Origin: Pseudomonadota bacterium
GTDB taxonomy: Bacteria > Pseudomonadota > Gammaproteobacteria > SURF-13
Assembly (NCBI GenBank): GCA_041695325.1
Contig: JBGFRC010000019.1
Location: 871-64,870, forward strand
Length of the DNA stretch: 64,000 bases
Reading direction: 5' to 3'
In this document: positions 1 to 64,000 of the stretch, in pieces
Layout of the letters: every line of letters begins with the position of its first letter
Position numbering within the stretch: position 1 is the stretch's first letter
Position numbers and translations under genes: made by a program
The notes under the pieces: model-generated
The model's input: the letters and a program-made list of their open reading frames with translations, nothing else
Told to the model about the DNA's origin: nothing
The model's database searches: none

Positions 1-611
1 ATAACCAGCTCACCACCGGCAAGAAAGCGGTGGCCTGATGTTTTGTTACTGCTTTTCAGCCCCAGCACTTCGCCCGGCACTATCCTGCCGCCGTGCAGCA
101 TAATCAGCCCATGCACCGGGCGCACGAATTCCACCTCGCCTCCACGCCAGCGCATCAGCTTGGCGACGGGGAGCTTTTTAATCACGCCCGCAACGATGGC
201 GGCCAGGTGTTTTTCCAGCGCCTCGCCGGGCTGCCTGGCGCGGAACACGAAGTATTCGCCTTTTTTGTCGCTTTGTTTTTCGAGTTTTTCGACGGCGACG
301 CCGCAAGACCTGGCGAAACCGATGAGCGCGGGCGTGGGTTTTTCATTCTGGTCCAAGGCGCCGGCGAGCGCCGGGCCTTTGCGTTCAATCGTGCGCTCCG
401 GCTGTTTGTCCAGCACATCCTTGATAAGCGCCGCCAAGCGGCGCGGCGTGGCATACTCGGTGACGGCCTTGGCGTAGTCAGCGTCCGCCGCGACCAGGCC
501 CTGTTCCTTCAGCCCTTCAAATATTCCTTTGCAAAAGGCCTGGGAAAGTTTAAGCAGCGACTTGGGCGGCAGCTCTTCGGTGAGCAGCTCAATGAGCAGG
601 CTGTCTTGCAT
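1..611 (-). CDS. glyS: Glycine--tRNA ligase beta subunit, N-terminal part (gene runs off the window start)
   Basis: Absent from the ORF track because it is truncated. My minus-strand translation from the ATG (complement of 609-611) reads MQDSLLIELLTEELPPKSL...ATPRRLAALIKDV...FVRPVHGLIMLHGG, a typical GlyS N-terminus. It lies 56 nt downstream of glyQ. Confidence 0.9.
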   Translation of the reverse strand, partial: MQDSLLIELLTEELPPKSLLKLSQAFCKGIFEGLKEQGLVAADADYAKAVTEYATPRRLAALIKDVLDKQPERTIERKGPALAGALDQNEKPTPALIGFARSCGVAVEKLEKQSDKKGEYFVFRARQPGEALEKHLAAIVAGVIKKLPVAKLMRWRGGEVEFVRPVHGLIMLHGGRIVPGEVLGLKSSNKTSGHRFLAGGELV

Positions 612-667
612 ATTCTTTAATTTGAGTGAAGATGGATTGGAAGGAAAATCCCCCTCCGCCCCCCTTT

Positions 668-1621
<954 letters not shown>

Positions 1622-1687
1622 AATTGTTAGTATAGCGCGATATGCGCCGCTGGCTAAGTAGGTTAAATTGAAGACTTCCGATTTGCA

Positions 1688-1704
1688 TGCACCACTTTAG
1701 TGCA
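1688..1704. promoter_or_regulatory. Candidate NtrC enhancer site (TGCACCACTTTAGTGCA)
   Basis: Near-perfect match to the NtrC consensus TGCACCA-N3-TGGTGCA, about 100 bp upstream of the sigma54 motif of glnA. Confidence 0.6.
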
Positions 1705-1717
1705 CATAGATTTTTAT

Positions 1718-1734
1718 TGCCCCAACATGGGGCA
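1718..1734. promoter_or_regulatory. Second candidate NtrC-type palindrome (TGCCCCAACATGGGGCA)
   Basis: Perfect 7-3-7 palindrome with the same TGC...GCA frame, 30 bp from the first site. A two-site arrangement is typical of glnAp2. Confidence 0.45.
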
Positions 1735-1785
1735 TATAGTATTGGGCTGTTTCTAAAAACAAAAGCAAAATTAGGGATTTATAAA

Positions 1786-1800
1786 TGGCACGTTTCGTGC
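1786..1800 (+). promoter_or_regulatory. Candidate sigma54 (-24/-12) promoter of glnA (TGGCACGTTTCGTGC)
   Basis: TGGCAC-N5-xTGC with correct GG/GC spacing (12 nt), about 85 nt upstream of the glnA ATG and downstream of the NtrC-like sites. Confidence 0.6.
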
Positions 1801-1884
1801 CAAAATGATTTTTTGTCAATTGCAACTCCATAACCACAAGCAGCGCCGATTCCTTATCTAAGCCATTACTAGCAGGAGAGTTTC

Positions 1885-3291
<1,407 letters not shown>

Positions 3292-3307
3292 GCAGTGCTT
3301 GAAGCCT

Positions 3308-3333
3308 ACGTCCCCCGTACGGGGGACGTTTTA
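3308..3333 (+). terminator. Rho-independent terminator after glnA
   Basis: ACGTCCCCCGTACGGGGGACGT perfect hairpin followed by TTTT, 17 nt after the glnA stop. Confidence 0.75.
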
Positions 3334-3526
3334 TGCGGCTTTGGCGCGATTCCTGCAGCCGACCATAGATAGCGGTTGCCCGCAACTTAGATCTAGTCTA
3401 ATTGAAAGACTGAATTTAAAATGGAGCGAAAAACCGGGGTGGTTTTAGGTTGCATTTCGGGCGAGAATGTAATCTAATTCACGGCTGACTATAGTCTAAC
3501 AATCATCAAGCGGCAGGGAGGGGGTG

Positions 3527-4564
3527 ATGAAACTCCTGAAAATCAAAGTGTTAATAAAGCGCCTGTTCCCGGAACGCCAGCTTTTCTACCGCAGCCAGGG
3601 GCGGATACGCTTCATTTCCTTCGCGCCGGGCGTACAGATTACGTGCGCCGCGCTGTTACTGGCATGGGGCGGCTGGACTGGTTACCGTGAGTTCGCCACC
3701 ATCACCGATGCCGAACGCATCGCCCTGCAGGAGGCGGAGATCAAACGGCTGACGTCCGAATCCGGCGCCTTCAAGGCTCAAAGTGAGACCCTCGCCCATC
3801 AAGTGGCGCAACTGCAAGATTATCTGCAAAATTCGTTGAGCCGCCTGGCCGAAATGAAGGCCACCCATGAAGAGATGGTGGCGCTGGTACAGGAGCATAC
3901 CCAATCCGATGTGCAGCGTATGGGACGCGCGCTCGCCCTCACCGGCCTCAAACTGGATCAATTGCTGCCCAGTTCAAGCAAGCCCGGCGCCAATAGAGGC
4001 GTGGGCGGGCCCTTGATTGATCCCGAAGCCGATCAAAACCGCGCCCCCTATAGCGGGCTGTCCGGCCTTCTTGCCGCACCTCCCACCAACATGGGACAAC
4101 TCGACCAGCAATTGAGCACCTGGTCCCGGCTGCGCTCCGTATTGAATCGCCTGCCGCTCGGCATACCCGTCGAGGCCGGCAATGTGACGAGCGGTTTTGG
4201 CGCGCGCAGCGACCCCTTTACGCATGGCAGCGCGGTACATTACGGCCTGGACATCGCCGCGCCGAAAGGCACGCCCATTTATGCCACCGCGCCGGGGACG
4301 GTGACCTTCGCTGGCCGCAACGGCCCTTACGGACTCATGGTGGAAATAGACCACGGCCTGGGGATAAAGACGCGCCACGGGCATTTGAGCAAAATCGTGG
4401 TCCGGGCGGGCGACAAGATTGCCTATCGTGATAGAATCGGTTTGATGGGTTCAACCGGACGTAGTACCGGGCCGCACCTGCATTACGAAGTGGTGTTCAA
4501 CGGCGTGCCGCAAGACCCGGCCAAATTCCTCAAGGCAGGCAAATATGTTCTCGAAAAAGGATAA
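3527..4564 (+). CDS. M23 (LytM) family peptidase with N-terminal TM segment and coiled coil
   Basis: C-terminus HYGLDIAAPKGTPIYATAPGTV...IDHGLGIKTRHGHLS...GSTGRSTGPHLHYEV is the M23 signature. GGGAGGGGG SD precedes GTG 3524 / ATG 3527. Confidence 0.85.
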   Translation: MKLLKIKVLIKRLFPERQLFYRSQGRIRFISFAPGVQITCAALLLAWGGWTGYREFATITDAERIALQEAEIKRLTSESGAFKAQSETLAHQVAQLQDYLQNSLSRLAEMKATHEEMVALVQEHTQSDVQRMGRALALTGLKLDQLLPSSSKPGANRGVGGPLIDPEADQNRAPYSGLSGLLAAPPTNMGQLDQQLSTWSRLRSVLNRLPLGIPVEAGNVTSGFGARSDPFTHGSAVHYGLDIAAPKGTPIYATAPGTVTFAGRNGPYGLMVEIDHGLGIKTRHGHLSKIVVRAGDKIAYRDRIGLMGSTGRSTGPHLHYEVVFNGVPQDPAKFLKAGKYVLEKG

Positions 4565-4964
4565 GGTCGTGAGCAAAAACGGCAACGCCCCTTCCATCTT
4601 GAGCGCCAATCTGCGCGTGGTGGGCAACCTCACCACTGACGGCGAACTGCAGGTGGACGGTACCGTCGAAGGCGACGTGACCGCGGGCCGCCTCACCGTC
4701 GGCGCAAGCGCCAGGATCACCGGTAACGCCAACGCCGAACAGGTCATCGTGCAGGGGGAGGTGCGCGGCGCGATCCACGCGCGCACCGTGCAACTCGGGC
4801 GCAGCGCCAAGGTCACCGGTGACATTGGCTGGCGCGAAACGCTGACGATCGAGGCGGGCGCCTATTACGAGGGACAGTGCAAACACAGCGACAAGTCGCA
4901 GGACCTCAGCGAACACGCCGCCCTGCCCGAAACCGGGAGTTCCTTTCTGCAAAGAGTCATGTAG
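4545..4964 (+). CDS. Bactofilin (DUF583, CcmA-like polymer-forming cytoskeletal protein)
   Basis: 139 aa with the repetitive beta-helix pattern NLRVVGNLTTDGELQVDGTVEGDVTAGRLTVGASARITGNANAEQVIVQGEVRG. Overlaps the M23 gene by 20 nt. Confidence 0.85.
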   Translation: MFSKKDKVVSKNGNAPSILSANLRVVGNLTTDGELQVDGTVEGDVTAGRLTVGASARITGNANAEQVIVQGEVRGAIHARTVQLGRSAKVTGDIGWRETLTIEAGAYYEGQCKHSDKSQDLSEHAALPETGSSFLQRVM

Positions 4965-5003
4965 GACGGCTTAAGGCGCGCAGAACCGACACAAGCATTT
5001 TGC

Positions 5004-5561
5004 ATGAGACGATCGCGGCTAGCGCTTGTATTAGCCTGCACGCCGCTGCTGGCGCAGGCCGCCATTTACAAGTGGGTCGGACCGGACGGCACAACCGTGT
5101 ACTCCGACCAGCCGCAACCCGGCGCCGAGGAAATAAAGTTACCCAAAGAGCCGCCCCCGGCGGTCGAAGTCAAACCTATCCCCGCCACCGCGCCCACTCC
5201 TCCCATCGAAGCCGGGCCGGGTGAAAAACCCGCCGCGGCGCCTGAATTCAAGGGTTACAGCAAGGTGGCCATCGTCAGACCCAAAAACGATGAGGCCGTG
5301 CGCGCCAATGACGGCAACGTGGAGGTGGAGATCGCCCTGGAACCCGCGTTTGATCCCAAGCTCGGCCACGTTTTCATAGCGAACCTGGACGGCGCACCCT
5401 TCGGCGCGCCGCAAACCGAACCCCTATTCCGGCTGCTTAACGTAGACCGCGGCACGCACAACCTGCGGGTAGAGGTAAAAGACAGCGAGGGCAACACCGT
5501 GGGCGACACCGGCTCCATCGTGTTTCACGTTCTGCGCGTATCAATAAGAAGAGCCCCTTGA
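5004..5561 (+). CDS. DUF4124-domain secreted protein
   Basis: Signal peptide followed by AAIYKWVGPDGTTVYSDQPQPG, the DUF4124 hallmark. Confidence 0.7.
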   Translation: MRRSRLALVLACTPLLAQAAIYKWVGPDGTTVYSDQPQPGAEEIKLPKEPPPAVEVKPIPATAPTPPIEAGPGEKPAAAPEFKGYSKVAIVRPKNDEAVRANDGNVEVEIALEPAFDPKLGHVFIANLDGAPFGAPQTEPLFRLLNVDRGTHNLRVEVKDSEGNTVGDTGSIVFHVLRVSIRRAP

Positions 5562-5577
5562 GTTCCCCTTCTGGCAT

Positions 5578-5650
5578 CTCAGCACTTGGTTGAAAAAAGG
5601 CCATCCGCGGCCCATAGCGCCTCGCAATTTGTTCTCCAACGAACTGCCAC
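5578..5650. repeat. Degenerate copy of the short MITE-like element (TIR CT.AGCA..TGGTTGAAAAA)
   Basis: CTCAGCACTTGGTTGAAAAAAGGCC...CAACGAACTGCCAC resembles the element at 8332-8433 but is eroded at the right end. Confidence 0.4.
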
Positions 5651-5682
5651 GGCTCCTCCTGGCTTGTTTTTTTCTATTTTGA

Positions 5683-5699
5683 TGCACCATAATAGTGCG
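5683..5699. promoter_or_regulatory. Candidate NtrC site upstream of ntrB (TGCACCATAATAGTGCG)
   Basis: Matches TGCACCA-N3-T.GTGC. and closely resembles the site upstream of glnA. Confidence 0.5.
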
Positions 5700-5813
5700 T
5701 ACCATGTTCAGCCACCCGCGACAGGATCCGCCGTCTATTTATTAACAAATTGTTTTATATACGTTTTTTAAGAACGCGAGCGACTTGGTTTGGGTCTTGC
5801 TATAGCCTTTGAT

Positions 5814-6917
5814 ATGAGCGCGGCTAAGCTGTATCCGTCCATCATCGAGAATCTTAATACGGCGGTGCTGCTTCTGGATGGGGCACTGAAGGTGGCCTAC
5901 CTCAATCCAGCGGCGGAAATGTTGCTGGCGCTGTCCGCGCGTCAGGCGCGCGGCCTCTCGCTCAGCAGCCTGTTGCCGGAGGCGCACGCCTACCTGGAGG
6001 CATTGAGACGCGCGCTCATCAACCAGCACCCTTACACCGAGCGCGGCTTGAGCCTGCACCTACCCCATCAGGAACCCGTGGCCGTGGACAGCAGCGTGAC
6101 GCCGCTCAGCAATCACAAGCTCCTGGTGGAGCTGTTGCGCGTGGACCAGCATCTGCGCATCACGCGCGAGGAGGCGCGTCTGGCGCAATATCAAACCAAC
6201 CGCACGGTGCTCAAGGGACTGGCGCATGAAATCAACAATCCTCTCGGCGGCTTGCGCGGCGCGGCGCAGCTCCTGGAGCGCGAACTCGATTCGGATACTC
6301 TCAAGGAATACACCCGCGTGATCATCGGCGAGGCGGACCGTTTGCAAAATCTCTTGAAACGCGTCCTTACGCCTAGCAGTCCACCACAACGGCGGATGAT
6401 CAATATTCACGAGGTGCTGGAGCGGGTGCGCAGCCTGGTGCTGGCCGAAACCCATCAGGGCGTGGAGGTACGGCGCGATTATGACCCCAGCCTACCGGAA
6501 TTGTCAGCCGACCCGGAGCAGTTGATCCAGGCGCTGCTCAACATCGCGCGCAATGCCGTCCAGGCCCTGGGCGGCAAGGGCATGATACGCTTCGGCACGC
6601 GCGTCGCGCGAGCGTGCAACATCGGCCACAAACGCCATCGCCTGGTGGCGCGCATCACGATCGCGGACAGCGGTCCCGGCATACCCTTGCAGATTATGGA
6701 TAACATTTTTTACCCCATGGTCACCGGACGCGCCAATGGCACCGGCCTCGGCCTGTCCATCGCGCAAACGCTGATCAACCAGCACGACGGATTGATCGAG
6801 TGCACGAGCCGCCCCGGCGATACCGTGTTCACGATTCTGTTGCCGTTGCAAACCGTGTCCCCGGCTGCGAGCGCGTCGTCCACAACCGTCTTCGCGGCAA
6901 CGCGGATCAGGGAGTAG
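5814..6917 (+). CDS. ntrB: Nitrogen regulation sensor histidine kinase NtrB
   Basis: PAS-like N-terminus (IIENLNTAVLLLDGALKVAYLNPAAEMLL), H-box LAHEINNPLGGLRGAAQLLE, N/G boxes. ATG at 5814 is preferred over the TTG at 5790 used in the track. Confidence 0.9.
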   Translation: MSAAKLYPSIIENLNTAVLLLDGALKVAYLNPAAEMLLALSARQARGLSLSSLLPEAHAYLEALRRALINQHPYTERGLSLHLPHQEPVAVDSSVTPLSNHKLLVELLRVDQHLRITREEARLAQYQTNRTVLKGLAHEINNPLGGLRGAAQLLERELDSDTLKEYTRVIIGEADRLQNLLKRVLTPSSPPQRRMINIHEVLERVRSLVLAETHQGVEVRRDYDPSLPELSADPEQLIQALLNIARNAVQALGGKGMIRFGTRVARACNIGHKRHRLVARITIADSGPGIPLQIMDNIFYPMVTGRANGTGLGLSIAQTLINQHDGLIECTSRPGDTVFTILLPLQTVSPAASASSTTVFAATRIRE

Positions 6918-6925
6918 AGCGCGCC

Positions 6926-8335
6926 ATGTCGGAAAAAATAACCGTGTGGGTGATAGATGACGATCGCTCCATCCGCTGGGTGCTGGAAAAGGCCCTGCAG
7001 GGAGTGGACATGCAGGTGCGCTGCTTCGAAAGCGGACGCGGCGTGGTGCACGCGCTCGCGCGCGAGACGCCGGATGTGCTTATCAGCGACATCCGCATGC
7101 CCGACGTCAACGGCCTGGAGCTTCTGAGCGAGATCAAGCAACGTTACCCGCAACTGCCGGTCATCATCATGACCGCGCACTCCGATCTCGACAGCACCGT
7201 CGCCGCCTATCAGCGCGGAGCATTCGAGTATCTGCCCAAGCCGTTTGACGTGGACGAGGCGGTGAACCTGGTGCAGCGCGCGCTCAGGGCAAAGCGCAAT
7301 CAGCGGAGCGCGGACGCGCAAGGCCAGGCGCCGTTCACGCCTGAAATCATCGGCGAGGCGGCCTCCATGCAGGAGGTGTTCCGCGCCATCGGCAGGCTGT
7401 CACGCTCGCACATGACGGTGCTCATCACCGGCGAGTCGGGTACGGGCAAGGAGCTGGTGGCGCGCGCGCTGCACCGGCACAGTCCGCGCGCCGACAAGCC
7501 CTTCCTCGCGCTCAACATGGCGGCGATTCCGCGCGATCTGCTGGAGTCGGAGCTGTTCGGCCACGAGCGCGGCGCGTTCACCGGCGCGCAGCAGCAGCGC
7601 ATCGGACGCTTCGAGCAGGCCAACGGCGGCGCCTTGTTCCTGGACGAGATCGGCGACATGCCCGCGGAATTGCAGACCCGATTGCTGCGCGTGCTGGCCG
7701 ACGGCGAGTTCTACCGCGTAGGCGGCCACCAGCCGGTGAAGGTGGACGTGCGCATCATCGCCGCCACGCACCAGAATCTGGAGCAGCGCGTGCAGCAGGA
7801 GCGTTTCCGCGAAGACCTGTTCCACCGCCTCAACGTGATTCGCGTGCACGTTCCCGCGCTGCGCGAGCGGCGCGAGGACATCCCTGCGCTGGCGCGCCAC
7901 TTCCTGGCGCAGGCCGCGCGGGAGCTGAACGTCGAGGCGAAGATTTTGAGCGCCGACACCGAGGTGCAGTTGTGCCGCCTCCCCTGGCCCGGCAACGTGC
8001 GCCAACTGGAAAACACCTGTCGCTGGCTCACCGTGATGACCGTCGGCCAGGTGATACACCCGGAGGATTTGCCCCCCGAGCTGCGCCACCCGCACGCGCA
8101 GGATGACGCGCGTGAAGACTGGCAGAGCGCCTTGCAGCGCTGGGTGCAGTTGCGTCTCATGCACGGCGAGAGCGGTTTACTCAACAGCGCCGGACCCAAT
8201 TTCGAGCGCATCATGATCGAGACCGCGCTGAAGCACACCGGCGGACGGCGCCAGGACGCGGCCAAATTGCTCGGCTGGGGACGCAATACGCTGACGCGCA
8301 AAATCCAGGAGCTGGGACTGGAGGCGTCAGACTAA
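6926..8335 (+). CDS. ntrC: Nitrogen regulation response regulator NtrC (sigma54 activator)
   Basis: Receiver domain MSEKITVWVIDDDRSIRWVLEKAL, AAA+ motifs GESGTGKE and GAFTGA, C-terminal HTH. ATG 6926 lies 9 nt after the ntrB stop. The 6800 start in the track is an upstream extension overlapping ntrB. Confidence 0.95.
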   Translation: MSEKITVWVIDDDRSIRWVLEKALQGVDMQVRCFESGRGVVHALARETPDVLISDIRMPDVNGLELLSEIKQRYPQLPVIIMTAHSDLDSTVAAYQRGAFEYLPKPFDVDEAVNLVQRALRAKRNQRSADAQGQAPFTPEIIGEAASMQEVFRAIGRLSRSHMTVLITGESGTGKELVARALHRHSPRADKPFLALNMAAIPRDLLESELFGHERGAFTGAQQQRIGRFEQANGGALFLDEIGDMPAELQTRLLRVLADGEFYRVGGHQPVKVDVRIIAATHQNLEQRVQQERFREDLFHRLNVIRVHVPALRERREDIPALARHFLAQAARELNVEAKILSADTEVQLCRLPWPGNVRQLENTCRWLTVMTVGQVIHPEDLPPELRHPHAQDDAREDWQSALQRWVQLRLMHGESGLLNSAGPNFERIMIETALKHTGGRRQDAAKLLGWGRNTLTRKIQELGLEASD

Positions 8336-8433
8336 CAGTTTGTTGAAAAAGGCCGTCCTGGCCTTTTTCAACTCGCTTCGGCGCGGCACGCCCCTCTGGC
8401 GCTTAGCAGTTCGTTTTTCAACGAACTGCTAAG
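8332..8433. mobile_element. Short MITE-like element (102 bp) with 19-20 bp TIRs
   Basis: Left end CTAACAGTTTGTTGAAAAA. The right end reverse-complements to CTTAGCAGTTCGTTGAAAAA. Internal hairpins AAAAAGGCCGTCCTGGCCTTTTT and CTTAGCAGTTCGTT/AACGAACTGCTAAG. The TIR is shared with the elements at 42298 and 53478. Confidence 0.6.
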
Positions 8434-8468
8434 TTTCGAGTCTTGAATTAGCAGCGGGAGATCAATGT

Positions 8469-8900
8469 ATGTCTCAGCGGAATGTATTCATCCGGCTTAT
8501 CGCGCTGACTCTGGTCTGCGCTTCCTACGCTCACGCGGAACCGCGCAAGCCGGTCGCCAGTGAAGAACAGGGCATTTTACTTTCCCCCGGCATGATACAG
8601 CTCATGGAGGAGGCCGACGCGGGCGACGCGGACGCCGCCAACACGGTGGGCGTGCAATATGAAATGGGCCTGAGCGTGGTGCAGAATTACGTCGAGGCAA
8701 TGAACTGGTACCGCAAGGCGGCCGCGATGGGCAGCGTCGAGGCCTTGTACAACATCGGCGCCATGCACGAAGGCGGCGTGGGCATGCCACGAGACAAAAA
8801 TGAGGCGTTGCAGTGGTATGAAAAAGCCGCCGCCAAGGGCCACAGCGGCGCGCAAACCCGCATCAAGATACTCAAAGAGTCCGCATCGGGCCTGAAATAA
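8469..8900 (+). CDS. Sel1-repeat (SLR) secreted protein
   Basis: Signal peptide plus repeated A.NW.RKAA.G...A.Y.LG..Y..G.GV..D...A..WY.KAA motifs. Confidence 0.8.
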   Translation: MSQRNVFIRLIALTLVCASYAHAEPRKPVASEEQGILLSPGMIQLMEEADAGDADAANTVGVQYEMGLSVVQNYVEAMNWYRKAAAMGSVEALYNIGAMHEGGVGMPRDKNEALQWYEKAAAKGHSGAQTRIKILKESASGLK

Positions 8901-8903
8901 ATT

Positions 8904-10075
<1,172 letters not shown>

Positions 10076-10092
<17 letters not shown>

Positions 10093-11398
10093 CGCCGCCC
10101 ACGATGACCGTCACCATCCGCTCCGGATGGACGCGGCGCTGAAAGGCGTCCTTGATTTGCGCCAGCGTAACCCCCTCTACACGGCTGGTATAGGTATCGA
10201 GATAATCCAGCGGCAGATGATAGAACCCGATCAGCACCAGATGATCGAGCAGCTTGCTGTTGCTGTCCAGGCGCAGCGCGAAGCCGCCGGTGATGTTTTT
10301 CCCGGCGGCCTTCAGTTCCTCTTCCGCCGGGCCGTTTGCGACAAAGTCAGCGAGGGTGCCGCGCAGCACTTGCAGCGCCTCATCGGCCCTGTCGTTGCGC
10401 GTCTGCAAACCGAGCATATACGGCCCGGCCACGCGCATCGGCGCGAAGTAGCTGTAGGCGCTGTAGGACAGGCCGCGCTTCTCGCGTATTTCGTTGGAGA
10501 TGCGCGACACCAGCCCGCTGCCGCCCAGGATGTGATTGCCGACCAGGAGCGGGAAATAGTCCGGATCGTCTCGGCTCATGCCGATCTGTCCTATGAGGAC
10601 GTGGGTTTGCGTGGACGGATGCGGCAAGCGAATGGTCTGCGCAAGCTGCGGCGCGACGGCGGGGAGCGCCGCCGCGCGCTCCCCCGGCGGCAGTGATCCC
10701 GCCACTTGCTCCGCCAGCGCATGGGCCTCGTCGCGGGTCAGCGCGCCGACGATGGCGACCACGGCGTTGCGCGCCACGTAGTAACGCGCATGAAATTCTG
10801 CTACGTCTTCGCGCGTAAGCCTGCTTAGCGTCTGTTCGGTGCCCCCCGGCTCGCCGGCATAGGGATGATCCGCATATAACGCTTTATAAAAATTCTTGCT
10901 TGCGATATCGCCCGGCGACTGCTCCTGCTGACGCAGCCCCACCAGCATGCGATTGCGTTCGCGTTCAAATGCGGCAGCGGGAAAGGCGGGCGCGCGCAGT
11001 ATCCCGGCCATGAGGTCGAGCGCAGGCTGCAACAATCCGGTCTCGGTGAGGCTGCGCAGGCTGACCGATGCCGTCTCACGATCCGCTCCCGCGCCGAATC
11101 TCGCGCCGAGGGCGGCGAAGCGTTCGGCGATCTCGTCCGCGTTGAGCTCCGCCTCCGCGGTCTTTACGCCCTCCGCGAGCATCGTGGCGGTCAGCGCGGC
11201 GAGGCCGTTTTTGCCATCGTCGCGCGCGCTGCCCGCGTCAAACACCACGCGCACGTCCACCATGGGCAGATCGGGCGCGGACACAAAATACACACGTGCG
11301 CCGTTTTGCGTCTGCCAGTGCTGTATCGCCGGCCCGGCCTGGGCGGCGCTCGCCGCGAACAGCAGCGCCGCCAATAACACATGTTTAACGGACATCAT
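10076..11398 (-). CDS. M16 (pitrilysin) family peptidase, non-catalytic-type subunit
   Basis: Signal peptide MMSVKHVLLAALLFAASAAQA and M16 fold-like sequence without HxxEH. ATG 11398/11395 chosen (track ORF starts at 11482). Overlaps the upstream M16 gene by 14 nt. Confidence 0.8.
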
Positions 11399-12767
11399 GA
11401 CCTCCCCTGCTTGCCGCGGCGCGCAGTCTGTTCGGGTCCATGGGCAACGGTTCCAGCACGGCCACCGTGAGCCGGTCGTCAATTAAATACTTGTGCGCCA
11501 CCTGCTGCACCTGCCCGGCGGTGACGGCGTTGATGCGCTCCACGTACTCGTCCATCACGCGCCAGCCCAAGCCCACCGTCTCCAACACGCCGATCTGCAT
11601 CGCCTGAGCGAAGAGCGAGTCGCGTTCATAGATGCGGCGCGCCACCACCTGGGCCTTGATGCGCGCGAGCTCTTGCGCGCTCACCGGCTCGTCCCGCGCG
11701 CGCCTGATCTCTGCGCGCAGCGCTTGCTCCAGCTCCTCGATAGTGCGTCCTTGCGCGGGCGTGCCGTCGAGCAGGAACAAATCCGCCGCACGCGAGTGAA
11801 GGTTATAGCCGGCGCCGGCGTTGGCCGCGACCCGCCGCTCGCGCACCAGGCGCTTAGGGAAACGCGCGCTGTCGCCGCCGGAAAACACGGCGGACAGCAC
11901 CTCCAGCGCATACGCCTCCCATTGGTCTTCCGGCTTCAGGCTGTTCAGCACCGGCGCGTGATAGCCCAGGATGAGATAGGGCAGCTCCGCCGGGGCCTTG
12001 ACCGTGACGCGGCGCTCACCGCTCCGTTCGGCCTCGCGGCGCGGCTTGGGGGGAATCAGCTTACCGGCTTTGAGCGGGCCGAAATGTTTTCGTGCAAGCC
12101 TGTACACCTGCTCCGCGTCCACGTCGCCCACCACCACCAGCGTGGCGTTGTTGGGTGCATACCAGCGCCGGTACCAGTCCTTAAGATCAGTCAGCGTGAG
12201 GTTTTCCAGGTCGTCCATCCAGCCGATGACCGGATTGCGATAGGCGCTGTTTTGAAACGCGACGCCGTTGAATTCCTCATAGGCGCGCGCTTCGGGATTG
12301 TCTTCGGTGCGCAGGCGGCGTTCCTCCATCACCACTTTCAATTCCTTCTCGAATTCCTGCTCCTTGAGCAGCAGGTTGCGCATGCGGTCGGATTCGATCT
12401 CGAAGCTCACCGGCAGGCGGCTTTTCTCCAGTTGCTGATAATAGGCGGTGTAGTCGCGTCCGGTGAAGGCGTTTTCGCGCCCGCCGTTTTCGGAGATGAT
12501 GCGCGAGGCCTCGTTCGGACCGAATTTGCGCGTACCCTGGAACATCATGTGCTCCAGCACGTGCGAGATGCCGGTGATGCCGCTGTGCTCGTAGCTGGAA
12601 CCGACCTTGTACCACACCTGCGACACTACCACCGGCGCGCGATGGTCTTCGCGCACGATAATCTTGAGGCCGTTGTCGAGTTTGAACTCATGCGTGGCGC
12701 CGTCCGCGCCGTGCGCCGCGCCGAGAAAGAACAGGAAAGGCAGGAGCAAAATGAGCCGGTTATACAC
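11385..12767 (-). CDS. M16 family zinc peptidase (catalytic, HxxEH)
   Basis: Signal peptide, then GISHVLEHMMFQGT (inverted zinc motif HxxEH) and ENAFTGRDYTAYY. Confidence 0.88.
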   Translation of the reverse strand: MYNRLILLLPFLFFLGAAHGADGATHEFKLDNGLKIIVREDHRAPVVVSQVWYKVGSSYEHSGITGISHVLEHMMFQGTRKFGPNEASRIISENGGRENAFTGRDYTAYYQQLEKSRLPVSFEIESDRMRNLLLKEQEFEKELKVVMEERRLRTEDNPEARAYEEFNGVAFQNSAYRNPVIGWMDDLENLTLTDLKDWYRRWYAPNNATLVVVGDVDAEQVYRLARKHFGPLKAGKLIPPKPRREAERSGERRVTVKAPAELPYLILGYHAPVLNSLKPEDQWEAYALEVLSAVFSGGDSARFPKRLVRERRVAANAGAGYNLHSRAADLFLLDGTPAQGRTIEELEQALRAEIRRARDEPVSAQELARIKAQVVARRIYERDSLFAQAMQIGVLETVGLGWRVMDEYVERINAVTAGQVQQVAHKYLIDDRLTVAVLEPLPMDPNRLRAAASRGGHDVR

Positions 12768-12841
12768 GAACCTATCCTTAATTTATTTTATTTAAATGAT
12801 AACATAGCGCTGAGCAGTCCTACCTATGACCGTGACCATCC

Positions 12842-13795
12842 ATGTTGGGTTTCAAAAAAATCACCACCTCCGATAACCCCGGCAACCTGACCGCACTGGC
12901 CCGCCTCAGGCAGGGGCTGGCGCGCGCCGGTCTGGGCGCGGCCTTCGCCGGGCTGTTTCGCGCTTCCAGGGTGGACGAGACGCTGCTGGAGGAAATCGAA
13001 ACCCTGCTCCTCAGCGCGGACGCGGGTGTAGAGGCGACGCAAACGGTGCTGCGCAATTTGCGCGCGCGCTTAGGCAGGCGCGAATTGCCGGACGGCGCGG
13101 CGCTGGACGCGGCAACGCGCGCCGAACTGCTGGCCATTGTTGCGCCCTGCGCGCAGCCGTTGCGCATCCCCGCGCACATCAGGCCGTTCGTGATTCTGGT
13201 GGTGGGCGTCAACGGCGCGGGCAAAACCACCACCATCGGCAAGCTGGCAAAACAGTTGCAGCGCGCCGGCCACAGCGTGCTGCTGGCCGCGGGCGACACC
13301 TTCCGCGCCGCCGCGGTGGAGCAACTGCAAGCCTGGGGCGCGCGCAACAACGCGCCCGTGATCGCGCAGCCGCAGGGCGCGGACCCCGCCTCGGTGATCT
13401 ACGACGCGCTGCAAGCGGCCAAGGCGCGCGGGGCGGACGTGCTGATCGCGGACACCTCCGGACGCCTACATACGCAAGGCAAGCTGATGGAGGAATTGAA
13501 GAAGATCAAGCGCGTAGTCAGCAAGCTTGACCCCGCCGCGCCGCATGAAATCATGCTGATCGTGGACGGCACACAGGGACAAAACGCGCTGGCGCAAGCC
13601 GCGCAATTCCATCAGGCCCTGGGCCTGACCGGCATCACCGTCACCAAGCTCGACGGCACGGCCAAGGGCGGCATGGTGTTCGCCATCGCAGCAAAGCTCG
13701 GCGTGCCGCTGCGCTACATCGGCATCGGTGAAGGCGTGGACGATTTGCGCGAGTTCGACGCGGCGCAGTTCGTGGAGGCGTTGTTTGGCAAATAA
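12842..13795 (+). CDS. ftsY: Signal recognition particle receptor FtsY (short form, no long acidic A domain)
   Basis: VILVVGVNGAGKTTTIGKLA, LLAAGDTFRAAAVEQL, DTSGRLH, VTKLDGTAKGG. Confidence 0.95.
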   Translation: MLGFKKITTSDNPGNLTALARLRQGLARAGLGAAFAGLFRASRVDETLLEEIETLLLSADAGVEATQTVLRNLRARLGRRELPDGAALDAATRAELLAIVAPCAQPLRIPAHIRPFVILVVGVNGAGKTTTIGKLAKQLQRAGHSVLLAAGDTFRAAAVEQLQAWGARNNAPVIAQPQGADPASVIYDALQAAKARGADVLIADTSGRLHTQGKLMEELKKIKRVVSKLDPAAPHEIMLIVDGTQGQNALAQAAQFHQALGLTGITVTKLDGTAKGGMVFAIAAKLGVPLRYIGIGEGVDDLREFDAAQFVEALFGK

Positions 13796-13798
13796 AAC

Positions 13799-14473
13799 AT
13801 GATTCACTTTGACCACGTCGGCAAACGCTATCCAGGCGGATTCGAGGCGTTAAACGATCTCTCGTTTGAAATCGCGCGGGGCGAGATGGCGTTTCTCACC
13901 GGCCATTCCGGCGCGGGCAAGAGCACGGTATTAAAGCTCATCGCATTGATCGAGCGCGCCAGCGCCGGCCAGGTAATCGTCAACGGCCAGAATCTCGCCG
14001 CGCTGGGCGAGCGGCGCATCCCCCATCTGCGCCGCTCCATCGGCATAGTGTTTCAGAATCACCGCCTGCTTCATGACCGCACGGTGTTCGACAACGTCGC
14101 GCTGCCGCTCGTCATCAGCGGATACGGCCACAGCGAGGTAGGCCGACGCGTGCGCGCCGCGCTGGACAAGGTGGGACTGCTCAATAAAGAACGCGCCTAT
14201 CCCATCACGCTCTCCAGCGGCGAACAGCAGCGCGTCGGCATCGCGCGCGCCGTAGTGCATAAGCCGCCTATCCTGCTTGCCGATGAGCCGACCGGTAACC
14301 TCGATCCCGACCTGTCACGCGAGGTGATGGAGCTGTTCCGGCAGTTCAATCAATTTGGCGTGACGGTGCTGATCGCCAGTCACGATCTCGATCTCATCAC
14401 GCGCCTGCCGCATCGCGTCCTGAGCCTCAAGGCCGGGCGCCTGAGCGGTGAGCGCGCGGCGTTGACGGCATGA
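13799..14473 (+). CDS. ftsE: Cell division ATP-binding protein FtsE
   Basis: Walker [10 protein letters not shown], signature LSSGEQQRV, Walker [13 protein letters not shown]. Positioned between ftsY and ftsX. Confidence 0.95.
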
Positions 14474-15453
14474 AGCGCCCTTATCCGCCCCCGCGCGACG
14501 AAGTCGCGCACCGCGGCGCGGAGCGGCGCGCGGATGCGAACCGGTTCAGCGCCTGGCTGCGCGACCACCCGCGCGTATTTTTTAATACCCTGGGACAGTT
14601 ATACCGCGCCCCGCTGCACGCCTTGCTCACGGTGGCGGTGATCGGCATCGCGCTCGCCCTGCCGGGCGGACTCTACGCATCGCTGCAAAACGCTCAGCGC
14701 CTGGCTGCTCATTGGCAAGGCACGGCGCAGATTTCGCTGTTTCTTAAATCCTCCGTCAGCGACGATGAGGCTGAAAAACTCGCCGTACAGGTGCGCGGAC
14801 TGGAGAACACTGGGCAGGTGCGCGTCCTGTCGCGCGCGCAAGCCCTGGAGGAATTTCGCGCTCTTTCCGGCCTGGATCAGGCGCTCGCCGCGCTGGGGGA
14901 GAATCCACTGCCCGCGCTGCTGATCGTGACGCCAGCCTCGGAGGAACCGGCGCAAGCCGAGGCGTTGCTGAAAACCCTTGCCGCCCTGCCCGAGGTGGAG
15001 ACGGCCGAGCTCGACCTCGATTGGCTCAAGCACCTGCGCGCGTTGCTGGACTTGTTGCAGCGCGCGGTATGGCTGCTGGGCGCGCTGCTGTCCGGCGCGG
15101 TGCTGCTCATCATGGGCAACACCTTGCGCCTTGCGATTCATAACCGGCGCGAGGAAATTGAGCTCATGCGCCTGATTGGCGCCACCGACGGCTTCATCCG
15201 CCGCCCGTTTTTATACTCCGGCCTCCTGTATGGGCTGCTCGGCGCGCTGTTTGCGTTACTCCTATTGGAGATCACCCTGGGGCTGCTTGCCGCTCCAGCC
15301 AAGACGCTGGCGGAACTTTATAATAGTTCCTTTGAAATCAATGGGTTGGATATGATCTCTGGCCTGAGTCTGCTCCTCCTTGGTACCTTCCTGGGATTGG
15401 CGGGCGCATGGCTGGCGGCGGGACGGCAGCTCAGGCGCATCCAGCCTGAATAA
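14470..15453 (+). CDS. ftsX: Cell division permease FtsX
   Basis: 4-nt overlap with ftsE. Large periplasmic loop plus C-terminal TM bundle (LIGATDGFIRRPFLYSGLLYG). Confidence 0.9.
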   Translation: MKRPYPPPRDEVAHRGAERRADANRFSAWLRDHPRVFFNTLGQLYRAPLHALLTVAVIGIALALPGGLYASLQNAQRLAAHWQGTAQISLFLKSSVSDDEAEKLAVQVRGLENTGQVRVLSRAQALEEFRALSGLDQALAALGENPLPALLIVTPASEEPAQAEALLKTLAALPEVETAELDLDWLKHLRALLDLLQRAVWLLGALLSGAVLLIMGNTLRLAIHNRREEIELMRLIGATDGFIRRPFLYSGLLYGLLGALFALLLLEITLGLLAAPAKTLAELYNSSFEINGLDMISGLSLLLLGTFLGLAGAWLAAGRQLRRIQPE

Positions 15454-15479
15454 GCCCCAAGGGTGAACTTTATAGCCGC

Positions 15480-15508
15480 TTTAGCACTCTTATGGTAAGA
15501 GTGCTAAA
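15480..15508. promoter_or_regulatory. Perfect 13-bp inverted repeat with 3-nt loop between ftsX and rpoH
   Basis: TTTAGCACTCTTA-TGG-TAAGAGTGCTAAA read directly, 27 nt after the ftsX stop and 32 nt before the rpoH ATG. No T-run follows. Confidence 0.6.
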
Positions 15509-15539
15509 CTATGATTTGTGTGGAAAAAGGGGGATAACC

Positions 15540-16382
15540 ATGACTGCATCCTTATCCTTGGCGGTGCCGGCCGGCAGCCTGCATCAATATATTCAGGCCG
15601 CGCACAGCGTGCCCATGCTGAGCGTGGACGAGGAGCGCGCCCTGGCCGTGCAGTTCCGCGAACATCATGATCTCGACGCCGCCATGAAGCTGGTGCTCGC
15701 GCACCTGCGCTTCGTGATTCACGTCGCGCGCGGTTACAGCGGCTACGGCTTGAGCCAGGAAGATTTGATCCAGGAAGGCAATATCGGCCTGATGAAAGCG
15801 GTCAAGCGCTTCGACCCGGCGGTGGGCGTGCGCCTGGTGTCATTCGCGGTGCACTGGATCCGGGCCGAGATACACGAATTCATCCTGCGCAACTGGCGCA
15901 TTGTCAAGATCGCCACCACCAAGGCGCAGCGCAAGCTGTTCTTCAATTTAAGGAGCGCCACCAAGCGCCAGGGCTGGTTCAGCAACGATGAAATCCAGCA
16001 CGTCGCCAGGGATTTGGGCGTGCGCGCCGAAGACGTGCGAGAGATGGAGGCGCGCCTGAACGGCCACGACTACGCCTTCGACGCGCATGACGATGACGAC
16101 GAAGACGGCGCGTTCGCGCCGGCGGCCTACCTGCCCGACCTGCGCTACGACCCGGCGACCGCGCTGGAGCAAAGCGACGCGGAACAAGACAACGTCACGC
16201 GCCTGCAACAGGGTCTCGCCAAACTCGACGCGCGCAGCCGCGACATCATGCAGCGCCGCTGGTTGAACGAAGGCAAGGCCACGCTGCAAGAGCTGGCCGA
16301 TCACTACCACATCTCGGTGGAGCGTGTGCGCCAATTGGAAAGCGCGGCGCTGAAAAAGCTCAAGTCCTCGTTAGCCGCTTAA
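15540..16382 (+). CDS. rpoH: RNA polymerase sigma-32 heat-shock factor
   Basis: LSVDEERALAVQFRE..., GNIGLMKAVKRFDP, RpoH box QRKLFFNLR. ATG 15540 preceded by AAGGGGG. Confidence 0.95.
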   Translation: MTASLSLAVPAGSLHQYIQAAHSVPMLSVDEERALAVQFREHHDLDAAMKLVLAHLRFVIHVARGYSGYGLSQEDLIQEGNIGLMKAVKRFDPAVGVRLVSFAVHWIRAEIHEFILRNWRIVKIATTKAQRKLFFNLRSATKRQGWFSNDEIQHVARDLGVRAEDVREMEARLNGHDYAFDAHDDDDEDGAFAPAAYLPDLRYDPATALEQSDAEQDNVTRLQQGLAKLDARSRDIMQRRWLNEGKATLQELADHYHISVERVRQLESAALKKLKSSLAA

Positions 16383-17072
16383 GGTCCCCAAGGCGGCAAG
16401 GATGTTTTTCACCTCCAGCCCGGCGGCGATTTGGTTTACATCACGCTGAGGTAGATACGGCACCCTGCCCAGCAGCGGCGCGGCGATGCGCTCGCGCAAC
16501 GCCTCCACGTTGCGCTCCAATTCGGAAAAGTGCGGCTGGATGGCGTTCGCCACCCAGCCCGCGAGTTTGACGCCGCGTTGCGCGATACCCTCCGCGCTGA
16601 GCAGCGCGTGATTCAGACACCCCAGCCGCATCCCCACCACCAGAATCACAGGCAGGCCCAGGCATCTTGCCAGGTCCGCGACTGTATCACGCTCATTGAG
16701 CGGCACCAGCCAGCCGCCCGCCCCCTCCGCGATCACTACATGAGCGCGCGCGGCAAGCGCGTCGAACCACGCCTTGACGCGCGGCAGTTCAATGCGTATC
16801 CCCGCGTCCCGCGCGGCGAGGTGCGGCGCGATGGGCGCGGCGAAAAAATACGGATTCACCTCGTCATAACTTGCGCGCAGCGTCGCCTGCTCACCCAGCA
16901 GCAACGCGTCTTGGTTGCGCAAGCCTTGCGCCGTTTCAACAGCGCCGCAGGCCGCCGGCTTGAATGCCGCCGTCTGATAACCCGCGTCGGCCAGGATTTT
17001 CAGCAAACCCAGCGTTACCCAGGTCTTGCCGACATCGGTGTCAGTGCCGGTGATAAAAAAACCGCGTATCAT
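16371..17072 (-). CDS. bioD: Dethiobiotin synthetase
   Basis: FFITGTDTDVGKTWVT P-loop, EGAGGW. Last gene of the bioBFHCD order. Confidence 0.92.
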   Translation of the reverse strand: MIRGFFITGTDTDVGKTWVTLGLLKILADAGYQTAAFKPAACGAVETAQGLRNQDALLLGEQATLRASYDEVNPYFFAAPIAPHLAARDAGIRIELPRVKAWFDALAARAHVVIAEGAGGWLVPLNERDTVADLARCLGLPVILVVGMRLGCLNHALLSAEGIAQRGVKLAGWVANAIQPHFSELERNVEALRERIAAPLLGRVPYLPQRDVNQIAAGLEVKNILAALGTLSG

Positions 17073-17974
17073 GGCGTTTTGCGTCCGCGCAAACTCGACA
17101 GCGGAATCTTGACCGCGCCATCGTACGCCTTCTGCGGCTCAAGCTCCGGCGCCCAGGCATGACCATACACCACTTCATAGCTTGCCGGCAGCACACTGTT
17201 GCGGCGCCATCTTTCGTAGGCCGCGCGCATGGCGCGCATGCGCGTCTTGCCGGTGAGGCCGCGCGCGCGCCCAGCGCTGACATTGTGCGCGCCGAGCGCC
17301 TTTAGATCGCGCATCAATTTATCCACGTCAGGATAGGTGATGGTGAAATGCTCTGCATCCATCACCGGGCTGGCAAAGCGCGCGCGCAGCAGGGCGTCGC
17401 CGAGGTCGTGCATGTCCAGGAAGGCGTGCACGTGCACGAATCCATCCGCGCGCGCAAACGCCTCTCGCAGCTCCTTCAAGGTGTCGGGCCCGAAGCTGGA
17501 AAACATCAGCAGGCCGCCGGGTGCGAGCACGCGCCGCATTTCACTCAACGCGCGCTCCGGCTCGCCGCACCATTGCAGCGTCAGATTGGAAAACACCAGG
17601 TCCACGCTGCCCGGCGCGAACGGCAACGCCTCCGCGTCAGCGCAGACCAGCGCCGTGCGCCGCGCAAACCCTTCCGCCAGCAACGGAGCGGCGCGGCGCG
17701 CCTCGTTCAGCATCCCCAGGGAGATATCCAGCGCGTAAACCTCCGCCTGCGGATAACGTTGGGCGAGCAGGCGCGTGCTTCCACCCGTGGCCGAACCGAT
17801 GTCGAGCACGCGCCGCGGATTGAGCTTCACCAGGTCGAGACGCTGCGCCATGCGCAGCGCCACTTCTTTTTGCAGCGGCGCGTGGTCGTCGTACGTGCGC
17901 GCGGCGCGGTCGAAGGCGCGGCGCATGAGCACCTTGTTGATGCGGTAGCTTTGGTCCAGCGGGCCATCATTCAT
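17069..17974 (-). CDS. bioC: Malonyl-ACP O-methyltransferase
   Basis: SAM-methyltransferase motif VLDIGSATGGSTRLLA. Position between bioH and bioD. Confidence 0.88.
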   Translation of the reverse strand: MNDGPLDQSYRINKVLMRRAFDRAARTYDDHAPLQKEVALRMAQRLDLVKLNPRRVLDIGSATGGSTRLLAQRYPQAEVYALDISLGMLNEARRAAPLLAEGFARRTALVCADAEALPFAPGSVDLVFSNLTLQWCGEPERALSEMRRVLAPGGLLMFSSFGPDTLKELREAFARADGFVHVHAFLDMHDLGDALLRARFASPVMDAEHFTITYPDVDKLMRDLKALGAHNVSAGRARGLTGKTRMRAMRAAYERWRRNSVLPASYEVVYGHAWAPELEPQKAYDGAVKIPLSSLRGRKTP

Positions 17975-18734
17975 GGAGGAAGCCGCGCAGAGCGCGCCGA
18001 AATTCGAGCGGATGGGACAGAAACGGCGCGTGCGCCGCGCCGGGGATAAGCCGCAGCTCGGCCCGTGTTAAATTCGCCGCCAGATAATCCTGCGCAGATA
18101 CCGGGATCAGGGTGTCACGTGCGCCGGCGATGAGCAGACAGGGCATCGGCGCGGCGACAAGGCACGGACGCAGGTCGGCGTGGCGCAAAACCTCGAGCCC
18201 TCCCTGCAATGCGGCGCGGTGCGGCGCGCCGTAACGGAACACCACTTCACGCAACTGGCGCAACAGGGCGGAGGCCTGCTCAACTCCGCGCAATTGCAAA
18301 GCGAGAAAGCGTTGTATGGTTTTGCGGTAGTCGGCGCGCAATTGCTCCGAAAATTGATCGAGCAGCTCCGGCTCCATGCCGTGCGGCCAATCGGGAGCGC
18401 TGACGAATTTCGGGGTGCTCGCCACCAGCGCCAGCTTCTTCACCCGCTGTGGATAATACGCCGCGATGTGCAGCGCCACCATGCCGCCCAGCGACCATCC
18501 GATCCAGAACGCGCGCGGCGGCGCGTGTTGCACTACCCACTCCGCCAACTGTTCCAGCTTATAGGGCTCCGGGAAGGTGCGGCTGCGGCCATGCCCCGGC
18601 AAATCCAGCGTGGTAACGCAATAATCCCGCACCAGCGCGCGCGCCAGCTCTTGCCACACGGCGCCGTTCAAGCCCCAGCCGTGCAGCAGCACGAGGTCCG
18701 CGCCGCGGCCGCTGGTTTCGCAATACAGCGTCAT
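17967..18734 (-). CDS. bioH: Pimeloyl-ACP methyl ester esterase
   Basis: Alpha/beta hydrolase with [14 protein letters not shown] and GWSLGG nucleophile elbow, inside the bio operon. Confidence 0.88.
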
Positions 18735-19906
18735 CGCACGGCGGGCGCCAGCTCGGCCAGCGCCTCCAGCAGCCTATCCACGTGTGGTTCGTCATGCGCG
18801 ACGGAAAAGGTGATGCGCAAACGCGCCTGCCCCTTGGGCACGGTGGGCGGACGGATGGCGCCGGTCAAAATACCGCGCGCGTAGAGTTGTTCGGCCAGTC
18901 GCAGGGTGGTTTCATTATCGCCCATCAGCAGCGGCTGAATCGGCGTTTCAGAGCGTGACACGTTAAGTCCCATCCGCGCCGCGCCGCTGCGGAAGCGCCG
19001 CACCAGGGAAAACAGTTTTTCGCGCCGCCAGTGTTCTGTTTGCGCCAGGCGCAAACTCACCCGCGTCGCCTCGGCGATTGCGGACGGCAAGGCGGTGGTG
19101 TAGATATAGCTGCGCGCCTGCTGAATCAGCGTTTCAATCAACTCCTCGCTGCCAGCGACAAACGCGCCGAAGGTTCCCAAGGCCTTGCCCAGCGTGCCGA
19201 CGAGTATCGGCACATCGTCAACGGCTGATCCGAAATGTTCTTGTGTGCCGCCGCCGGTTTTCCCCAGCACCCCGAAGGCGTGCGCATCATCCAGCATAAG
19301 CCAGGCGTCGTGTTGCCTTGCGATGCGTGACAACTCCGGCACGGGCGCGATGTCGCCGTCCATGCTGAACACCCCATCGCTCGCGATGACGATACGCCGG
19401 CCCGTTCTCGCAACAAGCTTCTTTTCCAAATCCCGCGTATCGGCATGGGCGTAGCGCAGCAAACGCGCTCCGGACAACAGCCCGGCGTCCAGAAGCGAGG
19501 CGTGATTCAAGCGGTCTTCCAGCACCACGTCGCCACGCCCGGCGAGCGCGCCGACGACGCCGAGGTTGGCCATGTAGCCGGTGGAAAACAGCAGCGCGCG
19601 CGGTCGCCGGGTAAACGCGGCCAGCTCCTCTTCCAGCGCATGATGCGCGCTGCCGTAGCCGGAGATCAAATGTGACGCGCCGCTGCCCACGCCGTAACGC
19701 GCCGCGCCGAGCAAGAGCGCCTTCACCACTTCAGGATGATTGGCAAGCCCCAAATAGTCATTGCCGCAAAACGAGAGACAACGCTTGCCGTCAATGACGA
19801 CCTCCGCGCCGGGCGCGCTTTGCACGATACGGCGCGAGCGATAAAGGTGTTGTTCGCGGCGCGCGGCAAGCGCGGCGGAAAGCTGCTCAACCAGCCGCCG
19901 CGCCAT
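18731..19906 (-). CDS. bioF: 8-amino-7-oxononanoate synthase
   Basis: PLP enzyme: [34 protein letters not shown] 19906 chosen, 2 nt after the bioB stop (track ORF extends to 20026). Confidence 0.92.
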
Positions 19907-19908
19907 TT

Positions 19909-20886
19909 TTAAACCGGACGCAGGCCTAGCTTGCCCAGCAATGCCTGGTCCTGGTGCGCACGCGGATTGCCGGTGGTGAGCAATTTGTCGCCGTAGAAGA
20001 TCGAATTTGCGCCTGCGAGAAAGCACAGCGCCTGCACCGCCTCGGGCATCTGCTCGCGCCCGGCGGAAAGCCGGATGCGGCTTTTAGGCATCAGAATGCG
20101 CGCCGCCGCGATGGTGCGCACAAACTCAAAAGGGTCGAGCGCCTCGGCGCCGTAGAGCGGCGTGCCCTCCACCTGCACCAGGTTATTAATCGGCACGCTC
20201 TCCGGCGGCGGGTCGAGATTGGCCAGTTGCGCGATCAGCCCGGCGCGCGCGCGCCGCGTCTCGCCCATGCCGACGATGCCGCCGCAGCACACCTTGATGC
20301 CCGCCGCGCGCACCCGCTCCAGGGTGTCGAGGCGGTCCTGGTAATCGCGCGTGGAAATAATCTTGCCGTAAAATTCCGGCGCGGTGTCAAGATTGTGGTT
20401 GTAGTAATCCAGGCCCGCTTGTTTCAACTGTTCGGCCTGGCCCTCGCGCAACATGCCGAGCGTGGCGCAGGTCTCCAGCCCCAGCGCGCGCACCGCCTGG
20501 ATCATCTCCAGCACCGGCTGCAAATCCTGCTGCTTCGGTCCGCGCCACGCCGCGCCCATGCAGAAGCGCGTCGCGCCGCTCTCCCTGGCCGCGCGCGCCG
20601 CCGCCAGCACCTGCCCCAGCGCGAGCAGCGGCTGATTTTGCACGCCGGTGTGATAACGCGCCGCCTGCGGGCAATAACCGCAGTCTTCCGGACAGCCGCC
20701 GGTCTTGATGGAGAGCAGCGTGGAGAGTTGCACCTCGTTGGCGTCGAAGTGCTCGCGGTGTACGGTTTGCGCGCGGAACAGCAGATCATTAAACGGCAGA
20801 TCAAACAGCGCTTCCACCTCGGCGAGCCTGACAGGGCTGGCGCGCGCACGCGCTGGCGTACCCACCTCCGCTAACTGTGCATCCAT
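19909..20886 (-). CDS. bioB: Biotin synthase (radical SAM)
   Basis: [14 protein letters not shown] radical-SAM cluster motif. ATG 20886 preceded by AAGGAGGGG (track ORF starts at 20931). Confidence 0.95.
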
Positions 20887-21078
20887 GATCCCCTCCTTAT
20901 GGCCCTTGTGATAGCAGTCGCGGCCGTCCATGGCGGGACTTCATCTACTTACCTTACGCACCGGCCCAGCCATCCCTGGCTGGGCGCTCGCTGCTTCGCA
21001 ACTCGCCCATGATCCTTAACCCTCAACCAGGTTACAATCACGCCATGATAACGGCTGCCTACAGGCTGTCAACCTGAC

Positions 21079-21804
21079 ATGGGACCAAATGTAAACGGTC
21101 GTATAAAAAGTATGCAATCCTGGCTGATGCCACGTTACTGTGCGATGTGCGGAGCGGGCGGCGGGAGCGAGTTGTGCGCCGGCTGCGAGCGGGAGTTGCC
21201 CGTCAATACGTCGTGTTGCGTGCGTTGTGCCGTGCCCTTGCCGGAGACAAAAGGCGAACTGTTGTGCGGGCCATGCACCCGGCAGCCGCCTGCGTACGAC
21301 CGCGCGCTAAGCCCGCTGCGCTATGCCTATCCGGCCGACAAACTGATCCAAAAGCTCAAGTTCAACGCGCAATTGCACCTCGCGCGCCTGCTGGGCGAGC
21401 GGCTGGCGGAACACGTGGCGCGGCATGTTGCGCAACCGCCGCAGGCGATCATCCCCGTACCGCTGCACCGCTCACGGCTGCGCGAGCGCGGATTCAACCA
21501 GGCGCTGGAGCTGGCGCGGCCCATCGCGCGCCGCTTGAACATTCCGCTGGATTATCACAGCTCTGCGCGCGTGCGCGCCACTGCCGCGCAATCCCTGCTC
21601 CCCGCCGCACAGCGGCGGCGCAACATCCAGGGCGCGTTTCAAATCACCCGGCCGCTTGCCGCGCGCCATGTGGCCATCGTGGACGACGTGATGACCACCG
21701 GCCACACCGTGGAGGAATTCGCCGCCACCCTGCGCAAGGCAGGTGTGGAGAAAATCGAGGTATGGGTGCTGGCCCGCGCCGCGCAAGCAGCTACGGCATC
21801 ATGA
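21079..21804 (+). CDS. comF: ComF family protein (phosphoribosyltransferase-like)
   Basis: N-terminal Cys clusters CAMCG...CAGC...CVRCAVP...CGPC and PRTase motif VAIVDDVMTTGHT. Start uncertain (21079 or 21111). Confidence 0.85.
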   Translation: MGPNVNGRIKSMQSWLMPRYCAMCGAGGGSELCAGCERELPVNTSCCVRCAVPLPETKGELLCGPCTRQPPAYDRALSPLRYAYPADKLIQKLKFNAQLHLARLLGERLAEHVARHVAQPPQAIIPVPLHRSRLRERGFNQALELARPIARRLNIPLDYHSSARVRATAAQSLLPAAQRRRNIQGAFQITRPLAARHVAIVDDVMTTGHTVEEFAATLRKAGVEKIEVWVLARAAQAATAS

Positions 21805-22531
21805 CGTTGGGCTGCTCGGCGAACACGTCCCGGTAGGCGGCATAACCCGCGGCAAACAACACCGGCAGCAACACCAGCCAGCCCAGCATGAACGGGATGG
21901 AGGCCGCGACGGCGAGCACGAGGTAAATCAGGCCGAACACGATAAACGGCGCCCAGTTTTCCGCCACGGCAAAGAAGCTTTCCTTGAGCGAGGAAACCGG
22001 CTCGCGCCTGGAAAAGCACACCAGCGGCACGGCGAAGGTGTAGGCCATGAACAGCGGCAGCATCAGGATCAGCGCCAGCATCAAGGCCGTCAAACCCGCC
22101 TGCAGCATATTCGCCATCGCCTCCGGGTCGGGCTCGCCGCCCGGCATCATGCCGCCCATCAACTGCGTACCCATCATGCCGCCGCCCACCACCAGGGCGA
22201 TCACAACGCTGATCACGATTCCCGCGCCGACAAATATGAGCGCGAGAATGAGCAGCGGCCTGAACAGCTCGCCAAAGCCGGAAAACAGCAGATTGAAATT
22301 GACCGGCTCGTTTTTATGCAGCCGGTCCAGCGCGACGTACAGTCCTGCGGACAACATGACCCCGGCAATCATGCTGATCAGAGCGCCCAGCAACGGGATG
22401 AAATTCAGCAGCAGCATGATGAGCACCAGTGCCGCCGTCATGGCGATCAACAAGCCGGGGCGTTTCATGAACAAGCGCCAGCCCTCCGCAAACCAGGCCG
22501 CGCCGCGCTCGATGGAAACGGTTCGATGCAT
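21791..22531 (-). CDS. Polytopic inner-membrane protein of unknown function (possibly BPSS1780/DUF2189-like)
   Basis: 246 aa with about 6 hydrophobic segments and a Gly/Met-rich loop (GGGMMGTQLMGGMMPGGEPD). The family name is only a recollection. Confidence 0.6.
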   Translation of the reverse strand: MHRTVSIERGAAWFAEGWRLFMKRPGLLIAMTAALVLIMLLLNFIPLLGALISMIAGVMLSAGLYVALDRLHKNEPVNFNLLFSGFGELFRPLLILALIFVGAGIVISVVIALVVGGGMMGTQLMGGMMPGGEPDPEAMANMLQAGLTALMLALILMLPLFMAYTFAVPLVCFSRREPVSSLKESFFAVAENWAPFIVFGLIYLVLAVAASIPFMLGWLVLLPVLFAAGYAAYRDVFAEQPNVMMP

Positions 22532-22612
22532 GTCCCTACCCTCCCTTTGGATAGTTTATGTCAAATGGGGTCAGACTGAGCCTCTCTGACCTGAAAATTT
22601 GGGGTCGCCCCT

Positions 22613-24403
22613 TTACGGATAAGCCTCGCGCCAATCCACCGGGACAAGGGGACCGGGGGTCATGGCCCAATACAAAATTTGCCTGCGCATTCCATCGGCC
22701 GTCGTCCAATTCAGGGTAAAGCCGTCGGCGGCAAAGGCGCTGAGATCGGCCCTGGCGTTCACTGTGCTCGGGCCTCGGGCCAGAGTCAGGACGTCGCTAC
22801 TCGAGGTGTACATATTGGCATCAGTGACACTCCCAGAGGGTCGTTCCTGGAACCAAACGCCACCCCGGCTCGCAGCAGAGCGCGCGGCTCCAAGAGAAAT
22901 TGCCCCACCCGAAGAAATAGCCGTGGTCGCAGCCCGATTAAAACTGGTCAGCAGCACCTGCGCGGGCTGGAATCCAACCCCGGTAACAGTTTGAGCACCG
23001 GCAGCAGTTGGCTGATTAAATGCTCCTACCTGATGGCCGCCCCCTTTCAGTGCGAGGTAAAAAATCTCTGTATTAGCAGCCGGTGGATCCAATTTATTAA
23101 TCGTGTAGCCATCGGCATCCATAGACACGAAGTCCGCGATGGCATCCTGCGTACGGGGATCCTCGGGATCCAAGAGCAGAATGGCTCGATTGATTCTCTG
23201 TTGCCAGCGCTGCCTATTCCTAAAGCCGCCATGATTGACGGCGGATACGACAGCGGCACGCGCTGTGGCGCTCTTGGCAAGGCCGAGTCCGATCTCGGCA
23301 CGTACTTCCGAGGTATCAATGTCTCCTCTGTGCCCCCACAGAAACATGATGAAATCCGGCCTGAAACCCACTCCCGTCACGCCTTGATTCCCCCCGGCGG
23401 TGGTCAAGGTAAAGCTGCCTGCCTTGGCATGGGTAATACCGCCCCCCAACGCGATGTAATGCACCAGGTAGGGGTTGGGATCGCTCACAACATTCCAATT
23501 CAGTGTGAAGCCATCGGTATCGAATGACGCCAACGAGGCCTGCGCCAGCACTGCCGGAGCAGCCGCTCCTACATTATTAGCCAGAAAAATGATTGAATTG
23601 GAGACTGAACGTCTGCGCCCGGATCTAGACACGCTGGTATCATCCACATTGACCACTGCGGCGGCGCGCTGTTCCGCGGCAGCGGTCGCAAAACCCGCGC
23701 CAGCATTAAGATGCTGCGCAAAGCCTGTGGCCGCTTGCCGAGTCCAGAAAAAAATCACGGCTCGGGGAGTAAACCCAAGACCCGTGACAGACTGGCTGGT
23801 CGAACCCGCCGCCACCGGCTTGGTCAACGTGCCCTGAAAAACGCCCGCGGCTAACACTGCCCGCTCCACCACGCGGCGCGCTGTGCCCACCGTGCCGCTG
23901 GAGGTGACGAGGCATTGGTTTTGAGAGACCGCGGTGCCGCTGGAATGGCTGGCCGCCGTGGTGCCGGCCACGCCACGCTTGGCGCCGGTCAATTGGGTGG
24001 CCGTCTTGGCGACGTAGTTGATCGCCTCTCCGCCGATGGTGATGCGCCCGTGCGCGCCAAAACCGCTGGTGCTGGCCAGCGGTATCACGGTATCGGTGGC
24101 GGTGATGGCGCTGCTCAGGGTGGAGAGAGCGTTGTTGGCCGCCGCCGTGGTGGTGAAGCTGCCCACGCCCACGGTTTGGGTGGAGGAGAGCGAGGCACAG
24201 GAGACCCCACTCTTCAGTTGATAGGCCGCGTGCTCCAGACCGGACTCGGCCACAAACAACGCTTGGGCGGAGTGCAGGTGGTCGCCGCTGGCGGCGCTGC
24301 CGCCCACAAACAGATAAGTCGCCACCGACGCCAGCAGGCCGAAGACGGCAATCAGCACCACCGCAGCGATGAGCAGGGCACCGCGTTGTTGCCGCCATTT
24401 CAT
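22613..24403 (-). CDS. MshP/PilX-N-like pilus protein with large C-terminal triple-repeat region
   Basis: N-terminus MKWRQQRGALLIAAVVLIAVFGLLASV...AQALFVAESGLEHAAYQL resembles PilX_N/MshP. Three ~125-aa repeats, each with TG(L/V)GF.P....... and DG(F/Y)T(L/I)N. Last gene of the pilus locus. Confidence 0.8.
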   Translation of the reverse strand: MKWRQQRGALLIAAVVLIAVFGLLASVATYLFVGGSAASGDHLHSAQALFVAESGLEHAAYQLKSGVSCASLSSTQTVGVGSFTTTAAANNALSTLSSAITATDTVIPLASTSGFGAHGRITIGGEAINYVAKTATQLTGAKRGVAGTTAASHSSGTAVSQNQCLVTSSGTVGTARRVVERAVLAAGVFQGTLTKPVAAGSTSQSVTGLGFTPRAVIFFWTRQAATGFAQHLNAGAGFATAAAEQRAAAVVNVDDTSVSRSGRRRSVSNSIIFLANNVGAAAPAVLAQASLASFDTDGFTLNWNVVSDPNPYLVHYIALGGGITHAKAGSFTLTTAGGNQGVTGVGFRPDFIMFLWGHRGDIDTSEVRAEIGLGLAKSATARAAVVSAVNHGGFRNRQRWQQRINRAILLLDPEDPRTQDAIADFVSMDADGYTINKLDPPAANTEIFYLALKGGGHQVGAFNQPTAAGAQTVTGVGFQPAQVLLTSFNRAATTAISSGGAISLGAARSAASRGGVWFQERPSGSVTDANMYTSSSDVLTLARGPSTVNARADLSAFAADGFTLNWTTADGMRRQILYWAMTPGPLVPVDWREAYP

Positions 24404-24405
24404 GC

Positions 24406-24939
24406 TTAGGGGAAGTTCCTCGGATTGATGGTATCGCGGAAGGTCAGGTTATAGTCGCCCTGGGGCCCGCTTGCCTGCACCCTCGCGGTCACCTGAATGT
24501 AATAGGCCAGGGAGGCCTGGGGTGCAGTGGCGCCATTGCTTTGCAGCAAGGCGAACTCCAGCAAATTGACATTATCCGCCAGCGCGATGCCATTGCGCTG
24601 CAGGGTGGTTCCGGAGAGGGCATAGTTTACGCTGGTAATCGCATCCGTGGCCGGGTCGTAGGCGCTGAAATGGATGGCCATGCTGGGCGCAGCGCCGCTG
24701 ATGGCCACGCTAAGGTTGCGATGGGCGTCGCGCAGGTCGCGCGTCATGCGCTCGAAGGCGACGCGCGCCTGCCAGTCCTGTTCCGTGATATTCTCGCCAC
24801 CGAAATAGGCGCCGAAACCGCGCCCCAGGATCATGGCGCCGACGGAGAAAATGATGCTGACCACCACGATGACGACGATGACCTCCATCAGGCTGAAGCC
24901 GCTCCCGGGCTGCGCGGCAATTTTGGGAGCTGCCCGCAT
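24406..24939 (-). CDS. mshO: Type IV pilin-like protein, MshO-like
   Basis: Prepilin motif G|FSLMEVIVVIVVVSIIF. Position before the MshP-like gene. Confidence 0.7.
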   Translation of the reverse strand: MRAAPKIAAQPGSGFSLMEVIVVIVVVSIIFSVGAMILGRGFGAYFGGENITEQDWQARVAFERMTRDLRDAHRNLSVAISGAAPSMAIHFSAYDPATDAITSVNYALSGTTLQRNGIALADNVNLLEFALLQSNGATAPQASLAYYIQVTARVQASGPQGDYNLTFRDTINPRNFP

Positions 24940-24940
24940 G

Positions 24941-25345
24941 TCAGTAATTGGCCACCAGGGTTTTATATTGCGCGACCTGTGAGCCCTCGCGTGTCACGGT
25001 CACCACCAGTACCCGGTATCTGGCGGTGTCGGTGTCCACCGGCCATGGCTCCGAAGAAAACGCCGCGGTGTAACCCAGCATCTGGCTGCAGAACGCCGGC
25101 GGCGAAGCTACGCCGCACGGATCATAGATGCCGCTGTAACCCTGCGTCTGGCGCGTGGCGCGTATCAGTTCCATGCGCTCTTGCGCCAATTGCGTGGCTT
25201 GGGTCATCTGGCCGGGGGTAGGCGAGCCGCGTAGTGCGCTGGACAAACCCTGCATCACCCCCACCGCCGCGATGCTCACCACCACGATGAAGACGACGAG
25301 TTCAACCAGCGAGAGACCGCGCTGCCTGGCCGTTATAGTGTTCAT
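24941..25345 (-). CDS. Minor type IV pilin (MshD position)
   Basis: MNTITARQRG|LSLVELVVFIVVVSIAAVG prepilin cleavage/methylation motif. Confidence 0.75.
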   Translation of the reverse strand: MNTITARQRGLSLVELVVFIVVVSIAAVGVMQGLSSALRGSPTPGQMTQATQLAQERMELIRATRQTQGYSGIYDPCGVASPPAFCSQMLGYTAAFSSEPWPVDTDTARYRVLVVTVTREGSQVAQYKTLVANY

Positions 25346-25794
25346 GGCACAGTCACACGTCCGGTCTGTTGCGTAATGACCACGCTGCGGGTCTGGCCGC
25401 TGGCGGTATCGGTCAGGGTGATGGTGGCGTCCGCGCCTAGCGCGCCGCTGCTGGTGTAGGGCGCGCCTTTTCCATCGAAGGCGTAACTGCCGGCCGGCGC
25501 CGTCAGGGAAACACCTTCCAATACCATGGGTGCGGTACTGCCCGTGGCGGGATGCACCACGGCGCCGCTGGCGTTGGCGAAGCTGTAACTACTCGTCTGC
25601 AGATTGATAAAGTGGCGCGCGCCGCGCGTCATGGAAAGCGACTGGACGTAACGTATATCGCCCGCCAACTGTTGCGCCTGGGCGCCGAGATTGACGGCCC
25701 TGCCGGGAAACAGCGTAGTGGCCATCACCGCGATGAGGGAGATGAGCAGGATGGTGAGCACCAGCTCGATCAGGCTGTAACCCCGGCCGGCCAT
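25342..25794 (-). CDS. Minor type IV pilin, GspH/FimT-like (MshC position)
   Basis: MAGRG|YSLIELVLTILLISLIAV. ATG 25794 preferred, alternative GTG 25824. Confidence 0.75.
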   Translation of the reverse strand: MAGRGYSLIELVLTILLISLIAVMATTLFPGRAVNLGAQAQQLAGDIRYVQSLSMTRGARHFINLQTSSYSFANASGAVVHPATGSTAPMVLEGVSLTAPAGSYAFDGKGAPYTSSGALGADATITLTDTASGQTRSVVITQQTGRVTVP

Positions 25795-25849
25795 AACGCC
25801 CTGGTTTATTGTTTGTGAGCACACCTTACTCGCTTCCCGGACAGATGCC

Positions 25850-27823
25850 TCAGTTCAATTTCACACCTTTGCTGTTGTCTTTCGTGGCGGCGAGGCGCTC
25901 CTGTGAAACCTTGATCATGGCTTGCAGCTGGTCGGCGATCAGTTTGGCTTGCCGGGTGTCACCCGTCAACTCCACCACCTGGCGCGTAAGGTCGTAATAA
26001 GTAAAAAGCTCCGTGCTTTCCAGATACGTGTAAGGCATGCCCGCCTCCAGCATTTGTCTCGCCTCTTGCAGCCTGCCTTGAGGCAGCAGCAATGTGGCGT
26101 ACTGCGTGCGCGCCTGATAATAACGCGGATCCAGCGCGAGGGCGCGCCGGTATTGGGCTTCCGCCCCGGCGGCCCAGCCTGCGCCGCTCAAGGCGGGGTT
26201 GTACTGATAGAGCTGGCCGCGCGTCAGGCAGGTCTGGGGGCGCAGCGGATTCAGGCGCTCCGCCCTGGCGAGCAAATCTAGGGCGTAATCGTAGAGGATT
26301 TTTTTGTCCTGCTCCGTGGCAATCGTAGCCGCCTGGAGCAGGTGGCGCACCAGGTCGGCGTGAGTGGCGAGTACGCTGTCGGCCATGGGCGTGAGTCTGG
26401 CCGCTTTGGCAAGCAGACGGTAAGATAGCTCAAGCTGTCCCTTGCCCGCCTGTTCAATGGCGCTGCGGTAATAGAGGGCGGAGGCTCCCTGGGTGGCAAA
26501 GTAGATCAGCGGGAACAGAACGAGCAGAGCGGCCATCGTATGATACGCCGGCGGCCGCAGCCAGCGCGCGGGCTGTAAGCGGATGACGGGCGCGCCGTTG
26601 ACCTGTGCCGCGAGCTGATTAAAGCGCCCCAGCACCAGGCCCGCCACCAGCAGCGTGGGTGAAATATAGAGATTAAAGTTGAAAAAACTGTGCGCGGCGA
26701 TGGCGAGCAGGCCGGCGCACAAGCCTGTGGCCTCGACCTTCACCCCGCCCGGCGCGCCGCCGTGGCGCAACACCCGCACCCAAGCCCACAGCACGGAAAG
26801 GAGCACCGCAAGCAACAGCAACAAGCCCGGCCAGCCGGCCTCAATCCAGATTTGCAGGTAATCGTTGTGCGCGAAGTAACCGCTGCTGCCGTCGGCGGGG
26901 TGGCGGTAAGGCGGCCAGGCCAGCCAGAAGGTGCCGATGCCCATCCCGTACCACGGCGCATCCTGCAACATCCTCCAGGCCTGCGACCAGATTTGCAGCC
27001 GCCCCGGATCGGCGCTGGCCGGATGGGTCAGGGTGCCGAGCCGCTCCAGCACGCCGCCCTGCCAGAGCAGATTGGAAAACAGCAAGGCGAGGAGCGCGAG
27101 CAGCAACAGCACGCGGCTGCGTTGCACCGGAACGTAGCCGCGCACCACCCATAACAAAAGCAAAAAACTGATGAAGAAACTGGCAATCGCCCCGCGCCCC
27201 TTGGTGAGCATGATGGCGAAGAACAATGCAAACAACCCCGCGCCCAGGAGGCGCAAGGCCCGGCGCTGGCCGTCCGGTTGCAGGAGAAACCAGGCCGAGG
27301 CCGGGAGCGCGATGAGATTCAAAAACGCGGCGTGGGAGTTAATGTCGAGAAACACCGAGCGTGGGGCCTCCCCCCGCCCCAGCATCTGGTACGCCGCCCA
27401 GAGCGCGAGCGCCCATCCGGTCAGCGCTATCGCGGTGGAGCTCAGCTTCCACCAGCGCTGTTGATCAGAGGCCAGGGTGTAGAGCCAGAAGGCGAGCGCA
27501 AAGGTGCCGATGATCCAGAAATAGTTCAGCCCCACCATGGGAACGGGATGCCAGAGCAGCGACATGCCGAGCCACAGCCAGAACAGGCTGAGCCAGAGCG
27601 CGATGGCGGTGTTAGGGATGCGTATGCCCGCGCCGTGCCAACGCCAAGCGAGCAGGCCTAAGGCGGCAAACAGCAGGAGGGAGTAGAGGGCGAAAAACTC
27701 GATGCGGATGCCGTTGAACCACAGCGCGGGAACCAGCGCCGCTGACAATAGCAACGGGCCAAGATATGCTACCCTGCTTGCGCGCGGCGCGCAGGCAAGG
27801 CTCCTTTGACTAGCGCTGAACAT
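25850..27823 (-). CDS. O-antigen ligase-like (Wzy_C) polytopic membrane protein with C-terminal TPR domain; candidate pilin O-oligosaccharyltransferase
   Basis: More than 10 TM segments, Wzy_C motif YFAHNDYLQIWIEAGWPGLLLLL, C-terminal TPRs (AEAQYRRALALDPRYYQARTQYATLLL). Immediately downstream of the major pilin gene. Confidence 0.8.
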   Translation of the reverse strand: MFSASQRSLACAPRASRVAYLGPLLLSAALVPALWFNGIRIEFFALYSLLLFAALGLLAWRWHGAGIRIPNTAIALWLSLFWLWLGMSLLWHPVPMVGLNYFWIIGTFALAFWLYTLASDQQRWWKLSSTAIALTGWALALWAAYQMLGRGEAPRSVFLDINSHAAFLNLIALPASAWFLLQPDGQRRALRLLGAGLFALFFAIMLTKGRGAIASFFISFLLLLWVVRGYVPVQRSRVLLLLALLALLFSNLLWQGGVLERLGTLTHPASADPGRLQIWSQAWRMLQDAPWYGMGIGTFWLAWPPYRHPADGSSGYFAHNDYLQIWIEAGWPGLLLLLAVLLSVLWAWVRVLRHGGAPGGVKVEATGLCAGLLAIAAHSFFNFNLYISPTLLVAGLVLGRFNQLAAQVNGAPVIRLQPARWLRPPAYHTMAALLVLFPLIYFATQGASALYYRSAIEQAGKGQLELSYRLLAKAARLTPMADSVLATHADLVRHLLQAATIATEQDKKILYDYALDLLARAERLNPLRPQTCLTRGQLYQYNPALSGAGWAAGAEAQYRRALALDPRYYQARTQYATLLLPQGRLQEARQMLEAGMPYTYLESTELFTYYDLTRQVVELTGDTRQAKLIADQLQAMIKVSQERLAATKDNSKGVKLN

Positions 27824-27887
27824 GGAAACCGCTACACCCGGGCGGCGCCGGCCGCCCGGGTGTATTCAGGACCAGACTGAAACCGAC

Positions 27888-28325
27888 TTAACAGCCAGTG
27901 ATAGTCGGCGTGACGGTCGGTACACCGTTAACTGCAGCTTGAGTATAGGTTACCTGACAGGTCGCGCTGCCGCCGGTTGCGGGCCGGAATGTCGCGGTTC
28001 CCGCGCTATAAGAAGAAGTATAGCCCGACGTATCCGCAAGCGCTGTACCTATGCCTGCTACGGTCCCCGCGGGATAGAAATTCACCATGGTAACGTTGGC
28101 GCCTTCCATGCTGATGGTAGAATTAGCGCCCGCGCCGGTGGCCAGCGAGATGCTGCGCGCCAGCGCCCCCGCCGCCCTCAGACTGCCCGCCAAGGCGTTG
28201 ACGGCGGCCTCGCGCGCCTCGCCGGCCAAATTAACGAACCTCGGCACGGCAAAGGCCGCGAGGATGCCGAGGATGACGATGACCAGGACGAGTTCAATCA
28301 GGGTGAAACCACGTTGCTTGCTCAT
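27888..28325 (-). CDS. mshA: Major type IVa pilin (MshA-like)
   Basis: MSKQRG|FTLIELVLVIVILGILAAFAVPRF, Ser/Thr/Gly-rich globular part, two Cys near the C-terminus (TCQVTY...TITGC). ATG 28325 chosen; the track ORF has a spurious 58-aa upstream extension. Confidence 0.9.
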   Translation of the reverse strand: MSKQRGFTLIELVLVIVILGILAAFAVPRFVNLAGEAREAAVNALAGSLRAAGALARSISLATGAGANSTISMEGANVTMVNFYPAGTVAGIGTALADTSGYTSSYSAGTATFRPATGGSATCQVTYTQAAVNGVPTVTPTITGC

Positions 28326-28477
28326 GTTTGTTCTCCAATTTTTTTTAGGGGCCGCAGCCCGTTGTCTTGGTTCCGGCCAGCGCGTGTGCCGCAGCACAGT
28401 TCCTGGCGCAATCCCTTCGGAACAAGCTGAGCCTCGTTTCCTTACGACATCATTACAACCAAAGCTGGTTTTTATAA

Positions 28478-28492
28478 TGCAAAGGTTCCGCC
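28478..28492 (-). promoter_or_regulatory. Weak candidate sigma54 promoter upstream of the pilin gene (GGCGGAACCTTTGCA on the minus strand)
   Basis: GG-N10-GC spacing correct and TTGCA -12 box, about 150 nt upstream of the pilin ATG. The -24 half matches consensus poorly. Confidence 0.3.
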
Positions 28493-28507
28493 GCGTCAAG
28501 CACCCTT

Positions 28508-28555
28508 AAGTCCCTCTCCGCCCCCCTTTTTTTATCAAAAAGAGAGGGGGATCTT
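28508..28555. repeat. REP-like element type 1
   Basis: AAGTCCCTCTCCGCCCCCCTTTTTTTATCAAAAAGAGAGGGGGATCTT, between the unknown membrane protein gene and the pilin promoter region. Confidence 0.7.
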
Positions 28556-28570
28556 GACGCGCCGGGTACA

Positions 28571-29218
28571 CTATCCGTAGAGCACCGACAAAACACCCCA
28601 GCCGTGGGTGAACGCAATAAAGCCCAGGCTGGTCAGCGCATACAGGCTGCCTAGCACAATCAGGAGCGCGATGAAGCGTGGGTGACGCGCGGCCAGGCGG
28701 TCAGGGTGGTGGTGCACCCGGTCTAAAAGTTGCGCCAGCTTGTCGCCGCCGCTGTACCAGCGGTTGCTCCATGTTTCAAATGGGCGCAGCAGGCTGGGCC
28801 TGATGACCAGGCAAATACCGACGATCAGCGTCAGCACGCTGGTGAGCGCGATTATAAAAGCGGCCGAGTCCAGCAACCAACTGGCAAGCTGGGGGTTGTC
28901 ATCCTGCATCATGCGCAGGATGGCGGTCTTGTCGTAATTGAAGCCCAGTTGGTATAGCACATAGACCGCGCCCGCGATGAACAGCGCGCCGACCCAACGG
29001 TGGTTGTGGTATACGGTACGCTCGATGTAGCGCGTGGCGTCCATGGGCCGGGTAAGCGATTGCGTGGAAAACCATTTATTGAGCCGCTGACTGAGCGAGA
29101 ACAGCCGCTCAGGGTAAAGGTATAACCACACACCGACGATCAAACTCAGCGCCGCTCCGCCCAGCAGCAGGGCGAGCAGCGTCTCCAGCAGTGTCTCACT
29201 CAAGATGTGCCACTGCAT
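28571..29218 (-). CDS. Hypothetical 4-5 TM membrane protein embedded in the MSHA locus
   Basis: 215-aa ORF, hydrophobic segments LLALLLGGAALSLIVGVWLYL, WVGALFIAGAVYVLY, AAFIIALTSVLTLIVGICLVI, FIALLIVLGSLYALTSLGFIAF. I recognise no family motif. Confidence 0.6.
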   Translation of the reverse strand: MQWHILSETLLETLLALLLGGAALSLIVGVWLYLYPERLFSLSQRLNKWFSTQSLTRPMDATRYIERTVYHNHRWVGALFIAGAVYVLYQLGFNYDKTAILRMMQDDNPQLASWLLDSAAFIIALTSVLTLIVGICLVIRPSLLRPFETWSNRWYSGGDKLAQLLDRVHHHPDRLAARHPRFIALLIVLGSLYALTSLGFIAFTHGWGVLSVLYG

Positions 29219-29227
29219 AAGGCAACC

Positions 29228-29770
29228 TTAACTCAAACTCCAGGCGTAAGACTCCACGGCGTCGAGCCGCACGCCGCGTATCTGTTCCGTGTCTTTGTCG
29301 AACACGCGGTTGCCATTAAGGTCGTCGTAATCCAGACGCACCGCAAAGCGCGCGCGCGGCGGGCCGAGCAGGGTGGTTTTAAAATATTCGCCGTACTTGA
29401 CCCGGTAGACTAATGTACCATCGCGCGTGTCAAAGTACCACTCGCCGCCCTCGATGGCGGCCGGGTCGGGGCCGGAGAGCTCCCCCAGGTAGTTTTTCGG
29501 TTTTTTGCTGAGCCGGTCCATGGGGTTACTGCCCTCCAGCGCATACAGCCCCTTGACATCATCGCGGGCGACATGCGCCGCGACCTCGATGTTCAAGGCG
29601 CTTTGCAGCGCGCCCACCGCGTTTTCCAGGGCGGCGCGCTCGGCGTCCACACGTATTTCCAGCAATTTATCAATGCCGATGACATAGAGGATGCTGATCA
29701 GAATGACGACTATCACCATTTCAATCAGGGAAAAGCCGCGTGCTACCCTCTCCCCTGCCCTCTCCCGCAC
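29228..29770 (-). CDS. Prepilin-motif protein in the MshF position (start uncertain)
   Basis: ARG|FSLIEMVIVVILISILYVIG prepilin-type motif. GTG 29770 gives a 12-aa leader. The ORF stays open up to an ATG at 29917 that overlaps the mshG stop (TAATG). Confidence 0.65.
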   Translation of the reverse strand: MRERAGERVARGFSLIEMVIVVILISILYVIGIDKLLEIRVDAERAALENAVGALQSALNIEVAAHVARDDVKGLYALEGSNPMDRLSKKPKNYLGELSGPDPAAIEGGEWYFDTRDGTLVYRVKYGEYFKTTLLGPPRARFAVRLDYDDLNGNRVFDKDTEQIRGVRLDAVESYAWSLS

Positions 29771-29893
29771 GCGGGAGATGGGGCTAAATAATAAATTCCT
29801 CCTCTGCTTCGCTACACCCTTCACTTCGCTACACCCTTCGCTTCGCTCTTCCCTCTCCCCTCGGGGGAGAGGGATTGAGGGAGAGGGGAGAGG
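29746..29893. repeat. Repeat cluster: two GC-rich type-2 REP hairpins flanking a 17-bp tandem repeat
   Basis: CCCTCTCCCCTGCCCTCTCCCGCACGCGGGAGATGGGG (29746-29783). CTTCGCTACACCCTTC(A/G) x2 plus a partial unit (29807-29850). CCCTCTCCCCTCGGGGGAGAGGGATTGAGGGAGAGGGGAGAGG (29851-29893). Confidence 0.75.
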
Positions 29894-29916
29894 TGGTGTT
29901 GCGCGGGGCGGGTTCA

Positions 29917-31146
29917 TTACGCTCCGCCGCGCGCGGCCTTGGCCAGGTCCCACATGGGCAGGAACACGCCCAGCGCCAGAATCAGCACCATGGCGCCGAT
30001 GGCCACGATCAGCACCGGCTCCACGTTGGCGCTCAAGTTCTTGATGTCATAGTCCACTTCGCGCTCGTAGAATTCCGCCACTTGCTGCATCATGGCGTCC
30101 AGCGCGCCAGTCTCCTCGCCCACGCCCATCATCTGCAACACCATGGGGGTAAACATGCCGGAGAGCGCGGCAGTGCGCGCCACGCTCTCGCCGCGCTCGA
30201 TGCCGTTGCGCATGGCCAGGATGTGGTCGCCGATGTAGCGGTTGTCCACCGCGTTCGCCACCACCGTGAGCCCCTGCACCAGCGGCACACCGGCGCGCTG
30301 TGTCATGGCAAAGGAGCGCGCGAAGCGCGCCAGGGTGGCGCGGTTGAGGATGTCGCCGAGCAGGGGTATTCTCAGCTTGAAGCGGTCCCACGCATAACGC
30401 CCGTGATCGGTTTTGATCCAGGCGCGCAGTCCGATGATGCCGAGCAGCAATACGGCCAGCATATAGGGCCAATAGCCGACAAAGAAATTTGATGTCCCGA
30501 TCAGAATCTTGGTGGCCCACGGCAGTTCGGCCTTGAAGCCCGCGAAGATTTTGGCGAAGGCCGGGATCACCCAGATGTTGATGATAGTGATGGCCACGGC
30601 AATCGCAAACAGCACGATGACGGGATAACGCAGCGCGGATTTGATGCGGTCGCGCCTGTCCTTTTCCGTTTCCAGATATTTTGAAATTTGCAGAAAGGCC
30701 TGATCCAGGTTGCCGCTGTTCTCGCCCACCTGCACGATGCTCACGATCAGATTAGTAAAGATATGCGGGTGGCGGTTGAGAGAGCTGGAGAGATCTCGTC
30801 CGCTTTGCAGGCTGTCCGCCACGTCCTTCAGCGCCTGTTTCAAAATATGCTTGCGCGTGGACTCGGCGAGACCGGTCAGCGCCTGGGTGATGGGCACACC
30901 GGCCTTGGTGAGCGTATACATCTGGTGGCTGAACAGAATCAGGTCTGACAACTCCACCTTGACCTGGCCAAGGCGGCGCTTCAACATGATCAAGACGTCC
31001 GTCTCCGGCCGCGCCTCGACGATGTCTATCGGCGTGATGCCACTGTTGAACAATTGGCTGGCGACGGTGTCGGCGCTCACTCCGTCTATCGAGCCCTTGA
31101 CGAGCTCCCCGCGCAGGCTGCGGCCTTGATAGTTGAACAGCGGCAT
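29917..31146 (-). CDS. mshG: Type IV pilus platform protein (GspF family), MshG
   Basis: 409 aa with two GspF-type repeats and 3 TM segments; follows mshE. Confidence 0.9.
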   Translation of the reverse strand: MPLFNYQGRSLRGELVKGSIDGVSADTVASQLFNSGITPIDIVEARPETDVLIMLKRRLGQVKVELSDLILFSHQMYTLTKAGVPITQALTGLAESTRKHILKQALKDVADSLQSGRDLSSSLNRHPHIFTNLIVSIVQVGENSGNLDQAFLQISKYLETEKDRRDRIKSALRYPVIVLFAIAVAITIINIWVIPAFAKIFAGFKAELPWATKILIGTSNFFVGYWPYMLAVLLLGIIGLRAWIKTDHGRYAWDRFKLRIPLLGDILNRATLARFARSFAMTQRAGVPLVQGLTVVANAVDNRYIGDHILAMRNGIERGESVARTAALSGMFTPMVLQMMGVGEETGALDAMMQQVAEFYEREVDYDIKNLSANVEPVLIVAIGAMVLILALGVFLPMWDLAKAARGGA

Positions 31147-31152
31147 GACGGT

Positions 31153-32931
31153 TTACCAACTGTGCGCCGCTCGCGCGGCGGCCTTTCCGCCGGGAGCAAG
31201 CTCCTGCGCCGGCGGCGGGACTTCTTCCATCTCCTCGCCTTCGCCAAATATGCGCATCACTTCGTCTAGCGTGGTAATGCCGTCCCTGGCATAATCCAGC
31301 GCGCACTCTATCAAGGTGCCGTGTCCGAGGCGCTGTCTGGCAAGCTTCCTGAACTCTTCCACGTCCTCGCGGCGCAACGCATTGCCCAGCGCTTCGTCTA
31401 GCTCCAGCAGTTCGTACACGCCGATGCGCCCCCGATAACCGGTGTTGTTGCAGTGCGGGCAGCCCGCGCCGTGGCGGAACGCCGCGCTCTCCGCGGCATC
31501 GCCCGTGAAACCCTGCAGCCAGGCCAGTGGGTGCGCGTCGGGCTGGTGCGGCTCCGCGCAGGATTCACAGATGCGGCGCACCAGGCGCTGCGCGATCACG
31601 GCATCCAGCGCGGCGGCCACCATATAACCCTCGGCGCCCATGTCGAGCAGGCGCGTGGCGCAACCCACGGAGTCGTTGGTGTGCAGAGTGGACAGCACCA
31701 GGTGGCCGGTCATGGCGGCGCGCAGACCGATCTCCGCGGTCTCCTGGTCGCGCATTTCGCCCACCAGCACGATGTCCGGGTCATGGCGCAGGGCGGAACG
31801 CAGCACGCGTGCGAAGCTGAGGCCGATCCTGGTATTGACCTGCACCTGGTTGATGCGCGGTATGCGGTATTCCACCGGGTCTTCCACGGTGATGATCTTG
31901 CTCTCCGCGCTGTTGATGTGCGACAGCGCCGCGTACAGCGTGGTGGTCTTGCCACTGCCGGTGGGGCCGGTGATGAGCACCATGCCTTGCGGCTTGGTGA
32001 TCAGCCGGTGGAAACGGCGCAGCATGTCGGGCGGCATGCCCAGTTGGTCGAGATTGAGCAGACCGCTGGATTTATCGAGCAAGCGCATCACCACCGACTC
32101 ACCGTCATAAATAGGCATGGTGGAAAGACGCACGTCTATCACCCCGTCCTTGACTTTAATGGCGAAACGCCCGTCCTGCGGCAGCCGCTTTTCCGCGATA
32201 TCCAGACCTGACATGAGTTTCAGGCGCGACGCCAGGACGGAGGCAATGTGCTTTTCCTTCAGCAATCGTTCATGCAGCACGCCGTCTATGCGCTGGCGGA
32301 TGCGCAGCACGGTTTCGTCCGGTTCGATGTGGATGTCGGATGCGCCGATCTGTACCGCATCCTCAAACATGGATTGCAGCAACTTCACCACCGGCGCATC
32401 CGTGACATCGGCGGCCTGCGCCAAACCGGCCAGATCAAATTCGTTGGCCGCCATCTCCTCGCCCAGCTGCTCGGCGAAACTGATGATCTCCTCGGTGCGG
32501 CGGTAGACGGTGTCCAGGGTGCGCAACAGATCCGCCTCACGCACCAAGGCCAGGCGCAACGGCCGTTTCAGTATGCGCGCAAGCTCGTCGTAGGCGAAGA
32601 TGTCGGTGGGATCAGCCATGCCGAGGAGGTACTCGTCCGCCTTCTCCTCCAGCACGATGGCGCGGAAACGGCGCGCGTAAGTCTCGCTCAACAGGCGCAC
32701 GGTGTCGGAAGAGAACTTGTAATACCGGAGGTCAACAAAAGGAATCTGCAACTGGCGCGAGAGGAAATCGAGCAGCCTGTCTTCCTCGATGAAACCGTTT
32801 TCGATCAGCACCCGGCCCAGCTTGCGCCCGCTCTTTTTCTGGATGGCGAGCGCACTGCTGAGCTGAGTCTCGGAGATCTCCTTGTTTTGCACCAGGAGAT
32901 CGCCGAGCCTGATCTTTTTACGTGGGATCAT
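31153..32931 (-). CDS. mshE: MSHA pilus extension ATPase MshE (GspE family) with N-terminal MshEN c-di-GMP-binding domain
   Basis: Walker A GPTGSGKTT, Asp/His boxes, tetracysteine CESC...CPHC. N-terminus RLGDLLVQNKEISETQLSSALAIQ-KKSGR-KLGRVLIENGFIEEDRLLDFLSRQ. Confidence 0.93.
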   Translation of the reverse strand: MIPRKKIRLGDLLVQNKEISETQLSSALAIQKKSGRKLGRVLIENGFIEEDRLLDFLSRQLQIPFVDLRYYKFSSDTVRLLSETYARRFRAIVLEEKADEYLLGMADPTDIFAYDELARILKRPLRLALVREADLLRTLDTVYRRTEEIISFAEQLGEEMAANEFDLAGLAQAADVTDAPVVKLLQSMFEDAVQIGASDIHIEPDETVLRIRQRIDGVLHERLLKEKHIASVLASRLKLMSGLDIAEKRLPQDGRFAIKVKDGVIDVRLSTMPIYDGESVVMRLLDKSSGLLNLDQLGMPPDMLRRFHRLITKPQGMVLITGPTGSGKTTTLYAALSHINSAESKIITVEDPVEYRIPRINQVQVNTRIGLSFARVLRSALRHDPDIVLVGEMRDQETAEIGLRAAMTGHLVLSTLHTNDSVGCATRLLDMGAEGYMVAAALDAVIAQRLVRRICESCAEPHQPDAHPLAWLQGFTGDAAESAAFRHGAGCPHCNNTGYRGRIGVYELLELDEALGNALRREDVEEFRKLARQRLGHGTLIECALDYARDGITTLDEVMRIFGEGEEMEEVPPPAQELAPGGKAAARAAHSW

Positions 32932-34082
32932 GGCGCCGGCGTCTGCGCCTCCAGGCGATTAATCTTGCGTTGCACGAATTCCAGCGCAGCCCCGGTGAGG
33001 GTGCCGGAACTCTGCGCGCGCCGGTAGGCGCTCAGCGCGTCGCCCGGATTTTGCTGCGCCTCCAGCGAAATGGCGAGCCCCATCCACCACACGCCCTGGT
33101 TCGGCTCCAGACGCAGCGCGATCTGGTAAGCGGTCACCGCCTGCCCGTGATCCGAGGCGCGCTGATAAAGGGCGGCGAGCAGCGCGTGGTATTCGGCGTC
33201 CGTGTCGGCCGCCGCCTGCCGCTGCAAAACCTGCAATGCGCCTGAAATATCGCCGCGCTGCGCCAGCAGGCGCGCGTGCAGCTTGCTGAACAGGGTGTAG
33301 CGCGAATCCAACATGGCGCCCGCCGCGAGCAGATTTTCCGCCTCGCTGATGCGGCCGGTCCTCAGATAAATCTCCGTGAGCAGCTCGCGGCTCTTGTGGT
33401 GGCGCGGCTGCTGCGCCAGGGTCTCGCGCAGATTCCGCTGAGCGTCTGCCATCTTGCCGTTTTGCAGCGCCTCCACTGCCTCCTGGTAGCCACGCTCGGC
33501 CAACTGATCAGGCCCTTCAGCGCTGGGTTTTTTGATAGGCGCGGGTAGAGGGACCTGTTCCTCCGCCCGCGCCACACGCGGTTCACGAGGGGGGGCGGCT
33601 TCAACGGCGCTCGCGGGTTTGGCTTCCTGCGGTGCTGGCGCCACAGGCGCAGACCCGACAGGGGAGACAGCCGGCGTCTCAACGGCCGCGGGTTCCGTGA
33701 CCTGGGGCGCCGGCGCTTCCGTAGTGGCAACGGCCGGCGCGGGAATATTTTCTGCGGCGGCCTGCTGCGGGGCAGAGATGCCCTCCGTATCGGTTGCCTG
33801 CTGGGCGGGGGCGGCCGGCGCCTGCACCACGGTTTCAGGAGCCTTGTCAACGGAAGTGCCGCTGCTATACCAAAGATAAACCGTCAGCAATACGGCAAAG
33901 CCCGCCGCGATGCCGCCGAGACGCAGCCAGTTGACCGAGCGCAGGCCGGAGAGCATGTTACCGGATGACGTGCCAGGCTGGGCCGGCCAGGACAGGTTGT
34001 CTAGCACGCCGCCGGGCTTGGAGCCTTGCGCTTGTGCGCGGCGGCTCTCCAGGTCGCGCAGCATCTGGTTGATGAGACTCAT
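32928..34082 (-). CDS. mshN: MshN-like TPR protein
   Basis: MSLINQMLRDLESRRA N-terminus, one TM, Ala/Pro-rich linker, C-terminal TPRs. Position between mshM and mshE. Confidence 0.75.
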   Translation of the reverse strand: MSLINQMLRDLESRRAQAQGSKPGGVLDNLSWPAQPGTSSGNMLSGLRSVNWLRLGGIAAGFAVLLTVYLWYSSGTSVDKAPETVVQAPAAPAQQATDTEGISAPQQAAAENIPAPAVATTEAPAPQVTEPAAVETPAVSPVGSAPVAPAPQEAKPASAVEAAPPREPRVARAEEQVPLPAPIKKPSAEGPDQLAERGYQEAVEALQNGKMADAQRNLRETLAQQPRHHKSRELLTEIYLRTGRISEAENLLAAGAMLDSRYTLFSKLHARLLAQRGDISGALQVLQRQAAADTDAEYHALLAALYQRASDHGQAVTAYQIALRLEPNQGVWWMGLAISLEAQQNPGDALSAYRRAQSSGTLTGAALEFVQRKINRLEAQTPAP

Positions 34083-35023
34083 CGCATTAACAGATAGATT
34101 CCGACGACCAGCACGAACACTCCCGCGACACTGAGCAGCGAGTAGGCAAGCGTGCGCGTCATTGGAACGTGCGTGGTTTGCGCATTATTGCCCAAGGTGT
34201 CCTGTATCGCGGCGCGCATGTGATCGCCCTCTACCACGCGCTTGCCCTGTCCATAGGCCGCCATCAGCGCCTTGTGGCAGATGACATTGACCAGACGCGG
34301 GATGCCCCCGGTCCGGCGGTGGAGCTCGCTGATGGCGTCGGACGCAAACAGACGCCTGCCATTATAGCCCGCCACCATAAGGCGGTGCGATACATAGCCC
34401 TCCACACCGTCTTTGTCCAACGGCTCCAGACGATAAGAAAATACGATGCGCTGCTTGAGCTGCCGCACCGAGGGCTGCTCCAGCACGTCGTGCAGTTCCG
34501 GCTGGCCGAACAGCACTACTTGCAGCAGTTTGCGCTTCTCGGTCTCCAGATTGGTCAGCAGGCGCAGCGTTTCCAGGGTCTCCACCGGCATGGCCTGCAC
34601 TTCGTCCAGGCACACCACCACGCGCTTACCGGCGGCGGAAAACTCCAGCAGCGCGCTGGTGAGCAGCTTGAGCAGTTGATGCTGGTTCAAATTGTCTTCA
34701 TAGGGAATGCGCAGCTCGTCGGCAATCGCCAGCAGCAGCGTGGCCGGCTCAAGATAGGGATTGTGGATATAGGCGGAGACATAATTTTCCCGTTGCAGCG
34801 CGTCCAGCAGCTTGCGGCACAGCAGGGTCTTGCCGGTGCCGACCTCGCCCGTCACCATAATAAAGCCGTCGCCGCTGCGCGCCGCCACCAGCAGGGTATT
34901 GAGCGCCGCGATGTGCGAATCATAGGCGTAAAAGAAGCTGGTGTCCGGCGTGAGCGTAAACGGCGTTTCACGTAGGCCAAAGTGCTCAAGGTAGATGGCA
35001 GTGTCCTCCCAACAAGGAGTCAT
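34079..35023 (-). CDS. mshM: MshM / ExeA-like AAA ATPase
   Basis: HFGLRETPFTLTPDTSFFY, Walker A GEVGTGKT, Walker B VVVCLDEVQ. Confidence 0.88.
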   Translation of the reverse strand: MTPCWEDTAIYLEHFGLRETPFTLTPDTSFFYAYDSHIAALNTLLVAARSGDGFIMVTGEVGTGKTLLCRKLLDALQRENYVSAYIHNPYLEPATLLLAIADELRIPYEDNLNQHQLLKLLTSALLEFSAAGKRVVVCLDEVQAMPVETLETLRLLTNLETEKRKLLQVVLFGQPELHDVLEQPSVRQLKQRIVFSYRLEPLDKDGVEGYVSHRLMVAGYNGRRLFASDAISELHRRTGGIPRLVNVICHKALMAAYGQGKRVVEGDHMRAAIQDTLGNNAQTTHVPMTRTLAYSLLSVAGVFVLVVGIYLLMR

Positions 35024-35127
35024 TTCTCTTCCTTCGATACGGCGCCGAAAGCGCCCAACCAGGACGGGTCTTGATCCCGGTTGGTGCTCGACAACGGCTG
35101 TAAGCCAGGACCGGATTCCGCCAAAGC

Positions 35128-36843
35128 TCAGCGGGCCTCATCAACACCATCGTTCTCCGGAGCGCTACGCTTGATGCTCTTGAAGGATTCCGCGGTGCTG
35201 CGTAGCGATTCCGCCCACTGATGGCCGTCCTCAACCACGGTGGGGCGCAGCAAAATCACAAGCTCGCTCTTGCGCGAGAAGGCGCGCTTGTGGCCCAGCA
35301 GGCTGCCCATGACAGGCCCCTCCGCTCCCGGCACGCCGGCTTTTTCGCCCCGTGATCTATTCTGCATCAGGCCGCCGATCACCACCACCTGATTGTTCGC
35401 GGCGCGCACGATGTTGTCTGACTCACGCACAGTGCTTTTGGCGAGCGGGAAGGTTTGTTTGGTTTCCGTGGTGCCGCTGCTGGTGGTAATGGTCTTGGTT
35501 TGTTCCTCCACCTCGCTTACGGACGGGTGGATGTACAAAATGACCTCACCGTTATCGCTGATCTGCGGGATCACCTCCAGGGCGATGCCGGAGAAAAACG
35601 GCGTGAGTGTAACGCTGGGCGTGACCGTCGTCGTGCCGGTGACGGTGGTCGTGGTGGCGGTGGCGTTGGTGACAAAAAACTCGTCCGAACCCACCTTGAT
35701 GAGCGCTTTTTGATTATTGACCGTGGAGACGCGCGGACTGGACAGCACGTGCACATCGCCCTGCTGCTTCAACAAATCAATGAAGGCATTGAAGTCATTG
35801 AGCGCCAGGGCCAGCGAGAATACACCGTGGGCGGCCGCGAATGGAGTCCCCGCGGCAACGCCCGTGGCGGCCAGAACGCCGCTCACCACGCCCTCGCTGC
35901 TGGTCCTCCGCCCTGTCTGGCCGATCGTGACGCTCTTGCCGTCGGGCTCAAACAACGCGGTCCAGTTGATGCCGGACTGAAAACCGTCGCTCAACTCCAC
36001 TTCCAGTATCTTGGCTTCCAGTATCACCTGGCGTTCAATGGAAATTTGAGTGGAGTTGAGAAACAGTTCCACAGTGCGCAACTCACTGGGCAGGGCGCGC
36101 ACCACCACGACTCCGGACTGCTGACTCACCACCACGCTCCTGCCTTCTCCCGTCACCAAGGCCCTTAGAGCGGTTTCCAGCTCGGTCCAGAAATCGGACT
36201 TGAACTCGGTTCTCACCTCGTTCGGGACGGTTCCCTCGGCCTGGGTAGGCGCGGTAGTTGACGCAGTGGTACCGGTGGTAGTGCCTATCTTTTCCGAGAT
36301 TTGGCCTGAGCTGATGCGTGTTTGCGACTGCCCGATGCGATTCACGCGCAGATAATCCACCTTGAAGATACGCGTCTGAAGGGCGGCGGGCAGTATGTGG
36401 AAGGTGGTGCCGACGCGCTGGAAATCGTAGCCGTACACCTCACGCGCGCTCTCCATGACCTGCGGGATGGTGACTCCTTTCAGATTAAGCGAGATCGCGC
36501 CGGTCACTTCGGGGTGCACCACGACGTTATAGGCGCTGCCCTCCACCAGGCTGAGGAAAAATTCCTGGACGTTGAGACTGTTCACCGTGATGTCGAAACG
36601 CGGTTCGTCACCCGGTCCGCGCAGACTGGCGTCGTCCAGCGGCGGCACCAGCGCCTCCAGCACCTCGCGCGGCGGCTCATCCTTGGCACGCGCTTGCGCC
36701 TCGGACTCGCGCGCGGCGTCTTCCAATGTTTTTTCAATGACCTCGGCGGTGCGCTCGTGTTGCGGAGGCACGGCACAACCCGGCAGCGCGATGGCAAGTG
36801 CCAGCGCCATTCTCCACGGCCATTGCGAAACGGCCTTGCTCAT
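35128..36843 (-). CDS. mshL: MSHA secretin MshL (GspD/PilQ family lipoprotein)
   Basis: Lipobox ALPGC. Secretin core VSTVNNQKALIKVG...VVIGGLMQN...ELVILLRPTVV. Confidence 0.93.
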   Translation of the reverse strand: MSKAVSQWPWRMALALAIALPGCAVPPQHERTAEVIEKTLEDAARESEAQARAKDEPPREVLEALVPPLDDASLRGPGDEPRFDITVNSLNVQEFFLSLVEGSAYNVVVHPEVTGAISLNLKGVTIPQVMESAREVYGYDFQRVGTTFHILPAALQTRIFKVDYLRVNRIGQSQTRISSGQISEKIGTTTGTTASTTAPTQAEGTVPNEVRTEFKSDFWTELETALRALVTGEGRSVVVSQQSGVVVVRALPSELRTVELFLNSTQISIERQVILEAKILEVELSDGFQSGINWTALFEPDGKSVTIGQTGRRTSSEGVVSGVLAATGVAAGTPFAAAHGVFSLALALNDFNAFIDLLKQQGDVHVLSSPRVSTVNNQKALIKVGSDEFFVTNATATTTTVTGTTTVTPSVTLTPFFSGIALEVIPQISDNGEVILYIHPSVSEVEEQTKTITTSSGTTETKQTFPLAKSTVRESDNIVRAANNQVVVIGGLMQNRSRGEKAGVPGAEGPVMGSLLGHKRAFSRKSELVILLRPTVVEDGHQWAESLRSTAESFKSIKRSAPENDGVDEAR

Positions 36844-37394
36844 GGGGCGGAATTCCCGATTTTGCCCGGCATCTTAACCGAAACCGGCAATAAATTCACA
36901 GAAAATTCGCCTTCCGCGCCTTTCAACACCACCGAGCCGGGCAGGATATCCAGCACCGTCATTTCCTGGTCCAACCGTTCGCCCTGTTTGACCACCCGCC
37001 CGTTCAGGATGGCGCTGCGGCGGGTAGGCGAGATCAGTATGGATTTCAGCACCCACTGCGGCGTGGTGCCGATCCCGATACCGGCCTCCTGATAGTCCGG
37101 CGGTCGGGTGGGATCGGAAAGCCCCCCCTGCGCCGGCAACAATTCGGCCTGCGCGGCGGACAGAGAAAAGAGGCTGGAGAAAACAATCCCGATCCTTTTT
37201 CTCTTTTGAAAGCTCTGAATAAGTCCATCCCTGGACTTCTCAGAGCACGAAAAGCAAAAATGTGATTTTTGCTTTTCTTCATTTTTCAAATACTTGCGTA
37301 TTTGAAAAATGGCAGCGCATCCTGCGCTGCACGGAACCTCTGACTTAATCAGAGGTTCCTTTTCTCTTGCCTCTTTTCTCGGTCCTTCACACAC
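36840..37394 (-). CDS. mshK: MshK-like pilus biogenesis protein with a MITE inserted in frame in its signal-peptide region
   Basis: C-terminal ILISPTRRSAILNGRVVKQGERL...VLKGAEGEF is MshK-like. GTG 37394 overlaps the mshJ stop. Codons 13-64 are encoded by the repeat at 37208-37359. Confidence 0.7.
   Translation of the reverse strand: MCEGPRKEAREKEPLIKSEVPCSAGCAAIFQIRKYLKNEEKQKSHFCFSCSEKSRDGLIQSFQKRKRIGIVFSSLFSLSAAQAELLPAQGGLSDPTRPPDYQEAGIGIGTTPQWVLKSILISPTRRSAILNGRVVKQGERLDQEMTVLDILPGSVVLKGAEGEFSVNLLPVSVKMPGKIGNSAP
37208..37359. mobile_element. MITE-like element, family B copy 1 (152 bp), flanked by TTTT direct repeats
   Basis: Ends GAAAGCTCTGAATAAGTC... and ...GGAACCTCTGACTTAATCAGAGGTTCC. 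TTTT at 37204-37207 and 37360-37363. Homologous to 49539-49827. Confidence 0.8.
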
Positions 37395-38031
37395 CCAGCG
37401 CGCCCTCCGTCAACCCCAGCGTGTGGATGATCAGGGTGATATGCGCCAGCGGGTAATCCTTCACCTTATAGTCGAGACTGCTCCATGACAGTTGCCAAGG
37501 CAGGCTTTCCAGTGCCTTCAGATAGCGCAGCGTGCTGAAATAGCCGCCCTCCAGTTCAATGACCAGCCCATGTTGGTATATCGCGCCCGCGCCAGAGGGC
37601 GCCGTCACAGCGACCTCCAGCGGCGCGCTCACCAGATTTCTTATCCTGACCAGCTTAAGCTCCGGCTCCCGGGTCAGCACCTCGGACAGCACTTTGGTCA
37701 GTTCCGCCGCCCCGATGGCAAGACGGCCGATGTTTTCATCGAGCATCGCAAGCTCTTGTTTGAGCGCAGCGGCACGTTCCCGGTTTTCCTTGTTCGGGTC
37801 CACCGCGACTCCTGCGCTGATGCTTTGTATTTGCTGTTGCGCGCTGGCGGTCTGCTGCTGGAGACCGGCCAGCTCGGTTGCAATGCGCTTCTTTTCGGCA
37901 TTGACCGGACCGAGTAACAGGCCGTTCCAGATGACGAACAGCACGAACACCAGCGTCAGGAACAGTAAAATACGCTCGCGTAACGCGAACGCATCTATGC
38001 GCGCCAGCAGTTGTTCCAGTTGTGCTTTCAT
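37387..38031 (-). CDS. mshJ: MshJ (PilO-like) pilus assembly protein
   Basis: MKAQLEQLLARIDAFALRERILLFLTLVFVLFVIW (coiled coil plus single TM). ATGA overlap with the upstream gene. Confidence 0.8.
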   Translation of the reverse strand: MKAQLEQLLARIDAFALRERILLFLTLVFVLFVIWNGLLLGPVNAEKKRIATELAGLQQQTASAQQQIQSISAGVAVDPNKENRERAAALKQELAMLDENIGRLAIGAAELTKVLSEVLTREPELKLVRIRNLVSAPLEVAVTAPSGAGAIYQHGLVIELEGGYFSTLRYLKALESLPWQLSWSSLDYKVKDYPLAHITLIIHTLGLTEGALGV

Positions 38032-38669
38032 CCGGCGCCTGCGGGAGGAGGCGCGTCCTGCTCGGCGGATTCGGTATCGCTGGTGCGCAAGGTGAAATTC
38101 ACCCGGCCGGGCTGCTGCTCGGAGCGTTCCATCAACAGGGTCTTGAATTCAACACCTTTGAACACCGGCTCTTTTCCGAGCGCCTGCAGCAATACCGGCA
38201 CCCGTTCCGGCGCCAGGGTGCCGCCGTTCAGCGCAAAACTGGCGCCACTCTCGCCAATACTGATGTTAGTCAACCACACTCCCTCCACGCGCCGCCGCGC
38301 CAGTCCTTCGATCTGGGCAGAAAAACCTTTGGTGTTGCCCAAACGGCCGCCGGCAAGATTGTTGAGCATCTGCTGCTTCGCATCGCGCTCGGCGGCAAGG
38401 CGCGCCACCTCCTGCTCGAACGCCGCGTCTTTCTGCATGGCCTGCGCCTGCTGACCCAGCGCCTCCAGTTGTTTGCGTGCGTCACTGTGCTGTTGCTGCG
38501 CGCTCGCCAGCTCTTTCTTCATCGGCCCCAGGCTCCAGGAGGCATAAGCGTAGTAAAGCATCAGCACCACCGCCACGCCCGCCAGGGCATACCACAGGGT
38601 CTGCGCGGAAAACGGTTGCCGCGCGCCGCGGAAGATGGGGAGATACAAGTTGATCTGCTGGTTTATCAC
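38028..38669 (-). CDS. PilN-like assembly protein (C-terminal half of Vibrio-type MshI)
   Basis: INQQINLYLPIF motif then a TM segment. GTG 38669 with a GAGGG SD, 8 nt after the stop of the PilM-like ORF (track start is 38696). Confidence 0.75.
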   Translation of the reverse strand: MINQQINLYLPIFRGARQPFSAQTLWYALAGVAVVLMLYYAYASWSLGPMKKELASAQQQHSDARKQLEALGQQAQAMQKDAAFEQEVARLAAERDAKQQMLNNLAGGRLGNTKGFSAQIEGLARRRVEGVWLTNISIGESGASFALNGGTLAPERVPVLLQALGKEPVFKGVEFKTLLMERSEQQPGRVNFTLRTSDTESAEQDAPPPAGAG

Positions 38670-38676
38670 GCCGCCC

Positions 38677-39654
38677 TCATTGCAGCGTGGCGGCATCGCG
38701 CAGCGCCGCGCCCACGGCGAGCAGGCACTGCGCTTGCAGCTTCTGGCTGAGCGGCGAGGCGCACTCCAGCACCTTGTTCAGGTCTATCTGTTTGATATTC
38801 AAACCCAGGCTGTTGGCGACGTGGTTCACCGCGCCGGGCAGTTCCTGCTCCAGGGGAGCAAACAGCAAGTGGGTAATGAGCGGCTGGGAATAGTGACTCT
38901 CGTAGTAATCCAGCGAGCGCTGCACTTCCAGCACGATGTTGTCCAGCAGGCGTTGCACTTCGTCGGGCAGCGCCTCGTCCGGCCGCGCGGCCTCCAGCCC
39001 GCTGAACAGCCGGGCGAAATTGAGCTCGATTTTGCGCGCCAGATACAATGTGCCCGCGCGCGTCAGAATGATGTGCCCGCCTTGCGGCGTCAGATGCACC
39101 AGCACCACACCCGCCTGGTCCTCCTCAAACAGCGCGGTGATGTTACGCAGCGCCATCTCCGGGATATCTATCACCGATAAATCCAGGCCGGCGTTTTTGA
39201 CCAGCGCGCTGTGCTCCTGCACCAGGGCGGCGCGCGTCACCACCACGTACATCATCTTGTTCTGACCGGAAAGATTTTGCGCGGGGATTTCGAATACATC
39301 CATCACCGCATCATCTATATGGAAGGGGATGAGGTCCTTGATGCGCCAGCGCAGCGCGGCCTTGAGCTCCGCCGCCGCCACATTGGGCGCTCCCACCAGC
39401 AGCAACTGGTAACCGTTCACTTCCAGCAACTCAACGCAGCGGGTGTTGGCCAGCCCGTGCTGCCTGACCAGCGCGGCGCATGATTTATCGCGCTCGTCCG
39501 CCAGCGCTTGATGTACGCACAGCGTGATGCGCGGCCGAGCGCCTTCGGTTCGCACGATGCGCGCGAGGCTCACGCCACCGGGTGCGAAAGCAATGCCGAC
39601 CACTCCTTCGCCGTGTGCGGGTTTCGGAAACAATTTTAACAGCACGTTCTTCAT
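38677..39654 (-). CDS. mshI: MshI (PilM-like actin-fold) pilus assembly protein
   Basis: 325 aa, first gene of the locus, PilM-like sequence (GIAFAPGGVSLARI..., LDLSVIDIPEMALRN). Confidence 0.8.
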   Translation of the reverse strand: MKNVLLKLFPKPAHGEGVVGIAFAPGGVSLARIVRTEGARPRITLCVHQALADERDKSCAALVRQHGLANTRCVELLEVNGYQLLLVGAPNVAAAELKAALRWRIKDLIPFHIDDAVMDVFEIPAQNLSGQNKMMYVVVTRAALVQEHSALVKNAGLDLSVIDIPEMALRNITALFEEDQAGVVLVHLTPQGGHIILTRAGTLYLARKIELNFARLFSGLEAARPDEALPDEVQRLLDNIVLEVQRSLDYYESHYSQPLITHLLFAPLEQELPGAVNHVANSLGLNIKQIDLNKVLECASPLSQKLQAQCLLAVGAALRDAATLQ

Positions 39655-39718
39655 GGTGCCTGCCGCAACCTGTTTTTTGCCTGAGGCCCTAGGGCTAGCC
39701 GTTACCAGATTTTACTTC

Positions 39719-39747
39719 AAAATACCATAGTAAGCTATTGTTGTAAA
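39719..39747 (-). promoter_or_regulatory. Candidate sigma70 promoter for the msh operon (TTTACA-17-TATTTT on the minus strand)
   Basis: AT-rich 115-bp gap between trmB and mshI. Hexamers read by eye only. Confidence 0.25.
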
Positions 39748-39769
39748 TATAATAAATTGATAGAACTCC

Positions 39770-40435
39770 TCACCCCTCAAAAAGCAAATCCCATACCAGC
39801 CGGCCCTGTTTCAGGGCGCGCCGCTCAAAGCGGCTGGAGGGACGCGGCAGCGCGCCGGCAAACACGCCCGGGCCGTGAATGTTTTTTAAGTTTGAGCAGC
39901 GAGTCAGCACCTGCATCATGTGCTGCGCATAGTCCTCGTCATCCGTGGCGAGATGAAGCCGTCCGCCTGGTTTGAGCTTGCGGGCCACCAGCGCCGCAAA
40001 AGACGGCTGCACCAGGCGGCGCTTGTGGTGGCGGCGTTTGGGCCAGGGATCGGGGAAAAACACACGCACCCCGCTCAAGCTGGCGTCGGGAATCGAATGC
40101 TGCAAGACCTCGACCGCGTCACGGCAGATGACGCGCACGTTGACCACGCCCTGCGCCTCAAGACGCCGCAGCAAACTCCCCACGCCGGGGCGGTGCACCT
40201 CAATGCCGAGATAATCGTTTTCCGGATGTGCGGCGGCCTCGGTGAGCAGCGCGTCGCCTGCGCCGAAGCCGATCTCCAGCACGCGCGGCGCGCGGCGGCC
40301 GAACAGCACGTCGAAGTCGAGCGGGGTGTCTTGCGGCTCCACGCCGTAGCGTTGCCACAGGGTGTCGAGCGCATGCTGCTGGGCGCGTGTCATGCGCCCT
40401 TGGCGCAGCACATAGCTGCGGATGGGACGCATCAA
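39770..40435 (-). CDS. trmB: tRNA (guanine46-N7)-methyltransferase
   Basis: VLEIGFGAGDALLTEAAAHPENDYLGIEVHRPGV, FFPDPWPKRRHHKRR. Confidence 0.93.
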   Translation of the reverse strand: MMRPIRSYVLRQGRMTRAQQHALDTLWQRYGVEPQDTPLDFDVLFGRRAPRVLEIGFGAGDALLTEAAAHPENDYLGIEVHRPGVGSLLRRLEAQGVVNVRVICRDAVEVLQHSIPDASLSGVRVFFPDPWPKRRHHKRRLVQPSFAALVARKLKPGGRLHLATDDEDYAQHMMQVLTRCSNLKNIHGPGVFAGALPRPSSRFERRALKQGRLVWDLLFEG

Positions 40436-40447
40436 TGAGATAGGTCG

Positions 40448-41263
40448 TTACGGATAAAAAAACGTGCCATCAATGGGTGACGACGCGCTGGCGTAGGGCT
40501 TACGCGGCATGCGCCCCGCCAGATAGGCCTCGCGCCCGGCCTGCACCGCCTTGTTCATGGCGCTCGCCATCAGCACGGGGTTTTTCGCGGCGGCGATGGC
40601 GGTGTTCATGAGCACGCCGTCGCAGCCCAGCTCCATGGCGATGGCGGCGTCCGAGGCGGTGCCGACGCCGGCATCCACCAGGATCGGGGCCCTGGCGTTT
40701 TCCACGATCAAACGGATGTTGTAAGGGTTGCGTATGCCTAAACCCGACCCGATGGGCGCAGCCAGCGGCATCACCGCCACGCAGCCCATCTCCTCCAGGC
40801 GCTTGGCGATAAGCGGATCGTCGCTGGTGTACACCATCACCTTGAAGCCTTCCTTAATCAGGATTTCAGCGGCCTTGAGGGTTGCGGGGATGTCGGGAAA
40901 CAGGGTCTTCTGATCGCCCAGCACTTCGAGCTTGACCAGATCATGGCCGTCGAGCAATTCGCGCGCCAGGCGGCAGGTGCGGATCGCATCCTCGGCGGTG
41001 TAACAGCCCGCGGTGTTGGGCAATATCGTATAGCGCTGCGGCGGCAGCACGTCGAGCAGATTGGGCTCGTTCGCATTCTGGCCGATGTTGGTGCGGCGGA
41101 TGGCGACGGTAACGATCTCGGCCCCGCTCGCGACGATGGCGCGACGCGTCTCCTCCAGATCGCGGTACTTGCCGGTGCCGACCAGGAGACGCGAACCATA
41201 GCGCCTGCCCGCGATGATGAGCGGATCGTCGTGTTGCGGCTGGGGCGATGGCAACGCGCTCAT
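40448..41263 (-). CDS. thiG: Thiazole synthase
   Basis: [47 protein letters not shown] 41263 chosen. Confidence 0.95.
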
Positions 41264-41264
41264 G

Positions 41265-41465
41265 TCAACCTCCTCCCACGGCGTGGATGATCTCCACCCG
41301 GTCGGCGGGTCGCAGCACATGCGTGGCGTAGGCGCCGCGCGGCACGATCTCGCGGTTGATCTCCAGCGCGCAGCGCCGGCCGGCCAGCTCTAGCTGCATG
41401 AGGAGCTGCGTGACGTTACAGCCTTCGGAGACGTCGCGCGCCTGTCCGTTGACGAAAATCTGCAT
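41265..41465 (-). CDS. thiS: Sulfur carrier protein ThiS
   Basis: 66 aa, MQIFVNGQ... ending in GG, immediately upstream of thiG. Confidence 0.9.
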
Positions 41466-41540
41466 ACAATACCACTCTCACACCTTCGGGGTCGCTTCAA
41501 TCACCCATTTTAAACTATATGCTAAGCTAAATGAATCCGC

Positions 41541-41614
41541 GCGGGTGTAGTTCAATGGTAGAACTTCAGCTTCCCAAGCTGATAACGTGGGTTCGATTCC
41601 CATCACCCGCTCCA
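41541..41614 (+). tRNA. tRNA-Gly (anticodon CCC)
   Basis: Cloverleaf folded by hand: acceptor GCGGGTG/CACCCGC, D stem GTTC/GAAC, anticodon stem TCAGC/GCTGA with loop TTCCCAA, T stem GTGGG/CCCAT with loop TTCGATT, encoded CCA. Confidence 0.92.
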
Positions 41615-41745
41615 GACACAGATATATGGTGGAAACCCTGATCCGTTGCGCCCTTCGAGCCGGCGCACCAACCGCTCCATGCTGGCGCTGGACGCAGTGT
41701 TGCTGCGCCTGTTCAAATTAAAGATACCGACGGCGCGGTATAACC

Positions 41746-42240
41746 ATGCTGCTCATTTTGATGCGCCACGCCGAAGCCGAGAAAGCCAGCTTGCGCCGCC
41801 ACCCTGACGATGATCTGCGCCCGCTCAGCGCCGCCGGCAAAAAAACCCAGCGCGCCATGAGCAGGGCGCTCAAGCGCATGAGAATCAAGCCCGATCGCAT
41901 CCTCACCAGCCCGCGCCTGCGTGCGCGCCGGACGGCGGAGATCACGGCCAAGATTCTGGGGATGGCGCAGAGGGTGCGCGAAGAGGCGGCGCTCGGCGGC
42001 CGTTATTCACTCAAGGCCGCGCTTGCCCGGCTCATGCGCTGCAAGCCGGACGAGACGGTATTGTGCGTCGGCCACGAGCCGGATTTGAGCGAGCTGGCCC
42101 AGGCGCTGCTGGGCGCGGATTTTCCGATCAAGTTCGGCAAAAGCGGCGTCATGGGCATCGAGTTCAAGCGCCGCGCCGCGCGCGGCGCGGGCGCCTTGCT
42201 CTATTTCTACCGCCCGCAAGACCTGCTGCGCCTGATCTGA
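41746..42240 (+). CDS. sixA: Phosphohistidine phosphatase SixA
   Basis: MLLILMRHAEAE (RHG-type His phosphatase motif), CVGHEPDLS; about 160 aa. Confidence 0.85.
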   Translation: MLLILMRHAEAEKASLRRHPDDDLRPLSAAGKKTQRAMSRALKRMRIKPDRILTSPRLRARRTAEITAKILGMAQRVREEAALGGRYSLKAALARLMRCKPDETVLCVGHEPDLSELAQALLGADFPIKFGKSGVMGIEFKRRAARGAGALLYFYRPQDLLRLI

Positions 42241-42248
42241 ATGATCCT

Positions 42249-42279
42249 AAAAAAAACGGCCGCCCCGCGGGGCGGCCGT
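42249..42279 (-). terminator. Rho-independent terminator (minus orientation) at the sixA/porin convergence
   Basis: Perfect 24-nt palindrome ACGGCCGCCCCGCGGGGCGGCCGT followed on the minus strand by T8. Confidence 0.75.
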
Positions 42280-42297
42280 CAACGGCCGGTTGCAGCT

Positions 42298-42474
42298 CTA
42301 GCAGGCTGTTGAGAAACAGCCTGCGTGCGGTGCAGGGAAGAGCGTAGCGAAGGGTCCCACCGCCATTTTTCAAGCACGCTTTATGTGCCTGAAAAATGAA
42401 GCAAAGCGAAAATGACACTGTTCGCTTTGCGAGTTGAAAAAGCCCATGGAAGGGCTTTTTCAACAACCTGCTAG
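42298..42474. mobile_element. MITE-like element, family A copy 1 (177 bp)
   Basis: TIRs CTAGCAGGCTGTTGAGAAA / CTAGCAGGTTGTTGAAAAA (reverse complement of the right end). Chain of four hairpins. Nearly identical ends and core at 53478-53718. Confidence 0.85.
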
Positions 42475-42481
42475 GAGAAAA

Positions 42482-43558
42482 TCAGAAGCGGTGATTGATG
42501 CCGATGGAGAAGCTGGAAACGTCTCTCCCGCTGGCGGTGGCCAACTCCGCACCGCTGGCGCTGCCGCGCGTAGCGCCCAAACCATAACGCGCGTTTGTTT
42601 CGTTATCGGTGTGGGTGTACAGGGCGTAGGCTTCGGTGCGTCTGCTGAGCCTGTGCCCAAGACCGGCCACGTACCAGTCCGCGCCGCTGTCCGAGGCAGC
42701 GTCATGGTCCCCGGCGCGGGCGTAAGCGACTCTCAGGGTGTTGTCGCCCATCTTGTGTGAAAGCGCCAGATACCAGGCCTCGCGATCAACCCGCGTCGCT
42801 ACACCCTCTTGATCCAACTCCTCGTATACAAAATTGATCTTGGTGTTATCGTGATTGAAGGTGTAGCCGAGACCGAGCTTCCAGGCTTTGGTATCGAAAA
42901 TGCGCGTGCCGGTGGTCCCCCCCGTGCTGTTCGCATCGTTTTCACGGTGCTCGTAGGCCAGCGTGGCGTAGTAGGGAGCGAGGTCGTACACGACCGCCGC
43001 GCTGTACCTGTCCCGGTTAACTGCGCCGTCTTCGTCAGGGCGGTAGGCCGCGAGGAACTGGAAGCCGCTCATCTTCGGGGTGCGGTAGTTGATGCTGTTC
43101 GCCTCGCGCGCATCGAAACGCACGAACTCGCCGGTCACGCTGCCGATGATGGCGTTGTAATCGGCTATGGTATCGCCCCAGTTATCGAGCGGGCCGGTTG
43201 AGAGTCTGTAGGCATTGTCCACGATGCCCATGAGCAGCGTGCCGAGCGGGGCGCTGAGGCCGACGTAGCTGGTGCGGCCCGCTCCGAATAGCGTACCCGT
43301 GGTAGAGGCACCATCATCCAGATTGACCAGTGTTTCGAATTGGAACAGCGCCCTCAGCCCGTTGCCCAAATCTTCCACCGCCTTGAAGCCCAGGCGAGAG
43401 GCATTGCTGGAGACCTCGCTGACGCTGCCTGCGCCCGAGTCGATCACGTCCACGGACATGCGCGCCTGGCCGTAAATCTCGTAGGGTTTGTCCGCCTGTA
43501 CCGCAAAAGGCGCCGCGCACAGCGCCGCGATGAGCGCCGCGTACAGTTTTTTCTTCAT
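42482..43558 (-). CDS. Outer-membrane general porin (Gram-negative porin family)
   Basis: Signal peptide MKKKLYAALIAALCAAPFAVQA, alternating beta-strand pattern, C-terminal ...SIGINHRF. ATG 43558 chosen. Confidence 0.85.
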   Translation of the reverse strand: MKKKLYAALIAALCAAPFAVQADKPYEIYGQARMSVDVIDSGAGSVSEVSSNASRLGFKAVEDLGNGLRALFQFETLVNLDDGASTTGTLFGAGRTSYVGLSAPLGTLLMGIVDNAYRLSTGPLDNWGDTIADYNAIIGSVTGEFVRFDAREANSINYRTPKMSGFQFLAAYRPDEDGAVNRDRYSAAVVYDLAPYYATLAYEHRENDANSTGGTTGTRIFDTKAWKLGLGYTFNHDNTKINFVYEELDQEGVATRVDREAWYLALSHKMGDNTLRVAYARAGDHDAASDSGADWYVAGLGHRLSRRTEAYALYTHTDNETNARYGLGATRGSASGAELATASGRDVSSFSIGINHRF

Positions 43559-43669
43559 GGTTTTACTCTCCTTGACATTTTCGTTGATTATTAACCCGTA
43601 GTAAACCGCTGCGCCGAACCCTGCCCGGCTCACGGCCCTCAAATCTTGCGCCTAGTCTGCGGGAGTCAT

Positions 43670-43698
43670 GTTACATAAAAATGAATAAATTGTTACAG
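43670..43698 (-). promoter_or_regulatory. Candidate Pho box array upstream of the porin (CTGTAAC-AATT-TATTCAT-TTTT-ATGTAAC on the minus strand)
   Basis: Three 7-bp units in 11-bp phase, resembling CTGTCAT-N4-CTGTCAT, about 110 nt upstream of the porin ATG. Confidence 0.4.
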
Positions 43699-43775
43699 GA
43701 TAGTTAAGTTTACCCCTTAGCGGCAAGCCGTGCGCGGTTGCAGATCACCCGCGCCTGCGCTGAACATTCATCCCC

Positions 43776-43793
43776 ATGTCATTTTCCTGTCAC
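43776..43793 (+). promoter_or_regulatory. Candidate Pho box upstream of phoX (ATGTCAT-TTTC-CTGTCAC)
   Basis: 7-4-7 direct repeat matching the PhoB consensus, 47 nt upstream of the phoX ATG. Confidence 0.55.
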
Positions 43794-43839
43794 GCGTTAC
43801 GTGCATGATGCGCGCTTCCAACATAACTGGAGGCTAACC

Positions 43840-45792
43840 ATGCATCACCCCGAAGACGACACGATCAGCAATCCGAGTTCAAATGAAAGCTTCGAATCCA
43901 TCCTGGAAAGAAACCTGTCGCGCCGCCAGGTTCTGAAAGGCGGCCTCGGCGCGGCGGCGGTAGCGATGTTCGGCCCGCCCCTGTTCGATATGAACAAGGC
44001 GCTGGCCGGAACGGATTCCGCGGGCCTTATCGGTTTTACCGGCATCAGCCCATCCACCGCCGACACGGTGCGCGTGCCGGCGGGCTACAGCGCCCAGGTG
44101 CTGTATAGGTGGGGCGACCCGGCATCGGCGGGCCCCGCCTTCCTGCAGGATGCAAGCAACTCCGCCGCCGATCAGATGGTGCAGGCGGGCATGCACCATG
44201 ACGGCATGCACTTCTTTCCGTTCCCGAAGCGCGGCGCGGGGCGCTCCATCCAGTACTCCTCTGATCGCGGCTTGATGTGCATCAACCACGAGTACACCGA
44301 CGACGGCCTGCTGCACCCTGGCGGCATGAGCCCGTGGACCGCGGAAAAGGTCGCCAAGTCCAAGGCCGCGCACGGCGTCTCGGTCATCGAGGTGCGTATG
44401 GATGAGGACGGTGAGTGGAAGGTGAAGCGCCCGTCGGCGTTCGCGCGCCGCATCACCGGCGACACGCCGATACGCATCAGTGGCCCGGTCGCGGGCTCGG
44501 ATTGGGTAAGGACCCTCGCCGATCCCGCGGGACTGACCGTGCTCGGCACGCTCAACAACTGCGCCCACGGCTATACCCCCTGGGGCACGTATCTCACCTG
44601 CGAGGAAAACTGGAACGGCTACTTCGTGAACCGCTCCGGCGCCATCCCTGCCGAGCAGCGCCGCTACGGCATCAGCGCCAACGGCTTCGGCTATCGCTGG
44701 CACGAGCACGACGAGCGCTTCGACGCCGCGCGCCATCCGAACGAGCCCAACCGCTTCGGCTGGGTGGTGGAAATTGATCCGTTCCAGCCGCAGAGCCGGC
44801 CGGTCAAGCGCACCGCGCTCGGGCGCATCAAGCACGAGGGTGCGATCGTGACGCTGGCGCGCGACCAGCGCGTGGTGGTATACACGGGCGACGACGAGCG
44901 CTTTGAGTACATTTACAAATTCGTCAGCCGCGACGCCTTCGACGCGCGCGCGTCAAGCGCCGCGCACAACCGCGACCTGCTCGATCACGGCACGCTGTAC
45001 GTCGCCCGCTTCAACGCCGACGGCGGCGGCGAATGGGTCGCGCTCGAGCACGGGCGCAACGGCCTCACCGCCGGGAACGGATTCTCCAGCCAGGCCGAGG
45101 TGCTGGTCAAGACCCGCCAGGCCGCGGACCGCGTGGGCGCCACCAAGATGGACCGTCCGGAGTGGATCGCGGTACATCCGGTGACGGGCGAGGTGTATTG
45201 CACGCTCACCAACAACAGCCGGCGCGGCGCTGCGGGCCAGCCCGCCACCGACGCCGCCAACCCGCGCGCCAACAACGTCTATGGCCACATCATCCGCTGG
45301 CGCGAGAGCGGCGCCGACAACGCCGCGCTCAGCTTCCAGTGGGACGTGTTCGTGCTGTGCGGCGATCCGGCCAACGCCGACCCGGCCAAGCGCGGCAACA
45401 TCGTCGGCGACATCTACGGCAGCCCTGACGGCCTGTGGTTCGATGACCGCGGCGTGCTGTGGATCCAAACCGACGTTTCGACCAGTACGCTCAACCGGGG
45501 CGACTACGCCAACATGGGCAACAATCAGATGCTCGCCTGCGATCCGGCCACCGGCGAAACCCGCCGCTTCCTCACAGGGCCGCGCGGCTGCGAGGTGACG
45601 GGCGTAGTCGCCACCCCGGATGGCAAGAACCTGTTCGTCAACCTCCAGCACCCGGGTGAAACGGCGGCCGAGCGCGGCGATCCGGCCAATCCCAAGGCCG
45701 TCAGCGCCTGGCCCGACGGCGAGGCCGGCGGCCGTCCGCGCTCCGCAACCGTGGTCATTCGCCGTGATGATGGCGGCGTGATCGGGAGCTAG
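43840..45792 (+). CDS. phoX: PhoX-family (DUF839) Tat-secreted alkaline phosphatase
   Basis: Tat motif SRRQVLKGGLGAAAVAMF and beta-propeller-type sequence with NCAHGYTPWGTYLTCEEN, GRIKHEGA, DRPEWIAVHP, FVNLQHPGE. ATG 43840 with a GGAGG SD. Confidence 0.9.
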   Translation: MHHPEDDTISNPSSNESFESILERNLSRRQVLKGGLGAAAVAMFGPPLFDMNKALAGTDSAGLIGFTGISPSTADTVRVPAGYSAQVLYRWGDPASAGPAFLQDASNSAADQMVQAGMHHDGMHFFPFPKRGAGRSIQYSSDRGLMCINHEYTDDGLLHPGGMSPWTAEKVAKSKAAHGVSVIEVRMDEDGEWKVKRPSAFARRITGDTPIRISGPVAGSDWVRTLADPAGLTVLGTLNNCAHGYTPWGTYLTCEENWNGYFVNRSGAIPAEQRRYGISANGFGYRWHEHDERFDAARHPNEPNRFGWVVEIDPFQPQSRPVKRTALGRIKHEGAIVTLARDQRVVVYTGDDERFEYIYKFVSRDAFDARASSAAHNRDLLDHGTLYVARFNADGGGEWVALEHGRNGLTAGNGFSSQAEVLVKTRQAADRVGATKMDRPEWIAVHPVTGEVYCTLTNNSRRGAAGQPATDAANPRANNVYGHIIRWRESGADNAALSFQWDVFVLCGDPANADPAKRGNIVGDIYGSPDGLWFDDRGVLWIQTDVSTSTLNRGDYANMGNNQMLACDPATGETRRFLTGPRGCEVTGVVATPDGKNLFVNLQHPGETAAERGDPANPKAVSAWPDGEAGGRPRSATVVIRRDDGGVIGS

Positions 45793-45856
45793 CAGGCTGT
45801 TGAGAAGCAGCCTGCGTGCGGTGCAGGGACGCACCGCCCTTTTCCCATACACATAC
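45789..45856. mobile_element. Truncated family A MITE (left TIR plus part of the core)
   Basis: CTAGCAGGCTGTTGAGAAGCAGCCTGCGTGCGGTGCAGGGACGCACCGCCC..., whose core matches the reverse complement of 49770-49812. No right end present. Confidence 0.65.
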
Positions 45857-45859
45857 TCT

Positions 45860-46075
45860 GACGCAAGCATTGCGGGTTCGCATGACGGCACCAACCTGCA
45901 AGACGAGCACGGCACCAATACTCCGTGGCTGGCCGGTTTGCAGTGTCCCTATCGCGTCACCAAACAAAGCGCGCTGTTCCGCGCCGAACGCAGCGGTGGA
46001 TTCGAGGGCATGGCGCTGTCCAGTGACGGCGCCTTCGCCGCCATGATTGAAGGCCGTATCACAAGACTAAACTAA
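45860..46075 (+). pseudogene. Possible remnant of a phytase-like/esterase family gene
   Basis: Frame reads ...RSGGFEGMALSSDGAFAAMIEG..., recalling the GFEG.A.S.DG motif of phytase-like (PF13449-type) proteins. No credible start, and it is bounded by MITE fragments. Confidence 0.25.
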
Positions 46076-46231
46076 AGGAACCTCTGATTTTCCCGCCCCC
46101 CCGGCCCTTGGGACGCCAAAGCCCGCGGGAGAGCAAGGAGCGTCGAGCCGGAGTTTCACGGAAAACCCGAACGGTTGCCGGGGCATATAAGCCCGCATTT
46201 AATCAGGCAATCCTCAATAACTGCGGATCGC

Positions 46232-46341
46232 GTCATTGCGACGCGCTGATGATCGCCTTTAGCCGAGCTCGCCTTTGGCTGCGAGCAGAGCATGGCGGAA
46301 AGCAATCCGGCCTGAAAGGTTACTTCGTTCCCCGCAATGAC
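46232..46341. mobile_element. Third type of MITE-like repeat with GTCATTGCG / CGCAATGAC inverted ends
   Basis: Ends read directly. The translation artefact ...HCDA...VPRNDN resembles the widespread 'ARNDG/SLRGA' small-repeat family. Confidence 0.5.
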
Positions 46342-46432
46342 AATTAATCAGCGTTCCCCTGCAATAAATATTTCACAAATGTTTAATATACTTGGCCGGT
46401 TCATGACCGATTGAGTAAGGCGGAGAAGTTAA

Positions 46433-46723
46433 ATGAGCAAAGACCGTCTGTTTCTGGAACTCTCCACCCCGGCGGGAAATATCATCAGGGTGGGTGACAT
46501 TTACATCAATGAACAGGGCATTGAGCTCAAGGTGACAAAAATCCTGAAGCCGGGCGGGGAGAGCGGCGTATACGTGGAGATGGCCCCCACGGACGAGCGC
46601 TTGAACGACGCCTGCTGGCAAGGCTATTTACTGGTGCTCGCAGACCCCGTGTCGGAAGGAGCCGTGAAGCGCACCCCGCGCGTCTATATAGAAGACATGG
46701 ACAAGCTGATGCCGGCTGCATAG
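46433..46723 (+). CDS. Hypothetical small protein (96 aa)
   Basis: Good SD (GGAG-N8-ATG) and non-GC-artefact composition. No motif recognised. Confidence 0.5.
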   Translation: MSKDRLFLELSTPAGNIIRVGDIYINEQGIELKVTKILKPGGESGVYVEMAPTDERLNDACWQGYLLVLADPVSEGAVKRTPRVYIEDMDKLMPAA

Positions 46724-46801
46724 CATCGTCATGGCGTGAACCCGGCGCTTGGCGGCCGGAATTGTTTCCACGCCGAACTTGATCTATGATAGAACGTAAG
46801 C

Positions 46802-48646
46802 ATGGCTACTCACCACGTTGAGCAGCACGTCCCCCCTTCCGCCGATCAGCCGGAAGCGCAGAGGGCGCAGGCCGGGATGCTCCATGACATCATGGGGCAG
46901 CGATTGCTCACCCCCTTGTTTCAGCCCATCGTCACCTTTCCGGACGGTGCGATTTACGGTTATGAAGCCCTGATCCGCGGCCCATCGGACAGCGTGCTGC
47001 ATACGCCGGGTAATTTGTTCGACACCGCGCTGCGCTCCGGGCAGCTTTCCAGGCTTGACCTGCTGTGCCGTCAAATCACCTTGCGGTCTTATAAGGAACA
47101 GCGTCTCGCCGGCAAGCTGTTTCTGAACATCAATCCGGCCACCCTGTTGCAGCCCGATTTCAAGCCCGGCCTCACCCTGCAACACATGGCGGAGCTGGGA
47201 ATAGGGCCGGAGCAGGTGGTGATGGAGATTACCGAGCACACCCCGGTACACGACTATACGGTGTTGCACAACGCGGCGCTGCATTACAAAGCCATGGGTC
47301 TGGAAGCGGCCATTGACGACCTGGGCGCGGGTTATGCTGGGCTGCGGTTGTGGTCGGAGCTGCGCCCCGATTACGTGAAGATAGACATGCACTTCGTGCA
47401 GGGTATCCACGAAGACAAGGTCAAGCGCAAGTTCATCCAATCCATCCATGAAATCGCGCAGACGCTGAATTGCAAGGTGATCGCCGAGGGCATAGAAACC
47501 AAGGAGGAATATCTCGCGGTTCGGGAGCTCGGCATCCTGATGGGACAGGGCTACTATTTTTCCCGCCCGCACGCCATCGCGCCCCGGATGCTGCCGCAGG
47601 GCGTAATGACGGCCGGGCGCATGCGCAACGCGCACTTTTATCTGCGCAGCTCACAGCGTTTCAGCACCACGGCGGCGCTCGTCCTGGTGCGTGCGCCCAT
47701 CCGCCCCGATCTGCCGTTTCAGGAAGTGGGCGAGCTGTTTTGCGGCGCGCCGCAGTTAAGCTCCATTCCCGTGGTGCGCGAGGACAACGTGCCGGTCGGC
47801 CTGGTGCGGCGTAACCAGTTCATGAACGTCTACGCCAGCCGTTACGGGCGCGAGCTGCACGGCAAGAAACCCATTGCGCGCTTCATGGACAAAAAACCCC
47901 TGATCGTGGATCAGAATCTGCCGCTGGAGAAGCTGAGCAAGCTCGTCACCAGCGAATCGGGGATGCAGATGAACGATGAATTCATCATCACCGCGCGCGG
48001 CCAATACGTCGGCGTGGGCACACTCATCGACCTGCTGCGCAAGATCACCGACCTGCAGGTGCGCAACGCCCGCTACGCCAACCCGCTTACCCTGCTGCCC
48101 GGCAGCGTGCCCATCAACGAATGTCTGGACGGCTTGCTGCAAAAGCGCTGGGGCTTCGTCCTGTGCCATTGCGACCTGGACAATTTCAAACCCTTCAATG
48201 ACGTCTATGGTTACACCCGCGGCGATGAGGTGATTAAATTGCTCGCCGATATTCTCGTTGAGCATGCGCATGACAAGCACGACTTCGTAGGCCACATCGG
48301 CGGCGACGATTTTATCGCGGCGTTTTTGAGCCAGGACTGGCAGCAGCGCTGCCGTTCCATCCTGCAGCGCTTCGAACGCGAAATCCCACGATTCTACGAC
48401 GCCGAGCACCGCGCGGCGGGGGGCATGTGGGCCAAGGATCGGCGCGGTCATGAACTGTTTCACCCGCTCATGAGCCTCTCCATCGCCGCCGTGGAAGCGC
48501 CCGCCGGACGCTTTTCCTCACATCACGAAATTTCCGCGCGCGTCAGTGAAATCAAGCACCTCGCCAAGAGCATGAGCGGCAACAGCCTGTTCATAGACCG
48601 CCGCACGGTGGACTGCTCAGCCGGCCAATTGCCGCTTCCAAATTAG
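46802..48646 (+). CDS. EAL - CBS pair - GGDEF(GGDDF) c-di-GMP signalling protein
   Basis: EAL-domain residues YEALIRG, NINP, EITE, DDLGAGYAGL, KIDMHF, EGIETKEE, QGYYFSRP. Two CBS-like modules. C-terminal NPLTLLPG...DLDNFKPFNDVYGYTRGDEVI...HIGGDDFIAAF. Confidence 0.88.
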   Translation: MATHHVEQHVPPSADQPEAQRAQAGMLHDIMGQRLLTPLFQPIVTFPDGAIYGYEALIRGPSDSVLHTPGNLFDTALRSGQLSRLDLLCRQITLRSYKEQRLAGKLFLNINPATLLQPDFKPGLTLQHMAELGIGPEQVVMEITEHTPVHDYTVLHNAALHYKAMGLEAAIDDLGAGYAGLRLWSELRPDYVKIDMHFVQGIHEDKVKRKFIQSIHEIAQTLNCKVIAEGIETKEEYLAVRELGILMGQGYYFSRPHAIAPRMLPQGVMTAGRMRNAHFYLRSSQRFSTTAALVLVRAPIRPDLPFQEVGELFCGAPQLSSIPVVREDNVPVGLVRRNQFMNVYASRYGRELHGKKPIARFMDKKPLIVDQNLPLEKLSKLVTSESGMQMNDEFIITARGQYVGVGTLIDLLRKITDLQVRNARYANPLTLLPGSVPINECLDGLLQKRWGFVLCHCDLDNFKPFNDVYGYTRGDEVIKLLADILVEHAHDKHDFVGHIGGDDFIAAFLSQDWQQRCRSILQRFEREIPRFYDAEHRAAGGMWAKDRRGHELFHPLMSLSIAAVEAPAGRFSSHHEISARVSEIKHLAKSMSGNSLFIDRRTVDCSAGQLPLPN

Positions 48647-48707
48647 CCCGAGGACGCAGAAAAAATCCTCCCCCGGCTTTTCTGGCAGCCTGCCGAAAAT
48701 CCCCGCC

Positions 48708-48725
48708 TTGTAACACAACTGTAAT
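48708..48725 (+). promoter_or_regulatory. Candidate Pho box upstream of phoB (TTGTAAC-ACAA-CTGTAAT), with TTTAAT -10 ten bp downstream
   Basis: 7-4-7 direct repeat. The -10-like hexamer at 48736-48741 has the spacing expected for PhoB-dependent promoters. 49 nt upstream of the GTG start. Confidence 0.5.
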
Positions 48726-48773
48726 GTTTTTACACTTTAATAGTCATAAACGGCAGAGACCCATCCAGCCACC

Positions 48774-49538
48774 GTGGCCAATACGATACTGATCGTGGAT
48801 GACGAGCCGGCCATCTGTGAGATGACCGGCTTCGCGCTCGCGCGCGCGGGCTATGACCACAGCGAGGCGCACAATGCCGAACAGGCGCAGGCGAAAATCA
48901 ACGCCGAACCTCCGCTGTTGATCCTGCTCGACTGGATGCTGCCGGGCTTAAGCGGCCTGGACTTCGCGCGCCGCCTGAAACGCGAGGAGGCGACGCGCGC
49001 GATACCCATCATCATGCTCACCGCGCGCGGCGAAGAGGCCGACAAGATCAAGGGCCTGGAAACCGGCGCCGACGATTACATCACCAAGCCGTTCTCGCCC
49101 AATGAGCTGCTGGCGCGCATCCGCGCGGTGTTGCGCCGCACCGCGCCTCAGGCCACCGACGACGCCGTTGAAATCGCCCACCTGCATCTTGATCCCGCCA
49201 GCCACCGCGTGAGCTCGCGCGGGCACGCCGTGGACATGGGGCCCACGGAATTCCGCCTGTTGCATTTTTTCATGACTCACGCCGGGCGCGTGTACAGCCG
49301 CAGCCAATTGCTCGATCTGGTGTGGGGCAGGAACGTCTACATCGGCGAGCGCACCGTGGACGTGCACATCCGCCGTCTGCGCCTGGCGCTGAAGAAATAC
49401 GGTCACGACCACCTGATAGAAACCGTGCGCGGCTCAGGTTACCGCTTCTTTGCGCCAGCCCAAACCCCCCAGCCGTTCGACAAGCTCACGGCCACCTCCT
49501 TTGAAAAAGGGGTCGAGCGTAAGCGAGGGGGGACTTAA
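48774..49538 (+). CDS. phoB: Phosphate regulon response regulator PhoB, with an atypical ~25-aa C-terminal tail
   Basis: Collinear with E. coli PhoB throughout ([20 protein letters not shown]...[53 protein letters not shown]...[18 protein letters not shown]). GTG start. Confidence 0.93.
49495..49536. repeat. Degenerate REP-like half element inside the 3' end of phoB
   Basis: CCTCCTTTGAAAAAGGGG...GGGGGGACTT resembles the inner hairpin and one outer arm of the type-1 REP. Confidence 0.35.
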
Positions 49539-49827
49539 GGAAGCTCCGAATAAGTCCATCCTGCGACGCACAGGGATGTGCTAGTGTCGCGGGAGGCAGG
49601 ATGCCGTGAGCGACTACTTCTCAGGGCACGGCCGCTCCTGCGCATCCCTGCGCCCGTCTGCCTGCTGCAGGCAGGCGGCATTGGGGCGTCCCTGCCCGGC
49701 AAAAAGCAAAAACGCGGCTATATGATTTCTTGTGGCGCTTTTCTTCATTTTTCAAACACGTATGTGTATGGAAAAAGGGCGGTGCGTCCCTGCACCGCAC
49801 GGAACCTCTGACTTAATCAGAGGTTCC
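49539..49827. mobile_element. MITE-like element, family B copy 2 (289 bp), flanked by TTAA direct repeats
   Basis: Left end GGAAGCTCCGAATAAGTC. The right end reverse-complements to GGAACCTCTGATTAAGTC. TTAA at 49535-49538 and 49828-49831. Core shared with family A. Confidence 0.8.
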
Positions 49828-49854
49828 TTAAAGAATTTTATGTCAAGAAAATAG

Positions 49855-49892
49855 ACCTGACCCCATTGGGTTTGACCCCATTGGGTTCAGGT
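49855..49892. terminator. Long imperfect hairpin built on a GACCCCATTGGGTT direct repeat; possible terminator of the M48-pilin gene
   Basis: ACCTGACCCCATTGGGTTTGACCCCATTGGGTTCAGGT, followed on the minus strand by CTATTTTCTT. 16 nt past the stop at 49908. Confidence 0.35.
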
Positions 49893-49907
49893 TCTCCAAT
49901 CTGCGGG

Positions 49908-51116
49908 TTATTGCCCCACTACCTGGCAATAACGCTCCAGATATTGTTTGGCGAGGGTATCGCTTTCACACGCCCACACTTCTCCTTCGCTCCCCTCGAT
50001 ATAGCCCAGCACCACCGACCCCTGCAGCGCCCCCGCCATCGTGACGGTGATGATCCCGCCTTCGCTCACCACGATGGACTGGATATTTTTGCCATAGCCG
50101 TCCGTTACGGGCAGGTTGAGCTCTTCATTGCTGTTGGGCAGGGCGTTATTATCCAGACGGTAGGTGTCAATGGTGGTCTTCACGTGGCCGATTTCGACGA
50201 AGACGTCCGCTACGTTGGCGCGTGTTTGAAACTCTTGATACGCCGGAAAGGAAATCGCGGCGAGGATACCGATGACCACCAGTAAAATAATCATCCCGCC
50301 CGCCGCCCCTCGGCCCAGCCCCAGGCGCGGAATAAACAGCGCCAGCAGCCAGGCGAAAAAATTGCGCCCCGGCAGGCGCAGCGGCTGCTTGGCAATCAAG
50401 GCATCCAGCGTGGCCACGCGCTTGGTGAGCCAGGGATAGTCGCCGATCAGCTCATGAAAGGACATCCAAAAACCGCGTGTGTCCTGGGCGGCATAGTGCT
50501 GATGACTGAGCGTACGCCAGCGTTTGGCGCCCGCCGCCAGCGCCGCTATCCCCGCTTTTGCATCATTCGGATCGGTGACACAGGCAAGACCGTAGCGATC
50601 ACAGGTGTATTCACGCGCCCTGGAGTAGCCCGCGCCGAGCAGCGGCAGCATGCTCGCCGGCCAGGTGAATACATGCCACTTGAGGTGGCCGCGATGTACG
50701 TGCCCCAGCTCATGGCCGATATAAAAGTTAAGGGCGCCCGGTTGCGCCTCCAGCGCGTCGGCGAGCTCGGAATAGAGGGCGATGAAATTACGCCCCAGGA
50801 AGCGCGTGGCGAAGGCGTTGAACGCTCCGTCGGAGCGCAGCAAATAGGCATCAGGAATTTTGTTGATGCCCAGCCTGGCGCAGCAGGCGGCAACGCGCTC
50901 ATAGAGATCGGGAAACTGTTGCGCGGTGATCTTGACCGCCGTTCCCTTCAGATAAGAAATAAAAGCCGACCGGAAAAACAGATAAAAGATAAAAGCCGCC
51001 GCCGCGTAGATCAGCGCGATGCCGGAGGTAACGGCGATTACACCCATCCAAATCAACAGTGAGATGACAACCAGAGTCCAGAACAACGGTTTCTCGTGTT
51101 TATAGACCAGGTTCAT
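49908..51116 (-). CDS. Membrane M48-family zinc metalloprotease fused to a C-terminal type IV pilin-like domain
   Basis: ATG 51116 with a GGGAGGG SD. Two N-terminal TM segments, YIGHELGHVHRGH (HExxH) and REYTCDRYG. C-terminal 129 aa GMIILLVVIGILAAISFPAYQEFQTRA...WACESD...ERYCQ. Confidence 0.8.
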   Translation of the reverse strand: MNLVYKHEKPLFWTLVVISLLIWMGVIAVTSGIALIYAAAAFIFYLFFRSAFISYLKGTAVKITAQQFPDLYERVAACCARLGINKIPDAYLLRSDGAFNAFATRFLGRNFIALYSELADALEAQPGALNFYIGHELGHVHRGHLKWHVFTWPASMLPLLGAGYSRAREYTCDRYGLACVTDPNDAKAGIAALAAGAKRWRTLSHQHYAAQDTRGFWMSFHELIGDYPWLTKRVATLDALIAKQPLRLPGRNFFAWLLALFIPRLGLGRGAAGGMIILLVVIGILAAISFPAYQEFQTRANVADVFVEIGHVKTTIDTYRLDNNALPNSNEELNLPVTDGYGKNIQSIVVSEGGIITVTMAGALQGSVVLGYIEGSEGEVWACESDTLAKQYLERYCQVVGQ

Positions 51117-51159
51117 AAACGACCCTCCCTCGGTTATCAAACGCCGGCTGCAGCCGCTC

Positions 51160-51188
51160 ATCATTCCGCCCCCCTGGAGCGGTGTCAA
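51160..51188 (-). promoter_or_regulatory. Candidate sigma70 promoter for the M48-pilin gene (TTGACA-17-AATGAT on the minus strand)
   Basis: Read by eye in the 83-nt gap after the VIT1 gene. Confidence 0.25.
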
Positions 51189-51199
51189 GCGCGGCGTTT

Positions 51200-52246
51200 T
51201 CAGCCCAGCCCCGCCCCAAGCGCGCCGCCTATTAAATAAGAGACTGCGCCCGCGCCGGCGCCGATCAGCACCATGCGTGCGCCGCCCCGCAGTGCGCGGC
51301 GGCCGGTGAACAGGCTCAACACCGCGCCCACCGTAAACAGGCTCAAGGCGGCAATCCCCGCGCTGAGCGGCACGGCGCCGGCCGTCTTCACGTTTAAAAC
51401 AAACGGCGCAAGCGGAATCAACGCCCCCGCCGCGAAGGCGAGAAACGAAGACAGCGCCGCGCGTGAAGGCGAGCCGAGCTCGGACGGATTCAACCCCAGC
51501 TCCTCGCGCGCCAGGGTGTCCAGCGCGTGCTGCGGATGTTTCAGCAAGCCGCGCGCGAACTCACGCGCCCGCTCCATGTCCGCGCCGCGCGCCTGATAGA
51601 TGAGCGCAAGCTCCTCGGCCTCCGCGTCGGGATATTCTTCCAGTTCCTCGCGCTCCAGCGCGATCTGGTATTCATACATTTCACGCTGCGAACGCATGGA
51701 GACATACTCACCCGCCGCCATGGACAAGGCGCCCGCCAGCAGGCCCGCAATGCCGGTCAGTAAAATAATCCCCGCATCCGCCGTCGCGCCCGCCACGCCC
51801 ATGATGAGGCTGGTATTGGAGACCAGGCCGTCATTGACGCCGAACACGGCGGCGCGCAGCGTACCGCCGCTGTTCACACCTCGGTGCCGCTGACCGAAGT
51901 CTTGCACCGAGGCGGGCATGGGATGCCCCGCAGCGGCGCCGTAGCCGGCGCTGTAAACCGACAGGCCGCGTACCTTGGCCGCGGCGAGCACCGGGCGCAG
52001 CGCGCGCGGGCCGAACCAGCGCAGCAGCCGCGCCACCAGGCGCACGCGCAGGGAGGGATGGAATTCGTCGGCAACGGGGGTGGCGGCCTCACGCGCCTGC
52101 TGCGCCCAGATGCGCGCCTGCGCTTCGGCGGCCTCGGCCAGCTTTTGGAACAGCGCGCTCTTGACCGGATCACGCTCTGCCTGCGCCAGCACACGGTAAA
52201 GATACGCCGAGCGCATCTCCTCGGCCCAGCTTTCGATTTGCGACAT
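51200..52246 (-). CDS. VIT1/CCC1-family iron/manganese transporter with N-terminal helical (ferritin/erythrin-like) domain
   Basis: FGVNDGLVSNTSLIMGVAGA, AGEYVSMRSQRE, C-terminal TM bundle. MbfA-like architecture. Confidence 0.8.
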   Translation of the reverse strand: MSQIESWAEEMRSAYLYRVLAQAERDPVKSALFQKLAEAAEAQARIWAQQAREAATPVADEFHPSLRVRLVARLLRWFGPRALRPVLAAAKVRGLSVYSAGYGAAAGHPMPASVQDFGQRHRGVNSGGTLRAAVFGVNDGLVSNTSLIMGVAGATADAGIILLTGIAGLLAGALSMAAGEYVSMRSQREMYEYQIALEREELEEYPDAEAEELALIYQARGADMERAREFARGLLKHPQHALDTLAREELGLNPSELGSPSRAALSSFLAFAAGALIPLAPFVLNVKTAGAVPLSAGIAALSLFTVGAVLSLFTGRRALRGGARMVLIGAGAGAVSYLIGGALGAGLG

Positions 52247-52318
52247 ATCCCCGCCCCGCCATTGCCGCGCCCGCCTTAACTAGGCTAACATGCCAAGCCT
52301 CACCGGACAATTTGTCTT

Positions 52319-52555
52319 ATGCCCAAGAAACCACCGCTGGATTTTGAACAAGCCTTGAAGGAGCTGGAGGCGCTGGTCGAGCGCATGGAGCAGGGCGAGA
52401 TCAGCCTGGAGGACTCGCTCAAACACTTCGAGCGCGGCATCGAGCTCACGCGCGCCTGCCAGAGGGCCCTGCGCGAGGCGGAGCAGAAGGTGCACATCCT
52501 CATGGAAAAGGACGGTGCGTCGCGCATCGAGCCTTTTGAACCGGAGGAAGAGTAG
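52319..52555 (+). CDS. xseB: Exodeoxyribonuclease VII small subunit
   Basis: [42 protein letters not shown]. Confidence 0.92.
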
Positions 52556-52590
52556 GCGCCCCTTTCCTCCCGCGTCGCGATCAATTATTC

Positions 52591-53481
52591 ATGTCACTTG
52601 AAGCGCTGCTCAACGAGTATCAGGCGCGCGTTGAGCGCGCGCTGAACGATTGTCTGCCGCCAGCCGACTCCGCTCCCGCGGAGCTGCATCGCGCGATGCG
52701 CTATGCGGTGCTCGACGGCGGCAAGCGCATCCGCCCCGCCCTGGTGTACGCCGTCGGAAGCGCGATGGGCGCCGAGGCGGCCGCGCTCGATGCGCCCGCC
52801 TGCGCGGTGGAGCTGATACACGCCTATTCGCTGGTGCACGATGATCTGCCCGCGATGGACAACGATGACCTGCGCCGCGGCAAACCGACCTGCCACAAGG
52901 CGTTCGGCGAGGCGACCGCCATCCTCGCCGGCGACGCGCTGATCGCGCTTGCGTTTCAATTGCTTGCCCACGGTGCGCCGCCCTCGGTCACCGACTCCAT
53001 GCGCGTGAAGATGATTGAAACATTGGCGCAGGCCAGCGGCTCGCATGGCATGGCGGGCGGACAGGCGCTGGACCTCGCGGCAGTCGGTAAAAATCCAAGC
53101 CTGGCCGAACTGGAGTTGATGCACGTACAGAAAACCGGCACGCTGATCCGCGCCAGCGTGTTGCTCGGCGCCTATTGCAGCCGAGACGCGGATCAGGCCT
53201 TATTGAGCAAGCTTGACCGCTACGCCAAACGCATCGGGCTTGCGTTTCAGATTCAAGACGACATCCTGGATGAAACCGGTGACACGCAAACCCTGGGCAA
53301 ACTCCGCGGCGCGGATCGCGCGCGCAACAAGCCCACCTATCCCGCGCTGCTCGGCCTCAGCCAGGCCAGGCAAATCGCCTGTGACCTGCGTGACGCAGCC
53401 CTGGACAGCCTGACGGGCCTGGACGGCCGCGCCGACGCGTTGCGCCGGCTCGCGCACTATATCGTGGCCAGGACAAGCTAG
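52591..53481 (+). CDS. ispA: Farnesyl diphosphate synthase
   Basis: FARM (first Asp-rich) motif LVHDDLPAMDNDDLRRGKPT and SARM (second Asp-rich) motif FQIQDDILD. Confidence 0.95.
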   Translation: MSLEALLNEYQARVERALNDCLPPADSAPAELHRAMRYAVLDGGKRIRPALVYAVGSAMGAEAAALDAPACAVELIHAYSLVHDDLPAMDNDDLRRGKPTCHKAFGEATAILAGDALIALAFQLLAHGAPPSVTDSMRVKMIETLAQASGSHGMAGGQALDLAAVGKNPSLAELELMHVQKTGTLIRASVLLGAYCSRDADQALLSKLDRYAKRIGLAFQIQDDILDETGDTQTLGKLRGADRARNKPTYPALLGLSQARQIACDLRDAALDSLTGLDGRADALRRLAHYIVARTS

Positions 53482-53718
53482 CAGGCTGTTGAGAAACAGC
53501 CTGCGTGCGGTGCAGGGGCGAGCAGCACTGCTGCGAGCGGGCAAGCCAAGGATGGCTTGCCCTGGTCTTGCAAGCGAAGCAGGATGCGAGAGCGCCGCAG
53601 GCACCGCCATTTTTCAAGCACGCTTCATGTGCTTGAAAAATGAAGCAAAGCGAAAATGATACTGTTCGCTTTGCGAGTTGAAAAAGCCCATGGAAGGGCT
53701 TTTTCAACAACCTGCTAG
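53478..53718. mobile_element. MITE-like element, family A copy 2 (241 bp), between ispA and dxs
   Basis: Same TIRs and terminal hairpins as 42298-42474, with a longer variable segment. Its CTAG terminus contains the ispA TAG stop. Confidence 0.85.
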
Positions 53719-53791
53719 GGTACCCCGGCATTCGGCAATGTGTTAAAGTGACACTTCGCAGTCAGCCGTATCACTCGGTCAGCGCCACCTC

Positions 53792-55669
53792 ATGTACTCT
53801 CTGCTAGACACCGTACACACGCCGGATGACTTACGCCGGCTGGACGAAACCCGGCTCGCCCCGCTTGCCGCCGAGCTGCGCGCGTTTCTGCTTGAATCCG
53901 TCGGACGCACCGGCGGGCATCTGGCCGCGGGGCTGGGGACGGTGGAGCTGACCATTGCGCTGCATTATGTGTTCGACACCCCGCACGACCGCCTGGTGTG
54001 GGACACCGGCCATCAGGCCTACCCGCACAAAATCCTCACCGGCCGTCGCGAGGCCATGCGCACCCTGCGTAAAAAAAACGGCCTGTCCGGTTTTCCCAAA
54101 CGCGATGAAAGCCCGTACGACGCCTTCGGCGTGGGCCACGCGGGCACGGCGGTATCCGCCGCCCTGGGCATGGTGCTGGCGCACTCTTTAGAGGGCGGGC
54201 AGAAGGACGCGCACAAGGTGATCGCGGTGCTGGGCGACGGCGCGCTCACCGCAGGTTTGTCATTCGAGGCGCTGAATCACGCGGGTGATCTCGCCGCGAA
54301 TCTGCTGGTGATCCTGAACGACAACGACATGTCCATCTCACCCAACGTGGGCGGCGTGTCCAATTATCTCGCGCGCGTGCTCTCGGGCAAGATTTACTCC
54401 ACCGTGCGCGAGCGCGGCAAGCGTATTCTTGCCGCGATGCCGCCGGTGCAGGACTGGGCGCGCCGCGCCGAGGAACACGTGAAGGGCATGGTGATGCCGG
54501 GCACGCTGTTCGAGGAAATCGGCTTTAACTATATCGGACCGATAGACGGCCATGACCTGTCCACGCTGCTCACCACGCTGCGTAACATGCGCGCGCTCAA
54601 AGGTCCGCAGTTTTTGCACGTGGTGACGCAAAAGGGCAAGGGCTACCAGCCCGCCGAGAGCGATCCGTGCGCCTATCACGGCGTGGCCGCGTTTGACATC
54701 GAAAGCGGCGAACCGCTGGCAAGGCCTGGCGCCAAGCCCACCTACACGCAGGTGTTCAGTGACTGGCTGTGCGACATGGCGGAGCGTGAGCCGCGCCTCG
54801 TCGCCATCACGCCCGCGATGCGCGAGGGATCGGGGCTGGTCGAATTTTCCGGAAAATATCCCACACGCTATTTCGACGTCGGCATCGCCGAGCAGCACGC
54901 GGTGACGCTGGCCGCGGGCCTCGCGTGCGAGGGCTTAAAGCCCGTGGTGGCGATCTATTCCAGTTTTCTACAGCGCGCCTACGATCAGGTGATACACGAC
55001 GTGGCGCTGCAAAACCTGCCGGTGCTGTTCGCCGTAGACCGCGCCGGCCTGGTTGGCCCCGACGGCCCCACGCACGCGGGCGCGTTTGATTTGAGCTTTC
55101 TGCGCTGCGTGCCGAACCTGGTCCTCATGACGCCGGCTGATGAAAACGAATGCCGCGCCATGCTCACCACCGGCTTTATGCACAACGGCCCCTCGGCGGT
55201 GCGCTATCCGCGCGGCGCCGGCCCAGGCGCCGCCATCAAGCCCGCATTGACCGCACTCCCCATCGGCAAGGCACAAGTGCGGCGCAAGGGGAAGAAAATC
55301 GCGCTGCTCGCCTTCGGCGCCACGTTACAACCCGCGCTCGCGGCGGCGGACGAAATCAACGCCACGGTCATCAACATGCGCTTCGTCAAACCACTGGATG
55401 TAAATCTCGTGCTACAGACCGCGGCCACGCACGAGCTGCTGGTCACGCTGGAAGACAATGTAGTCATGGGCGGCGCGGGCGGGGCCATCGCCGAATGCCT
55501 GGCACAGGCGGACGTGCAGGTCGCGTTGATCAACCTCGGCTTGCCCGACCACTTCATCGAACAGGGTACACGCGAAGAATTGCTCAGTGACTGCGGCCTG
55601 GATGCCGCGGGCATCCTGCGCGCGGTGCGCCTGCACTTTGAACAGCAGCGTGCGGTTCAACTAAAATAG
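53792..55669 (+). CDS. dxs: 1-deoxy-D-xylulose-5-phosphate synthase
   Basis: [55 protein letters not shown]. Confidence 0.97.
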
Positions 55670-55673
55670 CACA

Positions 55674-56057
55674 ATGTCAGCGCGCTACACGTTAAAAATC
55701 ATCGAGGACTTCGCCTCGGCGCACACCCTGCGCGATTATCCCGGCGACTGTAACCGCATGCACGGCCACAACTGGAAAATCGAAGTCGAGGTGGTGGCGG
55801 AAAAACTGGATTCCGTCGGCATGGGCGTGGATTTCAAGGTCATCAAAACCGCCGCGCGCGTGCTCGCCAAACAGCTTGATCATCGCTACTTAAACGACAT
55901 CGAGCCGTTTGACAGGGTGAATCCCACCGCGGAAAACCTCGCCGCGTTTTTTTACCGGGGCCTGTCCCAGGCGCTTAACAACGAACGGCTGCGCGTGAGC
56001 AGCGTGACGATGTGGGAAACCGAGCGCGCCAGCGCGCGCTATAGTGAGTACCCATAA
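55674..56057 (+). CDS. queD: 6-carboxy-5,6,7,8-tetrahydropterin synthase
   Basis: CNRMHGHNWKIEVEV..., about 127 aa. Confidence 0.9.
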   Translation: MSARYTLKIIEDFASAHTLRDYPGDCNRMHGHNWKIEVEVVAEKLDSVGMGVDFKVIKTAARVLAKQLDHRYLNDIEPFDRVNPTAENLAAFFYRGLSQALNNERLRVSSVTMWETERASARYSEYP

Positions 56058-56065
56058 GGGCATCT

Positions 56066-56707
56066 CTAAAAATGCGCCTGCTTCAGCACCAGCGTCTGGC
56101 CGGTGTTCTGCATGTCCAGGCGGCCCAGAAACGACATGCCGAGCAGCGCCTCGGTGGGGAAGCCGCCTTCCACCACCAGACCTTCCACGGCGCGCAGCTC
56201 GATGTCGCCGACCTTCACCTTGTCCAGCCTCACCTGATAGCCCTGTGCGTTGCCGGAGGCGGTGAACACCGTCATGGGCCGGCCGTTGACGCGGTACTCT
56301 ATCCCCAGGCGCTTGGCCTCCCCCACGTTCATGGCGACGTGGGTGGCGCCGGTATCCACTAGAAAGCGCACCGCAAAATTGTTGATATTGCCGTTTACCC
56401 TGTACATGCCCCGCGGGTCGCGCGCAATCTGCACGCTGTTCTCCTTGCGTTTGGCGTAATTCGTGCCCACCTGATTACTAAGGCGGTACAGGGCGGGCTT
56501 GCCGTTCACCTCCAGCACCGCCTCTTTGCTGCTGGCGGAGATCAGGCGCACCCCTTCCGGGCTGGTTTGCCCGACGCTGAGCGCCTGCTGTCTGCCGTCT
56601 ATCAACAGCACCACGCGATCCTTGAACAACGCCACCACGCTCACGTTTTTCACCGCCCAGGCGGGCAGGCTTAAAAATAAACCGCATGCAATCAGCAGCC
56701 ATCTCAT
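56066..56707 (-). CDS. Retropepsin-like (clan AA) aspartic protease, membrane/periplasm anchored
   Basis: Signal/anchor MRWLLIACGLFLSLPAWA and FLVDTGATHVAMN active-site motif. Confidence 0.8.
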   Translation of the reverse strand: MRWLLIACGLFLSLPAWAVKNVSVVALFKDRVVLLIDGRQQALSVGQTSPEGVRLISASSKEAVLEVNGKPALYRLSNQVGTNYAKRKENSVQIARDPRGMYRVNGNINNFAVRFLVDTGATHVAMNVGEAKRLGIEYRVNGRPMTVFTASGNAQGYQVRLDKVKVGDIELRAVEGLVVEGGFPTEALLGMSFLGRLDMQNTGQTLVLKQAHF

Positions 56708-56745
56708 ATTACAACACCATTTGCTTATATAATCTGGTTTCTCCC

Positions 56746-57498
56746 ATGAAGCCTGTCGCCCTTTTCCGTCATGCCCCGCACGAGGGGCCGGGATACTTCG
56801 CCGAATTCCTGGATCAGCGGCGTATTCCCTATGAAATGATCTGCATAGATCGGGGCGATCCGGTCCCGGACCGGCTCGACGCCGCCTCCGCCCTGGTGTT
56901 CATGGGCGGTCCGATGAGCGTTAATGATACGCTGCCCTGGATCGAGAAGGAACTGGCGCTCATCCGCCTGGCCGCTGCAAACGCCATGCCGGTGCTGGGG
57001 CATTGCCTGGGCGGTCAGCTCATCAGCAAGGCCCTGGGGGGGCGGGTGACGAAAAACCCGGTCAAGGAAATCGGCTGGGGCCCGGTGCGGCGCGTTGAAA
57101 ACGCGGCGGCGCGCGACTGGCTGGGCGATCTGCCCGAAGAATTCGAGGTGTTCCACTGGCACGGCGAGACGTTTTCCCTGCCGCCGGGGGCCACGCTGAT
57201 TTTGTCGAGCGCGTATTGTCCCCATCAAGCCTTCGTGCTCGGCAACATGCTGGCGTTGCAGTGTCACGTCGAGATGACCGCCGCCATGGTGCAGAGCTGG
57301 TGTGAGGAGGAACCTGATACGGTGCCTCACCCCACACCCGGCGTACAGGGCGCGAGCGAGATGCTGCATGACGTGCACGCCAGGACGGAAGCCTTGCAGG
57401 GCATCGCGCGCGTTTTGTATTCTCGCTGGCTGACGCCGCTGCTTGCGCCCCGTGCTGACGCAAAGTATTATGCTGGACAGAAATGGGAAAAAGGGTAA
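56746..57498 (+). CDS. Class I glutamine amidotransferase-like protein
   Basis: LVFMGGPMSVND, nucleophile elbow VLGHCLGGQL, FHWHGETF. ATG 56746 chosen. Confidence 0.85.
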   Translation: MKPVALFRHAPHEGPGYFAEFLDQRRIPYEMICIDRGDPVPDRLDAASALVFMGGPMSVNDTLPWIEKELALIRLAAANAMPVLGHCLGGQLISKALGGRVTKNPVKEIGWGPVRRVENAAARDWLGDLPEEFEVFHWHGETFSLPPGATLILSSAYCPHQAFVLGNMLALQCHVEMTAAMVQSWCEEEPDTVPHPTPGVQGASEMLHDVHARTEALQGIARVLYSRWLTPLLAPRADAKYYAGQKWEKG

Positions 57499-57588
57499 AC
57501 TCAGGCTATGCCTCATCAGCGGCCTCGTCTCGGCGGGCGTTGATGAACGCAATGATCGGGAAAAATCACACATAACGAGGTTGCAAGC

Positions 57589-57789
57589 ATGATCGGCACG
57601 GTAAAGTGGTTCAACGAAAGCAAAGGTTTTGGTTTTATTACACCCAGCGACGGCAGCCCCGACGTATTTGTACATTACTCGGCCATCGCGGCGAGCGGCT
57701 TCAAGACCCTCAGCGAGGGGCAGAAGGTGGAATTTGAAACCACCAAGGGACCTAAGGGACTGCAAGCGGCGAACGTCAGACCCGCCTGA
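57589..57789 (+). CDS. Cold-shock protein (CspA family)
   Basis: [17 protein letters not shown] (RNP1) and VFVHYSAI (RNP2). Confidence 0.95.
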
Positions 57790-57797
57790 CGCCCCCG

Positions 57798-57818
57798 CAG
57801 GCGGCGGGTCGCCTGTTT
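57798..57818 (+). terminator. Weak terminator-like hairpin after csp
   Basis: CAGGCG-GCGGGT-CGCCTG followed by TTT. Confidence 0.35.
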
Positions 57819-57853
57819 ACTCTCCGGGGCGTGGTTGTTCCGGGGGAACGACC

Positions 57854-57982
57854 ATGACAGTACACAAACACCTTTATTGGCTGTTGACCCTCATGCTGTG
57901 CGCCGCATTGAGCGGCTGCGGGCAGAAAGGTGACCTGTATCTGCCGGACGATCGCGCGGGCGAACAAAAGCAGCGGTATTAA
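57854..57982 (+). CDS. lptM: Small lipoprotein LptM/YifL-like
   Basis: 42 aa, lipobox LSGC followed by GQKGDLYLP, located directly upstream of lysA. This is only the tail of track ORF 57629-57982. Confidence 0.75.
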   Translation: MTVHKHLYWLLTLMLCAALSGCGQKGDLYLPDDRAGEQKQRY

Positions 57983-58026
57983 AATTCCCCGCGCTTGGGG
58001 AGGCGCGGACCGCGTCTTACTCCATC

Positions 58027-59277
58027 ATGACCCGTTTTACCTACCGCAACGACCAGTTGTACGCCGAGGACGTGGCGCTGCAAGACATCGCGCGCACGCA
58101 CGGCACGCCCTGCTACGTCTATACACGCGCCGGGCTGGAGGCCAACTGGCGCGCCTTCGATCAAGCCTTTGCCGGGCGCGATCATCTGGTCTGTTTCGCG
58201 GTCAAGGCCAGCTCAAATCTGGCGCTGCTGAATCTGCTGGCGCGCCTCGGCTCCGGATTTGACGTGGTGTCGGGGGGGGAGCTTACGCGCGTGCTCGCCG
58301 CGGGAGGCGACGCGCGCAAGGTGGTGTTTTCCGGCGTAGGCAAGCGCGCAGACGAAATGCAGCGCGCGCTGGAGGCCGGCATTTTGTGCTTCAACGTCGA
58401 GTCGGAGGCCGAGTTGCAGCGCCTGAACCGCGTCGCGGGCGAGATGCGGCGCCGCGCGCCCGTGGCATTGCGCGTCAATCCCGACGTGGACGCGCGCACC
58501 CATCCGTATATTTCCACCGGCCTGTCCGGCAGCAAGTTCGGCATCCCTATCGGCGACGCGCCGCGGCTGTATGCCGAGGCGAAGGGCATGGCGCACATCG
58601 AGATCGTCGGAGTAGCTTGCCATATCGGTTCGCAGATTACCGAAGTCGAACCGTTTGTGGACGCGCTAAGCCGCGTGCTCGATCTGGTGTATGAATTGGG
58701 CAAGCAAGGCGTTGTTCTGCGCCACGTTGACGCCGGCGGCGGGCTGGGCATAGCCTACCGTGACGAACGGCCGCCCGCGCCCGCCCGTTACGCGCAGGCG
58801 CTGCTGGAGTTGATGCAGCGGCGCGGGCAAAGGTTCGAGTTGCTGATCGAGCCGGGGCGCGCCATTGCGGGCGACGCGGGCGTGTTGTTGACCAAAGTGG
58901 AATATTTAAAGCAAACCGGCGCCAGGCATTTCGTCGTAGTGGACGCGGCCATGAATGACCTGCTGCGCCCGGCGCTGTACGACGCCTATCATGCGATACA
59001 GCCGGTGCGCCGGCAAAGCGGCGCGCCGCAAGTCTATGAAGTCGTCGGCCCGGTGTGCGAAACCAGTGATTTTCTCGGCCACGAGCGCGCCTTGGTTCTT
59101 GTGGAAGGCGATTTGCTCGCCGTCATGAACGCGGGGGCCTACGGCATGAGCATGAGCTCCAATTACAACACCCGCGTCCGCCCCGCGGAGGTGATGGTGG
59201 ACGGCGCAAAGATGCACCTGGTGCGCGAGCGCGAGCGCGTCACCGACCTGTTCGCCGCCGAGCGCTTGCTGTCTTAA
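58027..59277 (+). CDS. lysA: Diaminopimelate decarboxylase
   Basis: FAVKASSNLALLNLL (PLP Lys), GFDVVSGGEL, HIGSQI, EPGRAIAG, GPVCETSD. Confidence 0.96.
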   Translation: MTRFTYRNDQLYAEDVALQDIARTHGTPCYVYTRAGLEANWRAFDQAFAGRDHLVCFAVKASSNLALLNLLARLGSGFDVVSGGELTRVLAAGGDARKVVFSGVGKRADEMQRALEAGILCFNVESEAELQRLNRVAGEMRRRAPVALRVNPDVDARTHPYISTGLSGSKFGIPIGDAPRLYAEAKGMAHIEIVGVACHIGSQITEVEPFVDALSRVLDLVYELGKQGVVLRHVDAGGGLGIAYRDERPPAPARYAQALLELMQRRGQRFELLIEPGRAIAGDAGVLLTKVEYLKQTGARHFVVVDAAMNDLLRPALYDAYHAIQPVRRQSGAPQVYEVVGPVCETSDFLGHERALVLVEGDLLAVMNAGAYGMSMSSNYNTRVRPAEVMVDGAKMHLVRERERVTDLFAAERLLS

Positions 59278-59343
59278 GCCTCCCCTGCCACAGGATATGC
59301 CCTTATAATAAGGCAAGGGCGCCCTCCTTCAGGAAACCTGTCA

Positions 59344-59877
59344 GTGGAACAATACCACGGAACCACAATAGTATCGGTACGCCGCAACGGCAAGGTGGTG
59401 ATCGGCGGCGACGGCCAGGTATCGCTCGGCAACACCGTGCTGAAGGCCAACGCGCGCAAGGTGCGCCGCCTCTATCACGATCAGGTGATCGCGGGCTTTG
59501 CGGGCGGCACGGCGGACGCCTTCACCCTGTTCGAACGCTTCGAGGGTAAGCTGGAAAAGCACCAGGGTAACCTGCTGCGCGCCGCGGTGGAGCTGGCCAA
59601 GGACTGGCGCACCGACCGCATCCTGCGCCGCCTGGAGGCGCTGCTCGCCGTGGCCGACAAATCCACCTCGCTCATCCTCTCCGGCAACGGCGACGTGATT
59701 GAGCCGGAACAGGGCGTCATGGCCATCGGCTCCGGCGGACCGTACGCGCAATCCGCGGCGCGCGCGCTGCTGGAAAACACCGAGCTCGACGCGCGCGCCA
59801 TCGTGGAAAAGGCGCTTGCCATCGCGGCGGATATTTGCGTCTACACCAACCGCAATCTTGTGCTGGAAGAACTGTAA
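59344..59877 (+). CDS. hslV: ATP-dependent protease subunit HslV, with a 6-residue N-terminal extension before the catalytic Thr
   Basis: [29 protein letters not shown]... GTG 59344 with an AGGAAA SD. No start codon directly precedes TT. Confidence 0.93.
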
Positions 59878-59907
59878 AAACCAGCCGCTCGCCGCCCCTG
59901 TCCTCTT

Positions 59908-61227
59908 ATGCTGACTCCTGATGAAATCGTCCACGAGCTGGACAAGCACATCGTCGGCCAGGCCGCCGCCAAGCGCGCGGTGGCCATCGCGCTGCGCAAC
60001 CGCTGGCGGCGGGCGCAGATCGCTGAGCCCTTGCAGAGCGAGATCACGCCCAAAAACATCCTCATGATAGGCCCCACCGGGGTGGGCAAGACCGAAATCG
60101 CGCGCCGCCTGGCGCGGCTGGCCAACGCGCCGTTCATCAAAGTGGAGGCGACCAAGTTCACCGAGGTGGGCTACGTCGGACGCGACGTGGAAACCATCAT
60201 CCGCGATCTGGTGGACGGCGCCATCAAGATGGCGCGTGAGGAGGAGATGGCCAAGGTGCGCGAGCGCGCCGTGGACAGCGCCGAGGAACGCATCCTGGAT
60301 ATTTTGTTGCGCCCCGCGCGCGGCGCGGTGCCCGCGCCCGCGGAAGAGGAGCCGGCCACGCGCCAGGTGTTCCGCAAAAAGCTGCGTGAGGGCGCGCTCG
60401 ATGAACGCGAGATCGAGGTGGAGGTCAGCGCCATGCCGCTGGGCGTGGAGATCATGGGTCCACCCGGCATGGAGGAGATGACCAGCCAGTTGCAGAGCAT
60501 GTTCCAGAGCCTGGCCGCGGGCCGCACGCGCACGCGCAAGCTGCCGGTGAAAGAGGCCCTGAAGCTCCTTAGCGACGAGGCCGCCGCCAGAATGATAGAC
60601 GAGGAAGCGTTGCGGGCGCGGGCGCTGCGCAGCGTGGAGCAGAACGGCATCGTGTTCCTGGATGAGATAGACAAGATCGCCCGCCGCTCCGAATACGCGG
60701 GCGCCGACGTGTCGCGCGAAGGGGTGCAGCGCGACCTGCTGCCGCTGGTGGAAGGCAGCACCGTGTCCACCAAGTTCGGCATCGTCAAGACCGATCACAT
60801 CCTGTTCATCGCCTCCGGCGCGTTTCACCTCGCCAAGCCGTCCGATCTGATACCGGAACTGCAGGGCCGTTTGCCGATCCGCGTGGAGCTGGACCCGCTG
60901 CGCGTGGAGGACTTCGTGCGCATCCTCACCGAGCCCGATGCCTCGCTCACCAAACAGTACAGCGCCCTGCTCGCCACAGAAGGCGTTGATCTGCGCTTCA
61001 CCGCGGACGGCGTCGCGCGCATCGCCGAGATCGCTTACCGCATCAATGAGCACACCGAGAACATCGGCGCGCGCCGCCTGCACACCGTGCTGGAGCGCCT
61101 GCTGGAGACCGTTTCCTTTGACGCCCCCGCGGAGGCCGGCAGGACGGTGGAAATCAACGCGGCCTACGTGGATCAGCAGCTCGGCGAGCTGGTCAAGGAT
61201 GAAGATCTGTCGCGCTATATCCTGTAA
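59908..61227 (+). CDS. hslU: ATP-dependent protease ATPase subunit HslU
   Basis: [16 protein letters not shown], Walker [33 protein letters not shown]. Confidence 0.97.
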
Positions 61228-61230
61228 TCC

Positions 61231-61599
61231 ATGAGCCAGACCAGTCCGCGCCCCACCGGCATCATCTTGCACCAGAAATCGCGTCTGCTCGAAATCAGCT
61301 TCGATGACGGCGCGCGTTTTAAACTGCCGTGCGAATACCTGCGCGTGTATTCGCCCTCGGCCGAGGTGCGCGGGCACGGGCCTGGGCAGGAGGTGTTGCA
61401 GACCGGCAAGGAAAACGTCAACATCAGCGCCATCGAACCGGTAGGGAGCTACGCCGTGCGCCTGTGTTTCGACGACGGCCACGACAGCGGGCTTTATTCC
61501 TGGAACCTGCTCTATGAGCTCGGCGCGCGCCAGGAAGAAAAATGGCGCGATTATCTGGAGCGCCTGGAAAAAGCGGGCATACAGCGCGCCGCATTGTAA
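61231..61599 (+). CDS. DUF971 (gamma-butyrobetaine hydroxylase-like N-terminal domain) protein
   Basis: L.ISFDDG..F.LPCEYLRVYSPSAEVRGH..., GSYAVRLCFDDGHDSGLYSW. Confidence 0.8.
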   Translation: MSQTSPRPTGIILHQKSRLLEISFDDGARFKLPCEYLRVYSPSAEVRGHGPGQEVLQTGKENVNISAIEPVGSYAVRLCFDDGHDSGLYSWNLLYELGARQEEKWRDYLERLEKAGIQRAAL

Positions 61600-61605
61600 G
61601 ACACC

Positions 61606-62343
61606 ATGGAAAAAAACACCCACTTTGGTTTTCAAACGGTGAGCGAGGCGGAAAAGGCGCGCAAGGTCGGCGCGGTGTTTGACTCGGTCGCGCCCAACTA
61701 CGATCTCATGAACGATGTCATGTCGTTCGGCGTCCACCGCTGGTGGAAGCACCTTGCCGCGCACCTCGCCGGCGTGCGCGGCAACAGCCGGGTGCTCGAT
61801 CTGGCCGGCGGCACGGGCGACATGGCGGCCCGGCTGGCCGCACGCCTCGGCGCGCAGGGTCAGTTGATCGTCACTGACATCAATCGCGCCATGCTGAGCG
61901 TGGGGCGCGACCGCCTCATCAATGAAGGCGTGGTGGACAACATCCTGTACGTGCAGGCCGACGCCGAGCGCCTGCCGTTCCCGGACGATTACTTCGACTG
62001 CATCACCCTCGCCTTCGGCCTGCGCAACGTCACGCGCAAAGACCAGGCGCTCGCCGCCATGTGCCGCGTGTTAAAACCGGGCGGACGGGTGCTGATCCTG
62101 GAGTTTTCTAAGCCGCGCCTGGCGCAATCCATCTATGACTGGTACTCGTTCAACATCCTGCCCCGGCTTGGCAAATGGATCGCCGGGGACGAGGCGAGCT
62201 ACCGTTACCTCGCCGAATCCATCCGCATGCATCCCGATCAGGATACGCTGAAGGGGATGATGGCCGCGGCGGGCTTCGAGCGCTGCGATTATCTGAACCT
62301 GAGCGGCGGTATCGTCGCCCTGCACCGAGGTTACAAATTTTGA
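61606..62343 (+). CDS. ubiE: Ubiquinone/menaquinone biosynthesis C-methyltransferase
   Basis: THFGFQTV...[45 protein letters not shown]. Confidence 0.96.
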
Positions 62344-62963
62344 ACACGCTCACGCGCTTGTTTGAAAGCGCCCTGAATCACTATCTTCGGCTTGACCCCG
62401 ATGCGCTTTCCCGCCTGAGCGCGCTCTCCGGCAAGGTCATCGCGTTTGAGTCGGGCGGGTTCAGGTGCTGTTTAAAACCCGGCGCCGACGGCATCGAAGT
62501 GCTGGAAAAATTCGACGGCGCGCCCGACGCCGTCATTCGCGGCACACCGTGGGGCATGCTGCGCCTCGCCCTGCCCGGCCATGCGCGCGAGGCGTTCGGT
62601 TCCGGCGCGGTGGAGATCAGCGGCGACGTTGAGCTGGGCCGGCGCTTCAAGCAACTGTTCGACGGCATGGACATAGACTGGGAAGAGCAGCTCTCCGGAG
62701 TAACCGGCGACGTGATCGCGCACCAGATCGGCCGCGCCGCGTGCGCGGCGCGCGGCTTCGGCAGAAACACGCTGGCCACCTTGGGCCGGGACTTCGCGGA
62801 ATACCAGCAGTACGAGGCGCGCACTTTGCCCGCGTCGCACGAGATCATGGAATTCTTGAGCGCCGTGGATACCCTGCGCGACGACACGGCGCGCCTGGAG
62901 GCGCGCATCGCGCGCCTGCAACGGCGGCTTGCCGACAGCAAGGGCGGCGCTGAAGGCGCCTGA
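62340..62963 (+). CDS. ubiJ: Ubiquinone biosynthesis accessory factor UbiJ (SCP2 domain)
   Basis: Located between ubiE and ubi[53 protein letters not shown]. Start uncertain (TTG 62340 overlapping the ubiE stop). Confidence 0.75.
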
Positions 62964-62964
62964 A

Positions 62965-64000
62965 ATGAAAGCGCCACGCCAGGTGCTGCGCCTGCTGCAC
63001 ATCAACGTCGTGCTGGTGCGGCACGGGCTGGATGAGCTGATCCTGGCCACGCACTTGTTCCGTCCGCTGCGTTACCTGGTGTATTTCCTGCCCTGGTACT
63101 GGCTGCGCGGCAAACGCGCGCCGCGCGGTGAACGCATCCGTCTGGCACTGGAAGAGCTGGGGCCGATCTTCGTCAAGTTCGGGCAACTGCTTTCCACCCG
63201 CCCCGACCTGCTGCCGGACGACGTCGCCGCGGAGCTTGCCCTGTTGCAGGATCGCGTCACGCCGTTTCCGGGTGAACAGGCGCAGCGCATCATCGAGCAG
63301 GCCTACGGCAAGCCCGTGGCGCAGGTATTTCAGGAGTTCGACCCCACGCCGCTCGCCGCCGCGTCCATCGCCCAGGTGCACGCGGCGCGCCTGTTTGACG
63401 GCAGGCAAGTCATCGCCAAGGTGCTGCGTCCCGGCGTGGAAAAGGACATCCGGCGCGATCTGGACCTGCTGTATTTCATCGCCGGACTCGCCGAGCGCTA
63501 CTGGCCGGAGGCGAGACGCCTGCGCCCGCGCGAGGTGGTGGCGGAGTTTGATAAAACCCTGCACGACGAGCTGGACCTGCTGCGCGAGGCGGGCAACGCC
63601 AGTCAGCTGCGGCGCAACTTCGCGGGTTCTGATCTCTTGTACGTGCCGGAAATCATCTGGCCGCTCACGCACCGCAACGTGATGGTGATGGAGCGCATCT
63701 TCGCCACGCCGATCAGCAACGTGGACGCGCTCATCGAGCAAGGCGTCAATCTCAAAACACTTTCCGAGCGCGGCGTGGAAATCTTTTTCACCCAGGTGTT
63801 CCGACACAATTTCTTTCACGCCGACATGCACCCCGGCAACATCTTTGTCGCCAGGGACGGGCGCTACATGGCGGTGGATTTCGGCATCATGGGCACGCTG
63901 GATGAACGCGATCAGCGCTATCTGGCGGAAAACTTCATGGCCTTCTTCAACCGCGACTACAAGCGCGTGGCGCAGGCGCACGTGGAGGCGGGCTGGGTGC
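62965..64000 (+). CDS. ubiB: Ubiquinone biosynthesis protein kinase-like UbiB (ABC1), N-terminal 345 aa; continues past the window end
   Basis: Absent from the ORF track because it is truncated. My translation from ATG 62965 reads MKAPRQVLRLLHI...LEELGPIFVKFGQLLSTRPDLLP...PLAAASIAQVH...FHADMHPGNIFV. Confidence 0.93.
   Translation, partial: MKAPRQVLRLLHINVVLVRHGLDELILATHLFRPLRYLVYFLPWYWLRGKRAPRGERIRLALEELGPIFVKFGQLLSTRPDLLPDDVAAELALLQDRVTPFPGEQAQRIIEQAYGKPVAQVFQEFDPTPLAAASIAQVHAARLFDGRQVIAKVLRPGVEKDIRRDLDLLYFIAGLAERYWPEARRLRPREVVAEFDKTLHDELDLLREAGNASQLRRNFAGSDLLYVPEIIWPLTHRNVMVMERIFATPISNVDALIEQGVNLKTLSERGVEIFFTQVFRHNFFHADMHPGNIFVARDGRYMAVDFGIMGTLDERDQRYLAENFMAFFNRDYKRVAQAHVEAGWV

Follow-up and report, generated by a model that had tools for sequence, protein, structure and literature searches.

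Introduction

What is to be made of a bacterial gene that reads first as a membrane-embedded M48 metalloprotease and then, in the same frame, as most of a type IV pilin? In this article, I will discuss one such gene in a 64,000-nucleotide stretch of gammaproteobacterial DNA (hereafter the window, meaning the whole stretch that was analysed) and ask whether it is real, how its product is built and what it might do. A preliminary description of the window had proposed an M48 module followed by a type IV pilin-like C-terminal module, and Pfam, a PDB profile search and Foldseek all agree with that reading. The same description knew of no family with this architecture, and literature searches likewise found no paper on an M48-pilin or M48-pseudopilin fusion; the architecture is nonetheless common in sequence databases, where automatic annotation calls it, for example, "M48 family metalloprotease" or "Zn-dependent protease.../PilA", and is thus unstudied, not unseen. 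I consider it nearly certain that the gene is real, conserved and stand-alone and that it encodes an inner-membrane protein with three spans, whose HExxH...E site is intact and probably lies on the cytoplasmic side, with a linker replacing the prepilin leader and pilin residues 1-5, and a type IVa major-pilin module that begins at about residue 6 and ends in a periplasmic head.

A real and widespread gene

The gene is a single ORF that runs from an ATG at 51116 to a stop codon at 49908-49910 without interruption and is preceded by a Shine-Dalgarno sequence, as had been claimed. The gene and its putative expression signals are as follows.

49908..51116, minus strand: complete CDS of the M48-pilin fusion protein, 402 aa plus stop (ORF, Pfam, homologues)
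51123..51131, minus strand: Shine-Dalgarno GAGGGAGGG, 6 nt before the ATG (read from the sequence)
51160..51188, minus strand: sigma-70-like promoter match TTGACA-17-AATGAT, in the 83-nt gap after the upstream VIT1-family gene (consensus match only)
49779..49798, minus strand: terminator-like hairpin with a T-rich tail, downstream of the fusion gene (consensus match only)

The promoter match agrees at 10 of 12 positions, with 0.7 such sites expected in shuffles. A TTG at 51188 is a possible alternative start that would add 24 codons; the orthologues, however, begin at the ATG (MNLVYKHEK...), not at the TTG.

Whether relatives carry the same fusion or split genes was a check raised at the outset, and the relatives answer it clearly: the fusion is colinear in the orthologues, including one of 90% identity in MAG QZKM01 (L006), and 115 of the 120 best homologues are about 400 aa long with both Pfam domains. 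A database search found more than 2,000 homologue clusters (2,089), and about 410 genome loci with the fusion are spread over Beta-, Gamma-, Zeta- and Deltaproteobacteria and Magnetococcales, with isolate genomes that carry it colinearly including Thiorhodovibrio frisius, Rugamonas, Duganella, Massilia and Variovorax. The idea that separate protease and pilin genes were joined here by a frameshift or misassembly, for which I found no supporting point, is refuted by colinearity in thousands of independent assemblies, isolate genomes among them, and is also at odds with a pilin part that has no start, leader or first five residues of its own, so that its probability is negligible.

The gene also appears to travel alone. 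Across more than 80 loci (ORF clusters at 85 loci and seven annotated neighbourhoods) there were no pilus, type II secretion system (T2SS) or repressor genes beside the fusion, and no conserved operon partners beyond genus-level synteny, at which level the neighbours are a TonB receptor, a spermidine-synthase-like gene, a sigma-54 two-component pair, a hybrid kinase and an NMN transporter. The organism of the window does possess at least one MSHA-type pilus system, its cluster lying more than 13 kb from the fusion gene. A mobile or defence gene was considered and rejected, since the plasmid search gave no full-length match (two partial M48 hits only) and PADLOC gave no defence hit.

Two modules, probably on opposite sides of the membrane

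The protein divides into the following parts, listed from its N-terminus.

50940..51095, minus strand: N-terminal transmembrane hairpin, TM1 residues 8-29 and TM2 residues 33-59, with a 3-residue uncharged loop (hydropathy, K/R counts, model helices)
50382..50939, minus strand: M48 zinc-metalloprotease core, residues 60-245, probably cytoplasm-facing (Pfam PF01435, conservation, Foldseek)
50700-50714, minus strand: HELGH, within the M48 core
50610-50612, minus strand: Glu169, candidate third ligand, within the M48 core
50304..50381, minus strand: short hydrophobic helix FFAWLLALFIP, then basic Gly-rich linker PRLGLGRGAAGG, residues 246-271, replacing the prepilin leader and pilin residues 1-5 (conservation, charge, model)
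50148..50303, minus strand: pilin alpha-1 helix, residues 272-323, its N-terminal half being the third TM segment and matching mature-pilin residues ~6-27 (PilE alignment, profile, model helix)
49911..50147, minus strand: periplasmic pilin head, residues 324-402, a four-stranded sheet and C-terminal disulfide loop (Pfam Pilin, Foldseek, conservation)
49968-49970, minus strand: Cys383, invariant, in the head
49926-49928, minus strand: Cys397, invariant, in the head

The strings quoted in the preliminary description are all present, namely FYIGHELGHVHRGH with His135, Glu136 and His139, SRAREYTCDRYG with Glu169, and GMIILLVVIGILAAISFPAYQEFQTRANVADVF...VWACESDTLAKQYLERYCQ. Its two N-terminal TM helices are likewise seen both by hydropathy, which marks residues 8-56, and as model helices 8-29 and 33-59. 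In the Pfam search, Peptidase_M48 (PF01435) scores 56.5 bits against a cut-off of 20.3, and the HExxH...E site of the predicted zinc-dependent protease is intact, with His135, Glu136, His139, Glu169 and Asp173 invariant across 59 family sequences. Foldseek matches the N-terminal part of the AlphaFold model to BlaR1, HtpX and BepA, while the PDB sequence search with the protease half returned no M48 structure at E<0.1. As in HtpX (M48B), a TM hairpin at the N-terminus precedes an HExxH...E zinc protease that probably faces the cytoplasm; the PF01435 domain is shared, and Foldseek matches the HtpX domain 3cqb. However, the best HtpX NCBIfam equivalog match is weak, at 33.8 bits against a cut-off of 341, about ten-fold below, and the fusion protein is therefore not HtpX itself. 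HtpX has two extra hydrophobic segments between HExxH and the Glu; the fusion lacks them, having about 30 aa in that interval, and adds a C-terminal TM helix and a periplasmic domain.

For the pilin module, the Pilin profile (PF00114) reaches 34.2 bits over residues 298-397, its cut-off being 22, and in the PDB profile search the family profile finds Neisseria PilE at E 4.7e-23 from about mature-pilin residue 5-6 onward and also matches PAK-type PilA across the whole head. Aligned by itself, the window protein pairs its residues 275-364 with PilE residues 6-95. The AlphaFold model (pLDDT 87.3) gives this module a 52-residue helix and four strands, and the suggested structural comparison of the C-terminus with pilins came out positive, Foldseek matching PilE structures at probability 1.0 and TM 0.58-0.62. 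The T2SSG match of the window protein covers alpha-1 alone and is below threshold at 14.9 bits. A word-indexed search with the C-terminal 130 aa, in which 80 candidates were scored and even the 90% orthologue was missed, returned 3 free pilins at 29-34% identity and is uninformative. Descent by recent copying from the window's own MSHA-type pilin was rejected, the two sharing 28% identity over just 39 alpha-1 residues.

With type IVa major pilins (Neisseria PilE, Pseudomonas PilA, E. coli PpdD; PF00114) the fusion thus shares alpha-1 from about residue 6, with invariant equivalents of Gly14 (Gly283), Ala18, Pro22 (Pro291) and Tyr24 in its N-terminal half (alpha-1N), a four-stranded head, a C-terminal disulfide loop whose Cys383 and Cys397 are invariant in the family alignment together with Trp381 (a terminal Cys...Cys pair having been remarked on from the start), and probably also an N-in topology with a periplasmic head. 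Unlike them, it lacks a class III signal peptide, Gly-1/Phe+1, the N_methyl motif and Glu5, has no linkage to assembly genes, and the N-terminus of its pilin part is held covalently by a 270-residue membrane protease. The missing G|F(T/S)LIE motif and Glu5 had been noticed earlier, and the family has neither: N_methyl (PF07963) gives no match in the window protein even at E<=1, the motif G[FMLIV][TS][LI][ILV]E occurs in 0 of 153 family proteins, and none of the 153 members has Glu or Asp at position 5, where nearly all have Ser, Gly, Ala or Thr.

Positive charge lies on the N-tail, on the segment after TM2 and on the segment before alpha-1 (on average 3.1 K/R vs 0.5 D/E per sequence), and the TM1-TM2 loop is uncharged. 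Because of this distribution the protease would face the cytoplasm and the pilin head the periplasm, on opposite sides of the membrane, and charge and model are both compatible with a protease that faces the cytoplasm and is linked through a TM helix to a domain on the other side; the invariant Cys pair of the head fits the oxidizing periplasm. The preliminary description had spoken of a pilin fold displayed next to a protease, and the display stands, but not the "next to", as the charges place the two across the membrane from each other. With an N-in hairpin, alpha-1N as third TM helix and a periplasmic head, the fusion probably sits in the membrane much as an unassembled pilin does; with no PilD cleavage site, free N-terminus or Glu5, it should undergo no normal maturation or filament entry.

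How the family has varied

The protease and the head are both under purifying selection, with dN/dS at 0.12-0.23 in all three parts of the fusion and 0.12-0.18 in the head, and they diverge together, their identities co-varying at a Mantel r of 0.68 that 0 of 999 permutations reached. Domain shuffling between them was not seen, given this correlation and the absence of any pair with a similar protease but a dissimilar head. Pairwise identity is 63% for the protease vs 30% for the head; by column, alpha-1N reaches 71% and TM1 and TM2 63-76%. The linker is conserved as FVPRLGxGGG, varies in length and sequence beyond GGG, and has a pLDDT of 64-66 in the model.

On the same M48 scaffold, more distant relatives carry a head of the kind found in GspG-type major pseudopilins (PF08334), with the motif DPFDGxPYGY...WSxGPDG...DDI, whereas the window protein has a PilE/PilA-type head. 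Profile A2 finds a GspG structure in the PDB at E 2.8e-6 and six further ones down to E 0.021, Pfam T2SSG scores 14.5-19 bits in five of six members, and the GspG-type members are likewise stand-alone, without linked partner genes. With pilin-type and GspG-type heads on one scaffold, the protease recurs in combination with type IV filament subunit modules. Furthermore, the scaffold can do without the head: its beta-sheet is lost in some lineages (P0036, P0094, L052, L072, L073), and elsewhere on the scaffold the C-terminal region is unrelated, for example a Sel1 repeat or an unknown domain.

What could a pilin-headed protease do?

The reading that I tentatively prefer, while granting it less than an even chance, is that the pilin module imitates a pilin, docking the protease onto the membrane pool of pilins or pseudopilins, or onto the receiving site of the assembly platform, where the enzyme cuts exposed segments of its partners. 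Pilin-type contacts through alpha-1N and the head would bring the enzyme to the inner-membrane pool or, alternatively, to the place where the assembly platform of a type IV filament receives its pilins; once docked, the protease would cut cytoplasm-exposed or interface segments of its partners, and in this way pilins, prepilins or platform proteins would be turned over or have their quality controlled. Such a role is in keeping with an alpha-1N that keeps its hallmark residues at 71% column identity although pairwise identity in the head is down to 30%, with the repeated pairing of the scaffold with PilE-type and GspG-type subunit modules, and with the presence of at least an MSHA-type pilus system in the organism of the window. 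There is also precedent that supports the mimic model, since PilS, an inner-membrane protein, reads the pilin pool by intramembrane contacts with PilA, according to the work of Kilmury and Burrows (2016) as cited in PMC6058289, and PleC does so with PilA in Caulobacter (PMC7196804). However, more than 80 loci show no linkage to pilus or T2SS genes, mature pilins expose almost nothing to the cytoplasm, and the head is dispensable in the losses and replacements described above; moreover, the high conservation of alpha-1N alone is no proof of pilin contacts, because TM1 and TM2 are as conserved. The broader claim of a dedicated family of pilin-mimicking proteases, with pilin-headed and GspG-headed branches, that polices type IV filament systems at the cytoplasmic face is a doubtful one, and any coupling of pilus contacts to proteolysis, which the preliminary description had already floated, is pure conjecture.

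A less probable but serious alternative is a one-component signal transducer like BlaR1, in which the periplasmic pilin-type head senses pilins, surfaces, DNA, glycans or another ligand and alpha-1N relays binding to activate the cytoplasmic protease; the targets of the activated protease would be the protein itself, a soluble regulator whose gene lies elsewhere, or both. The predicted order of parts matches that of BlaR1/MecR1 (M56), in which TM helices are followed by a gluzincin domain facing the cytoplasm, then by a last TM helix and a domain outside the cytoplasm (PMC9834060), and over its full length the N-terminal part of the fusion finds its closest structural neighbour in BlaR1, Foldseek aligning 285 columns to 8ext at probability 0.98 and E 0.045, although that match is weak (TM 0.24-0.30, rmsd 12 A). 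Distant members give sub-threshold Peptidase_M56 scores (13-20 bits vs a cut-off of 31), but the window protein has no Pfam M56 hit, and it has a pilin fold where those transducers have a penicillin-binding domain. The variable C-terminal domains (pilin, GspG-like, Sel1, unknown) do look like swappable sensor modules; against this, neither a BlaI/MecI-type repressor nor any other conserved partner occurs at any locus examined.

Slightly less probable again, though still a serious rival, is a general HtpX-like quality-control protease, for which the pilin-derived module is a mere C-terminal TM anchor with a small stable periplasmic domain and no present link to pili or secretion. A gene that stands alone amid unrelated housekeeping contexts, a protease conserved at 63% vs 30% for the head, lineages with a lost sheet or a non-pilin C-terminus, and the weak matches to HtpX NCBIfam models would all suit it. 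However, selection on the head is as strong as on the protease (dN/dS 0.12-0.18), the pilin-specific Gly14, Pro22 and Tyr24 and the D-region cysteines are invariant, a second clade retains the signature motif of its GspG-type head, and the equivalog score is 33.8 vs 341 bits.

Finally, the protein could be a self-processing precursor in which the M48 domain is a built-in leader peptidase that cuts the linker and releases a PilD-independent, unmethylated pilin-like protein. The protease does sit exactly at the position of the prepilin leader, the linker is Gly-rich where prepilin sites follow Gly, and its low model confidence suggests flexibility. Phe1 and Glu5 are needed for normal filament assembly, though, and the product would lack both in all 153 members; with no adjacent assembly machinery, a linker that varies in length and sequence after GGG, and some members without a head, this must be judged very improbable.

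Implications for type IV filament biology

Whatever its function, this family indicates that the pilin fold and its alpha-1N helix can be maintained by selection even where they are not part of a filament. The inner membrane is where pilins and pseudopilins are kept and through which they are recycled, and no dedicated protease for damaged, excess or unprocessed subunits is known; a protease built covalently onto a pilin that cannot polymerize is an obvious candidate for removing them or, alternatively, for sensing the pilin pool with a proteolytic output. Members are found in genera that can be cultivated (Variovorax, Massilia, Duganella, Cellvibrio, Paraglaciecola and Thiorhodovibrio), which makes the idea directly testable. 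This undescribed architecture may link membrane proteolysis to pilus or secretion machines and, if the policing reading is true, would supply what type IV pilus and T2SS biology has so far been missing, an arm for turnover and quality control or for signalling.

A protease and a pilin in one protein

The preliminary description read an M48 protease and a pilin-like C-terminus in one uninterrupted ORF, and this stands, since the fusion gene is a single run of 402 codons in which all the motifs cited there are found, and its start Met is the same Met as in the orthologues. The gene and its surroundings are laid out as follows.

Features at and around the fusion gene
49908-51116 (-): fusion CDS, 402 codons, single ORF, read from the sequence
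GAGGGAGGG (-): ribosome-binding site 6 nt upstream of the fusion-gene ATG, read from the sequence
51160-51188: flanking promoter-like site, consensus match only
49779-49798: flanking terminator-like hairpin at the opposite end, consensus match only
51200-52246 (-): VIT1-family iron/manganese transporter-type protein, directly upstream
48774-49538 (+): OmpR-type response regulator, converging on the fusion gene
46802-48646 (+): EAL-GGDEF protein, downstream and converging on the fusion gene
52319-55669 (+): ORFs presumably xseB-ispA-dxs (small exonuclease VII subunit, polyprenyl synthase, DXP synthase), as read from their translations

A 15-mer, AACCCAATGGGGTCA, is also perfectly duplicated in tandem at 49858-49887 (-), 21 nt past the stop codon, where chance would give no such duplication. 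Profile searches support each half separately at curated Pfam thresholds, with Peptidase_M48 at 56.5 bits (cut-off 20.3) and Pilin PF00114 at 34.2 bits over residues 298-397 (cut-off 22); the N_methyl prepilin motif is absent in a Pfam search down to E<=1, and the NCBIfam models for PpdD-type pilin, GspG and HtpX show weak, far sub-threshold similarity (HtpX 33.8 bits, cut-off 341).

A search of ~5.8 billion protein clusters returned 2,089 relatives, and 115 of the best 120 are ~400 aa long, combine both Pfam domains and have identities of 47-90%, the nearest (90%) coming from the Gammaproteobacteria MAG QZKM01. Isolate genomes of Thiorhodovibrio frisius, Duganella and Rugamonas are among the many independent assemblies that supplied these relatives, and, with one genome scanned per species, 410 loci turned up in Burkholderiales (Massilia, Duganella, Rugamonas, Variovorax, Aquabacterium, Caldimonas), Gammaproteobacteria (Methylococcaceae, Cellvibrio, Paraglaciecola, Thiohalophilus, Nevskia), Magnetococcales, Mariprofundaceae and Desulfatitalea. 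This is thus a true fusion and not two genes mis-joined, and an artefact, countered by such two-domain relatives in so many independent assemblies, is next to inconceivable. Against its two nearest orthologues, dN/dS of the gene is 0.12-0.17 in the protease part, 0.17-0.23 in the alpha-1 helix and 0.12-0.18 in the head (the globular C-terminal part), which makes the head a working domain and no decaying remnant. In the 59 family members compared, identity in the protease rises and falls with identity in the head (Mantel r 0.68, reached by 0 of 999 permutations), and in no pair do similar proteases go with dissimilar heads; the two halves have been inherited together.

Architecture and topology

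In the 59-sequence family alignment His135, Glu136, His139, Glu169 and Asp173 are invariant, so an active zinc site is to be expected in what is a conserved three-span membrane protein with an intact M48 site. The protease is followed by a conserved YPWLxKR motif, a short hydrophobic helix (FFAWLLALFIP) and a basic, Gly-rich junction with the consensus FVPRLGxGGG. Beyond it, residues 275-364 align with Neisseria PilE residues 6-95 (phmmer, E 1.7e-10), and the family profile picks up PilE (E 4.7e-23) and, across the whole head, Pseudomonas PilA. The alignment shows no variation at the residues equivalent to Gly14, Ala18, Pro22 and Tyr24, nor at Trp381, Cys383 and Cys397 in the C-terminal loop. 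An AlphaFold2 model built on this alignment (mean pLDDT 87.3) opens with two helices (8-29 and 33-59), continues through the protease core into a linker of low confidence, and ends with a 52-residue helix (272-323) and four strands. Its top Foldseek PDB matches are PilE structures (probability 1.0, TM 0.58-0.62 on target); for the N-terminal part BlaR1 comes next (probability 0.98 and E 0.045 over 285 aligned columns), followed by an HtpX domain and BepA. The pilin-like C-terminus and terminal Cys pair proposed earlier are thereby borne out, and so is the reported lack of a G|F(T/S)LIE motif and Glu5: of the 153 family proteins in which alpha-1N (the N-terminal half of the pilin alpha-1 helix) can be recognised, none has such a site or Glu/Asp at position 5, and Gly, Ala or Ser predominates at positions 1-5. 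The pilin module is uncleavable by prepilin peptidase, with no free N-terminus and no Glu5.

Positive charge clusters in the N-tail, after TM2 and just ahead of alpha-1N (in this last segment, mean K/R 3.1 versus D/E 0.5 per sequence), and the TM1-TM2 loop carries no charge. By the positive-inside rule the protease would lie at the cytoplasmic face and the head in the periplasm, a placement that fits the invariant Cys pair; the pilin fold had been pictured next to the protease, but the charges put the two on opposite sides of the membrane. The topology would then match that of an unassembled pilin exactly, and the protease would stand in the place of the leader peptide.

A wider scaffold with a second kind of head

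The protease half by itself (residues 1-265), used in an exhaustive search clustered at 50% identity, matched 2,223 clusters (348 at E<=1e-30, 1,070 at E<=1e-10), most of 400-500 aa. About half of the best 150 carry a pilin-like C-terminus by HMMs from the pilin part of the family alignment, and the remainder have other regions after a TM helix, including a Sel1 repeat and unknown domains. Ten more distant members (P0215, P0217, P0227, P0229, P0230, P0235, P0245, P0246, P0250, P0254) end in the motif DPFDGxPYGY...WSxGPDG...DDI, where five of six tested give a sub-threshold Pfam T2SSG match. The profile of these C-termini matches the solved GspG pseudopilin 3g20 (E 2.8e-6) and six other GspG structures (2kep, 1t92, 5wda, 3gn9, 3fu1, 4lw9) down to E 0.021, and thus one protease scaffold bears two kinds of type IV filament subunit head, the strongest hint that the pairing is functional and not accidental.

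Some members of ~320-380 aa, in Acidiferrobacterales, some Massilia and Desulfatitalea, seem to have no beta-sheet head; of these, the proteins P0036 and P0094 visibly keep the alpha-1 helix, and loci L033, L044, L052, L070, L072 and L073 show shortened matches only.

Genomic context

Clustered ORFs of 85 loci, together with seven annotated neighbourhoods, gave no adjacent pilus, T2SS or BlaI-type repressor genes; recurring neighbours form genus-level synteny blocks only (TonB-dependent receptor, spermidine-synthase-like gene, sigma-54 two-component pair, hybrid kinase, NMN transporter). The VIT1-family neighbour, with its ~130-residue N-terminal extension, is common only to the two closest orthologous loci, and the genes with GspG-type heads (loci L085-L091) stand alone too in the annotated neighbourhoods. 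A plasmid search did not place the fusion gene on plasmids, and defence-system models gave it no match. The window holds an MSHA-type type IV pilus cluster (22613-36843, (-)) more than 13 kb from the fusion gene.

MSHA-type cluster
35128-36843 (-): secretin with Secretin_N_2
34079-35023 (-): AAA_22 MshM-like gene
32928-34082 (-): TPR MshN-like gene
31153-32931 (-): ATPase with MshEN domain
29917-31146 (-): T2SSF platform gene
29228-29953 and 27888-28499 (-): N_methyl pilins
25850-27823 (-): Wzy_C and TPR O-antigen-ligase-like gene beside the pilins, which could glycosylate pilin

The cluster pilin resembles the fused module in alpha-1 alone (28% over 39 residues). The same window has c-di-GMP genes near this MshEN-type ATPase system.

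What the fusion may do

I tentatively regard it as possible that the module mimics a pilin, docking the enzyme on the pool of pilins or pseudopilins in the inner membrane, or on the site where an assembly platform receives pilins, and so bringing prepilins, pilins or platform proteins within reach of the protease at the cytoplasmic face. This is suggested by the retention of pilin-specific alpha-1N residues while the head drifted to 30% identity, by the repeated pairing of the scaffold with filament subunit heads, and by known inner-membrane proteins that read the pilin pool through intramembrane contact, namely PilS with PilA, by the account in PMC6058289 (citing Kilmury and Burrows, 2016), and PleC with PilA (PMC7196804). 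However, no pilus or secretion gene is linked to the fusion gene, a mature pilin has almost no part in the cytoplasm and so is no obvious substrate, conservation of TM1 and TM2 is about that of alpha-1N, and some lineages seem to have lost the head sheet. That the head is instead the sensor of a BlaR1-like signalling protease seems doubtful: the plan is the same (PMC9834060) and BlaR1 is a weak structural neighbour, but the likeness is in plan only and the fusion gene has no partner repressor. That it is an HtpX-like protease for general quality control, anchored by a pilin-derived segment, is unlikely; it belongs to Pfam M48 and, by its score, is no orthologue of HtpX. A self-processing pilin precursor is very improbable. 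The protein shares the type IV pilin fold and scores above the Pfam Pilin threshold, but a class III signal peptide, Glu5 and linkage to assembly genes, three features that define a functional type IV pilin, are all missing from it.

Thousands of copies of this architecture already sit in databases under automatic names, and targeted full-text searches of the literature gave no description of it, in line with the preliminary description, which knew of no such family; the novelty lies in the pilin or pseudopilin module, previously undescribed on a membrane M48 protease. Its function is so far a proposal drawn from sequence, and the fusion itself is real, widespread, surprising to pilus specialists and present in cultivable genera.
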